Positions 1-64,000 of a stretch of DNA of 64,000 nucleotides are shown piece by piece (position 1 is the first letter of the stretch; each line of letters starts with the position of its first letter). A model generated the notes under the pieces. It was not told where the DNA came from. It saw only the letters and a program-made list of their open reading frames with translations, and did no database searches. Source of the stretch: an uncultured archaeon (GTDB taxonomy: Archaea > EX4484-52 > LFW-46). The stretch is from contig CABMCT010000031.1 of the NCBI GenBank assembly GCA_902384675.1, forward strand, positions 3,425 to 67,424, in the 5' to 3' direction. A program made the translations under genes and the position numbers.

Positions 1-316
1 TCATGTTTGTAGTAAGAAGGCGGACTCCGCAATTTATGTCGTACCCGATTCCTCCGGGCGATATGACCCCTCCTTCTTTCGGGTCAAAGGCAGCAACTCC
101 GCCTATCGGGAATCCGTATCCCTCGTGCGCATCCGGCATTGCCAGCGCATGTTTCTGTATTCCCGGGAGGCACGCGACATTTGATGCCTGCTGCAGGGTT
201 TTGTCAAGCTTTATTTTTTCCATCAGCTTGTCGGAAGCAAAAACAATGTCAGGGACATTCATTTTGCCCTCTTTTTCAATCGACCATGAAAAATCGTTTA
301 TGCGGGTGAGTTTCAT
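1..316 (-). CDS. rtcB: tRNA-splicing ligase RtcB, N-terminal part (gene continues beyond window start)
   Basis: Minus-strand translation from ATG at 316..314: [34 protein letters not shown]...[54 protein letters not shown], the conserved RtcB N-terminus. Absent from the ORF track because it runs off the window. Confidence 0.8.
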
Positions 317-706
317 AGAATCACAAGGAATATTTGGTGGAGAAGGTTTATAACGAAATGAATTATGGCGGGAAATGCTTCGACATCACTTTTTATACCC
401 TCGCGCTAAACTATATTCGGCAAATGATGATACTGACCTACTCTGAAAAAGGATGAAGAGAGATGGGCGGACTGATGCCAAACTTCCACAAAAGTTTGAT
501 CATTGGTGTGACATTCGCTCGCGCGAAGTCACATATTCTCGCGATTTTGAAGCCCTCCGGGCTTCACGCTTTTTTGGTAAGCTTGCCAAAAAAGCTAAAA
601 TCACTCGACTTTGTGATTTGGCTCTCAGAACCCATAAGAAATCATTTCGCTGCCTGTCGATGGCTTTTCTGCATTTTTAAACTTTGGACGCCAATTAAGC
701 GCAAAT

Positions 707-1582
707 ATGGCTTCTGAAAAGCATGGGACGGATGGAAAAGCTCCAGATATTGCGGATTCAAGAATATCAAATAATCGAAATTTAGAGAGCTTGAATTCGC
801 AATCTATTCAATCGCGTAATATCACAAAGACTAAAAAATGTGCGATTGAATATAACCAAAATGAGGCGGCAAAAAAGAAGACACATACGCCGTCATGGAG
901 CGTTTCAGGCATGATTCTTGGAGTTGCGGGAGCCTTGTCAGGCTCGCCAAAAGCCACTTCTTTGAGGGCTGATAACAAGGCGCCTTTAGTCAGTACCGTC
1001 AAAAACAACCCGCGATATGATAAAAGCGTTATCGAGCTCATAAAATCGGACATGAAGCAGCATCGGCAGGCGATTATAGCGGCTTCTGCTGTTCTTTTTG
1101 TATTGTCCGCAGTTTTCTTCTATAATTATATGCGGGCAGGCATTGTTCTTCTTGCGCTTACCGGGATGGGCGCGGTTTCGCGTACCTGGCAGCGCTTCTT
1201 TCCGCTTTCATTCGGTATCGAGTTGGTAATGCTGGCAACAGTGATTTCCGGGGTAGTTTATGGAGCTCTGGCAGGCGCTATTGTGGGCATTGTTTCGATG
1301 GTCTTAAGCACGCTTCTGACGCAGGAAGACCCCGGGAAGATGTGGCCTGCATTTGCAACAATAACTCTTATAGGGATACTTTCCGGAACGCTTCCGATAG
1401 CGAATATAGCGCTCTGGGGCGTTATTTTCACTGTTGTGTACGATGCAATAATTTCGGCAATATACATCGCGACCGGGTTCAGCCCCATTAAAACCCTGAT
1501 TTTTGATGCCACTCATATCGCTTTTAACTATTTTATCTTTTATAACCTGGCGCCGGTGCTGATGTCGATTGTCGGGCGGTAA
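707..1582 (+). CDS. Polytopic membrane protein, start uncertain (C-terminal 180 aa strongly hydrophobic)
   Basis: ORF 291 aa; multiple TM-like stretches from ~1050 on; the N-terminal 110 aa is hydrophilic and may not be translated. Confidence 0.45.
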   Translation: MASEKHGTDGKAPDIADSRISNNRNLESLNSQSIQSRNITKTKKCAIEYNQNEAAKKKTHTPSWSVSGMILGVAGALSGSPKATSLRADNKAPLVSTVKNNPRYDKSVIELIKSDMKQHRQAIIAASAVLFVLSAVFFYNYMRAGIVLLALTGMGAVSRTWQRFFPLSFGIELVMLATVISGVVYGALAGAIVGIVSMVLSTLLTQEDPGKMWPAFATITLIGILSGTLPIANIALWGVIFTVVYDAIISAIYIATGFSPIKTLIFDATHIAFNYFIFYNLAPVLMSIVGR

Positions 1583-1621
1583 ACTAAAACCTATTTAAAA
1601 CTTATCGTTTAAACATCACGC

Positions 1622-1954
1622 ATGGCAACAGTTCATTTGACTTCGGATAATTTTGAGGCAGAAGTCCTGAAAAGCAAGATTCCGGTAATAGTTGATTTCT
1701 GGGCAAACTGGTGCCCTCCATGCAAAATGATGGGGCCGGTTTTGGAAGAGCTTTCAGGGGATAAAAAGTACCAGAACAAGCTCAAATTCGGCAAGCTTGA
1801 TACGGAAGAAGCTCCTGAAATTGCAGGCAAATATGGAATCGTAAGCATTCCTTCATTTCTTCTTTTCAAAAACGGCGGGATAAAGGCGCAGATTGTCGGG
1901 GCGATGCCAAAAGACGCATTTGCAAAAAAGATAGACGAGGCTTTAAAGAAATAA
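1622..1954 (+). CDS. trxA: Thioredoxin
   Basis: 110 aa, WCPPCK redox motif in thioredoxin-fold context (FWANWCPPCKMMGPVLEEL). Confidence 0.9.
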   Translation: MATVHLTSDNFEAEVLKSKIPVIVDFWANWCPPCKMMGPVLEELSGDKKYQNKLKFGKLDTEEAPEIAGKYGIVSIPSFLLFKNGGIKAQIVGAMPKDAFAKKIDEALKK

Positions 1955-1997
1955 AGCTAGGTCTGCCTTATTTATTCTTCCCTATTTAGTTGATATT

Positions 1998-2792
1998 ATG
2001 CTTTCTTCAAATCATGGCACACGAGTGCCAGGCTTTCCAGACCCGCGAGAGTCTGGAAAAGATAATGCGCGCTATTCCCGCCAGATTGCATTCAATAAAA
2101 TCGGCCAAAAAGGGCAGGAAAAGCTCTCCCGCGCAAAAGTCGCAATTGTGGGCATGGGAGGACTTGGCTCTGTAATTGCAATGATTCTTGCAAGGGCAGG
2201 AATAGGATATTTGCGCCTGATTGACCGGGATGTTGTCGAGCCGGACAATCTGCAGAGGCAGGTCCTATTCGACGAATCCGATATATGGGCGCCCAAAGCT
2301 CATGCATCCAAAAAAAGGCTATCTGCGATAAATTCAGGCATTAAAATCGATGCCATCTGCGGGGATTTGAACGGGAAGAACACAAAAAAACTGCTCTCAG
2401 GCGTTGACCTTATTCTTGACGGGACAGATAACATGGAAACCCGAGTGATAATAAATGAATTTGCCGTCAAAAACAAAATTCCGTTCATTTACGGCGCAGC
2501 AGTCCGCGATAAGGGAATGGCAACATTAATAATTCCGGGGAAAACACCGTGCCTCAAATGCATCTTCAGGCGGGTTTCAGGCTTAGGAATGGATTGCGGC
2601 AGCTTCGGGGTTCTTCCAACAGCTGCAGGACTCATCGGAACAGTAGAGGCCAACGAAGCAATAAAACTCATCTGCGGTTTTGGAAAAACGCTTCAAGGAT
2701 TGCTCTTTTATCTGGATTTGTCGGAAAACAGGTTTGATGTTTTGGCTATTAAAAAGGATAGAAAATGCGGGATTTGCGGGATATGTAGATAA
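1998..2792 (+). CDS. ThiF/MoeB/HesA-family E1-like adenylyltransferase with C-terminal CxxC pairs
   Basis: VAIVGMGGLGSVIAMILARAGIGYLRLIDRDVVEPDNLQRQ Rossmann/E1 signature; CLKC...CGIC Zn motif. Confidence 0.85.
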   Translation: MLSSNHGTRVPGFPDPRESGKDNARYSRQIAFNKIGQKGQEKLSRAKVAIVGMGGLGSVIAMILARAGIGYLRLIDRDVVEPDNLQRQVLFDESDIWAPKAHASKKRLSAINSGIKIDAICGDLNGKNTKKLLSGVDLILDGTDNMETRVIINEFAVKNKIPFIYGAAVRDKGMATLIIPGKTPCLKCIFRRVSGLGMDCGSFGVLPTAAGLIGTVEANEAIKLICGFGKTLQGLLFYLDLSENRFDVLAIKKDRKCGICGICR

Positions 2793-2849
2793 AATTGCTT
2801 GAAATGCTTTAATCTCTCTTTCTTGTAAATATATATCTTTCTTTTCACA

Positions 2850-3299
2850 ATGTCGTACATGCCCATAGATATTGAAGAGAAAGGAGATAACAAAATTGTG
2901 AGAATTATTCTTATTTCGCTAGGCATCGTGGCGTTTATCTCCGTAGTTTCCAGTTCTTATCAGATAATGAAGGAAAACAATTCCGATTTGCTGAATAATT
3001 GCATCGAAAAGTATGCTCCAATGCTTCTGAACGGCAGCAGTGTTGCATCAAAAGAAGAAGGAGCGCAGCTTCTTTCGGATTCTGTGGGAGGAAGCTTTAC
3101 ATTCTCATCCAATACAGTGGAAGCCTGCGATCCATCCTATACGGGCTATGTTTATCTGTCACAGGATAAGAAGAAGTATATCGTCTGCGGTGACGGGAAA
3201 ATATACTCGTCCGAGAGTTCCTGTACCAATGACGGAAAAGTCAAGAGCTTTGTATCTACCCTTATGGGAGCCAGGAGTAGTGAGATAAAAGTCAAATGA
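2850..3299 (+). CDS. Hypothetical membrane-anchored secreted protein
   Basis: 149 aa, one N-terminal TM (IVRIILISLGIVAFISVV), Ser/Cys-rich ectodomain. Confidence 0.45.
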   Translation: MSYMPIDIEEKGDNKIVRIILISLGIVAFISVVSSSYQIMKENNSDLLNNCIEKYAPMLLNGSSVASKEEGAQLLSDSVGGSFTFSSNTVEACDPSYTGYVYLSQDKKKYIVCGDGKIYSSESSCTNDGKVKSFVSTLMGARSSEIKVK

Positions 3300-3326
3300 T
3301 CTATTAAACCCGGTTAGAAACTAAAG

Positions 3327-4028
3327 TTGTGCTATTGGATATATATTTTTCTTTTTCCAATTCTCTTTTGCAGTCGTATGAGAGCAAAAATGACAGACAA
3401 GGCGGTTGCCCTTATTTCAGGGGGCATAGACAGTGTTGTTGCAGCGTATTTGATACAGAGGCAGGGCGTCCAGATTATACCTATCTATTGCGATAATTCT
3501 CCTTTTTCCGGGGAAACCACAAAAAAGCGCGCTTTAGATGTAATAAAACGGCTTGCGACGCATGCTTCAAAGCCTCTTAGGACATATATCGTTCCGAACG
3601 GCGAAACCCAGATTGCTATCTTAAAGAATACCCCGCGAAAGATGACCTGCATTTTTTGCAGGCGGACAATGCTTAGGATAGCGGAGAAGATAGCGAAAAA
3701 GGAGAAGGCAGGCGCGGTAATAACCGGGGAGGCAATGGGGCAGAAAGCGAGCCAGACCCTTGCCAATATGCTCGTTACAACAGAAACTATAAGCTTGCCG
3801 GTATTGCGCCCTCTTCTTGGGCTTGATAAAATAGAAATCGAGAAAATAGGAAAAGAAATAGGCACATTTGAATTATCAATCCAGCCTGCGGTCTGCTGCA
3901 CAATTACTCCTGAAAAACCATCCACTGCTGCGGATTTAAGGGATATTCTTGAGATTGAGAAAGATTGGGATTATAAGAAAGTGGTTGATAAGGCTGTGAA
4001 GGAAAGCACGGTTGTGGAGACAAGCTAA
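3327..4028 (+). CDS. PP-loop ATP pyrophosphatase, ThiI-like sulfurtransferase domain, short form without THUMP
   Basis: ALISGGIDSVVAAY PP-loop (SGGxDS); ITGEAMGQKASQTLANM and LRPLLGLDKIEIEKIGKEIGTFE resemble the ThiI C-terminal domain. Probable start at the internal MRAKMTDKAV. Confidence 0.7.
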   Translation: MCYWIYIFLFPILFCSRMRAKMTDKAVALISGGIDSVVAAYLIQRQGVQIIPIYCDNSPFSGETTKKRALDVIKRLATHASKPLRTYIVPNGETQIAILKNTPRKMTCIFCRRTMLRIAEKIAKKEKAGAVITGEAMGQKASQTLANMLVTTETISLPVLRPLLGLDKIEIEKIGKEIGTFELSIQPAVCCTITPEKPSTAADLRDILEIEKDWDYKKVVDKAVKESTVVETS

Positions 4029-4035
4029 ATACGTA

Positions 4036-4368
4036 TCATTCGCCCATTGCTTCTTCTATGGGTACTTCCCGCGCTTCTGTGAAGTTCCATATCCCGAGAA
4101 ATTTCTTCTGCGCGAGTTTTTTGAACTGTCCGTTATCGATTTGCTTAAGGTTGTTAAGTATTTCATCAAAATGGTTTGCCTCGAAGGTTTCGGAATTGCT
4201 TGCCGAATCAACGAATTTATGGACATCCTGCCCTGCTTCTGTCTCTATTACAAGCTCTGCAGATATCCTTTTGTCTTTTTGCATTTTTGAGACTACTTTA
4301 ATCTGCTTCCCATCCTCTGTCGAGAAAATTACGAACCTGTGGAACTTTTCCCCTGCATTGATATCCAT
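4036..4368 (-). CDS. Hypothetical protein
   Basis: 110-aa ORF, no recognisable motif. Confidence 0.5.
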   Translation of the reverse strand: MDINAGEKFHRFVIFSTEDGKQIKVVSKMQKDKRISAELVIETEAGQDVHKFVDSASNSETFEANHFDEILNNLKQIDNGQFKKLAQKKFLGIWNFTEAREVPIEEAMGE

Positions 4369-4376
4369 AAAATCTC

Positions 4377-4574
4377 CTATTGTTTACCTGCTCCTGCCAG
4401 CTTGGCTCCGGCTTTTCTCATATCATCTATTGCTTTCTTCTTTATATATTCCCGCCATTCTTCCTCGCTTACATTCTCGGGTTTCCCTTTTACTGTTTCT
4501 GCCTTCTTCTGGTTAAGGCTCTTTTTTCTTCGCTCGTAGTCGTCATCCATGATTTTGTCGATGAGAATGGCCAT
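4377..4574 (-). CDS. Small basic hypothetical protein
   Basis: 65 aa, Lys/Glu-rich. Confidence 0.35.
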   Translation of the reverse strand: MAILIDKIMDDDYERRKKSLNQKKAETVKGKPENVSEEEWREYIKKKAIDDMRKAGAKLAGAGKQ

Positions 4575-4692
4575 GGATGTATATTGTGCCGAAAAATATA
4601 TTAAGCTTATAAGAATTCAAAAAAATCATGGCACTCGTATGTCAAGCTTTTCATTCCGAAGAAGTTGATGAATGAATAAAAATTAGCGGCTC

Positions 4693-4736
4693 TATAGAGA
4701 CAGTGAAGAAGATTTTATCTCTATAGAGCCTAAAAA
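4693..4736 (-). terminator. Perfect 13-bp-stem hairpin followed (minus sense) by a T-rich tract; likely terminator of the pilin-like gene
   Basis: ggctctatagaga...tctctatagagcc inverted repeat immediately 3' of the 4756..5223 gene. Confidence 0.45.
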
Positions 4737-4755
4737 CTCTTTAATATTTTTTAGT

Positions 4756-5223
4756 TTAGCAGGTTACTCCTGGTCCTGCCGTCGTCGGGTCGCATGTGAA
4801 TGAGATGTCATAGCCGCCGGGGGTTGCAAGCCTTATTATCTTGGTTTGAGCCACGCTCGGGAAGCTTACATTTGTATTTATTGTCAAAACCTGGTTTGGC
4901 GCAAGCGACTGGCCGCTAAAACCCGTGATTGTTGCAGCCTGGCCGTTCAAATAGTATGCTGTTCCTGCAGCTCCAAGGTCCACTGCCGTTGTTCCCGTGT
5001 TTCTAAGGGCGATCGAGATGTTTGAAAGCGAGTTATTCCACATGGAATCCGCTTTAAGGGATGTCTGGGCCTGCTGCTGTATTTGGTTGACTCCCTGGGT
5101 TCCTGTATCCTGGGCACCCTTTTGCAGACCGCCTACCCACATGTAGGCTAATCCCGCTGCTGCAACAGTCATCATGAGCAGCAAAACAATCGCCACAACC
5201 GCCGTTATTCCTTTTTTTCCCAT
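4756..5223 (-). CDS. Archaeal type IV pilin-like protein (class III signal peptide)
   Basis: MGKKGITAVVAIVLLLMMTVAAAGLAY: short charged N-terminus followed by a hydrophobic helix; Thr/Gly/Asn-rich body. Confidence 0.7.
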   Translation of the reverse strand: MGKKGITAVVAIVLLLMMTVAAAGLAYMWVGGLQKGAQDTGTQGVNQIQQQAQTSLKADSMWNNSLSNISIALRNTGTTAVDLGAAGTAYYLNGQAATITGFSGQSLAPNQVLTINTNVSFPSVAQTKIIRLATPGGYDISFTCDPTTAGPGVTC

Positions 5224-5324
5224 TTTTAATCAACTCCATTTTCATTGGATTAAAAAGCTTTCTGCGTTAGCAGAATGATGTATTTCACCTAATTTATTGA
5301 GATTTAACGCATGATTGAAAAATA

Positions 5325-5882
5325 TTAGCACCATGTTTGCGAGGATGAAGGTATATCGCATTTGTATGGGACCTCGGTTCCCAAATCTGTTACTATTTTT
5401 ATTGTTTTAGGATTGCCTACCGTAACAAAATTCTCCTGTGTGTTTACGGTGGTCACACCCCCTGGCGAAAGACCGCCATCCGGATTATAAGTGGGGATAG
5501 TTGTTACCGGGACCCCATTAGCATACAATGAAAATTTTGATACATCTGCAAATGCATATGAACCAGTATTTCTAAGTATAAATGAAATTTTTCCAGCGTC
5601 ATTCCACATCGAATCTATGTTTAGTTTTGCGCCGGTTCTCGCCTGATTTTTATTGAGGTCGTCTTGTGCATTGATCTGGATGCTATTTTGCGTATTCATA
5701 ATCCATTTGTAAGCTAATCCCGCTGCTGCAACCGTCATCATGAGCAGCAGGACAGTTGCAACGATAGCAGTTACACCTTTTTTCGGGACACGCCCGAAAA
5801 TCCGTTCGCTCCACTCTCGGCTTTCCAAGCTTAGCTTGGAAAAGCTTGAAAATCTATGATGATTTTCATGATTTCTTTCCAT
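5325..5882 (-). CDS. Pilin-like paralog; annotated N-terminal 33 aa are read through a dispersed-repeat copy, true start uncertain
   Basis: KKGVTAIVATVLLLMMTVAAAGLAY is identical in core to the 4756 gene; upstream MERNHENHHRFSSFSKLSLESREWSERIFGRVP is encoded by repeat-element DNA (5790-5882). Confidence 0.6.
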   Translation of the reverse strand: MERNHENHHRFSSFSKLSLESREWSERIFGRVPKKGVTAIVATVLLLMMTVAAAGLAYKWIMNTQNSIQINAQDDLNKNQARTGAKLNIDSMWNDAGKISFILRNTGSYAFADVSKFSLYANGVPVTTIPTYNPDGGLSPGGVTTVNTQENFVTVGNPKTIKIVTDLGTEVPYKCDIPSSSQTWC

Positions 5883-5914
5883 TCTTTAACCCCGAACTAT
5901 TGATATGCTTTAGT

Positions 5915-6217
5915 TTATTTATTCTTTATTCCTTTTTGTTCTATCCTTACTAAAAAAATTGATATCAATAGCAGTGCTCCAAGAGTTAACATTTGGAAAA
6001 ATACGCTTACGATAGACAACGTTAGCCCGTTAAACTGTACCGCTGCGCCGACGATAAGTGTTGCAGAAATAATGACCACCGCAAGAGCCACAGCAAGCAT
6101 TGCTTGCATACTATCCGATGTTTGAAGCTTTGACTTATTGGTTATGCGAATCACAAAATCTCCTTTCCATATTATAGAACTAGCGAATATATATACTTTA
6201 AGGCTGGTTATCCGCAT
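5915..6217 (-). CDS. Small membrane protein (2-3 TM)
   Basis: 100 aa, hydrophobic. Confidence 0.4.
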   Translation of the reverse strand: MRITSLKVYIFASSIIWKGDFVIRITNKSKLQTSDSMQAMLAVALAVVIISATLIVGAAVQFNGLTLSIVSVFFQMLTLGALLLISIFLVRIEQKGIKNK

Positions 6218-6285
6218 GCGATATTCGATTAGCCGAACATTCGGCTAATCGAAAAGCCTAGAGCGACAGCGAAAGGATACCCCGA

Positions 6286-8052
6286 TTATTCGTAATAAAC
6301 GCCTTTTTCTTTCTGCTTTGTATCTTTCTGAGAATCCGGCTTATTTGCCCTAGGCCTTCCGGATTCTGTTTCTCTCCTGAATGTTATATTCAAGTCTTTC
6401 AGAAATTCATTCATGCCTTCTTTGAGAGCTTTTGGCGCATTTGCGTGCCCTTCTATGGCGGCTTTGCCGAAAAAGATAATCGAGCGGTCGGAAACGTAAT
6501 GGAGAAGAAGCATGTCGTGGTCGATAATCATGCATGTTTTCTGGTTTGCCTCGACAAACTTGCGCATCATTTTTGCGAATTTCACTCTCTGCTCGACATC
6601 AAGGTACGCAGACGGCTCATCAAGCAGGTAAAATTCTACATCCTGCCCGAGGCATATTGCAATTGCAACTCTTTGCAGTTCTCCTCCCGAGAGGCTTGCA
6701 ACCCGGTTATCAAGCAATCCTTCAAGCTCAAGCGGGCGCAAAATTTCCATCTTGAATTCCTGCGAAAGGAATTTCTTGACGCTTCCTGAAAGCAGCTCGC
6801 CGACAGTCCCTGAAAAATCGCTTTTCAAATATTGCGGCTTGTATGCAATCCGCACGGTTTCGGCGAAATCAACATTGTCCGGCTTTACTTCCCCGGCAAG
6901 CATTTTTGCAAACGTTGTTTTTCCAAGAGCATTCGCCCCGAAAACACCGACTATTTCCCCAGCCATAAGCGAGCCGGCATCCACTTTTAGCGAGAACCCC
7001 GAGTCCATGAACTTTTTCCGAAATTCAGGATAGCTTACAACGCTGTACTTTCCCTTAAAAATCTGGCCTGCTGTCCTGAAGTCAAGTGCCTCCTGCCTGA
7101 ATCTTATATTCTCCTCGCGTATGAATCCGTCAAGATATGTGTTTATGCCGCGCAGGGAATGGTATGGCGCGGAAATAATCCCGTAAACCCCTGCATGGCC
7201 GTATACAAGATGCACGATGTCTGCAAGAATATCCAAGGTTGCAAGGTCGTGCTCTACCACAAGAACTGCTTTCTCTGCTGCAAGTTCTTTTATCGCTTTT
7301 GCAACAATGACACGATGCCTTACGTCCAGAAAAGACGACGGCTCGTCAAAGTAATAGAAGTCCGCATCCTTGCATATCGCTGCGGCAATTGCAACTCTTT
7401 GCAGTTCTCCTCCCGAGAGGTCTGCTATATTTCGCAAAAGTATGGATTCTATCTCAAGCTTTTTTGCAATATCTGCGAGAACTTTTCTTTCATCTTTTAG
7501 TAAGTCAGATACTTTTCCGTTTATACTTGCAGGAATTTTGTCGACCTGCTGCGGCTTGTAAACTGCCCTGATTTTTTTGTCGCGCAAATCCTTAAGATAA
7601 GTCATCAATATGCTTCCTTTGAATTTTGCAATTATTTCATCCCATTCGACACCCTTATCGAAATTTCCAAGATTTGGTTTTAGATTCCCACTTAGAATTT
7701 GTAATGCTGTAGTTTTTCCTATTCCGTTTGCGCCAAGAAGCCCGACCACTTTTCCTTTTTCAGGGATGGGCAGGCCATAAAGCCTGAACGAGTTCTTGCC
7801 GTACTGGTGGATGGGGTCGCTTAATTCCTGCTCTATGTTGATAATTGTGATTGCATTTTTAGGGCACTTTTTTGTGCAGATTCCGCATCCGACGCATAGC
7901 TCCTCCGCTATGTAAACCTTCCCGTTCTTCTCGAACACCGTCTCATCGCCGGTTCTTACTCTTGGGCAGAATCTGATGCATGGCTTGTCGCATTTATCCG
8001 GCCTGCACTTCTCCCGGTCGATGACTGCTATGCGTTTTGGCATACAAACCAA
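6286..8052 (-). CDS. abcE1: ABCE1 / RNase L inhibitor (ribosome recycling factor)
   Basis: 588 aa; N-terminal 2x[4Fe-4S] (CRPDKCDKPCIRFCP, CVGCGICTKKCP) plus two ABC cassettes (Walker A GANGIGKT and GANALGKT, LSGGELQRV signatures). Confidence 0.95.
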   Translation of the reverse strand: MVCMPKRIAVIDREKCRPDKCDKPCIRFCPRVRTGDETVFEKNGKVYIAEELCVGCGICTKKCPKNAITIINIEQELSDPIHQYGKNSFRLYGLPIPEKGKVVGLLGANGIGKTTALQILSGNLKPNLGNFDKGVEWDEIIAKFKGSILMTYLKDLRDKKIRAVYKPQQVDKIPASINGKVSDLLKDERKVLADIAKKLEIESILLRNIADLSGGELQRVAIAAAICKDADFYYFDEPSSFLDVRHRVIVAKAIKELAAEKAVLVVEHDLATLDILADIVHLVYGHAGVYGIISAPYHSLRGINTYLDGFIREENIRFRQEALDFRTAGQIFKGKYSVVSYPEFRKKFMDSGFSLKVDAGSLMAGEIVGVFGANALGKTTFAKMLAGEVKPDNVDFAETVRIAYKPQYLKSDFSGTVGELLSGSVKKFLSQEFKMEILRPLELEGLLDNRVASLSGGELQRVAIAICLGQDVEFYLLDEPSAYLDVEQRVKFAKMMRKFVEANQKTCMIIDHDMLLLHYVSDRSIIFFGKAAIEGHANAPKALKEGMNEFLKDLNITFRRETESGRPRANKPDSQKDTKQKEKGVYYE

Positions 8053-8093
8053 TAGGTGTTAAAGTATTTAAAATCCCGCTGCAATAAACTTCT

Positions 8094-8624
8094 ATGCCAA
8101 AAATTTCTGTTCAAAAGCCAACGCGATTGATACACCACAATCCGGTCTGTCTTGTGACTTCAAAATCCGATACTGTTGAGAACGTATTTACAGCTTCGTG
8201 GGTCATGCCTGTTTCAAACAACCCGCCGATGGTTGCGCTCAGCGTTGCAAAATCTCGTTTCTCGTATGGGCTGATAAAGAAAAGCGGCGCGTTTGTGCTT
8301 AATATCCCGAACAAATCAATGCTAAAAGAAGTCATTTACTGCGGCAGCGTCTCAGGCAGGGACAAGAACAAATTCGCGGAAATGAAGTTCCAAAAAGAAA
8401 TGTCGCCCCATGCAAATATCCTGCTTTCAAAATGCATAGCATATCTTGAGTGCAAAGTTACCAAAGAAATCGAGGTGAGCGATCGCACTATTTTTATCGC
8501 GGAGATTATTGCAAACGGTGTCCAGAAAGGATTGTTTGAAAACGACAAATGGATTCTTTCGGAAAAATCGGAAATACTTCTTTATTTGGGCGACGGGAAA
8601 TACTGCACAGTTAGACCGGTTTGA
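8094..8624 (+). CDS. Flavin reductase-like FMN-binding protein
   Basis: VCLVTSKSDTVENVFTASWVMPVSNNPPMVALSV split-barrel flavin-reductase signature. Confidence 0.75.
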   Translation: MPKISVQKPTRLIHHNPVCLVTSKSDTVENVFTASWVMPVSNNPPMVALSVAKSRFSYGLIKKSGAFVLNIPNKSMLKEVIYCGSVSGRDKNKFAEMKFQKEMSPHANILLSKCIAYLECKVTKEIEVSDRTIFIAEIIANGVQKGLFENDKWILSEKSEILLYLGDGKYCTVRPV

Positions 8625-9324
8625 ACGCTTCTATAACGACAAGCTCTTCCCAATCAAACTTCTGCCGCGCAATTGCTTTTGCTGAGAAACCGATTTTTTT
8701 GAAGTGCAGCAGTGTTTTTTCATAGCGCGAAAGCGAGGATTCCAACAAGATTATTTTTCCGTGCGGATTCAGGAATTTTGGCGCGTCTTTTAAGAATCGC
8801 TCAATTATTTGCCTTCCGTCTTTTCCGCCATCAAGCGCGATGTTTTTGTAAATCGGTTCATCAGGCAGATACGGCGGATTGAAGACAATCAAATCAAATT
8901 TCCTCTCACTTGCGTTCGAGGCTTTTGAGGATTTTCCAGCTTGTCTGGAAATCATGCCTTGCGGCAAGCTTTTCAACCTTCGGTTGAAAAAGCCGAGAGT
9001 GTAACGAACGGACTCCCTATTCCTCAAAATTCCTTTTACATTCGCGAATAAATCGCTTTTGTGAAATTCTGCATTTTTTATTTTGTTCTGTTCGGCATTT
9101 TCTTTTGCGCACTTTACAGCTTCCGGGTTTATATCAACTGCAAGAACATGTTTCGCTTTCTTCGCTAAAACCAGCGCGATAATTCCGCTTCCTGTTCCGA
9201 TTTCCAAAACATTTTTCCCTTCTAAATTCAAATTCTGGAGCGCAGAAATCAGGAGAAATGTGTCTTCGGCGGGCTCGTAGACGTTTCCTGAAGTTTGGAT
9301 TTGAAAACCGTAAAGTCCGAGCAT
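8611..9324 (-). CDS. HemK/PrmC-like SAM-dependent methyltransferase (NPPY) with an in-frame ~37-aa repeat-derived insertion
   Basis: VLEIGTGSGIIAL motif I and LIVFNPPY motif IV. Segment ESVRYTLGFFNRRLKSLPQGMISRQAGKSSKASNASE between them is encoded by a dispersed-repeat copy (8915-9015). Confidence 0.8.
   Translation of the reverse strand: MLGLYGFQIQTSGNVYEPAEDTFLLISALQNLNLEGKNVLEIGTGSGIIALVLAKKAKHVLAVDINPEAVKCAKENAEQNKIKNAEFHKSDLFANVKGILRNRESVRYTLGFFNRRLKSLPQGMISRQAGKSSKASNASERKFDLIVFNPPYLPDEPIYKNIALDGGKDGRQIIERFLKDAPKFLNPHGKIILLESSLSRYEKTLLHFKKIGFSAKAIARQKFDWEELVVIEAFKPV
8915..9015. mobile_element. MITE-like dispersed hairpin repeat copy inside the hemK-like CDS
   Basis: 84 bp identical to 32819-32902; contains hairpins gcttttcaacc/ggttgaaaagc and ttccag/ctggaa. 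Confidence 0.7.
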
Positions 9325-9451
9325 ACAATCTCCTAGAATATCATGCCTTGCGGCAAGCTTTTCAATCCAGTAAATCCTTTCACTTCGTTCTAGGCTTTTT
9401 AGCCCAAAGTGAAAGGTGAATGGCTAAAAATGGATAATGATTGAAAATGAG

Positions 9452-9724
9452 CGAGCCTGGAGGGATCTTCAGCGGCTTCGGATAGTATTCTGTGACATCA
9501 ACTTCGTTGATGTCGCTCGTTTTTCTCTTTCTACCCGGATTTCAAACCATTCACCAACCGCTTTGGGTTGGAAAGCTTACCAATCGCAATTGGCATGATT
9601 TGTCTATCTCTTTTTGGAAAAAAGAGAAAGAAACCGTTTTTGAACCCCCGACCCCTGGCTTAGAAGGCTTACACGGAATATTTGCATAATCCACAGTGCT
9701 CTATCCAAGCTGAGCTACAGGCCC
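9452..9724 (-). tRNA. tRNA-Arg(UCU) with two non-canonical introns (in anticodon stem ~29/30, 25 nt; in T-loop ~59/60, ~172 nt); CCA not encoded
   Basis: Exon1 GGGCCTGTAGCTCAGCTTGGATAGAGCACTG (9724-9694); exon2 GCCTTCTAAGCCAGGGGTCGGGGGTTCAAA (9668-9639), anticodon loop CTTCTAA; exon3 TCCCTCCAGGCTCG (9465-9452). Exon3 completes the T-stem (GGGGG/CCCTC) and a 7-bp acceptor stem against GGGCCTG. Confidence 0.5.
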
Positions 9725-9762
9725 GTACTCCTTAATTATTGCAGAAAAAGAATTTAAAGAGA

Positions 9763-10035
9763 TTAATCCGCCTCAATAATTGCCCCGAACTCTTTCGCAA
9801 TCCTCTCGGCATCCTCCTTTGTCTTAATGTTCTTTGCCATTATTTTACCGCTTTTAAACAGCGTAATTTCGGAATCAGGCGACTTTAGGAGCAGGACTTC
9901 CGGAGTTTCAACACATACTTCGAATTTTGTGCCCTTGAGCTTCTGTATTATGCTTTTGAAATCGACTTTGCGCAAGCCGTCGAAATTTATCACAAAAACA
10001 GTCCCGCCTGCGCAGGGTTTGACGACGAATGACAT
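9763..10035 (-). CDS. Single-repeat TBP-fold protein (half-size TATA-binding-protein-like domain)
   Basis: 90 aa; SEITLFKSGKIMAKNIKTKEDAERIAKEFGAII parallels the TBP repeat motif (LIFsSGKiVcTGAKSeed...arkyarii). Confidence 0.45.
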   Translation of the reverse strand: MSFVVKPCAGGTVFVINFDGLRKVDFKSIIQKLKGTKFEVCVETPEVLLLKSPDSEITLFKSGKIMAKNIKTKEDAERIAKEFGAIIEAD

Positions 10036-10040
10036 GTGTA

Positions 10041-10286
10041 TTACCTTCTTAGATTTTTAAGAAACTCTTCTTTATCAATTCCTGCCAAATCCAATATGCC
10101 GAGTAAGGTCCCGATTTTGACTTCCTTATGCATCGGAACAACAGTAACTTTCTTTTGTTTACTTAGGGTATTTTTTAGAATTACATGACTCCCGCTCTGC
10201 CTGATGGCCTCAAAGCCGAAATCTTTAGCAAGAATCTTAACTATTTCCTTTCCTGAAAGCTTAGGCAAGTTCGACACTAATAGCAC
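10041..10286 (-). CDS. hicA: HicA-family mRNA interferase toxin
   Basis: LSGKEIVKILAKDFGFEAIRQSGSHVILK...VPMHKEVKIGTLLGILDLAGI, YcfA/HicA signature. Confidence 0.8.
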   Translation of the reverse strand: MLLVSNLPKLSGKEIVKILAKDFGFEAIRQSGSHVILKNTLSKQKKVTVVPMHKEVKIGTLLGILDLAGIDKEEFLKNLRR

Positions 10287-10479
10287 CTACCGTTTTAATG
10301 CTTTTTAATTCCTCTCTCACTTCAGGCATTTCTTCAAGATAAAGCTCTACTGCCTCTTTTATATTTGCCATGGCTTCTTCTATTGTTTTTCCTTGCGTGG
10401 TTACGCCGGTAATAACTTCCTTGATAACATACATGTCTTCTTCTTTCCATACGACGGTCTGCAATTCCATAGAATACAT
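10261..10479 (-). CDS. hicB: HicB-family antitoxin
   Basis: 72 aa UPF0150-like (TQGKTIEEAMANIKEAVELYLEE); overlaps hicA by 26 nt. Confidence 0.8.
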   Translation of the reverse strand: MYSMELQTVVWKEEDMYVIKEVITGVTTQGKTIEEAMANIKEAVELYLEEMPEVREELKSIKTVGAISVELA

Positions 10480-10575
10480 TTGGCTTGGAAGAATTTAAAG
10501 GTTTAATATATCTGTTAATGATATATAAAGGAAGGAAAAGGCGGGGTTAAGAGCAATGCGCTTCTAATCCCAATT

Positions 10576-10893
10576 TCATAGCTTATTGTAACCGATTGCT
10601 TCTATCAGTTTGGTTTCCCTTACAGTGCCTCGGGGCTCGTCGTTATATTCTTTGACAAGTATTTCTTCTGCTTCTTTGCTTCGGGTGTTGCCCAATGCGG
10701 CTATCGTCGTTAGTTTCCTTGCACTGCCTCTTGGTTCCTCTTTATAGGCACCAATAAGAAGCGATTCTGCTTTACCGCATCCAGTTTTACTCATGGCATT
10801 CATGATAGTCTTTTCTCTTTCACTACCTCTTGGCTCATCCTTGAATTCTTGGATGAGCTTTTTGGTTGCTTCTACATCACATCTGTCGCCCAT
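10576..10893 (-). CDS. HEAT/PBS-lyase-like repeat protein
   Basis: Three EPRGS/EPRGT-containing ~30-aa repeats. Confidence 0.55.
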   Translation of the reverse strand: MGDRCDVEATKKLIQEFKDEPRGSEREKTIMNAMSKTGCGKAESLLIGAYKEEPRGSARKLTTIAALGNTRSKEAEEILVKEYNDEPRGTVRETKLIEAIGYNKL

Positions 10894-11313
10894 AATTCAT
10901 TCCTTATTTTCGAGGTGGACCAATCCTCATTGTGAGTCCAAGTCGTTCTTCATTCTTTTGCTTAATCCTCAAAACCTCCGGTATCGCAGAAATCCCAAAA
11001 AATTGCAATTTCAGAAGTCAACAGTTACCGATGAACATTTGTCTTTTTGATGTCTTTTGTTTATTGTAGTTGTTTTACCAGCTGCAATAAGACGCCTGCA
11101 AGAAATGTTGTGTTTTGAGGAACATTAAGCCCGAATATATCTGTAGAACTAACCATAGCCAACACCTATCCCTTTTTTAGAATTGTAATTACATTTATAA
11201 ATCCGCGCGACCAACAACTAGATATATTGGCGCTTTTTTTCTGTAAATTTTGCAAAAATGTTTCTTTTCAATTGTTTGATTGCTTTATAGAAATGCCATT
11301 AAAGTTACTCTTT

Positions 11314-11646
11314 TTAGACAACTCGCGGCCCCTTGAAAAACCCGTTCTCCTTATGCTTCGTATTAGAAAGCGCATCTTCCTGCGAAAGGCACGGCTCAAC
11401 CAGGTCTTCGCGAAGGGCATTCTTAGTTTCAATCGGCTGGAAAGCAGGCTCTACGCCGTCTGTTTTTGCCTTATCCAGAGTACTAAACGCTGAAAGAATT
11501 TCCTTCATGTCCTTCTCAAACTTCTTTTTCTCGGCTTCGGAAAGCTGGAGCCTTGCGACTTTTGCGACCTTTTCAACAATCCGTTCACTCACTTCGTTCG
11601 TTCTCGGCTTTTGAGAACTCTCTTCTCTCAAAATCAATTCGGGCAT
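11314..11646 (-). CDS. gatC: Asp/Glu-tRNA amidotransferase subunit C
   Basis: VEKVAKVARLQLSEAEKKKFEKDMKEILSAFSTLDKAKTDGVEP, the GatC pattern. Confidence 0.75.
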   Translation of the reverse strand: MPELILREESSQKPRTNEVSERIVEKVAKVARLQLSEAEKKKFEKDMKEILSAFSTLDKAKTDGVEPAFQPIETKNALREDLVEPCLSQEDALSNTKHKENGFFKGPRVV

Positions 11647-11654
11647 AATCTACT

Positions 11655-13040
11655 TTAGTGCTGGAAGTTTAAAAAACCGAAATCCTTTTTTTGTTTTTGG
11701 GGCACGTCAAACAAGTAGTATTTGCTAAACTGCTTTACAATGCTATCCAGCTCGCGCCCGTTTTTTGCAAGCAGTTCCATTACCTCGCTATATGCTTCTA
11801 TTGCGCCCCTGTTTGATTCCTCCCAGTTTATCGCCTCTACGCGCGGCGCTTCTGTATCAACAGGCATCAATGCGTCTGCGTTCTTTTTTGAGAACTCCAG
11901 GACTAAAGGAACCAAAACAGACACAGGGCACGTTTCCTCTATTTTCTTGTAGTGATTCTCTATCGAGTCCTCTGCACTACGGTAGCCCTGCCCTAAACTT
12001 TGGATTTCCTCAAGCATTCCAAAATATTCCTGTCGCTCCTCCACAGACGGTTCAGTATCCGCAATGCTTTTTTCAAAATCTTCCAGCGCCCTCATTTTTT
12101 CCCTGAATTCTTTTCGGCGTTGGGTAAACTCATTTTTGCAGCTTTCCAGCACCGGGTTTTCACTAAATCCGGTGAATTCAGCGTCCTCTGCCTTTGAATT
12201 CTTCATAGCCCTTATTTCAGGGTGTGTGTAAGCATCGATAAGAGCGAGCTCAATTGCGCTGTCAAACTCAAGGGCCTTCAGATACAGCGCCTTGATACTA
12301 TCCATTGACTGTTTTGAAAGCTCATCTTTTTCTGCTTTGCCGGCTTCTGCAAGCGCTTTTACGGCTTTGTCTGCAATAACTGCGGTCTTCAGTTTCAGCA
12401 ATACCTCGTTATACTGCTTAAGGGAATCTTCAAGAGCCGCACGCGCTCCGTCGTAGCAGAATTCGGGATATGCTTCGAATATGGCGTTTACTGTTGTCCT
12501 GTTTATCGCATGCTCTTTGTATATTTCTTTGAATCCCTCGCCGTACGCCCAAAAAACTCTTGCAAGCTGCACGTCGCTTATTTCGCTTCCTTCAAAGAAA
12601 GGCCTGGTATCGGCGCAAAGCCGCGCGTTTTCCGGTGATATAAGGAATTGCTTTTTGGCTTCTATGCTGCGCCTGATAGCCTTTTTGACTTCTTTTTTGA
12701 GCGCGTCCGCTGCGTCTTTGTAAGTGATGTCGGCTTTATCGTACTCCGGGTCGAAGGTTCTGACCGATTCATAAAGCTTTTCTTTTGGGATATTTCCGCC
12801 CCGCAAGCCGGACAGCCACTCTGACATATTTATTGCTTTTTTAACCCATTTGAAGAAGCGATAGTTACAGTCATTTTCCAAATAGTTCCCGTTTTCGGCA
12901 CGCTTCACAAAGTCTTCTGACATTGCTTCAGGGTCGTAGTCTATCCAGCTTTCGGGATCTTTGCATATCTGCAGGTCTCTCAAAAAGCTATCCCTGCCTA
13001 CCATTGTTCTAAAACGCCGCAGCGTATCGTTATAGTTCAT
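11655..13040 (-). CDS. Hypothetical protein (461 aa)
   Basis: Long ORF with protein-like composition; no motif recognised. Confidence 0.6.
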   Translation of the reverse strand: MNYNDTLRRFRTMVGRDSFLRDLQICKDPESWIDYDPEAMSEDFVKRAENGNYLENDCNYRFFKWVKKAINMSEWLSGLRGGNIPKEKLYESVRTFDPEYDKADITYKDAADALKKEVKKAIRRSIEAKKQFLISPENARLCADTRPFFEGSEISDVQLARVFWAYGEGFKEIYKEHAINRTTVNAIFEAYPEFCYDGARAALEDSLKQYNEVLLKLKTAVIADKAVKALAEAGKAEKDELSKQSMDSIKALYLKALEFDSAIELALIDAYTHPEIRAMKNSKAEDAEFTGFSENPVLESCKNEFTQRRKEFREKMRALEDFEKSIADTEPSVEERQEYFGMLEEIQSLGQGYRSAEDSIENHYKKIEETCPVSVLVPLVLEFSKKNADALMPVDTEAPRVEAINWEESNRGAIEAYSEVMELLAKNGRELDSIVKQFSKYYLFDVPQKQKKDFGFLNFQH

Positions 13041-14765
13041 ATCAAATCAAAAAGTACACAACCCGAAGGTATAGCGTCAATCTATGTCTTAAACAAAAAC
13101 AAAGACAGTAAAACAGAAATAAACGGGTCATCAGAAAGTTAGGTTAAAACGTGCACAGGAGCGTAGAATCATTCCCTGCAATTATTTGCCTGTTTTTTTA
13201 GTGCAGATTGATACATACATGCTTCTAACACAGGCGGACATGTGCCAAGAACTTGGATTTGCGGTTAGAAACTGCATGCGTAACCCTAGGCTATATTGTG
13301 TGTTTAAACTATATAAAGCTTTTCGACGATTGTCTATTTAAACGTAGTGATATGCCACATGTGAGTAACTATTAAAAAGTTATGAGCAGGTCATTGTCAT
13401 GTTTTTCAAAACAACTTTATTCATAAAATATACGGTTTTTTCTTTAATCTGATTTATGTCTTTTAGACGTAGTCAGGTCGAGGCATCGCGAATATAATTC
13501 GGGATGACAAAAAAGCCGGTGACGAGAGACACAGTAGACGCTGTGGGTAGTTCTACTTCTAGATTACCACGGCTGAATTGTCTTTGGTCAATTACAATCA
13601 TACCATCTGATGAAACGGAAGAAAAACGTCGAGGGGATGGTGCACGAGCAACGCCGTGCGAGCAATTTATTGCTCATGAGAGTTGCCAAAAGTATGGAGG
13701 CAAAGTATTATGGAGAGAACCAGTTTGGTAAAAAAGAGGTTTCAAAACCTCGGAGTCGAAAGTGACAGCTGCGGGATAATTGGAGGCGGTATAGATGGCG
13801 GAGAAATCGGGTTCTGAACCAGAGATTGACAAGACCTCAATAATTGCTCGGTTCGAAGAACTTTCGTCGGAAAAACAAGAAGCGCTCAACGCGCAGGTTG
13901 AAATCGTGGCGGAAAAGGAAGGCAGGATAATTTAACTGCAGTTCTGTGTAATGGACGAAGCGCCCACTCCCTTTGTCCATTACTTTTTTACGATGATAAA
14001 TAATTAACAGGAGGTGAAACATGAAGCAAAAAGGAAGAACTGGGAGGACTAAAGATAGGATAAGCCGAAGAAACCGATTAGTGAACCACGGTTAGTCGCG
14101 AGCTTTCTTTCTTTTAATTTCTTAATTTTTCCTTTTTTTACATTCATAACCCACTCAAGGGTTTTGAAGCAGGCGAAGTAGTGGCAACGTCTTCTTTAAA
14201 TAAATCCACTTTGGGCGCCGCTGTTCTTAGCAAACAATGCCTTTTTAGGGCATCAATTAGGACGGCGGCAAACAGTTTTGCAGTAACTCTTTTTTCTCTA
14301 AAAAAGAGGGGATGGACAGTTGTGGAAAAAAGTGACGGCAAGCGGTGGCGTTTGCCGGAGGTAAAATATGCGAGCTATTCAAGGAATACATAACAAGCGG
14401 ATCGGTGGATCCGGTAAAGAATCGTGGAAATATGGTGGAAACCGAGGGGATTCAAATGCAGGCAGTTGGCGACCTTTCTAGCGGAGAACTAGGGGGTGCT
14501 TTGGGACAAAATCCGCTCTTGCGGATAATAGCCTATGCGGAGCGTAAGGTTATTGACGGTATACGCGGATTGGCGTTGCGCCTAGGGCTCTATGTCGAGC
14601 CAGAGGAGCGACCTATACTCACTGCCGTTCGTATACCTGATGTGGTGACGTTCCAAGGCATTAGAAGGTCTTGCGTGGTTAAGCGCCTTCTGGATCCTTT
14701 TGGAAGAATAGTTGAAACATACTATCTCTTTTCAGGAGGTGCATCCTCCCCTACTTTTTTTCTCT

Positions 14766-14858
14766 TATATATCATTATCAGATATTAGTGAAACATCTTT
14801 AAATATTCTCCTCCCCATAATTGTCTTAAGTCCTGCTGTTTCGTCTTTCGTCGTGATT
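14766..14858 (+). promoter_or_regulatory. Copy A of shared ~95-bp TATA-containing promoter/leader repeat (upstream of 14860 gene)
   Basis: T-run, then tatatcattatcagata, ~45 bp, then gtcttaagtcctgctgtttcgtcttt; ~75% identical to 18401-18490. Confidence 0.6.
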
Positions 14859-14859
14859 C

Positions 14860-15432
14860 GTGATAACTATGGTCCGCCCGCCAAAGGAAGTAAAAGACCT
14901 GACAAAGCGCTATATCAAGCCCGATGAGGTTTATCGGGAACTTGAAGAGCGACCTGAGCCGCGCTTTCTTGAGGAGCCGGAGGAAGAGTATCTCGAGAAG
15001 GAGCCAAAGGAGAAGATAATTAAGCTCCGCGAGCGGGAGACGCTTCCAAGGGCAGAGGATGAGGAGATAAAGTCCCTGCAAAGGGTGAGCCCGCAAATAA
15101 TCGGAAACCTGTTTGACCGTGTGCGGTTTTTAAGCGAGAGGATAGCGGAATTAAAGGCCGCAATCGAGGAGCGAAAGCGGGTAAATAAGGAAATACTTTC
15201 GGAAATAAACGAGGATATCCTGACAAGAAAGGAATTCATGCGCACTCTGGCAGAATTGTCGGACAAGCGGGATTTTATGCTTGATATGTCCCTTCTTGCG
15301 CGGGAAAAGCGAAAGGAAAACGTGCAGTTCTGGCGCGATTTATTGGAAATATCAACCGAATTGCGCGAATTGCAGGAACAGTGGGAGATGGAAAGCAAGA
15401 TTGCATCGATATTTAACTCGATTAAGAGTTAA
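14860..15432 (+). CDS. Acidic coiled-coil protein, unknown function
   Basis: 190 aa, E/K/R-rich heptad-like sequence; probable start at ATG 14869. Confidence 0.5.
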   Translation: MITMVRPPKEVKDLTKRYIKPDEVYRELEERPEPRFLEEPEEEYLEKEPKEKIIKLRERETLPRAEDEEIKSLQRVSPQIIGNLFDRVRFLSERIAELKAAIEERKRVNKEILSEINEDILTRKEFMRTLAELSDKRDFMLDMSLLAREKRKENVQFWRDLLEISTELRELQEQWEMESKIASIFNSIKS

Positions 15433-15885
15433 ATAGCTGAGAGCGGCAGCGAAAGGATATTTGATTCTATCAATACGAAGTGATTCCTATGGTCGTAAGC
15501 ACAAAATATGTCGGGTACAGGGGCCTTTCGTACTGCATATATTGCGATATTCGCGACAGGGTGCAGAAGGCAGTGCGCAGGCTCATCAATCGCCTTAAAG
15601 GAAAGAAAGAGGAAAAAACACGGCAGAAAAAAGACCTCGGCTACAGGCGCTGGATGAAGACCGAATGGGGAGGAGGAGAAGTGTAGGCATTGAGAGGCAA
15701 TTGCATTGTACAGCCTACAATTCGACGACGAGTGAGGAGGAGAAGTATGATTTCTTTGTGCATAGCTTTATTGAGTACAAATCATATTTCGATTGGAGGC
15801 GAGGTATAATGGGATTGTACGTAGAGCTCATTGAAAACCATTGTACTGAGCCGATTGGTGGGGAAGTATAGATAATCATAAAGCT

Positions 15886-16521
15886 CTATTCGCTCTTTAG
15901 CTTTTTCAAAAGTTCGGCCTTTCTTATCTTAAATTCCCTTTGATTGAGCCCTAAATACGCTATATTTTTGGGGCTAAATGCGGTTATTACCTTTGATAGT
16001 TCTCCAGAGAGGTGAGGCAGTCCATACTTTTCCAGAAGCGCGCGATATTTTTTGAAGTCAACATCCACACTCAAAACCAAAGTCATTATATCTATCGCGT
16101 CTTTTTCGCCCTTTATACTCCCACGCCTGTCAATTTCTGCCGCCTGTTTTAATATAAGCAGGGCTTCCGGGATAATCACGTCAATGCCTTCCAGTTTTGT
16201 AGAGCAGTTTTTCAAATCTTGGAGCGGTATTACAAATTTTGAAAAAAACGGCACGTAAATATCGATATCTATCTCGTCGATTTTTATCTCATATTTTCGC
16301 AGTTGCTCGTTTTTTCGTAAGTCATAGTGCTGTTTCAGATAGTCAAGCGTCTTAAAGTCCTTCAAAACAATGTCGATATCTTTCGATTTATGCGCCTTTG
16401 TCCATAGAAACGCAGCCCACCCGCCGATAAGAATGAACTCAAACGGGAGCATTTTCAAGTCTAAAAGAATCTCCCAGCTTCTTCTTGTTACCATATCGCT
16501 CCAAAACTCCTTAATGGCCAT
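15886..16521 (-). CDS. Minimal nucleotidyltransferase-fold protein (AbiEii/MNT-like)
   Basis: ILIGGWAAFLWTKAHKSKDIDIV matches the GG...[ST]xDID NTase motif; overlaps its upstream partner by 11 nt. Confidence 0.55.
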   Translation of the reverse strand: MAIKEFWSDMVTRRSWEILLDLKMLPFEFILIGGWAAFLWTKAHKSKDIDIVLKDFKTLDYLKQHYDLRKNEQLRKYEIKIDEIDIDIYVPFFSKFVIPLQDLKNCSTKLEGIDVIIPEALLILKQAAEIDRRGSIKGEKDAIDIMTLVLSVDVDFKKYRALLEKYGLPHLSGELSKVITAFSPKNIAYLGLNQREFKIRKAELLKKLKSE

Positions 16522-17095
16522 GTATTTTCGCCTCCAGCGCCTTCAAAAAATCCTTTGCATACCACTCTTTTATATTCCAGAGGTCGGCAAAGGTCTGGCC
16601 GATTGTCGTTACGCTTCCGTATTTTTGAATATTCTTGTCTGCATTCAATACAAATAAGTTCGGCGGGTTTCTTGATGCGGGAAAACGCTTCTTAATTTCC
16701 GAAATATCCCGGGAATAAACATATACTTCTGAATAATCTGCAGGAACGTCCTTAAAAGCGAACTTATACGCAGAATACGCTGCAAAAACAGTATTTGAAG
16801 GCAGTAATTTCTCAATTTCTGAAACAGGCAGCTCAACGCGCGTGGAATAAATGATATCTCTTTGCAGGTTTCTGATATTCGCCCAGTAATACAGGATTTT
16901 TTCAATGTCGGTTACTTTAAAACCGCGCGCAAGAACCGCTATTGCGCCCATGGCCCTGAGCGGCCTTAGCGCATAATTGACAACGCTTATTGATATTCTA
17001 AGATTTTTGGAGAGCTCAAGCTGGGTAAAAGTGTGGCGCTTCTTCTCGATTGCCTGATAAAGCAATTCGCGATAAATCTGTTCTATGATTCTCAT
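16511..17095 (-). CDS. Winged-HTH protein partnered with the NTase (AbiEi-like)
   Basis: N-terminal FTQLELSKNLRISISVVNYALRPL wHTH; 194 aa. Confidence 0.55.
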   Translation of the reverse strand: MRIIEQIYRELLYQAIEKKRHTFTQLELSKNLRISISVVNYALRPLRAMGAIAVLARGFKVTDIEKILYYWANIRNLQRDIIYSTRVELPVSEIEKLLPSNTVFAAYSAYKFAFKDVPADYSEVYVYSRDISEIKKRFPASRNPPNLFVLNADKNIQKYGSVTTIGQTFADLWNIKEWYAKDFLKALEAKIHGH

Positions 17096-17589
17096 AAGTT
17101 TCTAATTATAAACTTTTGTATTTATAAATGTTTCTAATATATTAGAAACTCTTAATTTCTCTTTAATATGTAACCTTTTCTCAGTAGCAAAGATTTATAA
17201 GTATGGATATTCTAATAGTAGCGGGCTTTAGCGCTTCAATCATTTTCCTACAAACATTCCAATAAAGAACGAAGTCTTTGCTACTTTGTTTCCAAATGCC
17301 TTTGGGCTTTGGTTTTTTTGAGCCTCTGGCAAGAGAAAGACAAAACAGGTAGCTGGGCTGTTGTTTTCTGAATGTGATGTGGGAAGCGGTCGCATCATAC
17401 GCGCAGTAAGCGAAGATGCAGGAGATAAAAGTGGAATTAAGAGAAAAGTTAGAAAAAACCCTCGTTCTTCTTATCGGCGGCATTCTATTTTGGATAGTCT
17501 CAAAAGGAGCATATGCCGTACCTTTAGTGATTCTTGAATCATTGGCCATAGGATGGCTATGGCTTATAAAAGGAAGGAGGTGACAAGCG

Positions 17590-17736
17590 ATGAAGCATAA
17601 CATATTTACAGCCGTTTGGCTTGTATTGACTGGAGCGGTCGGGTACTTTACCTTACCAGTTCTCGGTCACGCAGCGATTTTCCCTACGGGTATATTCTAT
17701 GTTGCAGGAATCCTGGTGGGAAAGAACATACCGTAA
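17590..17736 (+). CDS. 48-aa two-TM membrane peptide (below ORF-track cutoff)
   Basis: ATG preceded by ggaaggaggtga; MKHNIFTAVWLVLTGAVGYFTLPVLGHAAIFPTGIFYVAGILVGKNIP; 16 nt upstream of the next gene. Confidence 0.45.
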   Translation: MKHNIFTAVWLVLTGAVGYFTLPVLGHAAIFPTGIFYVAGILVGKNIP

Positions 17737-17752
17737 TAAGGAGTAAAGCAAT

Positions 17753-18367
17753 ATGAAAAAAATAGAAGCCCTGTTATCTTATTTTCTTTTGTTCATTCAA
17801 AAGAAAATTGAACCGATTATGAAAACAAATATTGTCTCTTCCTTTATTTCGTTCACACGAAAAAAGGAGAAAGAGATAAGAAATATAGAACGCCCTTCAC
17901 AGAGAGCAATTTACGCCATACTATTTGGCGTCATTGCTGGAAGTCTATTTGTGATGGAATTTGCGAGAGAGTTGAGCAGCAACCACGAGACTTTAACAAA
18001 GTTTATATGGCTGGATGCTATAGTTTACGGATACCTGTTTCTTTTTGGGGCTACCCCTACCAGTGCATTTATGTATCTTTGGGTACTTCCATTTATATCT
18101 AAATTGAAGAGACCCAAAACATGGAATCCTCTTGAATGGGTTTTGGCACTAATGGAAACAAGCGTGTTCTGGTTCGTTTTAGTTCTGCTCATCCTTCTTC
18201 CCGTTTTCGGGACCGCTGTGTACAGGCTAAGGGTATTCGGATGGGCAGATTATGCAGCCAATATGCTGTTATTGATTAGTGCAGGTGTCTTCGGTTTTCT
18301 TGTGTGGTTATTCGCGCAAGAATCAAAATGTACTAGTACATCTTCATGCGAAAGTTCTATAATTTGA
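17753..18367 (+). CDS. Polytopic membrane protein (~6 TM), candidate channel subunit
   Basis: 204 aa; TM segments AIYAILFGVIAGSLFVM, IVYGYLFLFGA, FMYLWVLPFI, VFWFVLVLLILLPVF, LLLISAGVFGFLVWLFA; SD aggagt upstream. Confidence 0.6.
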   Translation: MKKIEALLSYFLLFIQKKIEPIMKTNIVSSFISFTRKKEKEIRNIERPSQRAIYAILFGVIAGSLFVMEFARELSSNHETLTKFIWLDAIVYGYLFLFGATPTSAFMYLWVLPFISKLKRPKTWNPLEWVLALMETSVFWFVLVLLILLPVFGTAVYRLRVFGWADYAANMLLLISAGVFGFLVWLFAQESKCTSTSSCESSII

Positions 18368-18400
18368 GGCAACTGCCCATTTCTTTTTTATTTTCTTAAC

Positions 18401-18490
18401 TATATCATTATAAGATACTTTTAAACCTTTAAATACCTCGCGCGCCAATATGTCTTAAGTCCTACTGTTTCGTCTTTTGTGAGGATTATA
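18401..18490 (+). promoter_or_regulatory. Copy B of the shared promoter/leader repeat (upstream of ATPase gene)
   Basis: tatatcattataagata ... gtcttaagtcctactgtttcgtcttt; see 14766-14858. Confidence 0.6.
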
Positions 18491-18601
18491 TTTTCGCTCG
18501 CAGCATAGTTTGATGACGAAAAATCCGTCGCGACACCTTATGAACCATTGATTGTGTCGCTTTCGGCTTTTAAATCCAATGAATATGGGGAATGATTTAA
18601 A

Positions 18602-20752
18602 ATGGCAGATTATATCCGTATAGATGTCGCGTCCGAAATAAAAAAGCTCGTTCCTGTTCTTGGAAAAGAGAACGCCCTTAAAATCGAGCAGGCGTACCTG
18701 TTGGGCGACGAGGAGATGAAAAAGCGCGTAATCGAGATGCTTGATTCTGTAAAAGCTGCTGCGTATGCCGACGAAAGCCTCAAAAATGCGGTTCTTCTTG
18801 AGGCGCCTTCGCGCGAAACAGCATCATGCGGGGATATTTTTGCAGGCACGGTGCTTTATGGCCAGAAAAGGCTCTACCCGTTCCTTCTTGACCGAAATAT
18901 GTTCCTCACGCATCTCGGGATTTTTGGCTCCTCAGGCTACGGGAAAACCAATGTGGTCCATAATCTTGTCCGCGAATTATCCGAAAAAAGCGTCCCTGTT
19001 CTTATTTTCGACTTCTCAAAGCGGAATTACCGCGACCTCATCAATATCCCGGAATTAAAGGAGCGCGTACAGATTTTCACTATCGGAAGAAACGCCTCGC
19101 CTTTTAAATTCAACCCGCTTTACCCGCCGGAAGGTGTTGAAATATCGCAGTGGATTAAGGAATTCGCAGAGATTTTCGACCATGCATACTGGCTTTTGGG
19201 CGGAGGACGGCATATTATTCTTAAAGTGCTTGATAAGGTTTACAAAAATCCTAAACCCTTCGATTACCCCCAATTACGGGCCATAAAATACGTATTGGAC
19301 GAGCTTGAAAGCGACAAGAATTCCGCAAGGGAGAGGAACTGGATTGTGACTGCGCAAAGGCCCCTGGAATCGCTGTGCTTCCGCGAAACAGGGCAGATAT
19401 TTGATACGAATAAAGGCATTCTTCCCTCGACTTTCTTTGAGGGGCAGAAAATCACAATCCTTGAGCTTGATTCCCTTACCACGAACGACAAGACTTTTTT
19501 CATCGAAATCATGCTGCAGTGGATACGCGACTGGCTTATCGTGAAGAACGCAAAGGAAAAGCTGTCAGGTGTTATTGTTCTTGAGGAGGCGCACCATGTC
19601 CTGAACCGCGAAAAATCGAAAAAAATGGGTGCTGAAAGCGTTATTGACCTTGTCTTTCGTGAGGTGCGAGAGCTTGGCATGGGCATAATCTATGTCGACC
19701 AGCATCCGTCCCTTATCAGCTATCCTGCTCTTGGGAACACGAGCACGCACATCTACATGAACCTGGGGCTTGATACGCAATATTCCTCTGATATTCAGGA
19801 TGCGTGCAGCATGTTGGGCCTGGATTACCGGAGCGAGGGCAAATACCTGCGCCAGCTGCCTGTAGGGGACGGCTTTCTGCTTTGCAGGAGATTGAGCTTT
19901 CCGCACCCGTTTTTAATACAGTTCCCCCTTGCAAAAATAGACAAGGGCTCAGTAACCGATGATATTGTAAAAAGCATTGCGCCAAAGCTTCCGGATGACG
20001 AAATCACAGTTCCTGCGGTCCATGGCCTTCATAGAAAAAAAGAAATCTCTGAGACCCATGAAACTCCTGCGGTGCATATTCAGGAAGTGGCACAGGAAGC
20101 ACCAGTACCCCCGCAAATTCCATTACCTCCTCCTGAAATCGAGAGGCAGCAAAGCAATAATATCATAAAACACAATCTTCCTGAAAGCTGCCTGAAGATT
20201 CTGCGCGTCCTGGGCCGCTTTGATGCATCTGCAACTTCTGAAATTTACAAGGGAATTTCAATGTCGGGCAGCACATTCAAGCAGAATGCGGACCGGCTAG
20301 TCAGCGAAGGGCTCTTGGGCGCAAGGACTGCAAAAGTGTATCGCCAGACATCGATTTTCTACTTCCTTACCAATAAAGGCGCAGCGCTTTTCTCAGGCAC
20401 TTTCAGCATGCTGCACGAGGATATCAATGCGGAGGAATTTTACAACGCTGCAGAGCGGCTTTTTAAGGGCGAGGGATGGGCTGTTGACCGGAGCAAAAGC
20501 ATCTGGACGCTTTTGCGAAAAGACAAGCAGGTGAACGTGATTCTTGTATCGGGGCTTGAGAGGGCCCAGCTTTCCGGCCAGGTTGCGAATGAAAGTGCTT
20601 ATTTTGTTGCTGCGACAGAGCATATCAAGAATGCAATAATCCAGATGGCAGCAAAGCGGGTGAGCGAGACCGGAAAGCCGTTTATTCTGTCTGTTTCTTC
20701 GTTTGAGGCGCTCCATAAGGGCGAGAAATTCAGAAAACTGGCGTTTGAATAA
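18602..20752 (+). CDS. HerA/FtsK/VirB4-superfamily ATPase with ~240-aa C-terminal extension (predicted wHTH plus unknown domain)
   Basis: Walker A GIFGSSGYGKTNVV; HerA-type Walker B VIVLEEAHHV; IIYVDQHPS (QRP-like) motif; C-terminal LPESCLKILRVLGRF...EIYKGISMSGSTFKQNADRLVSEGLL helix-turn-helix. Confidence 0.8.
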   Translation: MADYIRIDVASEIKKLVPVLGKENALKIEQAYLLGDEEMKKRVIEMLDSVKAAAYADESLKNAVLLEAPSRETASCGDIFAGTVLYGQKRLYPFLLDRNMFLTHLGIFGSSGYGKTNVVHNLVRELSEKSVPVLIFDFSKRNYRDLINIPELKERVQIFTIGRNASPFKFNPLYPPEGVEISQWIKEFAEIFDHAYWLLGGGRHIILKVLDKVYKNPKPFDYPQLRAIKYVLDELESDKNSARERNWIVTAQRPLESLCFRETGQIFDTNKGILPSTFFEGQKITILELDSLTTNDKTFFIEIMLQWIRDWLIVKNAKEKLSGVIVLEEAHHVLNREKSKKMGAESVIDLVFREVRELGMGIIYVDQHPSLISYPALGNTSTHIYMNLGLDTQYSSDIQDACSMLGLDYRSEGKYLRQLPVGDGFLLCRRLSFPHPFLIQFPLAKIDKGSVTDDIVKSIAPKLPDDEITVPAVHGLHRKKEISETHETPAVHIQEVAQEAPVPPQIPLPPPEIERQQSNNIIKHNLPESCLKILRVLGRFDASATSEIYKGISMSGSTFKQNADRLVSEGLLGARTAKVYRQTSIFYFLTNKGAALFSGTFSMLHEDINAEEFYNAAERLFKGEGWAVDRSKSIWTLLRKDKQVNVILVSGLERAQLSGQVANESAYFVAATEHIKNAIIQMAAKRVSETGKPFILSVSSFEALHKGEKFRKLAFE

Positions 20753-22502
20753 TTCGTTTCTTTTCTTTCTACCTGTCTCGTACTCCAAAGAATTAGCTTC
20801 GCATAAGTGACAAAAGTGGCAAAGGCTTATAAAGCTTTCTTATCAAATAAATTCGTCAATCGTACTACGCGTGCTTGCGCGGTTTCCATTTCATGCTTCC
20901 AAACACAAATTTCTTTTAAAGACATATCACAACCTTTCTAAGCAAGTGATATGCGCGTGTCAAGACATTGAAGACATCATAGGTAGTGCCAATTTGAGGT
21001 CGCGGCTACGCGAACCGAATAAAGACACTACATAGATCCTTAGAGCTCTTGCACGCGGGTTTGTGCTTTTGGGAGTTCAGAGGCGATGGGGAAGTATATC
21101 GTCTCTAGATTCTGGGGCGCTAACGAGAGCCTAGACTCGATGAGGGTGAAGCGCTCAGAATCTACAACCAAAGGAACGGCGAGCGAACATAAAAAAGAGG
21201 CGAACCCTAATGGGAAACCCTCAAAAAGGTGGTGAGAAATTATGGGAACCCATCAGTTCCATTTTGAGCAGTTCTAGATTGCTGATGAACCTAAAGTAGC
21301 TTCAGAGCGGCTACGAAGAGCATAAAAGAGAAGAATTCTCGCTCTTGCCTGAACCTACAGGCCTTTGTTCTGGAGAGGACGCGGGTGCCAAAAAAAGCTT
21401 AAGAACTTCTCGAATTTATAAGGGTTTGACCGTTTGGTCCCCGAATCCCGGACGTGTTGACTGAATGCAGGAAGGGCGCTTCAACCACAGTACAAGAAGG
21501 TAAATAAACGTGGCTGACACTTTAGACCTAGGAGCAGAAGCGCCTCTTCCAAATTTCTAATTAAATTGGAAAGAGCCTAAGACACTTTATGGGGCTTCGT
21601 AGCATCCCCTCCGATGACTCCATTAGTGCGCGTGTCTTGGGCTCCTTCTTTCTTGTTATGAAAAAACGGGAGTTGAAAGCATCGAATCCTCGTAGAAGTT
21701 GAGAGGCTTAAAGCGTTCTCGGTGCTTGCTTCATAACCGTCGGAGATGCACACATACCTCCGGCGGCGGGCAACTTTTTTAAGGTCTCATTGAACATTAG
21801 TTCAGTGACTCCTCGATACCACCCCCACTCCCCACCGCCCGTTCAACTCCCATTATGGTTTTGCATGTTGAGTAACAGAAACCATTTTCTGTGTCGCCCT
21901 ACACTGCCGGTAGGGCGCAAAAAAGTCGGGCGATACCTCATATCCTATCCATTGGCACGCCCGCGGAGATTCGGAAGGTAAGGTGAACGGTTGTGCAACT
22001 TTGGGACCTTCCGAATTTCTAATCATTTTTACAAAAACGGGGTCGCGGCGTTCGGTTTCCTCCTTCGCCGCTATTCATATTGGGAGAGCAGGGCTGATAG
22101 CAACAGAAGAGGCTCTCCCGATTCTAATTATAGAGGCATGGCGCAGTATTCCTTACATACTCTCGCTATGCACGAGGAAGGCACACCTTCTGTTAAAACT
22201 GTCATTGCCTTCCTCTTCCTTGCGATCATCAAAAACGCACCCTCTCCTTACGAACTGTCATAGGGGGTGTAGCTTTGATGGGGCGGCGGTCTTTTTTAGT
22301 AACTCCGAAACCCCAGCGGCTACCGCCGTCAGTATTCTAAGAGACGCCAACTTGGAACACTACCGCAGGGGTTTACATTTATCAGAGAAACTCTGGTAGA
22401 AATGGAATGAGGACGAGCGAAAGGTACGACTTTTTTAATTAACCCCCACTCCCCAACTCCTTGCCCGTTCTCACATTTTCTATTTTTAATGAATTACTAT
22501 GT

Positions 22503-22578
22503 GCCCGGATAGTGTAGTGGCCTATCATGAAGGACTATCAATCCTTCGACCCGGGTTCAAATCCCGGTCCGGGCGCCA
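22503..22578 (+). tRNA. tRNA-Asp-like gene with anticodon ATC (A34) and encoded CCA
   Basis: GCCCGGA acceptor paired with TCCGGGC, T-arm CCGGGTTCAAATCCCGG, anticodon arm GAAGGA-CTATCAA-TCCTTC. Body matches the archaeal tRNA-Asp(GUC) family except G34A and C38A. Confidence 0.75.
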
Positions 22579-22658
22579 TTCTATTTTTCTTTTTTCTTTA
22601 TTATATCATTATCAAATATATCATAACTATATAAACTCTTTCAGCCAATATATCCTGC

Positions 22659-22955
22659 ATGAAACGCGAAGAATCCTTTATTACAAACCTGACAAAGCTT
22701 TACGTCCTACTGATTTTATCCCGCGGTCCTGCACATGGTTATGATATAATGAAGGAGTTCAAGTCCGCGACAGGGAAGACACTCAGCCCCGGCCAGATTT
22801 ATCCTCTTCTTTCCGCAATGCAGAGAAAGGGATTCGTCGAGATGAGCGCAAAAATCGAGGGCAAGCGGCAAAGAAAAATTTACGCGCTTACGGATAAAGG
22901 CAGGGAATTCGCGGATAATCTCAAAGGAAAGATTGTAAAATTGCTGGGGCTATAA
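22659..22955 (+). CDS. PadR-family transcriptional regulator
   Basis: LYVLLILSRGPAHGYDIMKEF...IYPLLSAMQRKGFVE. Confidence 0.8.
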   Translation: MKREESFITNLTKLYVLLILSRGPAHGYDIMKEFKSATGKTLSPGQIYPLLSAMQRKGFVEMSAKIEGKRQRKIYALTDKGREFADNLKGKIVKLLGL

Positions 22956-22989
22956 CTGTATTTATATTCTAACCAAAACAATATGTAAT

Positions 22990-23376
22990 ATGCTCAAACA
23001 GCTTGCGCCTCTTCTTAAAAGGGCAAAAAAAGACAAGGACATAGTTGCAGTCATGCTTTTCGGCAGCGCAGCACGGGGCGAGAAATACCGCGATATCGAT
23101 GTTGCACTTGTGCTTAGAGCAGGCATAGATAGCGGTTCCATGTTTGATAAGCGCCTTGATTACTTGGGGGAGTTCTCTAATCTCGACATTCAGATATTTA
23201 ACCAGCTGCCGCTTTATATCCGGCAAAGGATACTTAAAGAGGGAAAGATATTGCTCCAAAACGATACTGATGCGCTTTACGATATTGCATTTGATACCAT
23301 ACGCGCTTATGAGGACTTCAAGTCTATTTACGAAGGATACCTTGAAGCTATAGAAAACCAATATGCTACTGCATAA
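22990..23376 (+). CDS. MNT-type nucleotidyltransferase antitoxin (MntA-like)
   Basis: VMLFGSAARGEKYRDIDVALV matches GSxxRGxxxxxSDIDv. Confidence 0.8.
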   Translation: MLKQLAPLLKRAKKDKDIVAVMLFGSAARGEKYRDIDVALVLRAGIDSGSMFDKRLDYLGEFSNLDIQIFNQLPLYIRQRILKEGKILLQNDTDALYDIAFDTIRAYEDFKSIYEGYLEAIENQYATA

Positions 23377-23388
23377 CAGGTTATTGCT

Positions 23389-23811
23389 ATGCTTGACAAA
23401 AATCGTATACTTGTAAAGCTGGACGAGATAGGCGGCTATTTATCAGAGCTTGAGGAAATAGCGCCGGATAGCTTTAGCGAGTACAAATCATCCATAGAAA
23501 AGCGAAGGGCGTGCGAGAGGCTTCTTCAAATAGCGATTGAATCTGTGGTTGATATTTCCCAATCCATCGTTAAAGGAATGCTGCTTGGCATGCCGAAAGA
23601 CGAGGATAGCATCTTCGAGACTCTTGCAAAGAAGAACCTCATCACAGAAAACATGGCAGGGACGCTGCGGGATATGAAGAATTTCAGGAACATCTTAGTG
23701 CACAGGTACGGGGTAGTGGACGATGCCAAAGTGTTCACGGCAATGAAAGCGCGTATCTTGGATTTTGAGGAGTTCAAAAAAGTAGTGCTGGAAATAGTAA
23801 AAGCATCCTAG
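23389..23811 (+). CDS. HEPN-domain toxin (HepT/DUF86-like)
   Basis: FRNILVHRY Rx4-6H HEPN motif near the C-terminus; 13 nt after the MNT gene. Confidence 0.8.
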   Translation: MLDKNRILVKLDEIGGYLSELEEIAPDSFSEYKSSIEKRRACERLLQIAIESVVDISQSIVKGMLLGMPKDEDSIFETLAKKNLITENMAGTLRDMKNFRNILVHRYGVVDDAKVFTAMKARILDFEEFKKVVLEIVKAS

Positions 23812-23922
23812 TGAATTAATATTCAGGAAATTTGGTGCGGATACTCGACTAATTGCCTAAGACAATATTCAGTAATTTGTGTAGATTTTAACTAATTACC
23901 AATTTTAATGCGAAACTATTAT

Positions 23923-24345
23923 TCATTCTATGCCATATTCTTTCAATATCTCATGATAATGTTTTTCTGAAATACTTTTTGTATCTATAAGCTTTTTTGC
24001 CTCAGAATATATTTCTTCCTCAAGTGCCTTTGCGATTTTCTCAACGTCATTTCTATTTTTGCCCGTGATTTTAATCTGCCAGCCATCATCAGATCTTACA
24101 CGCGCTTCATTCACCTCTATGCGTAGTCCCCAACCTCTGTTTCGGGCGTACAGATGGTCACAGGTTGAATCCACTAAAAAATCCATATTTTTTAGCCTAC
24201 TGTCTCTTTCTGCATCCCTTCGCATTACATTGTAACCAAGCGCAGTTAGAACTCTTTCGAATTCTTTATATCCAATCAAGCGTGGGTTCGGCAAATTATT
24301 TGATTCATAGACTATCTCGGAGCCAATCTGTAATTTGTGGAACAT
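23923..24345 (-). CDS. Hypothetical protein
   Basis: 140-aa ORF. Confidence 0.5.
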   Translation of the reverse strand: MFHKLQIGSEIVYESNNLPNPRLIGYKEFERVLTALGYNVMRRDAERDSRLKNMDFLVDSTCDHLYARNRGWGLRIEVNEARVRSDDGWQIKITGKNRNDVEKIAKALEEEIYSEAKKLIDTKSISEKHYHEILKEYGIE

Positions 24346-24520
24346 ACTACTTTTGAGTGAAGTAAAATATATAAAGCTTTATCCCAAACGGTCCGGCATA
24401 TAATCGCCAAATATGGCTTTACAACGCCGAAACATGATATGAATCAATACTTGTATTTCTCTTCCTTATTGTCGTCGAATTATATTGCATTTCAATAAGT
24501 GATTTGAACAATTCTTAGCC

Positions 24521-26737
24521 TTAGTATTTATACTTTTCTTCCTCCCACTCCTTCGCTTTCCCTTTCTCGTGCGCGGCTTTGGAGAAAACGCCGTGGTCGA
24601 CCTCAGGCACCAATATCATGCCTTTTAGCGGGTCAAGGCCATGCTCCCGTATTGCGTGATGCTGCGCTGCCCAGAGAGTCTCGTCAATCCCGTAGAATCT
24701 TGGCGGAAGGTCGTTTGGCTTTGTCTCTTTCTGCAGCTCGGCAACCATGTTCCTGAATGCAATGGCACTCTGGTCAATGCCAAAAGAGCCCATTTCCCAG
24801 ATAAAATACGCGTCCTTCATGCCCTTCTGGCGCAGGCTGAAAAGCCAGCCGTAGAGGACAAACATATCGTGCGACATGATATAAATCGGGGAATGGGCGC
24901 CTATTATCGGCCTTGGGGCGTTTATGTGCATCATTTTTATGTACTTGGCATCGCCATCCTTGAGGCTTGCTATATCCTGATCTACCCTTACAAAGTTTAC
25001 CGTGAGGTGCTCGAAGTCCATGGTGTAGCCGGTTATTTCGCCTTTATCCAGATGCTTGATAAGCGTGACATGATCATGCGCCGACATTACCCTTAATTCA
25101 CCCTCCTGGCCTTCGGGCGGCATTGCGGTTTCAATGAAAATCATCATTTTTGCGTCTTTTGTGTAGCTGTAGACTGATTCGTCTTTGAGGTGCTTGTATT
25201 CCGGGAATTCCGCAGCCATCCCCCATAAATCCCCTGAGACAAACAAATGGCCTTCGATGTATTTGCATGCGACTGCTGTGATGAGCTTTTTGACAAGGTC
25301 TTCTATAACTGTTTTATCTTCTTTACTATGCTCTTTATGTTTTTCGGAAGGTTCCACTTCTTCTCCAAGAAGCTCTTCTTCTTTAAAAATATTTTTGTCA
25401 TATTTTGATTTTCCTTTATCAGCGCATTTAATGATTATATCAGGGTCGTAGTCGCCTACGATATCCGTCCATAGAGGGTCGCGTGTCCAGTACATGAATT
25501 TTGCAATAACGCGATATGCAACTTGTTCCTCGCATTCGGAGCCTTTCGTCTTCCAGAAATCGAAAACTTTGTCAAAGTCGGTAGTCTTGAGGTAATACAA
25601 AACATGGTCATATATCTGATATATTTTGTATATTTTTGAAAGCTCGCCTAATGCATCTTCAAGCGTTTTTCCATTGTTCAATTCACGGATCATCAGTTCG
25701 TCCTTTTCACGTTCAACAGCGTAATCAAAAGACAGGTATTTTTCTGGCTTTCCGCTGTTGATTTCAGCGATTACTGCATTTGACGCAGAAGCTTCTCTGA
25801 AAAGCTGGTTATATTGCGGATTATTTCTTAGATTCTGGTCGACAGCTAACTCCAAGTCCTCTCCTTTAACTCCTCGGGATATCAGATATTTCCTAAGTTG
25901 TTCTCTTAATACATTCATTTGCGATTGGGCTTGAGTAAATATCTTTGTGTACCTTTCCAGCATGATTTTTTTAACCTTCTCATCCCATATTTTATCTCTG
26001 AGAGCGGTGTGTCTTTTTCCAGCCTCTTTTGCTCCGTCACTGAAGTTATCAAATGTTTCCATGAATGTTAGAACACCGACATCCCCGGAAAGCCCCATTA
26101 CATGAAAAAGCACTTTTGTAAACTTTGCTTTAAACCACTCGCGCATGCTTTGTCCTTTTGGCAACGTGATTTTTTTCCCTGTCTTTGGGTCTTTAAATTC
26201 GCCTTTATCAACAGCGTCGATCCATTGCCCTAAATTCGTTCCGTCAAACGAGTTCTGCTGTACCGGCGGCTCCTGATGCCCTACAGTAAACGTGACATGC
26301 GGCCTTATTCGCGAGGAAGTGTGGAAAAGAAAGAACTTTGAGCCTATGATTTCTTTTGATGAATAAGCTCCCTTGCGCAGGATTTCATGCATTTCCTTCC
26401 ATTCAAAGGCATTTGCTATGCAGAGGTCGACTTTTACAGGCAGGTGCAGGCCGACTTCCATTTTTTGGACGTCCTTGACGTGCATTATCAGTTCCTTGAC
26501 GTGGGGCTCGTACATTTCAGAAAGCGCTTCATAATCTATTTCGGTAAAATCAAAGCCAAGGCGCGCTGCTTTTACTATCTTTCTCGCCAAGCCCATGTTT
26601 ATCAGGCGCTCTTCTCCCTGTGCAACACTGGCAAAACCCGGGCTTGCTCCAAGAATGTAGCCGACAGGGTGGTTTTTGGCATCCCATCTGCCGTTTATGT
26701 GCGGCTGTTTCTTTTGTTCGTGGCCATGCTCGGACAT
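24521..26737 (-). CDS. Large hypothetical protein (738 aa from MSEHGHEQ; the ORF's upstream 69 codons look non-coding)
   Basis: ggaga SD 9 nt before ATG at 26737; no family recognised by eye. Confidence 0.6.
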   Translation of the reverse strand: MSEHGHEQKKQPHINGRWDAKNHPVGYILGASPGFASVAQGEERLINMGLARKIVKAARLGFDFTEIDYEALSEMYEPHVKELIMHVKDVQKMEVGLHLPVKVDLCIANAFEWKEMHEILRKGAYSSKEIIGSKFFLFHTSSRIRPHVTFTVGHQEPPVQQNSFDGTNLGQWIDAVDKGEFKDPKTGKKITLPKGQSMREWFKAKFTKVLFHVMGLSGDVGVLTFMETFDNFSDGAKEAGKRHTALRDKIWDEKVKKIMLERYTKIFTQAQSQMNVLREQLRKYLISRGVKGEDLELAVDQNLRNNPQYNQLFREASASNAVIAEINSGKPEKYLSFDYAVEREKDELMIRELNNGKTLEDALGELSKIYKIYQIYDHVLYYLKTTDFDKVFDFWKTKGSECEEQVAYRVIAKFMYWTRDPLWTDIVGDYDPDIIIKCADKGKSKYDKNIFKEEELLGEEVEPSEKHKEHSKEDKTVIEDLVKKLITAVACKYIEGHLFVSGDLWGMAAEFPEYKHLKDESVYSYTKDAKMMIFIETAMPPEGQEGELRVMSAHDHVTLIKHLDKGEITGYTMDFEHLTVNFVRVDQDIASLKDGDAKYIKMMHINAPRPIIGAHSPIYIMSHDMFVLYGWLFSLRQKGMKDAYFIWEMGSFGIDQSAIAFRNMVAELQKETKPNDLPPRFYGIDETLWAAQHHAIREHGLDPLKGMILVPEVDHGVFSKAAHEKGKAKEWEEEKYKY

Positions 26738-27275
26738 TTTTAAACATCTCCTTCTTCTTTGGTTTAAAAAGCTTGGAAACTGCATTTGCACCTTGGTATG
26801 CAAAGCTTGGAAATTCTTGCGAATTTCCATGAGTTTCCATGATTTCAAATCATTCCTCAATCTACTTGGATTTGAATCATCTCGTTCGCATAGCGAACTC
26901 GAAGCTTTTGGGAACCCTAAATCCCAAAAAGCTTGAAAGCGCAACTTATGCGCAAGCTTTCATGATGACAATCTATTGGTGAAGAGGGTATATAAAATCT
27001 GATATGATTTTTAAGCCGCGCTTCCACAACTTAAAATCCGTTCGCTATCGCTCTCGGCTTTTCAGACTTTGTCTGAAAAAGCGTGAAACTCGAATAAGCC
27101 GCAAGGAAGTTTCATGATTTTTATATACTCCTGTTTCCAATAATATTCAGTAATCTAATTTGGTGATATTATCGGAATTCTTGGCAAGCTCAAATCCAGT
27201 TTCGGTGGGGGGAAAAGCGATATTGACTCGAAAATAGACTCGGCATTCTCAAACCCCAACATTTCCGGAAAACTT

Positions 27276-27773
27276 GTGCAGCCGGCTTCACCTTCCTCTG
27301 TATCCGAGCGTGTGCTTGCAGGGCACAGGAAATTCGGCGAGCAGTTCCAGTCAAGGCCCGCGTCCTCCGAAAGCGATTATGGCAGATTTAGTGATTCTGA
27401 TAGCGAATTTGGCGCAAATCCACTGGATTTAAATGCAGATACAGACACAAGAGAGCCGCCAAGAGCGCCCGAGCCTTTGCAGATGAGGAGCGACAGCTCG
27501 ATAAATCAAGCTCGAGATGGAGTGACGGTAAGGCGAGATGCCTTTGAGCCGAAGACAAGGGAGCAGCCGCGCAATTTCGGCCAGGAAACCGTTAACAAGC
27601 CCGTAGGATTTCCGGACGCGAACACTAATATTCCTGAAAAAACAGATTATACACCCGGCAAACCCGTATCGGGTTCGCTTGAGCAGCGCCTGATCGACGA
27701 GCTTGAGGACGTCAGGGCGCAGAATAACGAGATTTTAAGGAGAATACAACGTCTGGAAACGAAAATACGGTAA
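27276..27773 (+). CDS. Ser/Asp/Pro-rich disordered protein with C-terminal coiled coil
   Basis: 165 aa, GTG start; C-terminal LEQRLIDELEDVRAQNNEILRRIQRLETKIR. Confidence 0.4.
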   Translation: MQPASPSSVSERVLAGHRKFGEQFQSRPASSESDYGRFSDSDSEFGANPLDLNADTDTREPPRAPEPLQMRSDSSINQARDGVTVRRDAFEPKTREQPRNFGQETVNKPVGFPDANTNIPEKTDYTPGKPVSGSLEQRLIDELEDVRAQNNEILRRIQRLETKIR

Positions 27774-27816
27774 TTGTTAACTTTATTTTATAAGCTCTGA
27801 AACCTAGTAGTCGATT

Positions 27817-28071
27817 ATGCCAGTTAAAAGAAAATCAAGGCCTTCTGAGAAAACCGAAGTCAAGCGACTCTATCGCTCGGGAAAAGACCGCATTCTTGGC
27901 GGCGTTTGCGGCGGGATTGCAGAGTATTTTAATGTCGACCCCACGCTAATCCGGCTGCTCTGGGTTCTTTTCACGCTCGCTTCTTTTGGCACCGGGATTC
28001 TGCTTTACATCATTGCCTGGATTATTGTGCCGAGGAATCCGAGAGATAAGTCATGGAACTCCTTGGCATAA
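27817..28071 (+). CDS. PspC-domain membrane protein
   Basis: [35 protein letters not shown] followed by a TM helix. Confidence 0.8.
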
Positions 28072-29653
28072 ATGCGAGTTCCAAGCTTTCGAACCCAAAT
28101 TGGTTGCGAATGGTTCGAAATGGGAATAAACCTCACAATTTCTGAAGAACTAGCGGGATTAGATGAAATATCGGGCTTTTCGCCCAATACATAATCCAAA
28201 TGGCGAAAAGTCTGTTCGCTTGCTCTCAGCTTTACAGCCCAAAGCATCTGCGAATGGCTGTAAATCTTCTCACTTCGCCTTATTAACCATTAATAGCTCC
28301 GTTCGAGGCTCTTCATTCCAAAGAAGTTGGCGAATGAATGAAGATGGTGTGGAGAGTAAGCCCCCTTTTGTTTGGCCCGTCTCTGTCTCTGCTTAATTTG
28401 CAGGACTGGTGGGCGTTATCGCATTAGACTCCTCTCACTTTCGTGAAAGACGCGAATTGCTTCGCGCGCGTCGTTCGACTTGCACGCATGGACGGTCATG
28501 AAAATCTTTGCAGATTTTCAAGCTTTCCAAGTTCGTAAGAACCTGGAAATCGTTTCATCCTTATTCCGGAAACGTCGAATACTCTCATTCTTAACCGGAG
28601 GAGGTATCGTTTCTAATCCGTTGCCGCGCCTCCCGGCGCCCTGGTTTTCCAGGATTAAATGCCTTGCGGCATCCGTGGGGGGACTTTCCTCAATTCCTTA
28701 AAGCGCCATATCACAAGCAGGCGCTCTGAACGCCAACCTATGACAAAACACCCAAAAACCACAGCAACCCTTCCACACCACGCCATTATTACTTGCTCAA
28801 CTATTTAAATTTTAACTCCCCTTTCTTCTCCCAATTTTTCCAGATTTTGAGGCTGCCACGAATCCGAATCGCGCATGTCTTTCGTGTCTTTTGTTGTCTT
28901 TCGCCTGTCTTTCGCTTCGTTTTATAGGGCTTTGTTTACGCCAGTTGATATTCACGAGTGAATAAATTAGTAAAGAGACCTGAGTAGCGCAAATTCTTTT
29001 CAAAAATGGGTGCAAAAGTGTTTTACGTCGGATTTCTCAGGAGAAATGGTCGAAGAGCTGGCAGGAAAGTGGCTGAAAGTGCGGCTGTTGATAGAAGATG
29101 CACTACAGCTGAGCGAGAAAAGTCATGAAAATCTCTATGCAATGTGCAGATTTTCAAGCTTTTCAACCCAATGCAGTTGGCGAATGGTTGAAAATGAGAC
29201 TTTTGACCTTGTAAATCCTTTCGAGTGGCGCTCTAGGCCTTTCAATCTTCGGTTGAAAACTCAAGCTTGACCATAATCATATAGAAGATACAAGAAGGCA
29301 ATGGGCGAGATAGTGTGTGTGGCTAAGCCGGGAGGATATGTGCTGATAACCGTAGTCAATCCGCCTAAAGAGAGCGAATGTATGAAGGGATGAGAAAGGC
29401 AATCTGCGCTATAAAGCGAGCCTTTTTAACGATTCGCGAGGAAAGCCAGTATTTATGAAGCTTTACAGACGCTCGAGAGAAGAATATATGCGCGCCATGC
29501 AAGCCGCGGGCCTGGAAGTGCTTGAAGCAGTCGCGCCAACGCTTGAAGAGCTGGGGAAGTTGGGCCGCTGAAGGAGAAAGATGCGAAGAAGTTTGACAAA
29601 GACGCAATGAATGTGAGAGTTAATTTGGTGATTTTGGGAAGAAAATGCTTTAA

Positions 29654-30262
29654 TCAGTAAATTGGTGCAGATTTGTAGAACTCGTCTAAGATTTTTAATG
29701 TCTTTATTAGCTCATCTCTATCAATCTCCCGCTTCCTGACTTGGCGGCGAGGATAGCTGAAACCTATCATTTTCGCAGCCATGTGCCAGTCTTTCTCTGC
29801 ATTTTTATTTTCAGGATCATCCTTGCTCAAGAATTGTGAGCCTGTCTTGCATGCGCTGAGTTCGCTGGTTTCAGAGAAACCGCCGCTTTCAATAATTATC
29901 CTTTTAAAAAGCTCTTCTTCATTTTCCAGAGAATCGCCATTTGATTTAGGTATGAATATCATTTCATAGACTGTGATATCATCTCCCGTAATAAAAGGAA
30001 TCTTACCACAGCATCCAAAAGCGCTTTCCTCCATTATCGCGACTATTCCGCGATTTTTGTATTTGTATACATCAGCCCTTACGTTAACGTCGTCGCGCGA
30101 GAACCTGTGCCAGTTGGCAATCGGTTCTATGTCCGGATAACGCGACCTGTTAGTGCCTGAATAGACTTTCACAAACTCGTTGCCTGTAAGCGCATCAAAC
30201 GCGCATACAGCCTTTTGATACTGCCCTTTGAAAGGATTAAGTTTGCTTAGCGATTGCACCAT
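29654..30262 (-). CDS. Hypothetical protein
   Basis: 202-aa ORF. Confidence 0.5.
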   Translation of the reverse strand: MVQSLSKLNPFKGQYQKAVCAFDALTGNEFVKVYSGTNRSRYPDIEPIANWHRFSRDDVNVRADVYKYKNRGIVAIMEESAFGCCGKIPFITGDDITVYEMIFIPKSNGDSLENEEELFKRIIIESGGFSETSELSACKTGSQFLSKDDPENKNAEKDWHMAAKMIGFSYPRRQVRKREIDRDELIKTLKILDEFYKSAPIY

Positions 30263-30297
30263 AGTCTCACATTTATTTAACGAATTTTTAAACTTTT

Positions 30298-30978
30298 CTA
30301 AGCTCCGCGATATATGAGATTGGCGTGAGCCGTTTTATTTCGCCGGAAAGCCCAGCGGCTTTTGCCAGTGATTTCAGCGCCTGCATCGAATAACGCTTTG
30401 GATTGCAGGCCTTCTTCTGTATATACTGTATCCGCAGTCACTTCCCTGACATTCAGGCCGAGCGCAGCGTACATTCCGAGCTGTTCCGGAAGCGCCTTTT
30501 TGCTGTAAACGCTGAAAAGTATACTTCCTTCAGGCTTTATTATGCGCTTAGCCTCATTCAGCGCCTGAATTTCGCGGTTTAAGTTTCCGAGCGTATTGAA
30601 CATAAACAGCGCGTAATCGAAAGATTCATCCTTCAGCGGCGTATTTGTCGCATCGCCTCTCACAATTCCTGAGCAGGGCGCCTTTTCCTTTGCCTTGCTT
30701 ACGTAATAGTGGCTGAAATCAAGGCCTATTATTTTATCGCTGTATTTGCCAAGCAGGCTGACTATTCTGCCGTCGCCGCAGCCAAGCTCGGCAATAGCTG
30801 CGCCGTTTTTCACCCTGCCGAGCAAAAATTCTTCCTCATTTGTGAGATATCGCGCTATTTTTTCAGGTTTTGTTCTGAGAGCCTCTTCGAAAACCGGCTT
30901 TTCATAAAATTCTTTCACACTGCTTTCATTTTTTTCATTTCTATTTTGTGGTAACATTCTCTGAGGTATGTTATTCAC
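30298..30978 (-). CDS. Class I SAM-dependent methyltransferase
   Basis: IAELGCGDGRIVSLL motif I, post-I acidic residue, DYALFMFNTLGNL. Confidence 0.8.
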   Translation of the reverse strand: MNNIPQRMLPQNRNEKNESSVKEFYEKPVFEEALRTKPEKIARYLTNEEEFLLGRVKNGAAIAELGCGDGRIVSLLGKYSDKIIGLDFSHYYVSKAKEKAPCSGIVRGDATNTPLKDESFDYALFMFNTLGNLNREIQALNEAKRIIKPEGSILFSVYSKKALPEQLGMYAALGLNVREVTADTVYTEEGLQSKALFDAGAEITGKSRWAFRRNKTAHANLIYRGA

Positions 30979-31058
30979 AGTAATTAAATATTTCCGTCAA
31001 AAATACGAAAAATATATAAAGAAATAAGCATAATATCGTATAATATTCCAAAATCACG

Positions 31059-31547
31059 GTGACATACATGAAAGAACTCGATGAAAAAGAGCGACAGTTG
31101 CTGAATTTGCTTCAGGAAGGAACATTGTGCGTCCCAAGAATAACAAGATTGGCGCATAAACTGCAGATTCCAACTACAACACTTCATTCAAAATTGAAAA
31201 AACTGGAAAACGATGGCGTAATCAAAGGCTACAAAGCGGAACTTGACGGAAAGAAAATCGGCAAAAGCATGATTGTTTTCGCGGTGATAAAAGTAAACTA
31301 TGAAAAAGTTTATCACAACAAAGATGCCATGGAAGATTTCGGTATGCGGCTCGCGAAAATTCCAGAAATACTGGAAGTTCATTCATGTTCCGGCGACTGG
31401 GATTATCTAATCAAGGTTAAAATTAAAGACGCGGATGAGTACGCGAAGGTTGCCCAGAATAAAATACTTCCGCTCGGAGGGATACAGAAATTGGAGAGCT
31501 ATGTTTCGTATGTTACGTTCAAAGAAACTTCGGAAATAAAGCTCTAA
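31059..31547 (+). CDS. Lrp/AsnC-family transcriptional regulator
   Basis: N-terminal HTH (LDEKERQLLNLLQEGTLCVPRITRLAHKLQIPTTTLHSKLKKLENDGVIKGY) plus RAM domain (CSGDWDYLIKVKIKD). Confidence 0.9.
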   Translation: MTYMKELDEKERQLLNLLQEGTLCVPRITRLAHKLQIPTTTLHSKLKKLENDGVIKGYKAELDGKKIGKSMIVFAVIKVNYEKVYHNKDAMEDFGMRLAKIPEILEVHSCSGDWDYLIKVKIKDADEYAKVAQNKILPLGGIQKLESYVSYVTFKETSEIKL

Positions 31548-31553
31548 TTGAAT

Positions 31554-32042
31554 CTATTCCCCGCCCTTTCCGCCACCGATAAACGCGATTGCCCCGACCA
31601 TTACCAGAAGTATCACAATCGTAATAACAGTATCCGAATCAATGCCTGCGCCAAAAGCCGACAGCCCTCCTGCAGAAAGGAAAATGAACAGTACAAGAAG
31701 TGCAAGCGCAATGCCGAGAGCAGCCTTGTGCTCTCCGAAAAGCTCCTCGGGCTTTAACCCGAACATTGCAAGGAACACAAGCAGTATCACAAGCCCTGCG
31801 GCAACAACGCCCATTGTGCCGAAAATTCTGGTGTAAAGAAACCCTCTTGCAATAAAGGCAGTAAGAAATGCAGCAACAATCGCGATAACTCCGTTTACCG
31901 CAGCGTCCTCGCTTATTGTTTTTTTGCTCTGCAAAAGCCCGTAGAATACTGCAAGGAATAAGAGCCACGGAAGCATGAAGTCATAGAACCCCAGATTGCT
32001 TAGGGTTGTAAGCATATTTGAAAAAACGGACATAGATATCAC
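31554..32042 (-). CDS. Paralogous small polytopic membrane protein (LGFYDFxLPWLLF family), copy 1
   Basis: 162 aa; N-terminus SNLGFYDFMLPWLLFLAVFYGLL. Confidence 0.6.
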   Translation of the reverse strand: MISMSVFSNMLTTLSNLGFYDFMLPWLLFLAVFYGLLQSKKTISEDAAVNGVIAIVAAFLTAFIARGFLYTRIFGTMGVVAAGLVILLVFLAMFGLKPEELFGEHKAALGIALALLVLFIFLSAGGLSAFGAGIDSDTVITIVILLVMVGAIAFIGGGKGGE

Positions 32043-32057
32043 ATAAGTTGTTCCTTA

Positions 32058-32612
32058 TCATACACCGGGATGCGCAGGAGGTGGCTTTGGTGCCTCGGTT
32101 TCGCTTTTCCCCTCACCCTTCGTAGCAAACCCAATAACCGCGATGATGAATAAAAACACTAGCCCGATTGTTATGTCGTCGCTGCTTAATCCTAAGGAAA
32201 TGCTTCCTCCGGAAGCCTGGGAAAAAACCACTGCTGCGAACAATACCAGGGCGATGAAGATTATCGAGTACCATTCCTTGTTCTTTTCTGTAATTATTGT
32301 TTTATCAAACCCAAGAACCCCGATGAAAATTATCAATATAACCAGCGTTGCAAGTATCTGCGCCATCGAGCCGAAAAGAGTGCTGTAATAAGCCGAAATT
32401 CCGCCAACAGGAGTGAAATTGACTATGAAAAAAGCAAGAACAGCCGCGATTATTGCGTTTACCTGTTTGGCGCTTTTGTCTTTTTCATCACCGAAAATTG
32501 CCACCTTTGTCAGTACTCCAAGAATCACTGCAAAGAACAAAAGCCATGGCAATACGAAGTCGTAGAATCCAAGACGCTGCAAATTTCCCACAATACTTGT
32601 TAAATCGACCAT
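32058..32612 (-). CDS. Paralogous small polytopic membrane protein, copy 2
   Basis: First 30 aa MVDLTSIVGNLQRLGFYDFVLPWLLFFAVI are identical to copy 3; 110-bp near-identical DNA tract (32358-32467) shared with copy 3. Confidence 0.6.
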   Translation of the reverse strand: MVDLTSIVGNLQRLGFYDFVLPWLLFFAVILGVLTKVAIFGDEKDKSAKQVNAIIAAVLAFFIVNFTPVGGISAYYSTLFGSMAQILATLVILIIFIGVLGFDKTIITEKNKEWYSIIFIALVLFAAVVFSQASGGSISLGLSSDDITIGLVFLFIIAVIGFATKGEGKSETEAPKPPPAHPGV

Positions 32613-32818
32613 TTTTTATCATTCTCCATATTTATTGGATAAAAAAGCCTGGAAACCGCAGTTTCCATGATTTTTTATCATTCTCCATTTTTAACCATTC
32701 ACAATTATTATTGGGTTGAAAAGCTTGACACGAAGCCATCTCGATAAATCTCGAAGGCTTCCAGCTTGAAAAGCTGGAGGTGTCATGATTTTACTTGGAT
32801 AAAAATCATCTCGTTTTA

Positions 32819-32920
32819 CTCGAGGCTTTTGAGGATTTTCCAGCTTGTCTGGAAATCATGCCTTGCGGCAAGCTTTTCAACCTTCGGTTGAAAAAGCCGA
32901 GAGCGCAAGCGAACGGATTA
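32819..32920. mobile_element. MITE-like dispersed hairpin repeat copy (intergenic), twin of the copy in hemK-like gene
   Basis: 84 bp identical to 8915-8998. Confidence 0.7.
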
Positions 32921-32961
32921 ACCTGATGCTTCGGGTTGGAAAGATTAATTATCCTTCCTCC

Positions 32962-33447
32962 TTATTCTTTCATTGCATACCACATTACGCCGAGCACAAA
33001 CAAAGCCACGAATATTGTTGTCATAGTATCGCTTCCGATGCTTGCTATTGCCCCGCCTGCCTGCGTGAAAACCAAAAATGCGAATATTACAAGCACGACG
33101 AAAATCAACGAGCCCCATTTGCTTTTTTCATCGCCGGTCAGGCTCTTTATATTTGTCCCAAGCGACCCCGCGAAAATCACGAGCACCAGAAGTATTGCAA
33201 TTATGGTTCCTGCCGAGCCGAAAAGAGTGCTGTAATAAGCCGAAATTCCGCCCACAGGAGTGAAATTAACTATGAAAAAAGCAAGAACAGCCGCGATTAT
33301 TGCGTTTACCTGCTTTGCGTTGCCGCCGAATATCTTTGCCTGATTAAGAAGCCCGAAAATAACTGCGAAGAACAAAAGCCAGGGAAGAACGAAATCATAA
33401 AAGCCCAAGCGCTGTAAATTACCTACAATTGAAGTCAGGTCGACCAT
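32962..33447 (-). CDS. Paralogous small polytopic membrane protein, copy 3
   Basis: 161 aa; see copy 2. Confidence 0.6.
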   Translation of the reverse strand: MVDLTSIVGNLQRLGFYDFVLPWLLFFAVIFGLLNQAKIFGGNAKQVNAIIAAVLAFFIVNFTPVGGISAYYSTLFGSAGTIIAILLVLVIFAGSLGTNIKSLTGDEKSKWGSLIFVVLVIFAFLVFTQAGGAIASIGSDTMTTIFVALFVLGVMWYAMKE

Positions 33448-33547
33448 TGTATCTCCACTCTTTAATTGTCACTGCGAATATATAAATCTGCTCGGCGGCT
33501 GCCGCGCTTCCAATAAGCTTAAATAAATCCCTTCTTACATAATCCTG

Positions 33548-34294
33548 ATGCTTGACGTCTGGATGTATTCCCTGGGGAGCGTTTTGCTTATCAGCATGAT
33601 TTCATTTACAGGAATATTTACTTTTTCCATGAACGAGAATACCCTAAAGAAGATATTGCTGTTTCTTGTGAGCTTTTCTGCAGGAGCACTTTTCGGCGAT
33701 GCGTTTATCCACCTCCTGCCCGAAGCAGTAGCCGAGGAAGGGTTCAGCATTAATGTTTCATTGGGTTTGCTTGGCGGTATAGTGATGTTTTTTGTGGTGG
33801 AGAAATTCGTGCACTGGAGGCACTGCCATATCCCGACTTCGGAGCATCACCCGCATCCGCTTGCGTTCATGAATCTTGTAGGAGACGGCGTGCATCATTT
33901 TATTGACGGGCTTCTTATCGGCGGGAGCTATCTGGCATCGATTCCTGTAGGCATTGCAACCACGACTGCTGTTGTTTTTCACGAAATTCCGCAGAGGATG
34001 GGTGATTTTGGCGTGCTTATCCATGCAGGGTATTCGAAAGAGAAGGCGATTGTTTTTGATTTTCTGTACTCGCTGACAGCGATTCTTGGTGCGGCAGTCG
34101 CCCTGGCTATAGGAGGCGCCTCGCAAATTTCGCACCTTATAGTCCCTTTTGCCGCAGGAGGATTCATTTATGTCGCGGGCTCTGATTTGATACCCGAATT
34201 GCACAAAGAAACTGACCCTTCAAAATCAGCGGCGCAGCTTATTGCTTTTGTCGCGGGCGTTTTGGTGATGCTGGGATTGCTGGCGGTCGGGTAG
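33548..34294 (+). CDS. ZIP-family zinc/iron permease (ZupT-like)
   Basis: HEIPQRMGDFGVLI ZIP signature; His-rich loop HWRHCHIPTSEHHPHP; 7-8 TM. Confidence 0.85.
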   Translation: MLDVWMYSLGSVLLISMISFTGIFTFSMNENTLKKILLFLVSFSAGALFGDAFIHLLPEAVAEEGFSINVSLGLLGGIVMFFVVEKFVHWRHCHIPTSEHHPHPLAFMNLVGDGVHHFIDGLLIGGSYLASIPVGIATTTAVVFHEIPQRMGDFGVLIHAGYSKEKAIVFDFLYSLTAILGAAVALAIGGASQISHLIVPFAAGGFIYVAGSDLIPELHKETDPSKSAAQLIAFVAGVLVMLGLLAVG

Positions 34295-35054
34295 GTTGTA
34301 TTTCTTCTGATAACTCTTCGATAAAATCAGGTGTGTATGTACTAATAATCGAACTTATGATTTTTTCAAGTTTTGATGTCACCTCATCAGTTCTAACGAG
34401 CGGCTCTTCCTCTTCCTTACATTTATAGTAAATCCGTATCCCAATTTCTCCAAGAAGATGCTTACCAGACGGTATTTTGTGCTCGATATTTAAGTGGAAA
34501 CTTCCTAAGCCGTTAATGCCGCCAAATAATGCTTCATTGAACGGTGCCCTCTCAATGGAGTTCACAAATTTCTCATCGCTTATGCAGTCTTTATTCAGAA
34601 CAGCAATTTCAGAATCATCAACATAATAGATAAGATTTTTCTCTATTCTCTGGGGAGGCGGCATATACACGTGCTTTTCAAGAGTGTGTTTAAAAGATGC
34701 ATCTTTAGAAACGGTTAATACTACTCCCCGCATGAATTCTATGCAGATCTCTTTTGTTTTTTCGATTCCGGGATCGGACTCCTCCTCTATGTAAGCTGCA
34801 ACTATATCCCCTAAATTAGTATTCTGAAAAGGCTTCTTTATCAAATCTAGGTAAGCTCGGTCAAGCGCGATAATTTTCGATTTTCCCGGAAGAGATTCGC
34901 TTAACACGCTGATGCCGGACGCACAGCAATATGCAATTTTACGCCTTGCAAGACTATGCCTTAATACCGGACTATCCAATGCTGGTTCAAGAGAGGTGTA
35001 TGCATCATGTCCTCCATTGAATAAGTAGCTTAAACTTTGTTCATAATCACCCAT
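34239..35054 (-). CDS. Hypothetical protein (start probably internal; 5' end overlaps ZIP gene)
   Basis: 271-aa ORF. Confidence 0.45.
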   Translation of the reverse strand: MGDYEQSLSYLFNGGHDAYTSLEPALDSPVLRHSLARRKIAYCCASGISVLSESLPGKSKIIALDRAYLDLIKKPFQNTNLGDIVAAYIEEESDPGIEKTKEICIEFMRGVVLTVSKDASFKHTLEKHVYMPPPQRIEKNLIYYVDDSEIAVLNKDCISDEKFVNSIERAPFNEALFGGINGLGSFHLNIEHKIPSGKHLLGEIGIRIYYKCKEEEEPLVRTDEVTSKLEKIISSIISTYTPDFIEELSEEIQPTRPPAIPASPKRPRQKQ

Positions 35055-35170
35055 GCAATCGCCATACAGTAACCACTATTACGTGATTCTTATGTGTAGT
35101 TACGTTTAAATACCTTTGCATTACTTAGGCGATTGTCGTATTATGTTTATCTGTCTGCAACATATAAGAA

Positions 35171-35461
35171 CTAGCCCGATACATTCGCCGGGATTATCCT
35201 GCATCTGCTGTCGATACACCTGATTTCTCCCCGCCTGCAGTCCAGGGGGCCTATGCAGGCTTCTGTGCAAAGTTCTCCGGTGCAGTCAGGGGCGTATTTC
35301 CTATTTACCAGTTCTGCCGGATGGCAGCATGTTGCAGGGATGCAATCAGAATCGCTTTGGCAGTATCTTCTTTCTGCCTGCCTTACCGACAAAACCGCAA
35401 TCCAGATAAGCAATATTATGCCTGCAGCCATAATCACAAGAACGAGAATTCTGTTTGCCAT
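35171..35461 (-). CDS. Small membrane-anchored Cys-rich protein
   Basis: N-terminal TM then 12 Cys in 65 aa. Confidence 0.5.
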   Translation of the reverse strand: MANRILVLVIMAAGIILLIWIAVLSVRQAERRYCQSDSDCIPATCCHPAELVNRKYAPDCTGELCTEACIGPLDCRRGEIRCIDSRCRIIPANVSG

Positions 35462-35543
35462 GAAAAGGCTTATTCCTGCCGCTTAAAAAGTTCCTGTTTT
35501 TATCCGGGAAAAGAGTTGCGATTGTCGATTGAATATATGCGAT

Positions 35544-35711
35544 TTATACGGTTATCGCTCCTGCAGGGCACATCTGCGCACAGGTGCCGCACTTTTTGCA
35601 TTTCTTGTTGTCGAATTTCGGGCCATTTTGGCTTTCAGAAATAGCACTATTCGGGCATGCGGAAAGGCATGCAAAGCATTTCATACATAATTTTGAATCG
35701 AGTACTGGCAT
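35544..35711 (-). CDS. 2x[4Fe-4S] ferredoxin, 55 aa (below ORF-track cutoff)
   Basis: MPVLDSKLCMKCFACLSACPNSAISESQNGPKFDNKKCKKCGTCAQMCPAGAITV: two CxxCxxCxxxCP motifs. Confidence 0.7.
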   Translation of the reverse strand: MPVLDSKLCMKCFACLSACPNSAISESQNGPKFDNKKCKKCGTCAQMCPAGAITV

Positions 35712-35991
35712 TTTTGACCATCTCCATTAATTATTTTCCTTTCGCTCCGGGCTAAATCTGCGAAAATCTTCGGATTTTCGCAGATTTCGGAAATACCTCT
35801 TGGTATTTCCTGTATTTCCGAAATGAGGAAATGCTCGCGCATTTCGGAAACCTTGAAAAGCTTTGCTTTTCATGGAAGCCGAGAGTTCCGCGCACAATGG
35901 TTAGTAGGGCGAAACGAAAGGATTTTTAATCATTCACTAATGCATTGGGTTAAAACAAGGTATATTAAAACCAAAATATTAAAAAGATATT

Positions 35992-37020
35992 ATGGGCGTA
36001 AAAATTAGTGAAATCGTTACGAAAGAAGAAATATCAGCCGAAGCGCTCTCCGGAAAAACGCTTGCAGTAGACGCATATAATACAATCTACCAGTTTCTCA
36101 CTATCATCCGCCAGCCGGACGGAACGCCCTTAATGGATTCCGCGGGCAATGTCACGTCGCACCTTTCAGGCATTTTTTACCGCAATGTCAACCTGATGCA
36201 GAACAACATCAAGCCGGTTTATGTTTTCGACGGACCGAGGCCGGAATTCAAGCGCGCGACAACAGAGGCGCGAAATGCGCTCAAAGAGGCAGCGGAAAAA
36301 AGACTTGAGGAAGCAAGGGAAAACGGCGACTTCGCCGAGGCGCGAAAACAGGCACAGCTGGCAACGCGGCTTACTCCTGAAATGGTCGCTGAGGCAAAGG
36401 AACTGCTTGTGGCCCTTGGAATCCCGATTGTGCAGGCTCCGTCAGAAGGGGAGGCGCAGGCCGCTTTCATGGTGAAAAACAAGGACGCGTATGCTTCTGT
36501 TTCGCAGGATATGGATTCCCTGCTGTTTGGCGCGCCAAGGCTCGTGCGCAATCTCAACATTACAGGAAAGCGCAAAATACCGGGAAGCGGAATGTATCGC
36601 GAAATAGTCCCTGAAATAATTCATCTTGACAAGACGCTTGCAGATTTGAAAATCACGCAGGACCAACTGATTATTCTTGGAATTCTTGTGGGCACGGATT
36701 ACAACCCCGGCGGGATTCCGGGAATAGGGCCGAAAAAGGCGCTCAAGCTGGTTACCGAATACAAGGAGTTCGATAAAATCATGGGGCAGGTAAGCTGGAA
36801 TTTTGATATCAGCGCGCGGGATATTTTTGATTTTTTCAGGAGCGTGCCTGTCTTGCACAATTATTCGATTGAGGCGCCGCCGCTTGACAGGCAAAAAATA
36901 CTTGAGATTCTGGTTGAGAAGCACAACTTCTCGCGAGAACGAATAGAATCGATGTTTGCAAAGCTTGACGAGGCAGCCAGAAAGAAGAAGCAGACGACGC
37001 TGTTTGGGTTTAGGAAGTAA
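35992..37020 (+). CDS. fen: Flap endonuclease 1
   Basis: 342 aa; XPG-N/XPG-I domains (LAVDAYNTIYQFL, KPVYVFDGPRPEFK, GIPIVQAPSEGEAQAA, ILVGTDYNPGGIPGIGPKKA); C-terminal PIP-like QTTLFGF. Confidence 0.95.
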   Translation: MGVKISEIVTKEEISAEALSGKTLAVDAYNTIYQFLTIIRQPDGTPLMDSAGNVTSHLSGIFYRNVNLMQNNIKPVYVFDGPRPEFKRATTEARNALKEAAEKRLEEARENGDFAEARKQAQLATRLTPEMVAEAKELLVALGIPIVQAPSEGEAQAAFMVKNKDAYASVSQDMDSLLFGAPRLVRNLNITGKRKIPGSGMYREIVPEIIHLDKTLADLKITQDQLIILGILVGTDYNPGGIPGIGPKKALKLVTEYKEFDKIMGQVSWNFDISARDIFDFFRSVPVLHNYSIEAPPLDRQKILEILVEKHNFSRERIESMFAKLDEAARKKKQTTLFGFRK

Positions 37021-37059
37021 TCTGTTAGCTTTATATATTTTGAACGCCATTATTCAAAT

Positions 37060-37635
37060 ATGAATAATATTATTCAAGAATGTATAACCCGAAGAAGGAT
37101 AGTCGAATTATTCCTGAAATATCCGAAACGGGAATTTACTGTTAATCAGATGTCAAAAATTTCAGGAATTTCCTATGCTACCGCGTGGCGTTTTATTCAG
37201 AAGCTGGACAAATCAGGGATAATTTTTGCACACCCTGTCGGGCATTCGTTGGCCTGTACGCTAAATGAATCTGCGCCGTTTTTAAACGAGGTAAAGGCAG
37301 CGCTTGATATCGAATCATCACCTCACAGACTCGCAGCTAAGGATTTTGTAAGGCGAGCTAAAAAACTCAAAGGTATAAAAAAGATTATCTTATTTGGAAG
37401 CGTATCGAAGGGAACTGAAAAATTAAGAAGCGATGTGGATATTGCCGTTGTTGTTGATAGAGCTTATAAATATTTAGACAATATGACTACAATAATATCC
37501 GGAGAAATTTTAGAAAAATCAAAGATGCAGGTTACACCTATAGTATTAACTGAAAAAGAATATTGGGAAAACGCGCAATTTGCCGGAGAGCTTGAAAAGG
37601 GGATAATTTTGTATGAAAGAGATAAAAGAAGCTGA
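37060..37635 (+). CDS. Winged-HTH fused to MNT nucleotidyltransferase (antitoxin-like)
   Basis: N-terminal HTH (QMSKISGISYATAWRFIQKL) plus ILFGSVSKGTEKLRSDVDIAVVV NTase motif. Confidence 0.75.
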   Translation: MNNIIQECITRRRIVELFLKYPKREFTVNQMSKISGISYATAWRFIQKLDKSGIIFAHPVGHSLACTLNESAPFLNEVKAALDIESSPHRLAAKDFVRRAKKLKGIKKIILFGSVSKGTEKLRSDVDIAVVVDRAYKYLDNMTTIISGEILEKSKMQVTPIVLTEKEYWENAQFAGELEKGIILYERDKRS

Positions 37636-37638
37636 ATT

Positions 37639-37998
37639 TTGGCTCGTAAGTGCAAAAAATTGCTATGGTCCGAACCGGAAGATAGCGAGAAATATACGGT
37701 AGCAGTAGCGCAATCAATACATTCGATAATACGAATAAATGATGCATTGGTTGCAAAATTCCTGAACAAGATAGTTGAAAAACATGACGATGCGCCTGAG
37801 CTATTTTTGGAGATTATCCGCCGAAATGCAATCCCGGCAAAGTTTGCTGATTTCAGGAATACCGTAATCAACCCGGCAGTCAAACTAAAGTCAAAGGTAG
37901 ATTACAAAGGCTATTACAGCAGCAAATCCGATGCCGAGCGCTGGATTCGCAATGCCCAGAAGTTTTTGGATGCAGCAAAGGAATGCTTGAATTGTTAG
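37639..37998 (+). CDS. HEPN-domain protein (cognate toxin-like partner)
   Basis: 119 aa helical; C-terminal ERWIRNAQKFLDAAKECL; starts 3 nt after the MNT gene. Confidence 0.7.
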   Translation: MARKCKKLLWSEPEDSEKYTVAVAQSIHSIIRINDALVAKFLNKIVEKHDDAPELFLEIIRRNAIPAKFADFRNTVINPAVKLKSKVDYKGYYSSKSDAERWIRNAQKFLDAAKECLNC

Positions 37999-38041
37999 TT
38001 TCCTGCTTATCTTTTTAAAGAAATTACGCATATTTAGTTGT

Positions 38042-38605
38042 ATGCCGAAAGATTTCCACCATTTCAAGGGAAAGGGATTATCGCGCTCCGAGAAGCTGCA
38101 GCGCAAAGTGACCGAACTGATTCTTGAAAGCAAGATTCCTGATGAGGCGCGCGAAAATTCAAAAATATGGGAACTGAAGCATTCTGCAGGGTGCTGCCAG
38201 ATTGGAAGAATCCTGGCACAGAAAAGAGATCTTGATGTCGAGCTTTCGGAAATCATATGCACACTTCATGATATCTATGCAATTATTGAAGGAAAGTACA
38301 AGGAGCACGCAAAAAGAGGTGCGCAAATCGCCAAAAAGATGCTCATCAATTCTGGAGACTTTAAGCCAGAGGAAATAGAGATTATCACCGAAGCAATAGC
38401 GCAGCATAGCGAAAAAGAGGTATTTACCAATAAGCCTTTTGTTGAGCTGATAAAGGATGTCGATGCATTTGATTGCTCATTGTATGAGAACTCTGAGGCG
38501 TATTATCTTTTGCACAAACCTAAAGAGGTTTACGAGCAGTACGCAAAGCGAATCAAAAATGTACGAAAGGAACTTGATCTAAAAGCGAATAATGTCTTTA
38601 GGTGA
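38042..38605 (+). CDS. HD-domain phosphohydrolase-like protein
   Basis: H...HD spacing (LKHSAG...ICTLHDIYAI). Confidence 0.55.
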   Translation: MPKDFHHFKGKGLSRSEKLQRKVTELILESKIPDEARENSKIWELKHSAGCCQIGRILAQKRDLDVELSEIICTLHDIYAIIEGKYKEHAKRGAQIAKKMLINSGDFKPEEIEIITEAIAQHSEKEVFTNKPFVELIKDVDAFDCSLYENSEAYYLLHKPKEVYEQYAKRIKNVRKELDLKANNVFR

Positions 38606-40937
38606 TATGTTGAAAAATATTTTGTGGCTGGATGAACTCGATAAAAGTTTTGTTGCTCTTGCAGGAAGAAAAGGCGCAAATCTTGGAGAACTCAAAAAAC
38701 CGGGATTTCCGGTTCCTGACGGGTTCGTGATTTCTACCGGTGTTTATAAGGCGATTATCAAGAATTCCGGCTTGTCAAAAAAGATTCAGGCGCTTTTATC
38801 AAACTCGGACATGCAGGATATAAGGATGCTTAATGAAGTATCTGATAAAATACAACCGTTAATATTTGCCGCAGAGTTTCCGGAAAGTATCAAAAAAGAA
38901 ATACGTGAGGCTTATAAAAGAATCGGCGGTCTGGTTGCTGTCCGAAGTTCTGCAACCGCAGAGGATTTAGAATGCTCATCTTTTGCAGGACAGTATGCCA
39001 CGTTCCTGAACGTGACTGAGGGTACTCTTATCGAATCTGTTAAAAAGTGCATTGCATCTTTATTCACACCGCGTGCGATTTCCTATAGAGAGCAAAATCG
39101 TATAGGTAGTAAGGATATTTCCATTGCAGTTATTGTGCAAAGAATGGTTGATTCAAAGAAGGCAGGTGTTGCTTTTTCTATAAATCCAGTAACAGGCAAC
39201 AAAGGCGAAACAGTAATTGAGGCTGTATCCGGTTTAGGCACGCAGGTTGTCGGCGGGGAGGTTATCCCGGACAATTATGTAGTTGCAAAAGATGCTGGTA
39301 AAATAAAGGAATGCCACACTGCCAAAGAGCCTACTCTTAGCGATTCCGAGATTATCTTGCTTTCTGAAAGTATAAGGAAAATCGAGGCGCACCAGAATGC
39401 ACCACAGGATATCGAATGGGCTATTGATAATTCAGGCAAGATACATATTCTGCAAGCGCGTTCTGTAACCGCAGTAAGTCCGAAGAAATCCGTATGGAAG
39501 AAAATCATGGCACGTGAGTATGGTGTGCAGTATACTGAAATGTCCTTGCGCTCTTTGAGCCCTGAGTGCAGTTTTATAATTGATGCGCCTTTTTACGAAC
39601 ACGTGTATGTGCCCGAGGATAAGAACGAGGCTCTTTATGTGGATGAGGCGAAATGGAATGCCTTTGTTTCTTCTCTGAAAAAGACGTATTTGGAGAACCC
39701 GAAGAACTACGAGAAATTTGAAAAGCAATTCATGGAAACCGGTAGCAGTTATGTAAAAACTGCAGAAAAAATATCCGAATCTGCACTTAATGGCAAAACA
39801 AATTCAGAGTTAAAAAAGGATTATCTTGCATATCAGAAAGCGTCTCTCAGATACGCGCCGTTTATCTGGGTACAGTTTTTGATTAATAATTTTTTTGCAG
39901 AAAAAGCCAGGGAAATAATTGGCAGTAGATTGGGCAGCAGCGAAAACCTGCCTGCTTTGTATGATATTGCTCTGAGGCCTGATAAAAAAGCTGCAGCATT
40001 CCAACTAAGTAAAGCGGCTTCTGAATGGGAAAAATTAGATGATGCTGGAAAAACTGAAGTATATGAAAAATTCAAATGGATGCCTTGTATGGATATTCAC
40101 AATCAGCCATGGACAAAGGAAGAATTCTTTTTGCATGTATCGGAATTCAAAAAGCCTGAAAAAAAGCAGGTCTTATCTTACGAAGCATTGATAAAGCAAC
40201 TTAATCCGTCAAAGAAAGAAAAAGAGGTTCTGGACATCGCAAAAAGGCTTGCATACCTGAAAGACTTAAAGGACGATTTCAGGAGGCAGGGAGTATTTTA
40301 CGGGCAGATACTATTCGGGAATATCGCAAACAGAATGGGCATAACACTGGAGGCAGCTTCATATTTATTAGAGTCGGAGATTATTGATTTTCTTGATAGC
40401 GGCAAAGCAGCACAGAAAAGCATTATTGACGAGCGGAAAAAGGGCTTTGTAATCTACTTCCAATGCTCGAAAGAGCTTGGAAGGCTTGAAAATCAGAATC
40501 ATATGCAAGAAGATTTTCATGATTACACACCTCAAAAAACCATATCATGCAAGGCAGGGCGCGATATAACATCTGTAATGAATCTGCTTGGGATAATCGC
40601 AGCTGAAAAATTCTCTGAAGAGATAAAAGGGACACCTGCATCGCTTGGCAATGCGAAAGGCTGTGTGAGAATTGTAAAAGGAGTTTCGGATTTGGGTAAA
40701 GTTATGAAGGGAGATATTATTGTAGCGATAACCACGCATCCTGATTATGTGCCTGCTATGCAAAGGGTTGTTGCAATAGTGACAGATGAAGGCGGCATTA
40801 CTTCGCATGCAGCGATAGTAGCGCGCGAATTAGGGTTGCCCTGCGTGGTCGGCACAAGGCATGCCACAAAGTCGCTGAAGGACGGAGACATAGTGGAAGT
40901 TGACGCGAATTTAGGGGTTGTGAGAAAGATATTGTGA
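38592..40937 (+). CDS. PEP-utilising-enzyme-family phosphotransferase (PPDK-N ATP-grasp plus C-terminal phosphohistidine swivel domain; no TIM-barrel PEP domain)
   Basis: N-terminal LDELDKSFVALAGRKGANLGEL; C-terminal GGITSHAAIVARELGLPCVVG at the extreme end of the 781-aa protein. Confidence 0.85.
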   Translation: MSLGDMLKNILWLDELDKSFVALAGRKGANLGELKKPGFPVPDGFVISTGVYKAIIKNSGLSKKIQALLSNSDMQDIRMLNEVSDKIQPLIFAAEFPESIKKEIREAYKRIGGLVAVRSSATAEDLECSSFAGQYATFLNVTEGTLIESVKKCIASLFTPRAISYREQNRIGSKDISIAVIVQRMVDSKKAGVAFSINPVTGNKGETVIEAVSGLGTQVVGGEVIPDNYVVAKDAGKIKECHTAKEPTLSDSEIILLSESIRKIEAHQNAPQDIEWAIDNSGKIHILQARSVTAVSPKKSVWKKIMAREYGVQYTEMSLRSLSPECSFIIDAPFYEHVYVPEDKNEALYVDEAKWNAFVSSLKKTYLENPKNYEKFEKQFMETGSSYVKTAEKISESALNGKTNSELKKDYLAYQKASLRYAPFIWVQFLINNFFAEKAREIIGSRLGSSENLPALYDIALRPDKKAAAFQLSKAASEWEKLDDAGKTEVYEKFKWMPCMDIHNQPWTKEEFFLHVSEFKKPEKKQVLSYEALIKQLNPSKKEKEVLDIAKRLAYLKDLKDDFRRQGVFYGQILFGNIANRMGITLEAASYLLESEIIDFLDSGKAAQKSIIDERKKGFVIYFQCSKELGRLENQNHMQEDFHDYTPQKTISCKAGRDITSVMNLLGIIAAEKFSEEIKGTPASLGNAKGCVRIVKGVSDLGKVMKGDIIVAITTHPDYVPAMQRVVAIVTDEGGITSHAAIVARELGLPCVVGTRHATKSLKDGDIVEVDANLGVVRKIL

Positions 40938-41007
40938 ATTTAAGCACAAATTTGATATACCTAACGATATAAAAGAGTTTAGGCTAATTCCCTATAAAGC
41001 GGATTTT

Positions 41008-42168
41008 ATGCTTTCCAACATTCCCAAAATGAATCTCATCCAGTTTCTTTTTCATTTGCAGTTTTTCGCAGCGGTTACTGTGCCGTTTTTTACAGAATGG
41101 GGCGGGCTTAATTTCAGGCAGGTCATGCTGCTGCAGTCATGGTTTCTTTTCTGGGTTTTTGCATTTGAAGTTCCCACAGGAGCGTTTGCGGACAAATTAG
41201 GAAGGAAAAAATCAATAGTCCTTGGCTGCATTACTGCGGGTATTGGAGCATTTGTCTACAGCAGCATCCCAAGCATTTACATCTTTATGCTGGCAGAATT
41301 TTTGTGGGCTCTTGGCACTGCTTTTATTTCCGGGGCAGATGAGGCAATAATCTATGACACGCTCAAGACTTTCAAGCTGCAGGCGCGCTCAAAGGACACT
41401 TTCGCGAAATATTCAATGATACTCTCGCTTGCATTCATAATCGCATCGCCGCTTGGAAGTATTATTGCGGTAAAATTCGGGCTTAATTACCCTATGCTCT
41501 TTTCCGGAGTCCCGATGGCGCTGGCAGGAATTATTGCGCTGACGCTAAAAGAGCCGAAAAGAAAGGCAGAGACAAAACGGAATTATTTGTCCATAATGAA
41601 AGAAAGCATGCTATATATCAGGAGGCATCCGAAGCTGCGGCCGCTTGTGATTAATTCAATTCTGGGGGGTGCCCTGCTTTATTACATCCTGTGGCTGTAC
41701 CAGGTCATGCTTAAGAACTCCGGTGTGGGGATAGGGTTTTATGGCTGGGTTTCCTCGGGGATGAATATTTTTCTGATACTGCTCCTGTCGCAAATCACGC
41801 GGCTTGAGGCGCTTTTGGGAAGAAAAAACCTGATTGCTGCGACGCTGTTAATTCCCGGGATTGCTTTTGTTGCAGGGGCATTTATAACGAATTTTGTTGT
41901 TACTATTCTTTTGATACTTGCAATTTTTGGCGCATGGGGTTTCAGGGCCCCGCTTTATTCCTCGTATTTCAATGTGCACATTCCGTCAAAGAGCCGCGCA
42001 ACAATGCTTTCCTCGATTTCAATGCTCGCTAAAATAGCTGCGGCAGTGCTGAATCTGTTTGTCGGCGCAATGATGGACTGGTCGGTGCAGGGCACGATGA
42101 TTGCGATTGGGGTTGCTGCGCTAGGAGTTGCGGTTTTTAGCAGGGTGAGAGAAGAAGAGTTGAAGTAA
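41008..42168 (+). CDS. MFS transporter
   Basis: 386 aa, ~12 TM; GAFADKLGRKKS loop motif. Confidence 0.8.
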   Translation: MLSNIPKMNLIQFLFHLQFFAAVTVPFFTEWGGLNFRQVMLLQSWFLFWVFAFEVPTGAFADKLGRKKSIVLGCITAGIGAFVYSSIPSIYIFMLAEFLWALGTAFISGADEAIIYDTLKTFKLQARSKDTFAKYSMILSLAFIIASPLGSIIAVKFGLNYPMLFSGVPMALAGIIALTLKEPKRKAETKRNYLSIMKESMLYIRRHPKLRPLVINSILGGALLYYILWLYQVMLKNSGVGIGFYGWVSSGMNIFLILLLSQITRLEALLGRKNLIAATLLIPGIAFVAGAFITNFVVTILLILAIFGAWGFRAPLYSSYFNVHIPSKSRATMLSSISMLAKIAAAVLNLFVGAMMDWSVQGTMIAIGVAALGVAVFSRVREEELK

Positions 42169-42243
42169 TGATAGATGTTTTCTTGAAGAACACCGAAATT
42201 ACCAATGATAACGAATTTAAATCTACTTTAAAGTAGTACTTAC

Positions 42244-42972
42244 ATGGTTACGCTATTCGGTCCGTATAACCTTAATGAAGCCCGAGCAATCTCTATATCA
42301 GATCCTGTAGATTGTACATATTGGAAGAGTAGAACCCATCTTGAAGATGCTGGTGTGGGCGCTTTGCATCTTGCGGGCATAAAGAAAGCAGGTTGCAGGA
42401 GCCATCACTTTGGAGGAGAAATATCAACAATAACTTATCGCGGCGCGAAGATAGTACAATGCAATATTGATAATGCAGAAGGCGCTTACATTTGTTCGGA
42501 TAAACTAGCACCCGTTTTCTCCAAAGGGCTTGATTTGTTGATTGAGGAAAAGCTGAACCCAGAAAGCGAAATTAACAAAAGGTTAAGCGAAGGGCGCAAA
42601 ATGGTAGAAGAGGGGCTTAAAAGCGCCATTATGGATGCTGATGAACTTTCGAAGATAAAGCAATCAGCGATTTTTGAACTAATTGACGAACCTGCTTTAC
42701 GGGGCATGAAGAAAAAGTGTATACCTAAGTACGTTTCCGAAACAGAGTTGATTGATTTTATAGAAGGATTTTACCATCCGAACTTAGCAGGAAGAAATGT
42801 GAATATTGGAATGGTTCTTTATTATTTTAGTTTACCTGTCGGACATTTAATAGAACCTGCAATTAAAGAGCAAATAGATATCTTTAGGACATATAACTCT
42901 TTAGATGATCCAAAAGTTTGGGAGAACTGCTTGAGGCAAAATCCTGAAGAACTCTTATTTGGAGAAGAGTGA
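42244..42972 (+). CDS. Hypothetical protein
   Basis: 242-aa ORF. Confidence 0.45.
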   Translation: MVTLFGPYNLNEARAISISDPVDCTYWKSRTHLEDAGVGALHLAGIKKAGCRSHHFGGEISTITYRGAKIVQCNIDNAEGAYICSDKLAPVFSKGLDLLIEEKLNPESEINKRLSEGRKMVEEGLKSAIMDADELSKIKQSAIFELIDEPALRGMKKKCIPKYVSETELIDFIEGFYHPNLAGRNVNIGMVLYYFSLPVGHLIEPAIKEQIDIFRTYNSLDDPKVWENCLRQNPEELLFGEE

Positions 42973-42991
42973 TTTATCCGGTAAATACGCT

Positions 42992-43129
42992 TTATTTCTT
43001 AATCTCCGTGTACCCGCACCCGCCGCAGTAGACGCGGTTTTTCATCTGGGCCAGGAAATTCCTGCATTTGGGGCACTGCCTGTTCTTGCGAACAACGCCG
43101 CCTTCTTTGACTTCGTAAAGCTTCCACAT
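42992..43129 (-). CDS. rps27ae: Ribosomal protein S27ae (below ORF-track cutoff)
   Basis: MWKLYEVKEGGVVRKNRQCPKCRNFLAQMKNRVYCGGCGYTEIKK: C4 zinc ribbon in the S27a pattern. In-frame upstream KKPKSKNKHKNVQ suggests a longer N-terminus with a non-AUG start. Confidence 0.7.
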   Translation of the reverse strand: MWKLYEVKEGGVVRKNRQCPKCRNFLAQMKNRVYCGGCGYTEIKK

Positions 43130-43241
43130 TTGCACGTTCTTGTGCTTGTTTTTTGACTTGGGTTTTTTGGGAATAGTAATCGCCTGCGAACCATTAACGG
43201 TAATAAAGCTTTAAATATGTTTGTTTTGCGGGCTAATGCAA

Positions 43242-43961
43242 TCAGCGGGGGCGGATTATCTCGATAGTTACATTACGCATCAACAGTGATTCAGGCGCTC
43301 CTTCCATGTTTTTCGTTTTCTGCAGTCCTACATAGACGTCTATTTTCTTGCCTGTTACGCCAAAAAATTTATCATCCGCATAAAATGTCTTGTTCATTAG
43401 AAGCTCTTTAACCCATCCATAGCTATTCTCTTTTCCAGAACCTAAGTCCTTGAAACGTATTATAGTGCCGGGTGGAAGCGGCGGATTTACTGCTATGCTT
43501 GCCCGCTCGCTTGTCCATGATACGAGCTCATTCCCGTATGCTCCTAATGATTTATCAGAAAGATAATATGTTTTTCCGTTATCGACATTATAATCATAGT
43601 GCAGGAATTTGCCTGGGTTTCCTTTGCCATCACCCTTTCCGGCGCCATCTATCCTTATTTGTTCGAGGAAATCGCTTTTATAGAATCCCAGCGATTTCCC
43701 GCCTGAATCAAAGACCTCCACTTTATTGCCGGAATAAACATCCTCATTGACGTCCTGATAAGATGTAATTGTCCAGCCGGATGAAATTTCAAGATTTTCG
43801 GGCGCAGCAGGAGTTCCATTATTACTCCCGGTCGGGTTGGAGACATTCGATGGCGCTGCAGGATTATTCTTTGATTCCCTGTTCCCTGAAAGCGCAAATG
43901 CCGCCAGAACTGCAGCTAGTGCAATGCATCCTACAATTATCGCGAACTTTCTCCTTGACAT
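43242..43961 (-). CDS. Membrane-anchored 3D-domain (MltA/YuiC-like) protein
   Basis: N-terminal TM; C-terminal IAVNPPLPPGTIIRFKDLG...YADDKFFGVTGKKIDVYVG. Confidence 0.55.
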   Translation of the reverse strand: MSRRKFAIIVGCIALAAVLAAFALSGNRESKNNPAAPSNVSNPTGSNNGTPAAPENLEISSGWTITSYQDVNEDVYSGNKVEVFDSGGKSLGFYKSDFLEQIRIDGAGKGDGKGNPGKFLHYDYNVDNGKTYYLSDKSLGAYGNELVSWTSERASIAVNPPLPPGTIIRFKDLGSGKENSYGWVKELLMNKTFYADDKFFGVTGKKIDVYVGLQKTKNMEGAPESLLMRNVTIEIIRPR

Positions 43962-44221
43962 AAAATGCGCTCCCTTTCTTGGTTTATTTTCCAGTTTGGG
44001 TTCAATACCCCGTAGCTCTGCTACGACCGAACTGGAAAAGATAGAAAATTGCCGGTCGCCCGAAGGGCGAAAAATTTGCGCAATACTCCGCAGCTTGCTG
44101 CGGTTGAGATGTGCAAATTTTAGGCAATTTTCTTTATTAATTAATTAGCTAACCGCGCTTTTTTGATAGCTGCGGTCTACGCGGTTGGCTAAAATCTGAA
44201 CTTCTTTTTGCTTTTTATGTA

Positions 44222-47200
44222 TCAGGACACGGTTCCTTGTTTTCTGAAAAGTCCTGTCAGTAGGCGCTTTTTTGCCGCAAGATAAAGCGCAGCCAGAACT
44301 GCCAGGACCGTCAAGCCTATGACGCCCGCCCTTCCTCTGGAATCTGCAGATAAAAGGTTTCCGGTAACTTTACTTTCAGGCGTTGTACCCGGCGATGTTG
44401 ATAGGGTTGTCTGGTTGCTGGCATTGAGCGCGATCTGCCTGCCGCACGATTGGCTGGTTGCCGGGCGGTCTTTCTTTGTGTCGCACTTGTTGATATCTGC
44501 ACATTCCCTTGTTTGCGAGCCGTTAACACAGCCGGACCAGGAACTGCATATCCACCGCTCAGAGCAGGATCTGCTTGACGCTTTGGTCAGGCCGAGGCTG
44601 TCGGTAATTTCATCTTTTATTTCTTCCGCTTTCTGGCTGACAGACGCGCTCCATCCTCCGCCGCCGGATGAAGGCGGAACCTGGGGCGACATATCGTCTT
44701 CATTTGTAGTGTTCCCTGTCGAATTCCCTGTATTGTTGCCTGTAAAGTTTCCAGTGAAATTTCCGGTTGTGTTGCCAGTCGAGTTTCCTGTTGTATTTCC
44801 GCCGGTGTTATTTGTTGGCTGCGTCGGGTGCCTCAGGTTATATACATCCTGGCCCTTTATGAGCCTGAACCTGCTGTCGTTTTTTAGCATCTCAAGCGTT
44901 CTGGTATATGTGTCCCATTTTGTTTGATTGAGCGTATCGCTTGAGTCGTTGGTCCTGAAGTCCTGCTGGTGTGCCATCAGCGGAATGACCGTTGTGCCGT
45001 TTATGTAAAGCGCATGGTCATTCTGGAAGTCCAGCAGATTCTGTATTACCTCGTTCGGCTGCTTGAATATTTCATTTGGACCCGGGTGCCCGCTTTGCGT
45101 AAAGCTTACAGAGTACTGGGTGATGTCAAAGTCAGGCAGCGAATCGGTATAGCCGTGCTCAGGGGTTATATACTCCTCAAGATATATGTTGAACCCGAGG
45201 TCATGCACTGCCGAGCGTATGGTTGGGTCGAATCTTCCGTACAACTGGTTATATGTGCGGGGCGCGCTCACGTTGCTTGTGTTCAGGATTTGCTGCATTT
45301 TGCTTTTGAAGTAATCCTGGTCCGAGCCGATTATCGCCTTAACCTCATCGTACGACATATTGTCCAAATCTCTTTCGCTTGTTCCCTGGCTCTTGGTGGC
45401 AAGCTCGCAGTTTGGGCATTTGTACATATTGGCAACGGCATTGTTGAATTGCGCATCGTCTTTGATGGTTTTTGAATAAAAGCTGAATGTTACGCTTATG
45501 TTATTGTCCTGGTGCCATTTCCTGAGCTGGTCATAGAAGTAAAACCAGCCCGAATCTATGCTGCCGTCAATGTCGCCGATATAAGGCACTACATACGCTT
45601 TTAGTGTTGTTGCGTTTTTGGTTATGTTTTTGCAATCAGCAGTGCAGGTGCTATTTGCAGCGCCGTTCTGTGCGCCGAGGTCGCATTCTTCCGGCGCTTC
45701 TACTATGCTGTTGCCGCAAGTTGCGTTCACACTGTTATTTGAGCCGGATACGGATATTTCAACAGTATTGCTATTTTTTGCAGGCACGTTGAATCGGATA
45801 TAATCCCTGTTGCCTACAATAAGCTTGGTGAATCCTGTATCTGCCCCGTTTACAGCAACTTTGGAAACATTGCCGCTTCCGACGTGCACCCTAAGCGTCA
45901 GGCCTTTGTCGAATATCGTTGCGTTCAGCGGATTGACGACATTGAATTTTATTCCTGTTGATGTGTTTGCGATGTCAGTTACCGTGGTTGCCTGCCGCTC
46001 TTTTATGTATTTTGCCACGCTGCCGATAGTGTCGACCCATATGTTTTTGGTCTTAATGTAATCCATAATTTCCGGATTGTTGCAGTAGTCGTGGTAGACA
46101 TAATTTACCCAGTCCCGGTAATTCTCGGCTACATCTGCCAGCGTGAAATAATCCGGCGGGGTGTCGCCGAAATTCAGGCTGTTGACGCTCTTAAGATTCC
46201 AGAAATCTTCGGGATTCTTGGATTCTATCTGGTTAATGTGGTATCCTCTTGCAAACTGAAAGTACGGGGAAAGCCAGTCTGCATATTCAGGGAAATAATT
46301 GCCGCAGGGCCAGTCGTATGTGACTAATTTAGATGCAGGCATCCCGATATTTTGCGTGATTTCCGCGATATTCTCCTGCGTGTCGCTGGTTAAGAAAGTT
46401 TTATCAAGCGGCGTTGCTGTGCAGGCATGAGATACCGAATGTCCGCCTATCTCATGGCCTTTTGCGTATGCGTTTCTCCAGATATCCCAATCTGATTGAT
46501 TGTATGTGTTGGTATATGCCAGGAAATACGTTCCTTTGATGCCTTTTTCATCCAGCTTGTCCTGGCACACCGCCTTTACATAACCAAGCGTGGGCTGGAA
46601 TCCGTCGTCCATCGAGAATGATGCGGCACCTTCGGAGCAGTTTTGCCAGTTGCATACTTCAATAGAGTTGCTGCTTATTTTTCCGAAAGCGAACCTGTGC
46701 TCCATGCTGTACGGGTTTACTTTGCCGCTTGAGCTTGCACATTTGTAATATATTTCTGCGGAATTGTTTGCAGGCCTGGTCATATTATATGAATGAGTCA
46801 GGCCGTCTGTTGTCGAAAGACCGGTGCCGCCACCCATGATGAAATTCTTATCCTTGCCGAATTCGCATGTTGACGGAATATCGGTAGAGATTTGGAGCCG
46901 GACGCTGTTTTGCGAATCGTCAATCAGCTTGTCCTGTTCCGGGCTGGCTATGCTTATTTTCGGATAGGTGTCTGATGTGCCGCAAAGCTTTGCCGCATCT
47001 ATTGCAGCGAAGCTCCAGCCGCATGTCTCAACCATTGCCTTGTTTGTCTTGAAATTCAGGTCGCTGAAATTGTAATCTATATTGCAACTGCTGCCATTCA
47101 AGCCAAGGCCCCGGTCAATGGCGCCCGCCTGTGCAAGATACCAGCTGTTGTTTCTCCAGAACCAGACCCTGTTGATGCATAAATCATAATCGCCAAAAAT

Positions 47201-48013
47201 GGTCAGGTTTGCCGGGTATGTATACGGGAATGTTAATGTGATATTTGAAGGGACATTCCATGCCGCTTTTTGCCATGCTGTTTTCGGTGAAGGCGCAGTG
47301 CCGCAGTTTCCATCAGAATCCGGTGCCCCTGTCGCATAAATCGCTTCGTATCCAGGCAGCTCGCTTGACGATTCTGCACTTAACGCGTATGAGCATCCTG
47401 TTCCGGATATGTTCTCGATTTTACAATTTGCGCTGCAGCCGCTGCCTGCCTGGCCGTTCTGTGCGCCGAGGTCGCATTCTTCCGGCGCCTCTATCTTGCC
47501 ATTTCCGCAAACAGGGCCTGTCGGAATAGACCCGCACAATTGTACTGCATCAGTAGAGCTCCATGACCATCCGCATGTCTGGAGTATCACTGTGTCAACC
47601 GGGAAATTGGCATTTACATTACGTACAGAAGTGCAATTATTATCAATGCTGTTTTGAACCAATTGTTTTTTGCCTGTGGTGCTGTTTGCGACCCACATGC
47701 TATTTGTGCACATATCATAGTCGCCGATTACTGTGATGTTATTTGCATTAACTGAGGTGTTGTATCGCAATGTAAGGTTCGCCATAATGTTCCAGTTTTG
47801 CGGAGCCCATGAATAACCCGGGCCGCTCCAGTTGCTGCACTCCCCTCCGGACGGCGCATCAGGAATACCGATGGCGTATATTGCCCTTGATGCATCGCTC
47901 TCGGAAGTTGCGCTTGCCTCGGAGGCATATTGGCAGACATCTTCTGCATATGCGTTGTTCAACGACATCAGGGCCATAACAGCCAGTGCCGAAATCAAAA
48001 TTGATGTTTTCAT
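44222..48013 (-). CDS. Giant (1263 aa) secreted, C-terminally anchored protein with central CE4/NodB polysaccharide-deacetylase domain and Cys-rich CGNGxxExxEECDxGxxN repeats
   Basis: Signal peptide MKTSILISALAVMALMSLNNAYA. Tandem ~170-aa duplicated N-terminal domains, each ending CGNGKIEAPEECDLGAQNG. NodB motifs FSMDDGFQP and GHEIGGHSVSH. TGN(T/S/F)TGN low-complexity stretch; C-terminal TM GVIGLTVLAVLAALYLAAKKR. Confidence 0.8.
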   Translation of the reverse strand: MKTSILISALAVMALMSLNNAYAEDVCQYASEASATSESDASRAIYAIGIPDAPSGGECSNWSGPGYSWAPQNWNIMANLTLRYNTSVNANNITVIGDYDMCTNSMWVANSTTGKKQLVQNSIDNNCTSVRNVNANFPVDTVILQTCGWSWSSTDAVQLCGSIPTGPVCGNGKIEAPEECDLGAQNGQAGSGCSANCKIENISGTGCSYALSAESSSELPGYEAIYATGAPDSDGNCGTAPSPKTAWQKAAWNVPSNITLTFPYTYPANLTIFGDYDLCINRVWFWRNNSWYLAQAGAIDRGLGLNGSSCNIDYNFSDLNFKTNKAMVETCGWSFAAIDAAKLCGTSDTYPKISIASPEQDKLIDDSQNSVRLQISTDIPSTCEFGKDKNFIMGGGTGLSTTDGLTHSYNMTRPANNSAEIYYKCASSSGKVNPYSMEHRFAFGKISSNSIEVCNWQNCSEGAASFSMDDGFQPTLGYVKAVCQDKLDEKGIKGTYFLAYTNTYNQSDWDIWRNAYAKGHEIGGHSVSHACTATPLDKTFLTSDTQENIAEITQNIGMPASKLVTYDWPCGNYFPEYADWLSPYFQFARGYHINQIESKNPEDFWNLKSVNSLNFGDTPPDYFTLADVAENYRDWVNYVYHDYCNNPEIMDYIKTKNIWVDTIGSVAKYIKERQATTVTDIANTSTGIKFNVVNPLNATIFDKGLTLRVHVGSGNVSKVAVNGADTGFTKLIVGNRDYIRFNVPAKNSNTVEISVSGSNNSVNATCGNSIVEAPEECDLGAQNGAANSTCTADCKNITKNATTLKAYVVPYIGDIDGSIDSGWFYFYDQLRKWHQDNNISVTFSFYSKTIKDDAQFNNAVANMYKCPNCELATKSQGTSERDLDNMSYDEVKAIIGSDQDYFKSKMQQILNTSNVSAPRTYNQLYGRFDPTIRSAVHDLGFNIYLEEYITPEHGYTDSLPDFDITQYSVSFTQSGHPGPNEIFKQPNEVIQNLLDFQNDHALYINGTTVIPLMAHQQDFRTNDSSDTLNQTKWDTYTRTLEMLKNDSRFRLIKGQDVYNLRHPTQPTNNTGGNTTGNSTGNTTGNFTGNFTGNNTGNSTGNTTNEDDMSPQVPPSSGGGGWSASVSQKAEEIKDEITDSLGLTKASSRSCSERWICSSWSGCVNGSQTRECADINKCDTKKDRPATSQSCGRQIALNASNQTTLSTSPGTTPESKVTGNLLSADSRGRAGVIGLTVLAVLAALYLAAKKRLLTGLFRKQGTVS

Positions 48014-48066
48014 AATTGATCACTATGAATGATTTATTCTCCCAGGAAACTGCAGAGTACGCCCTG

Positions 48067-49194
48067 TTATCTCATATGGTTCGGAGAGCCATTAGCCCAG
48101 ACCCTATTTATAGATTTGCAGATACGGCTAATTTCTTCGTCATTTAGCGACGGGTAAATCGGTACTGAAATTGCACGGCTCATGGCGCGCTCTGCGTTTG
48201 GGAATTCACCGCATTTACCGAAGTATTTGTGCAGCGGCCTGAAAACCGGCTTTGCGCAATTGACGCCGCATTTCTTCATCGCTTCAATGTATTTGTCCGG
48301 ATTATCGACTTCGACAACATACCTGAAACATATGCCATCCCGATTCGTTCTGCCATCCATACCGATGCGCTCAAACGCATCATCATAAATTTTTGCGATT
48401 TCATTTCTTCGCCTGATGAAAGAGTCAAGCTGCCTTAACTGGCTTCTTCCAAGAGCTGCGGCAAAGTCGGCCATTTCATAATTATAAGAAACGGCGTAGC
48501 CTTCCCGCTCGTCATATTTCGTCAAATCCGCAAATCTGTCCAGTAACTGCGGCGAGTTTGCCAGAGCCATTCCTCCATGGCCGGTTGTCAGGACTTTTGT
48601 TGCATAAAACGAAAATATGGACAAGTCCCCGAGGCTGCCGAGCTTTTTTCCTTTATACTCCGCACCTATTGCCTGCGCGCAGTCTTCGATGAGCGGCACA
48701 TCTATTTTTAGCAGCCTGTCAAGATTTGCCGGGATGCCGAACATGTGCGGCACAATTATTGCTTTTGTTTTTTTTGATAATTTTTCCTCAACCGATTCAG
48801 GGCTGATATTATATCCGCCGGGCTCTATGTCTGCAAGTACCGGCGTTGCTCCGGTGTAATTTACTGCGCTAAGCACCGATGCGCAAACATAAGTCGGTAG
48901 CACAACCTCATCGCCGGATTTTATACCAAGAGCCTTAAGCGCAAGATGCAGGGCATTGGTGCCCGAGTTTGCGGCGACACCCATGCGGACACCTATAAAG
49001 CTACTCATCTCTTTTTCAAACAAGCCAACCTCTTTGCGGGATGCAATTTGTCCGCTAAGCAGATTGCGGGCTACAGAATCCATGTCTCTCTTGCTGATTG
49101 TCGGCCTTGAGTGCGGAATTATCATTTGATCACTTCGAATAGTCGAAGACTTTCGAAGGCTTGAAAATCTGTGCGATTGCCTGAAGATTTTCAT
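48067..49194 (-). CDS. DegT/DnrJ/EryC1-family PLP-dependent sugar aminotransferase
   Basis: IPHSRPTIS start region, FSFYATKVLTTGHGG (PLP-Lys region); probable true start MIIPHSRP at 49125, upstream 23 codons being repeat-derived. Confidence 0.9.
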   Translation of the reverse strand: MKIFRQSHRFSSLRKSSTIRSDQMIIPHSRPTISKRDMDSVARNLLSGQIASRKEVGLFEKEMSSFIGVRMGVAANSGTNALHLALKALGIKSGDEVVLPTYVCASVLSAVNYTGATPVLADIEPGGYNISPESVEEKLSKKTKAIIVPHMFGIPANLDRLLKIDVPLIEDCAQAIGAEYKGKKLGSLGDLSIFSFYATKVLTTGHGGMALANSPQLLDRFADLTKYDEREGYAVSYNYEMADFAAALGRSQLRQLDSFIRRRNEIAKIYDDAFERIGMDGRTNRDGICFRYVVEVDNPDKYIEAMKKCGVNCAKPVFRPLHKYFGKCGEFPNAERAMSRAISVPIYPSLNDEEISRICKSINRVWANGSPNHMR

Positions 49195-49218
49195 GACCTC
49201 CTAATATCCTTTGGCTCT

Positions 49219-50976
49219 TTAAGCTATACCTGCTTTCCGGCTGTTTGTATCGCGGCATACAGTATCGCGAATCGAATCAATTGAATCTCCTCCGTATCTG
49301 TCGCGCGCCAGATCTTTCTTATAAAAATTCCTGGTTTTTTTGTCGGTCCCCTTAACTTCCCCGCAAGGGACGTAGCCCAGGTTGATGTAAAAATTATTTG
49401 CAGATGGATTGTCTGTCAGTGCTTTCAGTTCCGCCTGCGTTATGTTGTTTTCAAGGCACCTGCTTTCAAACGCATCCAGAAGCAGTTTGCCGATGCCATT
49501 TTTCCTGTGATTTCTGTCCACCAGGATTTTGTTGACCCTTGCCAATTTTTCATTTGCCTGCGAGCCTATGAGGTATCCGATTATGGCGCTGTTCCGGGTT
49601 GCTGCAAAACTAAGCTTCCATTTTCCGGGAATCCGGCACATGAAATTATCCCTGCTCCATGGCCGCTCGCCAAGCTCAGTCCAGTTGTCTTCAAGCGAAA
49701 GAAACTTTGAAAGATTCTTCATCACATATCTTTCGGAAATCCTGCGGATGATAATCTTTTGGGAGGATTCGCTGTCTTTGCGCCATGTATTGCTCCAGTT
49801 AAGCTGCTTGTGCGCGGCTTTTTCATAAGTAATTTTTGAAAAAGACACAAGAGTTAGCGCGCTTCCTATAAACTTGTAGACGTAAATTTCAGGGGTGTAG
49901 CGAAGGTATTTTGGAGAAATAATTGCCGTCGGAACTATAGTCAGGAAAGCGTCTGCCAGGAAAAAACCTTTTACATAGCTCATGCCAAAGAGCGGTAGTG
50001 CCCCGGGTGCGGCAACATTGATTGCAAAAACCAGCGGAAGGGTGACCACCCCCAAAGCATATGGCACAGACTCTATCATGCTCGGCAGAACAGTTGTCAG
50101 GAATAATTTTTTCGCTTTAACAAGCTTTCTTCCGTGGATGTAAATGCTCTGGAACGTTCCGGAGTACCATCTGAACCATTGGCGCATGAGAGCAGACGGC
50201 TTTTCCGAATCAAACGAATGAATCAGCGCGCCCTCCTCGTAAATTATTTTATACCCGTGCTCCTGTAGCACCCACGTGTAGTCGGTATCCTCTGTCTTTG
50301 TCCTTACAGGGATAGGAAGGTCATGCAGGATTTTTGTCCTGTATGCAGTGCCAGCGCCGCAAACAACAGAAACGGCGTTCCTGTAGCTCTGGGCAACTTT
50401 CCGGATTTTAAAGACCTCATTGTTCCAGGAATTTCCATAATGCAGCGCCCTTGCAAGCGGGTTATTGGGTGGGAGCGTATAGCCATAAGGCGTAACAGCG
50501 GCTATGTCATCCGAAGTAAAATTCCCGGCCATTTTTTCAATACATTCCTTGTCCAGGAGGATGTCGCTGTCAACAACAACCGTAATGCTGCCAAGCTGAT
50601 GCATTAATTTCTTAACAGCGTAATTTATGTTTTTCGCCTTGCCCATGTTTTTCTTCCGCCTCAGGTAAAAGAAATTATCAAATTCGAGCTGGAGCTTTTG
50701 GCATATTTCGTGCGTCCTGTCTGTTGAGCAGTCGTCAATGACAACCACATTTTTTGGCTTTAGCGTCTGGCTGTAAATTGACATGACAGTGGTTTCAAGC
50801 GATTTTTCCGAATTGTATGCAGGTATGATTACAGAAACTTTACGGTTATTTCCCCTTGACATGCAGCCCCGCTTCCCGGGATTTTTTTTAATCTTATCCC
50901 GGATGTACTTTAATCCGAGCGTTATGGCATCTATTGAAAACGTGAGAGGCATTATATACGGAATCCCGATTCCCAT
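49219..50976 (-). CDS. Processive-type family-2 glycosyltransferase fused to C-terminal GNAT N-acetyltransferase
   Basis: VSVIIPAYNSEKSL, DDCSTDRT, DSD, QWFRWYSG (QxxRW) followed by TM helices; C-terminal VDRNHRKNGIGKLLLDAFE GNAT motif A. Confidence 0.8.
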   Translation of the reverse strand: MGIGIPYIMPLTFSIDAITLGLKYIRDKIKKNPGKRGCMSRGNNRKVSVIIPAYNSEKSLETTVMSIYSQTLKPKNVVVIDDCSTDRTHEICQKLQLEFDNFFYLRRKKNMGKAKNINYAVKKLMHQLGSITVVVDSDILLDKECIEKMAGNFTSDDIAAVTPYGYTLPPNNPLARALHYGNSWNNEVFKIRKVAQSYRNAVSVVCGAGTAYRTKILHDLPIPVRTKTEDTDYTWVLQEHGYKIIYEEGALIHSFDSEKPSALMRQWFRWYSGTFQSIYIHGRKLVKAKKLFLTTVLPSMIESVPYALGVVTLPLVFAINVAAPGALPLFGMSYVKGFFLADAFLTIVPTAIISPKYLRYTPEIYVYKFIGSALTLVSFSKITYEKAAHKQLNWSNTWRKDSESSQKIIIRRISERYVMKNLSKFLSLEDNWTELGERPWSRDNFMCRIPGKWKLSFAATRNSAIIGYLIGSQANEKLARVNKILVDRNHRKNGIGKLLLDAFESRCLENNITQAELKALTDNPSANNFYINLGYVPCGEVKGTDKKTRNFYKKDLARDRYGGDSIDSIRDTVCRDTNSRKAGIA

Positions 50977-52053
50977 TTAATTCACCCCCTGAAAAACAGC
51001 ATCTTTTGAGGACGCGGAATTCTCCGGCAGGGCGGAGTCCCAGAAAATTTTTTTCCCGCCCACTTCCGTTTCATACCTCATGATTTGAACGCCTTCCTTG
51101 TAATCGAATTCCGGGTATGGTTCGTGCAGGTAATCCAGAACCGGCAGCAAGGCGATATTTCTTCCGCTTGCCGATGAAAGATAAATGCTGCCGCCGACAC
51201 GAGGGTTGACATCCAGGACATAAATTTTTCCTGAGTTGTCTTTTCTCATTTCAATCTCAATCAGGCCTTTGAGGTTAAGCGCTTCTATTATTTTTCTGCA
51301 CACTTCTTCCATTTCCGGCGCGTACACTGAAACAGAGCGCATTCCTATTATTTTGTCTCCTGCAGCAACCCTGAGCTTTTTGCGGACAGCGCCAAAATAT
51401 ATGCTTCCGCGGCTGTTGATATATGCGTCGATGCCATAATCGCTGGATTCGATGAACTGCTGGCATATCGGCGGGCCGAAGTCGTTTTTAAAAGAATTCC
51501 AATAATCCTCGAGCTTTTTCTTCTCATCAGGCGAATTGCCTTTTACTGTATGCGTGTGTCTTCCGCCCCTGCCCGTCCGCGGTTTTATAAAAGCCGGGAT
51601 GCCGACAAGTTTCCGGATATCCTCTATACTTGTGCCTTTTTCTATGCTTGCTGTCAGTGGAACGATATCAAGGTGCTTTGTTGTTTCATACAGTTTCAGC
51701 TTGTCCTTTGCAGACATGACGCCGCCATGATTTCCTATCGGAAGCGTGTTGATTTTTTCCGTGTTCCGGCAGCTCCCGGACAGCGCCACCATTTCTTCAT
51801 CAGAAGTAGGAATCACCAAATCGATGCCCAGGCTTTGGACAACTTTTTGCATTTGAGGTATGTACTCATTGCTTCCAGGGTTTGGAAGAATTACGAAATC
51901 ATCGCATAAGATTTTAGGGTGGTCCGGGCTCATATCTGCCCCGACAAAAAATAATCTTTTGCCCAGGTACGACTCTTTAAGGCATCTGACAAAGTTGTAC
52001 GCCGCTCTTCCTCCGATTGATGTAATAAGAATTTTGGTGTTCATAAAAAACAC
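50977..52053 (-). CDS. ATP-grasp ligase
   Basis: 358 aa; FIKPRTGRGGRHTHTV, YVLDVNPRVGGS ATP-grasp features; abuts the GT2 gene. Confidence 0.75.
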   Translation of the reverse strand: MFFMNTKILITSIGGRAAYNFVRCLKESYLGKRLFFVGADMSPDHPKILCDDFVILPNPGSNEYIPQMQKVVQSLGIDLVIPTSDEEMVALSGSCRNTEKINTLPIGNHGGVMSAKDKLKLYETTKHLDIVPLTASIEKGTSIEDIRKLVGIPAFIKPRTGRGGRHTHTVKGNSPDEKKKLEDYWNSFKNDFGPPICQQFIESSDYGIDAYINSRGSIYFGAVRKKLRVAAGDKIIGMRSVSVYAPEMEEVCRKIIEALNLKGLIEIEMRKDNSGKIYVLDVNPRVGGSIYLSSASGRNIALLPVLDYLHEPYPEFDYKEGVQIMRYETEVGGKKIFWDSALPENSASSKDAVFQGVN

Positions 52054-52083
52054 ATCTCCGGGTTTTCGAAATCCCGCAATTCA

Positions 52084-52932
52084 TTAATCGCTGCGCATAA
52101 GATCCATGACGTCGTTTTTGTTTCCGCCAGCAGACCTTAGCATTTCCAGTGCCCATGAAATATCGCCTACTTTTGAAGCATGGTGCGCATCGGAGCCGAT
52201 GCTGAATTTTACGCCATGGAACCTGCATATCCTGATAAACTCAGGCGGAGGCACGCAGTAGTTCGTGTTTATTTCAACAGCCTTCCCGTGTGCACCAATA
52301 AAGCTGGCAAGATTGTGCATTTCGGTTTCATCAGGCATCGTGATGTTGAACTTATGCAATAGGTCAAAAGGATGGCCTATGATATCGACTGATTTGTTCC
52401 TGCATATCGCCCTGAGCGCCTCAAGGTATACTTCCTTTGTTTTATGCGGGTCCAGCTTCTGTATAGTCGTGTCCCCTTCCATTATGTTCAGGCCAGGAAT
52501 CCTGTGAAGAGAGCAGACAATAAGTTCTGCACGATTTTCTGCGGATTTTGAAATGTCCAATGTTCCGTTCATATCAAGAAGCTTGGTTTCAAATCCGAGA
52601 ATCACTGCGGAGCCGCTGCTTTTTCTTCCATTTTCTACAGCTTCGATGTATTTGTCAACCCATGGAGAGCCAGCCCTTATATGTTCGGTTATTGCAATCT
52701 TTGCAAGGCCCTTTTCATTTGCAGCCCGAATCATATCCTGGACGCTTGAGTCCCCGTCGGTAAAATTCGTGTGCATATGAAAATCGGATTTTATTTCCAA
52801 CGCTCGAAAGCGCTGTTGGATCCGTTCGCTTGCGCTCTCGGCTTTCCAACCCAAAGCAGTTGGTGAATGGTTGCAAAAGGTTTGAAACTCGTGCCTTTTG
52901 CAAGCGAGTTTCATGATCTTTATTTCTTCCAT
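52084..52932 (-). CDS. PHP-domain phosphoesterase
   Basis: HMHTNFTDGDSSVQDMIRAANEKGLAKIAITEH; N-terminal ~40 aa repeat-derived. Confidence 0.75.
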   Translation of the reverse strand: MEEIKIMKLACKRHEFQTFCNHSPTALGWKAESASERIQQRFRALEIKSDFHMHTNFTDGDSSVQDMIRAANEKGLAKIAITEHIRAGSPWVDKYIEAVENGRKSSGSAVILGFETKLLDMNGTLDISKSAENRAELIVCSLHRIPGLNIMEGDTTIQKLDPHKTKEVYLEALRAICRNKSVDIIGHPFDLLHKFNITMPDETEMHNLASFIGAHGKAVEINTNYCVPPPEFIRICRFHGVKFSIGSDAHHASKVGDISWALEMLRSAGGNKNDVMDLMRSD

Positions 52933-53579
52933 GAACTCCCCTCCATTACGTTCAGGACAATATGATTCGCACAGAAAGGCTCTGCGTATGGGTGCGTGGG
53001 AGTACGTGCCGTACAGAAACAGTAGAACCTTAAATCCGCTTTCACCCGTTCCATATCTACACTGCCGCTTTTTATTTGCGATTTGTAGTGGGATAGCGCT
53101 TCTTTTTTCTTAAGAAAATCGTTTTTTGAGCCGACATGAAATATGTGCGGCTGAAACGATGCAAGGGCTGTTGCCGGCGTTTTATAAAAAAAGATATTGG
53201 GCACATCCCTGCACGCAATCGATGATGCATGGCTGACAGTTTCATGGTCCTGGTGCCGGTCTTGTGGAAAATGCAGATATGCAACAAGCGGGTTCTCGCG
53301 CGATATTATTTTTTCAAGGTCGTCCTTTAGCTCGTTAAAATGTTCGTGGAGGCGCGTATCAGGATAGTGAAGAAAATGCAATCGTTTTATCCCGATAAAA
53401 TCTGCAGCGCGCCTCGCTTCCATCATCCGGGTGTTCTTTTCGCCGCCCAGCTCGCCGTCGCTGCATATTATGCCTATAACATCGTCGCCCTGCAAAGCGT
53501 GGAACATCAGCCGCATCGCAGCTCCCAATTCGTAGTCGTCCGGATGAGCTCCGATTGCAACAACTTTTCTGTTTGCCAT
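52920..53579 (-). CDS. PIG-L/LmbE-family N-acetylglucosaminyl deacetylase
   Basis: VVAIGAHPDDYELGAAM and HQDHETV motifs. Confidence 0.85.
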   Translation of the reverse strand: MANRKVVAIGAHPDDYELGAAMRLMFHALQGDDVIGIICSDGELGGEKNTRMMEARRAADFIGIKRLHFLHYPDTRLHEHFNELKDDLEKIISRENPLVAYLHFPQDRHQDHETVSHASSIACRDVPNIFFYKTPATALASFQPHIFHVGSKNDFLKKKEALSHYKSQIKSGSVDMERVKADLRFYCFCTARTPTHPYAEPFCANHIVLNVMEGSSWKK

Positions 53580-54139
53580 AAATCACAGCATCACCCCGGT
53601 TAAAGCAGAAATCAATGCGCAAAGAAGAACGTTTGGTTTTGCACAATAACTATGGACGTTTTGGAAGAATTCTGCGAACATATCATCACCTTAAGAGTAG
53701 CGGTGTATTATCTCCCTTAAGATGGATATATCGGTTGCTCTTTAGCTTATGAGTATGAGAATACAGTATATAAACTTTCAAAATATTTTTGCCAAAAAAT
53801 CGCTAAACGCCGAAGATAAAAAATTCGTCAGGCGTTGAAAAGAAATATTTTTTCAGGGTGTGCTGTGCAAAAATGCATAACGAGAATCAGACGATGTTTG
53901 CGGGCTTAGAATCGGCGATTGCGTAATAATATAGAACCTTATTCACTTGCAATACGGGCAGTTGCATGCAGTTCTAGTTCCATTGTCCCGTGCGCCCGCC
54001 AGCTTTTTTTCAATATAACCTGCTTCGTTAGGCATATCGAATTGAGAGTTGATATCTACTATAATAGGACCTACAACGTTTCCTATAGTTCGTTCCGCAT
54101 ATATTTGTCCGGACATATAATCCATCATTTACTATTTTT

Positions 54140-54442
54140 CTATTTCTTCTCTTCAGTTGCAGGTGCTGCTCCTTCAGCGGGCTTTGCTTCGCCTTTCTTT
54201 GATTTCTTTTTCGGCGCCTCTTTGTCGTAGACGCTTGCAATTACTTCGCTCTGTAGCTTGCCGTATTTCTGGTAAACGTGGCTGACTGCGATATTCTCTT
54301 CTTTTGCAGAGAGCGACTTTGCCAATTCTTTCAGGACATCAGCCTTGCTCGGCGTTGCGCCGTCTTTTGTGAAAACTGCCTTTATCTCTTTTCTGGCGAG
54401 CAGTTCGTTTCTTTTGTCTGAAATTATTTTTAGTTCTTGCAT
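54140..54442 (-). CDS. rps24e: Ribosomal protein S24e
   Basis: MQELKIISDKRNELLARKEIKAVFTKDGATPSKADVLKELAKSLSAKEENIAVSHVYQKYG; start at the internal Met of the ORF. Confidence 0.85.
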   Translation of the reverse strand: MQELKIISDKRNELLARKEIKAVFTKDGATPSKADVLKELAKSLSAKEENIAVSHVYQKYGKLQSEVIASVYDKEAPKKKSKKGEAKPAEGAAPATEEKK

Positions 54443-54455
54443 ATTAACAACCTTT

Positions 54456-54728
54456 TCAACCAAGTTCAATAACATAAAGCCCGTTTGTTTCAAGTTGCTT
54501 TGGCGTATAGAACTTTGAAACGTCAAGCTTAAAAACCTTGCTGCATTTCTTTGTGATTTTCCTGCCAGTGTATTTCTTTGTCTTTGGGTCGAATTCCTCG
54601 AGGATGAGCATGTCGCCTGCCTTTAAATCGAAATCAGCGAGGCGCAATTCGAATTTCTTTTCGCCTTTTTGAATTGCATCGAAATATTCCGGCCAGATTT
54701 TTTTGCGTATTTCGGACATAAAAATCAC
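54456..54728 (-). CDS. ASCH/PUA-like small protein (DUF3850-like)
   Basis: IWPEYFDAIQKGEKKFELRLADFDLKAGDMLILEE pattern. Confidence 0.5.
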   Translation of the reverse strand: MIFMSEIRKKIWPEYFDAIQKGEKKFELRLADFDLKAGDMLILEEFDPKTKKYTGRKITKKCSKVFKLDVSKFYTPKQLETNGLYVIELG

Positions 54729-54889
54729 CGTTAATCAGTAGGCGTGCACCCTATCGAATGCATTATGTGGTACTGCCAGTTCATTGTTTTTGCATAATTT
54801 TCCTGTGAGGTTTCTACGAATTTTTTACTGATTCTTTCCATAGACTTTGAGATAATGTCTGGATTGTATATGCCAACCATAAATTTGCC

Positions 54890-55075
54890 TCACATCACCT
54901 GCAGCGCGTATTTACCCGGCACTGCAATTCCCGCCTTTTTCGCGATTTCGGAATCAGGGCTGAATACGACAATTACTCCTTTCCAGTTGGTTGTCAGGTC
55001 GTTTGATTTGCATACGTCGCATTCGTTTCCTTCCTCAATCAGGCGTTTACAAACCCTGCATGCGCGTTCATTCAT
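54890..55075 (-). CDS. spt4: Transcription elongation factor Spt4 / RNAP subunit E''
   Basis: ACRVCKRLIEEGNECDVCKSNDLTTNWKGVIVVFSPDSEIAKKAGIAVPGKYALQV. Confidence 0.8.
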   Translation of the reverse strand: MNERACRVCKRLIEEGNECDVCKSNDLTTNWKGVIVVFSPDSEIAKKAGIAVPGKYALQVM

Positions 55076-55273
55076 TTTTAACCATCTCCAATAATCATAA
55101 TTTTCATTTGCTCTGGGTTAAAAAGCCGAGAGTTCCGCACATAATGGTTAGTAAGGCGGAACGAACGGATTTCCAACAATTAACATATTGCTTTGGGTTG
55201 GAAAGCTTGATATGTTAATATCATGATTTTTCGCCGTTAACCTAATGCATTAGGCGAAAATATCTTTTTCACC

Positions 55274-55882
55274 TTATTTCTCTTTTTTGCCCTTTTCCTT
55301 GGGCTTTTCCTCTTCTCCTGCTTTCTTGGCCTTTTTTTCCTTCTCTTTTCTTTCGGCTTCTATCCAGTCAAGAGAACCCAGACCATCCTGGCGCATTGTG
55401 ATTGTGATTTTGTTCACTTCCTTTTTCTCAAGGCTTATTGCGGTTATTCGCGCGCGGACCGTATCCCCGATTTTAAGCACTTTTGCGGTTTTTTTGCCGA
55501 CTATGACATTTGCTTTCGGGTCGCGGCTTACGTAATCATTCATGACCTGCGAAATGTGGCACATCCCGTCAATCGGCCCGAATCTTACAAATACGCCGAA
55601 ATCCGTTATGTCTATAACCTGCCCCTCGATGATTTCATGAAGCTTCGGGACAAAGAGCATTGCCTCGAATTTTGCGGAATAAAATATGCCCGGGTCGTCT
55701 GCTTTTATTGTGCCTCCCTTGACATCTGATGCCTGCGTTACTGCAAGCACAACGCCTACATCGGGAATTATGTGGTTCTCGTATTTCTGCACAAGGCTTT
55801 TCAGTACCACGTCTTCTTTTTTGCCGCCGATATTTTCCGGCGGGACTCTTATTTCGTCTTCAAAATTTGCCATTTCGAACAT
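55274..55882 (-). CDS. rpoE: DNA-directed RNA polymerase subunit E' (Rpb7-like, S1 domain)
   Basis: 202 aa; Rpb7 N-domain plus S1 fold (GQVIDITDFGVFVRFGPIDGMCHISQV); Lys/Glu tail. Confidence 0.9.
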   Translation of the reverse strand: MFEMANFEDEIRVPPENIGGKKEDVVLKSLVQKYENHIIPDVGVVLAVTQASDVKGGTIKADDPGIFYSAKFEAMLFVPKLHEIIEGQVIDITDFGVFVRFGPIDGMCHISQVMNDYVSRDPKANVIVGKKTAKVLKIGDTVRARITAISLEKKEVNKITITMRQDGLGSLDWIEAERKEKEKKAKKAGEEEKPKEKGKKEK

Positions 55883-56130
55883 TTTTTATCATTCTCCTTC
55901 TTCTTTAGATAAAAAAGCTTAAAATCCGTAGATTTTATGATTTTTAGCCATCTCCATTTTTAACCATTAGCCCCTTACTTGGGCTAAAAAGCTTGCCACG
56001 TTGTGGCAAGATTAATTCACCATTTACTATAAGAATAAAACCGTACGGGATTCTGGCTCAGGTTGTCTCTAATTAGATGCTGCTTATTCTTTATAAATCT
56101 AATCGGGAGCCAAAACCCCCTAAAATTTCT

Positions 56131-58134
56131 TTACCCAAGCGCAATCAATCCGCCATAAGCCGCAATTGCAGCCGCGAATATCAGCGCTATTGTGTTCATT
56201 ACCTTGATAAGCGAGTTGAGCGCAGGTCCTGCAGTGTCCTTGAACGGGTCCCCTACAGTGTCTCCAACAACTGCTGCCTTGTGCGGCTCTGATTTTTTGC
56301 CGCCGTAGTTGCCCTTTTCGATGTATTTCTTTGCGTTGTCCCAGGCTGCGCCTCCTGATGTCATTTGTATTGCAAGCAAAAGGCCGCTAATGATAACTCC
56401 GACAAGCAACCCTCCAAGAGCTACCGGGCCAAGCAGGAATCCGACAGCAAGCGGGGATATTACAGCAAGCAATGCAGGAACGGTCATTTCCTTTATTGCC
56501 GCCTTTGTTACAATATCAACGCATTTGCCGTATTCGGGTTTTGCAGTGCCTTTCATTATGCCTTTGATTTCGCGGAACTGCCTTCGGACTTCCTCGACTA
56601 TTTCGAATGCTGCCCTGCCCACAGCGCTCATCGCATAGGATGAGAACAGGAACGGCAGCATTCCTCCGATGAAAAGCACTGCCAGGACAAGAGGGTCGCT
56701 TAAGCTGAAAGTGATGGCTCTTATTTTTGAAGTCTCTGCCGTGAATGACGCAAAAAGCGCCAGCGCTCCAAGTGCTGCAGAGCCTATTGCATAGCCTTTT
56801 GTTACTGCTTTTGTGGTGTTTCCGACAGCATCCAAATTATCCGTGATTTCCCTGACCTTTTCGGAAAGCCCTGACATTTCTGCTATGCCTCCTGCATTGT
56901 CTGTTATAGGCCCGTAAGAGTCGATTGCAACAATCATTCCTGTTGTCGAAAGCATCGCAACAGCCGCTATTGCAACCGAGTAAATGCCAAAAGTTCCGCC
57001 GAGCATGTAAGCCCCAAGCATTCCTGCTGCGATAACAAGAACAGGCAGCGCTGTGCTCTGCAAGCCTACTGCAAGGCCGGTTATTATGTTAGTTCCGGGC
57101 CCGGTCTGCGAAGCCTTTGCAATGCTTCTGACAGGGTAGTATTCTGTTGAAGTGTAATATTCGGTTATCAGGATTATTGCGACTGTGACGCCGAGTCCGA
57201 TTATGCCTGAATAGAACAGGTTCATTCCAAGGCCAAGGTATTTTGTCACTTCGTAAAATCCGATTGCTGAAAGCGCGCCTGATGCTATTGCGCCTTTGTA
57301 CAGTGCGCCCATTATGTTCTGCGAGCTTCCGAGCCTGACGAAAAATGTCCCCAGGATGCTTGCGATTATTGCAACAGAGCCAAGCATCAGCGGGTAAAGG
57401 GAGTAAACAGTGTCCTTCATAATGAGGGAACCGATAAGCATTGCCGCGATTAATGTGACTGCATAAGTCTCGAAAAGGTCCGCGCCCATTCCTGCGCAGT
57501 CCCCTACATTGTCACCGACATTGTCTGCGATAACTGCGGGGTTTCTCGGGTCGTCCTCAGGGATTCCTGCCTCGACTTTTCCGACCAAATCAGCGCCCAC
57601 GTCTGCTGCTTTTGTGTATATCCCGCACCCGACTCTAGCGAAAAGCGAAATTAAAGACTCGCCAAAGCGGAATCCGATAATCATGACCGGGTCGCCATAA
57701 ACATAATAGAATGCGCTGACTCCAAGAAGCCCCAAACCGACAACTGAAAGCCCGGTTACCGCACCGCCCCTGAAAGCGACTGAAAGCGCATCGCTAAGCC
57801 CGTTTTTGGCAGCTTCTGCAGTTCTTACGTTTGCGCGCACAGATATATTCATGCCGATGTATCCTGCCAAGGCCGAGGAAATCGCCCCTGCCACAAAACC
57901 AATGGCAGTTGGCGCATTTATTGCATAATATAAAATTAATGCAATAATTACTGCAAAGACAGCGACTGTCCTGTACTGGCGATTGAGGTACGCCATAGCG
58001 CCTTCCTGTATTGCTTTTGCTATCGACTGCATTTTTTCGCTGCCCTGAGGCTTTCGAAGCACGTTAGCCGCGAGAATTCCCGCAAAAACAATCGATAAAG
58101 CACTTGCAATAAATGCCAAGAAAACAGGTTGCAT
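56131..58134 (-). CDS. hppA: Membrane-bound proton-translocating pyrophosphatase
   Basis: 667 aa, ~16 TM; [43 protein letters not shown] motifs. Confidence 0.95.
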
Positions 58135-58204
58135 TGTGACACCAATCGATAATAATCCTATGAAAGGATAGTTTTATAAAGGTTGTGATGTATAAATATA
58201 GTTA

Positions 58205-58897
58205 TTGTTTAGTGGTTACAATGGTGATGTTATGAGTGATAATGACTTCCCTTTATCTGAAATGCAGGATATTCTTCGTAAGTCTCTGGAGCCGGATAAA
58301 ATTTATTCTCCAGACTGGAAAAAATCGGAGTTCGTAGGTTTTGAGGGTACAAATGATTATAAAGAACTCGCTAATATTGTAAAAAAATTAGACGCTGATA
58401 AAGAGAACAACGCTTTTTATAACGCTCTGATTAAAACCCATGATAATTTTTTTAGGGCTTTGGATGCCGGTGAATTTGACCTATTGAAGGAGCGTGCGAA
58501 ATCATCTGATGATCTGGATGAGGCGGGCAGGCGCGCTTTATATGGCGATTGGCAACGGTATATTTCATGGAAAAAAGATGAGGTTATAAGAGACTTTAAA
58601 ACATACCTAATAGAAAGAGATTTCTATAAAAATAAATCCGAAGAGCTTCGGAATCAGTTCTACGATGACTGGAAGTCTTTAGTACTCTTGGGAAAAAGAA
58701 AGGTGTTTAAATATAGCCAATGGATGGAAGTAAATGGGGGAATTAGTAGCTCGCGCGACGATATTTATGATTTTATAGGGTTTGTTAATGAGTGCTATGA
58801 GGACTGTCTTTCCACCAGAACTGCTACAACAAAAACATCCTTGATGGCCGGCAATCGAAGGCATACCGCTTCTAAAAAAGCTCTTGCCAAAGGATAA
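58205..58897 (+). CDS. Hypothetical protein
   Basis: 230-aa ORF. Confidence 0.5.
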   Translation: MFSGYNGDVMSDNDFPLSEMQDILRKSLEPDKIYSPDWKKSEFVGFEGTNDYKELANIVKKLDADKENNAFYNALIKTHDNFFRALDAGEFDLLKERAKSSDDLDEAGRRALYGDWQRYISWKKDEVIRDFKTYLIERDFYKNKSEELRNQFYDDWKSLVLLGKRKVFKYSQWMEVNGGISSSRDDIYDFIGFVNECYEDCLSTRTATTKTSLMAGNRRHTASKKALAKG

Positions 58898-58965
58898 GGA
58901 CGTTGACATATATTCGCAGAAGAAGAAAGAGGTTGGCGGGGTGTAGGAATGAAAAGTGATTTATA

Positions 58966-59226
58966 TCATCTGCGGTAAGCGCTATCATGATTATCTAAAT
59001 CGAGAAAAACCACCGAATCGCTTCTGATTTCAAATAAAAGAACGAATGACTTCATTATATGAACGCGCCTGATGTTTTTCATGTCATAACGCAGTGGCTT
59101 GTAATGTTCCGGATTTTGTATAATTTCGTCGATTTTCTTCATGCAGATTTCGTAGCACTTTCTATCTTTTTTGAATAGTTTTTTCAGAATATCGCGGAGT
59201 TTATCTTCCAGTACCGGCTTATGCAT
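58966..59226 (-). CDS. RelE/ParE-superfamily toxin
   Basis: IIQNPEHYKPLRYDMKNIRRVHIMKSFVLLFEIRSDSVVFLDLDNHDSAY. Confidence 0.75.
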   Translation of the reverse strand: MHKPVLEDKLRDILKKLFKKDRKCYEICMKKIDEIIQNPEHYKPLRYDMKNIRRVHIMKSFVLLFEIRSDSVVFLDLDNHDSAYRR

Positions 59227-59243
59227 AAAATCCGCTCAAAGAA

Positions 59244-59489
59244 TTAGTCTGTTTCAATATCTTTTCTTAGCTCCCGCATATTGTTGTAAGAATGGAATTT
59301 TCCTTCAGCTATTATTTTTTTTATTTTTTCAACATATTCGGGCCTTACTTCATGAATATCGTTGCTCACCGCGTCTATTTCTTCTTCCATAACGCGTATT
59401 TTTTGTTTTAAAAGTATCATTTCCTTTTTTAAACTGTTTAACTGATTTGTATTGACAGACGATCTAATTTTCTTTAATCCGCGTTCCAT
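59244..59489 (-). CDS. Putative cognate antitoxin (coiled-coil small protein)
   Basis: 81 aa directly upstream of the toxin. Confidence 0.45.
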   Translation of the reverse strand: MERGLKKIRSSVNTNQLNSLKKEMILLKQKIRVMEEEIDAVSNDIHEVRPEYVEKIKKIIAEGKFHSYNNMRELRKDIETD

Positions 59490-59534
59490 AAGATCACATA
59501 TTTAATTGAGCAGCATTGCTTAAATATTTTCAAT

Positions 59535-60320
59535 TTAAAGCACCTTAATCACTCCCGGCTTCGGTTCGTAACAAGAACCTTCTTCAAGAAGCTCGTTCAT
59601 TGCGCTTTCTGTGACATTTTCTGGAAGGTTTGCTTTCTCTATTATCGCAGAATATGAAACTCCTTCGCCTTTGTCCAGCTCTCCTATCACTTTGAGAACT
59701 ATTTCCCGGCCTGTTTTGTTGTCAACCGCGACGGCTTCGGTTTCTCCGCCGTCTTTTGCGCTTTCCTCGGCTTCAAGAATTCCCTCGACATCGTTCTCGT
59801 CGATTTTGTGCTTTTCAAACATTTCTTTTTTCAGCTCGTCAACCGGAAGATTCTTGTTCTCAAGCACAAGCTTGCGCTTCTGTGCCCATTTTTTTGTAAA
59901 AAGAAGTATTTCAAGCTTTCGCATGGACTCAAAGTTAGGGTCGCTGACAGGCGCCACAACTTCGGGCACAAGGTATCTTTCGTCGTTATACTCGCGCACT
60001 TTTCCGACAAAATCCACAACGTCGCCCACTTTTACATTTGCAAGCGGGGCTGTGTCCTGGAATGCCTTTGAGCGCACAATTCCCGTGCCGTCGTCAAGCA
60101 CGATGAAGGCGTATTTCTTGTCTTCTGTAATATAGGTATTGATTACTGTTGCAAGAACATGCACGCGCGAAAGCCGCAGGCCGTAATTAGTCAGGACATA
60201 GCTCGGGTTAAACCCTCCCAAAGAAACGAATTTTCCGCTAACAATGTCCTTTATTCTTGCTTTGTATGCCGTCAGCCGGCGCTTTTCTTTTTCAATACGA
60301 ATCACCGTTCGATTACCCAA
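59535..60320 (-). CDS. RPA-like OB-fold ssDNA-binding protein with C-terminal winged helix
   Basis: VHVLATVINTYITEDKKYAFIVLDDGTGIVRSKAF...VKVGDVVDFVGKV OB fold; acidic linker; C-terminal SYSAIIEKANLPENVTESAMNELLEEG. Confidence 0.6.
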   Translation of the reverse strand: MGNRTVIRIEKEKRRLTAYKARIKDIVSGKFVSLGGFNPSYVLTNYGLRLSRVHVLATVINTYITEDKKYAFIVLDDGTGIVRSKAFQDTAPLANVKVGDVVDFVGKVREYNDERYLVPEVVAPVSDPNFESMRKLEILLFTKKWAQKRKLVLENKNLPVDELKKEMFEKHKIDENDVEGILEAEESAKDGGETEAVAVDNKTGREIVLKVIGELDKGEGVSYSAIIEKANLPENVTESAMNELLEEGSCYEPKPGVIKVL

Positions 60321-60400
60321 TATAGAAGATATTCGTCGTCCTATGTTTAAAAAGATAACTGCTGTGGATTGCCGATAGATATGCGACTATCAAGAAAGAA

Positions 60401-60853
60401 TCAGAGCACTAGCTCATTTATCCATGTGTTGATAGGTTTATAGGAACGTTGTTTTACAAGCATTATTTCTGTCAGAAGATTTTCAAATTCAGAAACATAT
60501 TTTTTGGCATCTGCGATATCCGTTTGAACTTTTTCATAGTCCCAAAGCCCATCGCCGTGAACTCTGAAAAAACCGGCTGACCCAACATACGCTTCGGCTT
60601 TGGCTATATAATCTCGCATATCGCTAATTTCATTTTTTATTCCTTCTGTATTCTCGAAATTTGCTCGTCCGGCGCGTAAATTCCTTAGGCATTCCGTGCA
60701 CTCTATCTCGCCTATATATTTAGCATTATTAGCCTTTAACGCTTCATCAAAATAATTATTTTCAATAATGACTTCTTCTATATTTCCATAGCTGACCAAA
60801 TGTACGTTTACCTTCTTTGCTTCATCAGATCTTTTCTTGGTTGTCATAACCAA
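60401..60853 (-). CDS. Hypothetical protein
   Basis: 150-aa ORF. Confidence 0.5.
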   Translation of the reverse strand: MVMTTKKRSDEAKKVNVHLVSYGNIEEVIIENNYFDEALKANNAKYIGEIECTECLRNLRAGRANFENTEGIKNEISDMRDYIAKAEAYVGSAGFFRVHGDGLWDYEKVQTDIADAKKYVSEFENLLTEIMLVKQRSYKPINTWINELVL

Positions 60854-60910
60854 TCAATGACCATCTATCTTTTTAAATCTTTTCTCGCGCTAAGTTGAGA
60901 AGGCGCGTTT

Positions 60911-61864
60911 ATGAAACCCAAGCCCCTTAAAATCGACAACCTCAAGATAGATACGCCGCTTATTCTTGCCCCGATGTGCGATGTTTCGCGCGCTCCGTAC
61001 CGCCTTCTTTGCAAAGAATTCGGCGCAGGGCTGGCATATTCGGAAATGCTTGAGGCAGGAAAATTCAAGATGGACCGAAAGCAGTTTGATGATTTTATTG
61101 AAGAGGAGCGTCCGGTAGGCGCGCAGATTGTCGGCAATAACGCAGATAATATCAAGTCACTGGTCGAATCGATTCAGGATAAGGTCGACATCATCGATTT
61201 TAATGCAGGCTGCTCAAAGCGCAGATACATTGCAAGAAAATGGGGCGGCTGGTTTTCGGGGCATCCGGAAGAGCTTGGAAAAATCCTTTCAAAAACGCGG
61301 GACTTCGTGAATCTTCCCTTGACAGTAAAAGTGCGCCTTGGCATGAACCGGAAAGAGCCTGAGATTTTCCGGATTCTCGAGCTTTGCGAAGATATCGGGA
61401 TTGACGCGATTGCGATTCACGCGCGTTTTGTTGCGCACAATTATCTTGATAAGGCGGACTGGAATCTGCTAAAGAAAATAAAAGATGTTGCAAATATTCC
61501 TGTCATTGCAAACGGCGATATTTTTTCTGCAAAAGATGCGGTACGCGCTTTTCAGGAAACCGGATGCGACGCCGTCATGATTGGCCGCGGCGCGATGGGA
61601 AACCCGTTTGTTTTCAGCGACGCTAAACTCGCGATTGCTGGAAAGGATTATCCCAAAGAGCATTCCCTGGAAGAGCGGCTTTCGGCATTCTCCCGATTTC
61701 TGTCCTATTATAAAAAGTATTCGCAAAAACAGAATTTCGCCGAGATAAAGGCGCAGGCAACGTGGTTTACAGTAGGCGCGCCCGGAACCCGTAAGTTAAG
61801 GGTCGATATACAGAAAGCTAAAAACGAAGATGAACTAATGCATATTTTAAAATTAGGCTCTTAG
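60911..61864 (+). CDS. dus: tRNA-dihydrouridine synthase
   Basis: LILAPMCDVSRAPYRLLCKEFGAGLAYSEM, IDFNAGC, MIGRGAMGNP. Confidence 0.9.
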   Translation: MKPKPLKIDNLKIDTPLILAPMCDVSRAPYRLLCKEFGAGLAYSEMLEAGKFKMDRKQFDDFIEEERPVGAQIVGNNADNIKSLVESIQDKVDIIDFNAGCSKRRYIARKWGGWFSGHPEELGKILSKTRDFVNLPLTVKVRLGMNRKEPEIFRILELCEDIGIDAIAIHARFVAHNYLDKADWNLLKKIKDVANIPVIANGDIFSAKDAVRAFQETGCDAVMIGRGAMGNPFVFSDAKLAIAGKDYPKEHSLEERLSAFSRFLSYYKKYSQKQNFAEIKAQATWFTVGAPGTRKLRVDIQKAKNEDELMHILKLGS

Positions 61865-62229
61865 ATGCATTTATTTAGGCACCTGTATTGCGCGTCTATG
61901 ATGTTGTCGGCTGCTTTTTTATACGTTTGCAGATCAGCATCCAGTCCTCTTAAAAACTGCCTTTGCGCTTCAGTAAGCGGAATTGTTTCGCTGTCTGAAG
62001 CCGCTTTCGGATTGCCTAACAGGTCGGCCACAAACCAGAATATTTTATGAGCGCCATTTTTCCCGTATTTTTTAATCTGCGCTTCAACTTCGGTTTTAAA
62101 GGCTCCATCTCCTTCGATTAATGCATCAAGCGCGCCATTCCATCCGATGAATCTTGCGTCAATCTGATTTTCATACGGCACGTTCCTTTCGTCAGGGCTG
62201 CAATAAATATGCTTTGCAGAGTTTTGCAT
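61861..62229 (-). CDS. Hypothetical protein
   Basis: 122-aa ORF. Confidence 0.45.
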   Translation of the reverse strand: MQNSAKHIYCSPDERNVPYENQIDARFIGWNGALDALIEGDGAFKTEVEAQIKKYGKNGAHKIFWFVADLLGNPKAASDSETIPLTEAQRQFLRGLDADLQTYKKAADNIIDAQYRCLNKCI

Positions 62230-62318
62230 GATGTATAATTTCTTCTGAAATTTAAATACTTTACGGTAGTTACGTAAGTCAATTAATTATTTATAAATTA
62301 CCGGCACCTATTTAACAG

Positions 62319-62867
62319 ATGAAATGCGCAAACTGCCCGACAAAAGAATGTAATCTCGGAAAGGACTGCCTCGGTAATTCGCCAAAATACAAGGCGCTTT
62401 ACACCGGCAAATATTCCGCCATGATAAAATCTTCTGCAGAAGTGATTCGCGAGGCGCACAGCAAGTTAAACAGGCTTGATGAAATAATATTGTTCTCAAA
62501 GAAAATGAATTATACAAAACTCGGTGTGGTGTTTTGTATCGCCACTAAAAGAGAAGCGGAGATACTGGCCAATAAATTAAAAAACGATTTCGAGGTATAT
62601 TCGGTTTGCTGCAAGGTAAATGGCATTGATAAAAAAGACATCGGCACAGTAAACACAATCGACGATAAGAAGGAAGTGAGCTGCAATCCCTGCTGCCAGG
62701 CCGACGTTTTAAATGGGTTGCATACGGATTTGAATATAATACTCGGCTTATGTGTCGGCCATGATATCCTTTTCCAGGCGGGGAGTAAAGCTCCTTGCAC
62801 AACATTGCTGGTGAAGGACAGGGTTAATGAAAATTGCACTTCAAAAATATTTTTACCGAGCCATTAA
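62319..62867 (+). CDS. Cys-rich metal-binding protein (DUF1847-like)
   Basis: N-terminal CANCPTKECNLGKDC; CCKVNG; CNPCCQADVLN. Confidence 0.5.
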   Translation: MKCANCPTKECNLGKDCLGNSPKYKALYTGKYSAMIKSSAEVIREAHSKLNRLDEIILFSKKMNYTKLGVVFCIATKREAEILANKLKNDFEVYSVCCKVNGIDKKDIGTVNTIDDKKEVSCNPCCQADVLNGLHTDLNIILGLCVGHDILFQAGSKAPCTTLLVKDRVNENCTSKIFLPSH

Positions 62868-62881
62868 CCTATTTCTTAAAA

Positions 62882-62953
62882 TGGACTTGCCGGGAATCGA
62901 ACCCGGAGCCTCCGCCATGCCATGGCGGCGTCATACCGTTAGACCACAAGCCC
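62882..62953 (-). tRNA. tRNA-Ala(GGC)
   Basis: GGGCTTG/CAAGTCC acceptor with G3:U70; anticodon arm CCGCC-ATGGCAT-GGCGG; T-arm CCGGGTTCGATTCCCGG; no encoded CCA. Confidence 0.85.
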
Positions 62954-62968
62954 AATAAATTATATCTT

Positions 62969-63439
62969 CTACTCTCCGAACATCACTTTGATTCCGCAGT
63001 TCGGGCAGATTTTCTCATTTGTCTTAAATCCGCAAGCCGTGCATTTTCCTGTCCAGGCAATCTCCCTTTTTATGCCTTCCTGCATTACGCCGGAATATTC
63101 CAATTTCAAGACTTTTGCAAGATTCTGCACGCCGTAATCATCGGTTATTATTACCGCGCTTTTTCCCTTTTTCTTAAAATCAAGGGCAAGCGCAACAATC
63201 AAGACATCTGTTTTTGACAATTTGTCCTGCGTCTTTTCCCGTGCTTTTTCAGCCTCGCCGATGCTTTCTTTTGTCGGCTCAAGTATTTGTAGGCCCGAAA
63301 GCATGAACCTGTCGATTTCAATTGCTGCAGGCGTTGATTTCATCTCCTCTACAACGCCGTAAACAGTGACGCATGGCTTTTCCGCGAATATCGACTGCAT
63401 GCCGTGTAAAAATACGTTTGAATCAAGTATGTAAATCAT
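62969..63439 (-). CDS. Nob1-like PIN-domain endonuclease with C-terminal Zn ribbon
   Basis: MIYILDSNVFLHG PIN start; CTACGFKTNEKICPNCG ribbon. The ORF's upstream 51 codons (63440-63592) are repeat-element DNA. Confidence 0.7.
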   Translation of the reverse strand: MIYILDSNVFLHGMQSIFAEKPCVTVYGVVEEMKSTPAAIEIDRFMLSGLQILEPTKESIGEAEKAREKTQDKLSKTDVLIVALALDFKKKGKSAVIITDDYGVQNLAKVLKLEYSGVMQEGIKREIAWTGKCTACGFKTNEKICPNCGIKVMFGE

Positions 63440-63629
63440 CTCGTTTCGCTCGCGCTCCACTCGAAGCTTTTGAGGATTTTGGGACATAGGGTTCCCGAAA
63501 GCTTGACGCAACGCGTCATGACACCCTTCCCTCAAAATTTGTTCTTTTTGCATGAGATTATAGAGGCGGGAAAATATAAAAACCATTGCCAATTAATAAA
63601 TATATAAACTTATAACACCGTTATATATT

Positions 63630-64000
63630 ATGCCAAAAATCTATATGGACCACGGAGCCACAACTCCTGTTGATACTGAAGTCTTGAAGGCGATGCAGCC
63701 TTATTTTTCAAAGAAATTCGGCAATGCGTCAAGCCTGCACCAGTTCGGTACTGAGGCGGCAGAAGCGCTCAAAGTTTCCCGCAAAACTATAGCGCAAGCC
63801 ATCAACGCGGAAGAGGACGAAATCATTTTCACATCTGGGGGAACGGAATCGAATAATATGGTCCTAAAAGGCATTGCATTCGCCAACAAAGATAAAGGAA
63901 AGCACATAATCACCACGAAAGTGGAGCATGACTGCATTCTTAATGCTTCAAAATGGCTCCAAAATCAAGGATTTGAAGTGACGTATCTTCCTGTCGATAA
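63630..64000 (+). CDS. iscS: Cysteine desulfurase (IscS/NifS-like), 5' part; continues beyond window
   Basis: MPKIYMDHGATTPVDTEVLKAMQPYFSKKFGNASSLHQFG...IIFTSGGTESNNMVLKG...HIITTKVEHDCIL. Confidence 0.85.
   Translation, partial: MPKIYMDHGATTPVDTEVLKAMQPYFSKKFGNASSLHQFGTEAAEALKVSRKTIAQAINAEEDEIIFTSGGTESNNMVLKGIAFANKDKGKHIITTKVEHDCILNASKWLQNQGFEVTYLPVD

Follow-up and report, generated by a model that had tools for sequence, protein, structure and literature searches.

The described elements closest to the repeats reported here are the palindromic elements of Rickettsia and the REP and BIME arrays of bacteria. The former (RPE; Ogata et al. 2000; for summaries see PMC10969869 and PMC3733652) are in these summaries short, palindromic, dispersed and lineage-specific, lie in frame in unrelated and often essential genes as well as in intergenic DNA, and encode one peptide that recurs in unrelated proteins. 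The latter are 20-40 nt hairpins in which the base of the stem bears a short conserved tag; they occur as singles, dimers and mosaic arrays in both orientations, with arrays between co-transcribed genes and occasionally within genes and in frame; the same survey reported no REPs from archaea (PMC3733652). Small non-autonomous repeats of archaea include MITEs and PATEs of the IS200/IS605 kind in Sulfolobus and haloarchaea, and a high MITE density has been reported in some DPANN genomes (PMC11602168). Classical MITEs have TIR and TSD, whereas PATEs derived from IS200/IS605 have subterminal hairpins and neither TIR nor TSD. Lastly, the ERIC/RU repeats of enterobacteria and the Correia repeats of Neisseria are small repeats which carry ORFs, make in-frame fusions or bring expression signals, and which have TIRs, defined lengths, and promoters or RNase III/IHF sites.

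The 64-kb stretch of archaeal DNA analyzed here (the window, to which all positions refer) probably comes from a DPANN-related archaeon; the nearest relatives of its ABCE1 are labelled Nanoarchaeota or DPANN, and an origin in Methanosarcinales or ANME was not supported. It contains a repeat family in which short "tagged" hairpins (TCATG-stem-loop-stem-CAAGC, or AAGC-TTTT…AAAA) are strung together. The parts of this family are an "A" hairpin unit, TCATG-stem-loop-stem-CA(A/G)GC, a "B" hairpin unit, (A/G)GC-TTTTnnnnC-loop-GnnnnAAAA, and a third unit, a CCGAGAG..GAACGG module, which, joined in either orientation, make up elements 48-130 nt long and arrays that reach 350 nt. Identical tags were found on nine distinct stem sequences. 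Tagged hairpins of the form TCATGAAAATC-loop-GATTTTCAAGC occurred 15 times in the window, versus 1.29 on average (and never more than 4) when the sequence was shuffled 100 times with its dinucleotides preserved, and the element strings folded as separate stem-loops with z-scores of -2 to -4. Two 89-nt copies (8916-9004 and 32820-32908) are 98% identical. An earlier note on this DNA had traced the HRFSS-type N-terminal extensions of several predicted proteins to one shared element, and this was borne out: the peptide is encoded each time by the same DNA, CAY AGA TTT TCA AGC, which is the 3' arm of a hairpin plus the CAAGC tag. The ORFs and four N-terminal peptides on which that proposal was built are all present where it placed them. 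When all element-coded peptides were searched as one chimeric query against 5.8 billion proteins, the matches were the window's own proteins only. Apart from ten chance matches in bacteria, a pattern scan of genome contigs with AAGCCGAGAG..GCGAACGGAT recovered a single related contig (L003). We consider it likely that the genome of the window has been colonised by a short, non-autonomous, modular family of hairpin repeats, along the lines of insertion and host tolerance set out below.

The likeness to RPE is close, in that copies are in frame, stop-free and absent from orthologues (the PHP phosphoesterase, the methyltransferase, ThiF and pilin paralog 2 described below), and a PEP-utilising enzyme and a ValRS share only the element peptide. 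RPE differ in having an alphaproteobacterial rather than an archaeal host, and the sequences are unrelated; moreover, the elements of the window are built modularly from small hairpins in which the tags are fixed and the stems vary, and they are concentrated at translation starts, where one module apparently provides an SD and start context. They are also much denser: R. conorii is quoted as having 44 copies per genome, against at least 5 in-CDS copies in the 64 kb here. With REP and BIME sequences they share imperfect palindromes of 20-40 nt in mosaic arrays, mostly between co-transcribed genes. However, REPs are tagged GTAG or CGTC whereas the tags here are CATG / CA(A/G)GC and (A/G)GC-TTTT, and the stems here are far more variable within one genome. 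No RAYT-type tyrosine transposase (REPtron) was seen in the window or the contigs of relatives. Like classical MITEs, the elements are small, multicopy and polymorphic for presence or absence between relatives, but they are without TIR and TSD and in this respect, as in their subterminal hairpins, resemble the PATEs; the insertion sites examined did not reveal a shared tetra- or pentanucleotide target, and the sequence scanned yielded no parent IS or TnpA. Furthermore, ~89% of archaeal MITEs are intergenic (PMC11602168), whereas many copies here lie in CDS or at start codons. A repeat that ends at a start codon with an SD in its hairpin loop is absent from the functions given in a review of MITEs (PMC10969869).

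The earlier note had also taken the element to be mobile, and comparison with relatives agrees with this in both directions. Syntenic contigs of four relatives have empty sites where the window carries elements, namely at the genes for a DegT aminotransferase (67 nt), the PHP phosphoesterase (123 nt), the methyltransferase (43 aa), ThiF (16 aa), pilin paralog 2 (30-31 aa), pilin paralog 1 (57 nt) and a HerA-like protein. Conversely, two sites filled in a relative are empty in the window (L001 15757-15830 and a cassette at L070 10861-10974), and copies are fewer or absent in more distant relatives. Judged by these alignments, the elements are lineage-specific insertions, although the DegT and PHP sites, for which there is a single comparison each, may instead reflect deletion in the relatives. 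The boundaries of the inserts are uncertain by a few bases because the relatives are 70-89% identical in DNA. At eight dated insertions the best match between the termini was 4-8 of 12 bases, approximately background for terminal inverted repeats, and no target-site duplication was present at dated insertions, the junctions of which show 0-3 nt of A-run microhomology. The left flanks are purine-rich, with GG before TCATG in many two-hairpin copies, and other flanks end in AAA or GA. A scan of ~135 kb, which covered the genes called in L001 and L069-L071 and 16 ORFs of the window, identified no transposase Pfam families. Since neither a transposase nor terminal inverted repeats nor target-site duplications were found, the argument for mobility draws solely on the filled and empty sites. 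We propose that copies insert, or are copied, at new sites and that in this compact genome those which persist would be the ones that do little harm, the tolerated places being the gap between SD and ATG, the first 3-6 codons, surface loops of proteins and a hairpin loop of RNase P RNA.

A second module is a variant of the B hairpin, with a covarying, A/T-only stem and GGAG in the loop. In seven unrelated genes its end coincides exactly with the ATG, a location that goes beyond the earlier note. Relatives have a plain SD where the window has the SD-in-loop hairpin. Upstream of pilin paralog 1, a 57-nt cassette (5226..5282, minus strand) that is missing from L069, L070 and L071 lies between the old SD (TAGGTGAAATA) and the ATG and ends in such a hairpin, and a B-type hairpin (18565..18604, plus strand) ends at the ATG of the HerA-like gene, for which L069 has a plain GAGGT SD. 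The same hairpin forms the last unit of an array (26735..26944, minus strand) that reaches the ATG (26737) of a gene for a protein of 738 aa, where there is a 69-codon in-frame leader without a stop, and it ends the 350-nt mosaic array (32610..32961, minus strand; ATG 32612) between two tandem membrane-protein paralogs. A four-hairpin cassette (55880..56015, minus strand) that ends at the Rpo7 ATG (55882) is 74% identical to an L070 cassette that lies at another gene, and an array ending at the Spt4 ATG (55073..55212, minus strand) is orthologous in L001, with compensatory stem changes. Additional arrays were identified in intergenic DNA at 29122..29270 (plus strand), ahead of a small, ferredoxin-like minus-strand gene (35712..35960, read by eye), and in the intergenic DNA adjoining the methyltransferase start (9330..9630). 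An SD-like loop is present in 10 of 25 B hairpins, and nine of these 10 end on an ATG that opens a long ORF, versus only one of the 15 without such a loop (Fisher p ~5e-5, by our own arithmetic). Covariation among the paralogous B copies is in part by construction, because the set was selected for perfect stems; a compensatory stem change between orthologous copies is TTTTTAACC/GGTTAAAAA versus TTTTTGACC/GGTCAAAAA. To go by these comparisons, several unrelated genes have exchanged their native SD for the SD-in-loop B hairpin, which most likely now serves as their RBS.

A different reading of the same data is that the hairpins are chiefly host regulatory RNA stem-loops, affecting mRNA stability, operon polarity or translation, which were spread by recombination as useful sequences and left the CDS copies as by-products. 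The constant register of the SD-in-loop hairpins at seven starts, the confinement of SD-like loops to gene starts, the retention of the orthologous copy upstream of Spt4 with its compensatory change and the arrays between co-directional genes are all consistent with such a role. We nonetheless regard it as rather unlikely, given that the elements occur in both orientations and also within proteins and RNase P RNA, where no regulatory role is evident, that plain SDs suffice at the same genes in close relatives and that copy number differs sharply between relatives. Less probable again, and in our judgment unlikely, is that the B hairpin is a portable archaeal promoter, in which the 5' arm (TTTTTAAT) provides the TATA box, 31-33 nt ahead of the ATG, for leaderless mRNAs and the hairpin matters at the DNA level only. 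The distance between TATA and ATG does fit the apparent leaderless promoters of ThiF, FEN1 and NifS (TATA at ~-30, ..ATATTATG; by eye), and the 5' arms are A/T-only in start-associated copies, with G/C present in the others; however, a TATA role leaves the loop GGAG, which is specific to the start-associated copies, unexplained, and several copies lie inside operon-like gene pairs.

Other copies are inserted in coding sequences. In the PHP phosphoesterase ORF (52084-52932, minus strand; begins MEEIKIMKLACKRHEFQTF...), a 123-nt (41-codon) four-hairpin element (52795..52917) follows the sixth codon counted from the conserved ATG (52932); this ATG and the PIG-L stop overlap. At the junction L001 reads MEAISIKSDFHMH and the window MEEIKI+insert+IKSDFHMH, the proteins being 241 and 282 aa, respectively. 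In the ORF of pilin paralog 2 (5325-5882, minus strand; begins MERNHENHHRFSSFSKLSLESREWSERIFGRVP-KKGVTAIV), an element of ~90-93 nt (30-31 codons; 5782..5871) interrupts the class III signal peptide three codons into the gene, counted from the native ATG (5882), so placed that MRKKGVT in L069 corresponds to MER+insert+KKGVT in the window. The ThiF/UbaA-like CDS (1998-2792, plus strand) has a 48-nt (16-codon) two-hairpin element (2012..2059) after codon 4-5, which is missing from L069 and L070. Two internal copies had been overlooked in the earlier note, both in frame and far from any start codon. The first, a 129-nt (43-codon) multi-hairpin element (8902..9030, minus strand) in the CDS of a HemK/Mtq2-like NPPY methyltransferase (8611-9324), has a core 98% identical to the intergenic copy at 32820-32908, and its 43 aa are missing from three relatives and from PDB homologues; alignment to the latter places the insert between two core strands, beta-3 and the NPPY strand, and a single-sequence AlphaFold model of the protein was uninformative (pLDDT 41). 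The second is a two-hairpin element in antisense orientation (40457..40522, plus strand) in the CDS of the PEP-utilising enzyme (38592-40937), where it encodes FQCSKELGRLENQNHMQEDFHD. The sole similarity of this enzyme to the ValRS of L035 (contig Ga0172368_10000308) is the 27-aa element-coded segment (E=3e-6), and its alignment to the PDB was uninformative, the insert falling where no solved homologue exists. All four of the dated in-CDS inserts are a multiple of three in length and stop-free in the host frame, whereas among the dated non-coding inserts those of 67 and ~74 nt are not multiples of three and those of 57 and 114 nt are. Within a CDS, the survivors would be only those copies with a length divisible by three and no stop in the host frame. 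We infer that the in-CDS inserts are translated, as peptides of 16-43 aa, in the way that RPE are.

Copies in leaders present a different situation. The DegT ORF (48067-49194, minus strand) begins MKIFRQSHRFSSLRKSSTIRSDQ-MIIPHSRP, and a ~67-nt two-hairpin element (TCATGAAAATC..GATTTTCAAGC plus CTTCGAA..TTCGAAG; 49128..49194) lies between the SD (AGGAGG) and TGATCAAATG; the terminal ATG of the element creates a spurious in-frame extension of 23 codons. The spacer from SD to ATG is 26 nt at the empty site in L001 and L002 versus 93 nt in the window. The annotated protein has 375 aa and its orthologues, which start at M24 (MIIPHSRP), have 343-353 aa; the CDS from M24 spans 48067..49125, family profiles begin at residues 24-26, homologues show 90-94% coverage and an 82%-identical orthologue also starts at M24. 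The real DegT start is thus very probably the internal M24. The right end of the element and its flank form an SD-like CGAAGTGATC at native spacing, and the element's own ATG is 2 nt from an SD and within a stem; the element may, in our proposal, have rebuilt an SD-like sequence that serves the native ATG. A model in which the ATG is a target-site duplication was rejected, as it would put the native SD 2 nt from the start, contrary to L001. In the Nob1/PIN ORF (62969-63592, minus strand; annotated at 205 aa), 51 stop-free codons precede MIYILDS, as had been noted, and the element-containing leader (63440..63553) is open and in frame up to M52 (ATG 63439). The first ATG of the leader (63553) is ~27 nt downstream of a TATA-like TTTATATT, and no relative covers this locus; a start at M52 is plausible. 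The in-frame position of any single leader copy is not significant alone, as short copies typically have one or two of three frames open. In both genes the terminal ATG of the copy would supply upstream in-frame ATGs that gene callers take and ribosomes probably do not use, and the suggestion that ORF callers over-extend such genes was correct.

It was also suggested that the true starts are probably the conserved internal Mets, and that alignment to orthologues would show where homology begins. This fits DegT, where homology begins at M24, and plausibly Nob1, but fails for PHP, pilin paralog 2 and ThiF/UbaA, in which the conserved ATG is upstream of the element in the orthologue alignments. 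The extreme form of the idea, that the phenomenon is an annotation artefact only, with all start-proximal copies in 5' UTRs, starts at internal Mets and unchanged proteins, is very improbable. It is true of DegT, plausible for Nob1 and in keeping with the caution of Di Nocera et al. that N-terminal "intragenic" REPs are for the most part extragenic copies wrongly annotated (PMC3733652). However, in PHP and pilin paralog 2 the stretch from the element to the conserved domain contains no in-frame Met, their conserved ATG is upstream of the element, ThiF is arranged alike, and the copies in the methyltransferase and the PEP-utilising enzyme are remote from start codons; as a general explanation, an artefact is already refuted by the alignments to orthologues.

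Of the two mini-ORFs reported to carry the element, which do exist (at 28497 and 29124), that at 29125 is part of the intergenic array at 29122..29270, and that at 28493 does not begin a protein: the element copy there (28497-28523) falls within a hairpin loop of the archaeal RNase P RNA, the gene for which is on the opposite strand (28347..28714, minus strand). This RNA falls below the Rfam gathering threshold because of the insert, and at the gathering score Rfam detected two tRNAs only in the window; nothing was found by Rfam in 9560-9800, where a tRNA-like sequence is present. Removal of the elements from transcripts, as introns or by the splicing endonuclease at BHB motifs, which would leave them absent from proteins and RNase P RNA, is extremely unlikely: mRNAs and other RNAs besides tRNA can be substrates of the archaeal splicing endonuclease, and in the DegT copy the left junction can pair with the right (GGUCAU with GUGAUC, by eye), but no BHB motif was identified, and the dated in-CDS copies are without exception 3n and stop-free in the host frame, as expected only if they are translated.

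Returning to insertion and tolerance as the preferred reading, a stronger version can be offered tentatively, as one that we hold to be possible but short of probable: that the repeats include a mobile translation-initiation cassette, a hairpin with GGAG in the loop and a 3' arm ending at the AUG, which lands, or is selected, at position -1 of start codons and takes over as RBS (or leaderless promoter) of unrelated genes, and that its sister modules are routinely translated as in-frame peptides within essential archaeal proteins at a density beyond that in Rickettsia. In the public record of the 73,346-bp contig (VVB60206.1 and others), all of these proteins are annotated with the element-coded residues kept in, at least six proteins have wrong or unrecognised element-coded residues, and any MAG of this lineage would share these annotation problems. 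In-frame "protein-coding palindromes" have hitherto been essentially a curiosity of Rickettsia, and the elements described here add an independent case from archaea. Dated insertions affect a methyltransferase, a PHP phosphatase, a ubiquitin-like activating enzyme, the signal peptide of a pilin and, on a related contig, an aminoacyl-tRNA synthetase, which gives a second system in which to study how proteins tolerate and recruit selfish DNA. The SD-in-loop hairpin in place of a native RBS may show how starts are rebuilt after insertion. If true, a mobile initiation cassette would be a new route by which selfish DNA rewires starts and creates protein novelty in reduced archaeal genomes.

The shared peptide HRFSS is read from CAY-AGA-TTT-TCA-AGC, in which the 3' arm of a hairpin (TCATGAAAATC-loop-GATTTTCAAGC) is joined to its tag. 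The window contains 15 hairpins of the pattern CA-TG[stem]-loop-[stem]CA-(A/G)GC (A hairpins), compared with a mean of 1.29 and a maximum of 4 in 100 dinucleotide shuffles, and nine different stem sequences lie between the identical tags. A hairpins are chained in both orientations with two other recurring modules, the B hairpin ((A/G)GC-TTTTnnnnC-loop-GnnnnAAAA, often followed by TG) and a CCGAGAG..GAACGG module. The shortest of the resulting elements has two hairpins and 48 nt, the longest about 130 nt. When folded, the repeat regions form successive stem-loops that are independent of one another (z-scores of -2 to -4). A discrete two-hairpin unit, TCATGAAAATC..GATTTTCAAGC-CTTYGAA..TTCRAAGT, is also found on metagenome contigs Ga0172368 and Ga0172371. 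The longest array (350 nt, 32613-32961) separates two tandem membrane-protein paralogs, both on the minus strand (32058-32612 and 32962-33447); these share a 106-nt stretch at 96% identity (32367-32472 and 33214-33319), which suggests a recent duplication or gene conversion. On contig L066 (2470-2750), a gene for a secreted or membrane protein is preceded by at least seven consecutive AAGC-tagged hairpins, with more than 100 codons open in its frame.

Window proteins matched NCBI entries exactly (VVB60206.1, among others, on a 73,346-bp contig), and ABCE1 was 88, 85 and 83% identical to proteins on three MAG/assembly contigs, one labelled Nanoarchaeota, with the next best named matches at 60-65% and labelled DPANN or Nanohaloarchaea. 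NCBI lists the ABCE1/RLI protein (6286-8052, minus strand) as 'Trehalose/maltose import ATP-binding protein MalK'. Syntenic DNA was compared from four relatives (L001/L002, L069, L070 and L071), with insert boundaries accurate to a few bases; insertion is firmly distinguished from deletion only at the methyltransferase, ThiF, pilin-1 and pilin-2, for which several relatives, or distant homologues, concur. Some DPANN genomes have been reported to carry high densities of MITEs (PMC11602168). The two hallmarks of classical MITEs were looked for at eight insertions dated by comparison with relatives: terminal inverted repeats were absent, and duplication of the target did not exceed 0-3 nt. The repeats behave like Rickettsia palindromic elements and intragenic REPs (PMC10969869; PMC3733652) and have the mosaic organization of BIMEs, but differ from all three in tags, host and modular variability. 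A non-exhaustive literature search turned up no account of palindromes inserted in frame into archaeal proteins.

The four ORFs that the earlier note had described as fused to repeat copies (DegT, PHP, a pilin paralog and Nob1/PIN) were all found in the window; its proposal that the true starts are internal methionines fits DegT but not PHP or the pilin paralog. The DegT ORF (48067-49194, minus strand) begins with MKIFRQSHRFSSLRKSSTIRSDQ, then MIIPHSRP, and its spacer is 26 nt in the relative with the empty site (GGGAGGGATTGA-ATG) versus 93 nt in the window, an insert of ~67 nt between AGGAGG and TGATCAAATG. Three points make M24 the likely start: profile matches and all homologues begin there; the ATG within the element is 2 nt past GGAGG and inside a stem; and the element's right end together with the flank (CGAAGTGATC) recreates an SD-like sequence with the native spacing. 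The 375-aa annotation is thus likely an over-extension, of the kind anticipated from ORF callers. An open leader such as this one is not improbable by chance, since in most short copies one or two of the three frames are open; at the element's left terminus one frame reads TCA-TGA. The glycosylation gene cluster (DegT, GT2-GNAT, ATP-grasp, PHP and PIG-L) adjoins a gene (44222-48013, minus strand) for a secreted 1263-aa protein that has two polysaccharide-deacetylase-type halves, a low-complexity tract (NTGGNTTGN) and, in its DNA, an internal 112-nt repeat (45608-45719 and 47399-47510, 74%). In the Nob1/PIN ORF, a locus outside the syntenic DNA of the four relatives, 51 open codons precede MIYILDS and profile matches start at M52; since a TATA-like box lies ~27 nt upstream of an in-frame ATG at 63553, a leaderless mRNA translated through the element from that ATG is a possibility.

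At three other genes the copies lie just inside the coding sequence. PHP starts ATG GAA GCG ATA AGC ATA AAG TCT GAT TTT CAC (MEAISIKSDFH) in L001, whereas the window ORF (52084-52932, minus strand; N-terminus MEEIKIMKLACKRHEFQTF) reads MEEIKI, 40-41 codons and IKSDFH, an insert of 123 nt. In L001 and in the window alike, the PIG-L stop overlaps the conserved PHP ATG, and in the window there is no methionine from the insert to the essential HxH motif. The pilin paralog, pilin-2 (5325-5882, minus strand; N-terminus MERNHENHHRFSSFSKLSLESREWSERIFGRVP, then KKGVTAIV), starts MRKKGVT in L069, preceded by TCGGTGCC..ATC, versus TTCGGGGTTAAAGA-ATG-GAA-AGA-AA, ~90 nt of element and AAAAGGTGTAACT in the window. 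As this alignment places the element after the window's ATG-GAA-AGA-AA, the native ATG is, by sequence comparison, that at 5882. The element falls within the N-region of a class III signal peptide (TIGR02537 match, residues 34-58). Judging by known archaeal prepilin processing, this region would be cut off and the mature pilin left unaffected. ThiF/UbaA begins MLSSKDSLRYSRQ in L069 versus MLSS, 16 aa and KDNARYSRQ in the window, an insert of 48 nt. TATA-like boxes ~30 nt before the ATG were seen at ThiF (1965-2000), FEN1 (35955-35994) and a NifS-like gene (63595-63633), with a common start ..(G)ATATTATG, which suggests that these three are leaderless first genes; operon-internal genes have GGAGGTGATC-type SDs.

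Copies were also identified deep within genes. The HemK/Mtq2-like methyltransferase (8611-9324) has 43 additional residues between ..SDLFANVK and KFDLIVFNPPY that are missing from L069, L070, L071 and human N6AMT1 (57 versus 17 residues separate two blocks aligned to the solved human chain); the DNA is a repeat (8916-9004) 98% identical to an intergenic copy (32820-32908). The L069 methyltransferase has been called with a 43-aa N-terminal over-extension. Between 9640 and 9725 on the minus strand, adjoining a repeat array, is a tRNA-like sequence (GGGCCTGTAGCTCAGCTTGGATAGAGCA...GGGGGTTCAAA) that neither ARAGORN nor Rfam calls and that shares 97% identity with L071 over 35 nt; it could be a tRNA that is split, decayed or interrupted by an intron. 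The PEP-utilising enzyme (38592-40937) contains an antisense two-hairpin copy coding FQCSKELGRLENQNHMQEDFHD, and a valyl-tRNA synthetase on metagenome contig Ga0172368_10000308 (1-2391, antisense to the locus) has a two-hairpin element in frame near its C-terminal domain (FQSPKEVGKLENPSHEQKDFHD), this 27-aa stretch being the sole similarity of the two proteins. The mini-ORF listed in the earlier note at 28493 is instead a repeat copy (hairpin 28497-28523) read on the opposite strand of an archaeal RNase P RNA gene (28347-28714, minus strand), in which 64 nt that include the hairpin replace seven loop positions of the model; the gene scores 60.6 bits (E 5.8e-16), below the Rfam gathering score of 84, and hence was uncalled there.

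The four dated inserts in coding sequences (48, about 90-93, 123 and 129 nt) are all multiples of three and lack stops; those dated outside coding sequence measure 57, 67, about 74 and 114 nt. This consistent in-gene pattern would be the expected outcome of purifying selection on translated inserts. A 207-nt array upstream of a 738-aa protein (26738-26944, minus strand) has no stops in the gene's frame and five and three in the others, and the protein may start at 26737 or extend across the array.

Among 25 B hairpins from the window and related contigs (loops of 12-35 nt), ten carry GGAG, GAGG, AGGA or GGTG within the 3' portion of the loop. An ATG follows each of the ten, and at nine a long ORF begins there: pilin-1, the 738-aa protein, a membrane paralog, Rpo7, Spt4, the L001 Spt4 orthologue and genes on L021, L047 and L048. 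Just one of the 15 others, at a HerA-like gene (loop ..ATGGGGAAT), lies at a long-ORF ATG. At three genes a plain SD takes the place of the hairpin in the other genome(s): AGGTGAAGAT-ATG for pilin-1 and GAGGTCAATACT-ATG for the HerA-like gene in relatives, and, in the window itself, TAGGAGATTTT-ATG for a 111-aa gene that has one B hairpin in L071 and, in L070, a four-hairpin cassette 74% identical to that upstream of window Rpo7. The window and L001 share an orthologous copy at Spt4, in which the stem shows a compensatory A-T to G-C change. If the B hairpin served as a TATA box in leaderless transcription, its spacing from the ATG would make sense, but the specificity for GGAG would not. An SD-bearing hairpin that abuts the start codon sets these repeats apart from Rickettsia palindromic elements, REPs and BIMEs, and we read it as a cassette supplying a ribosome-binding site.
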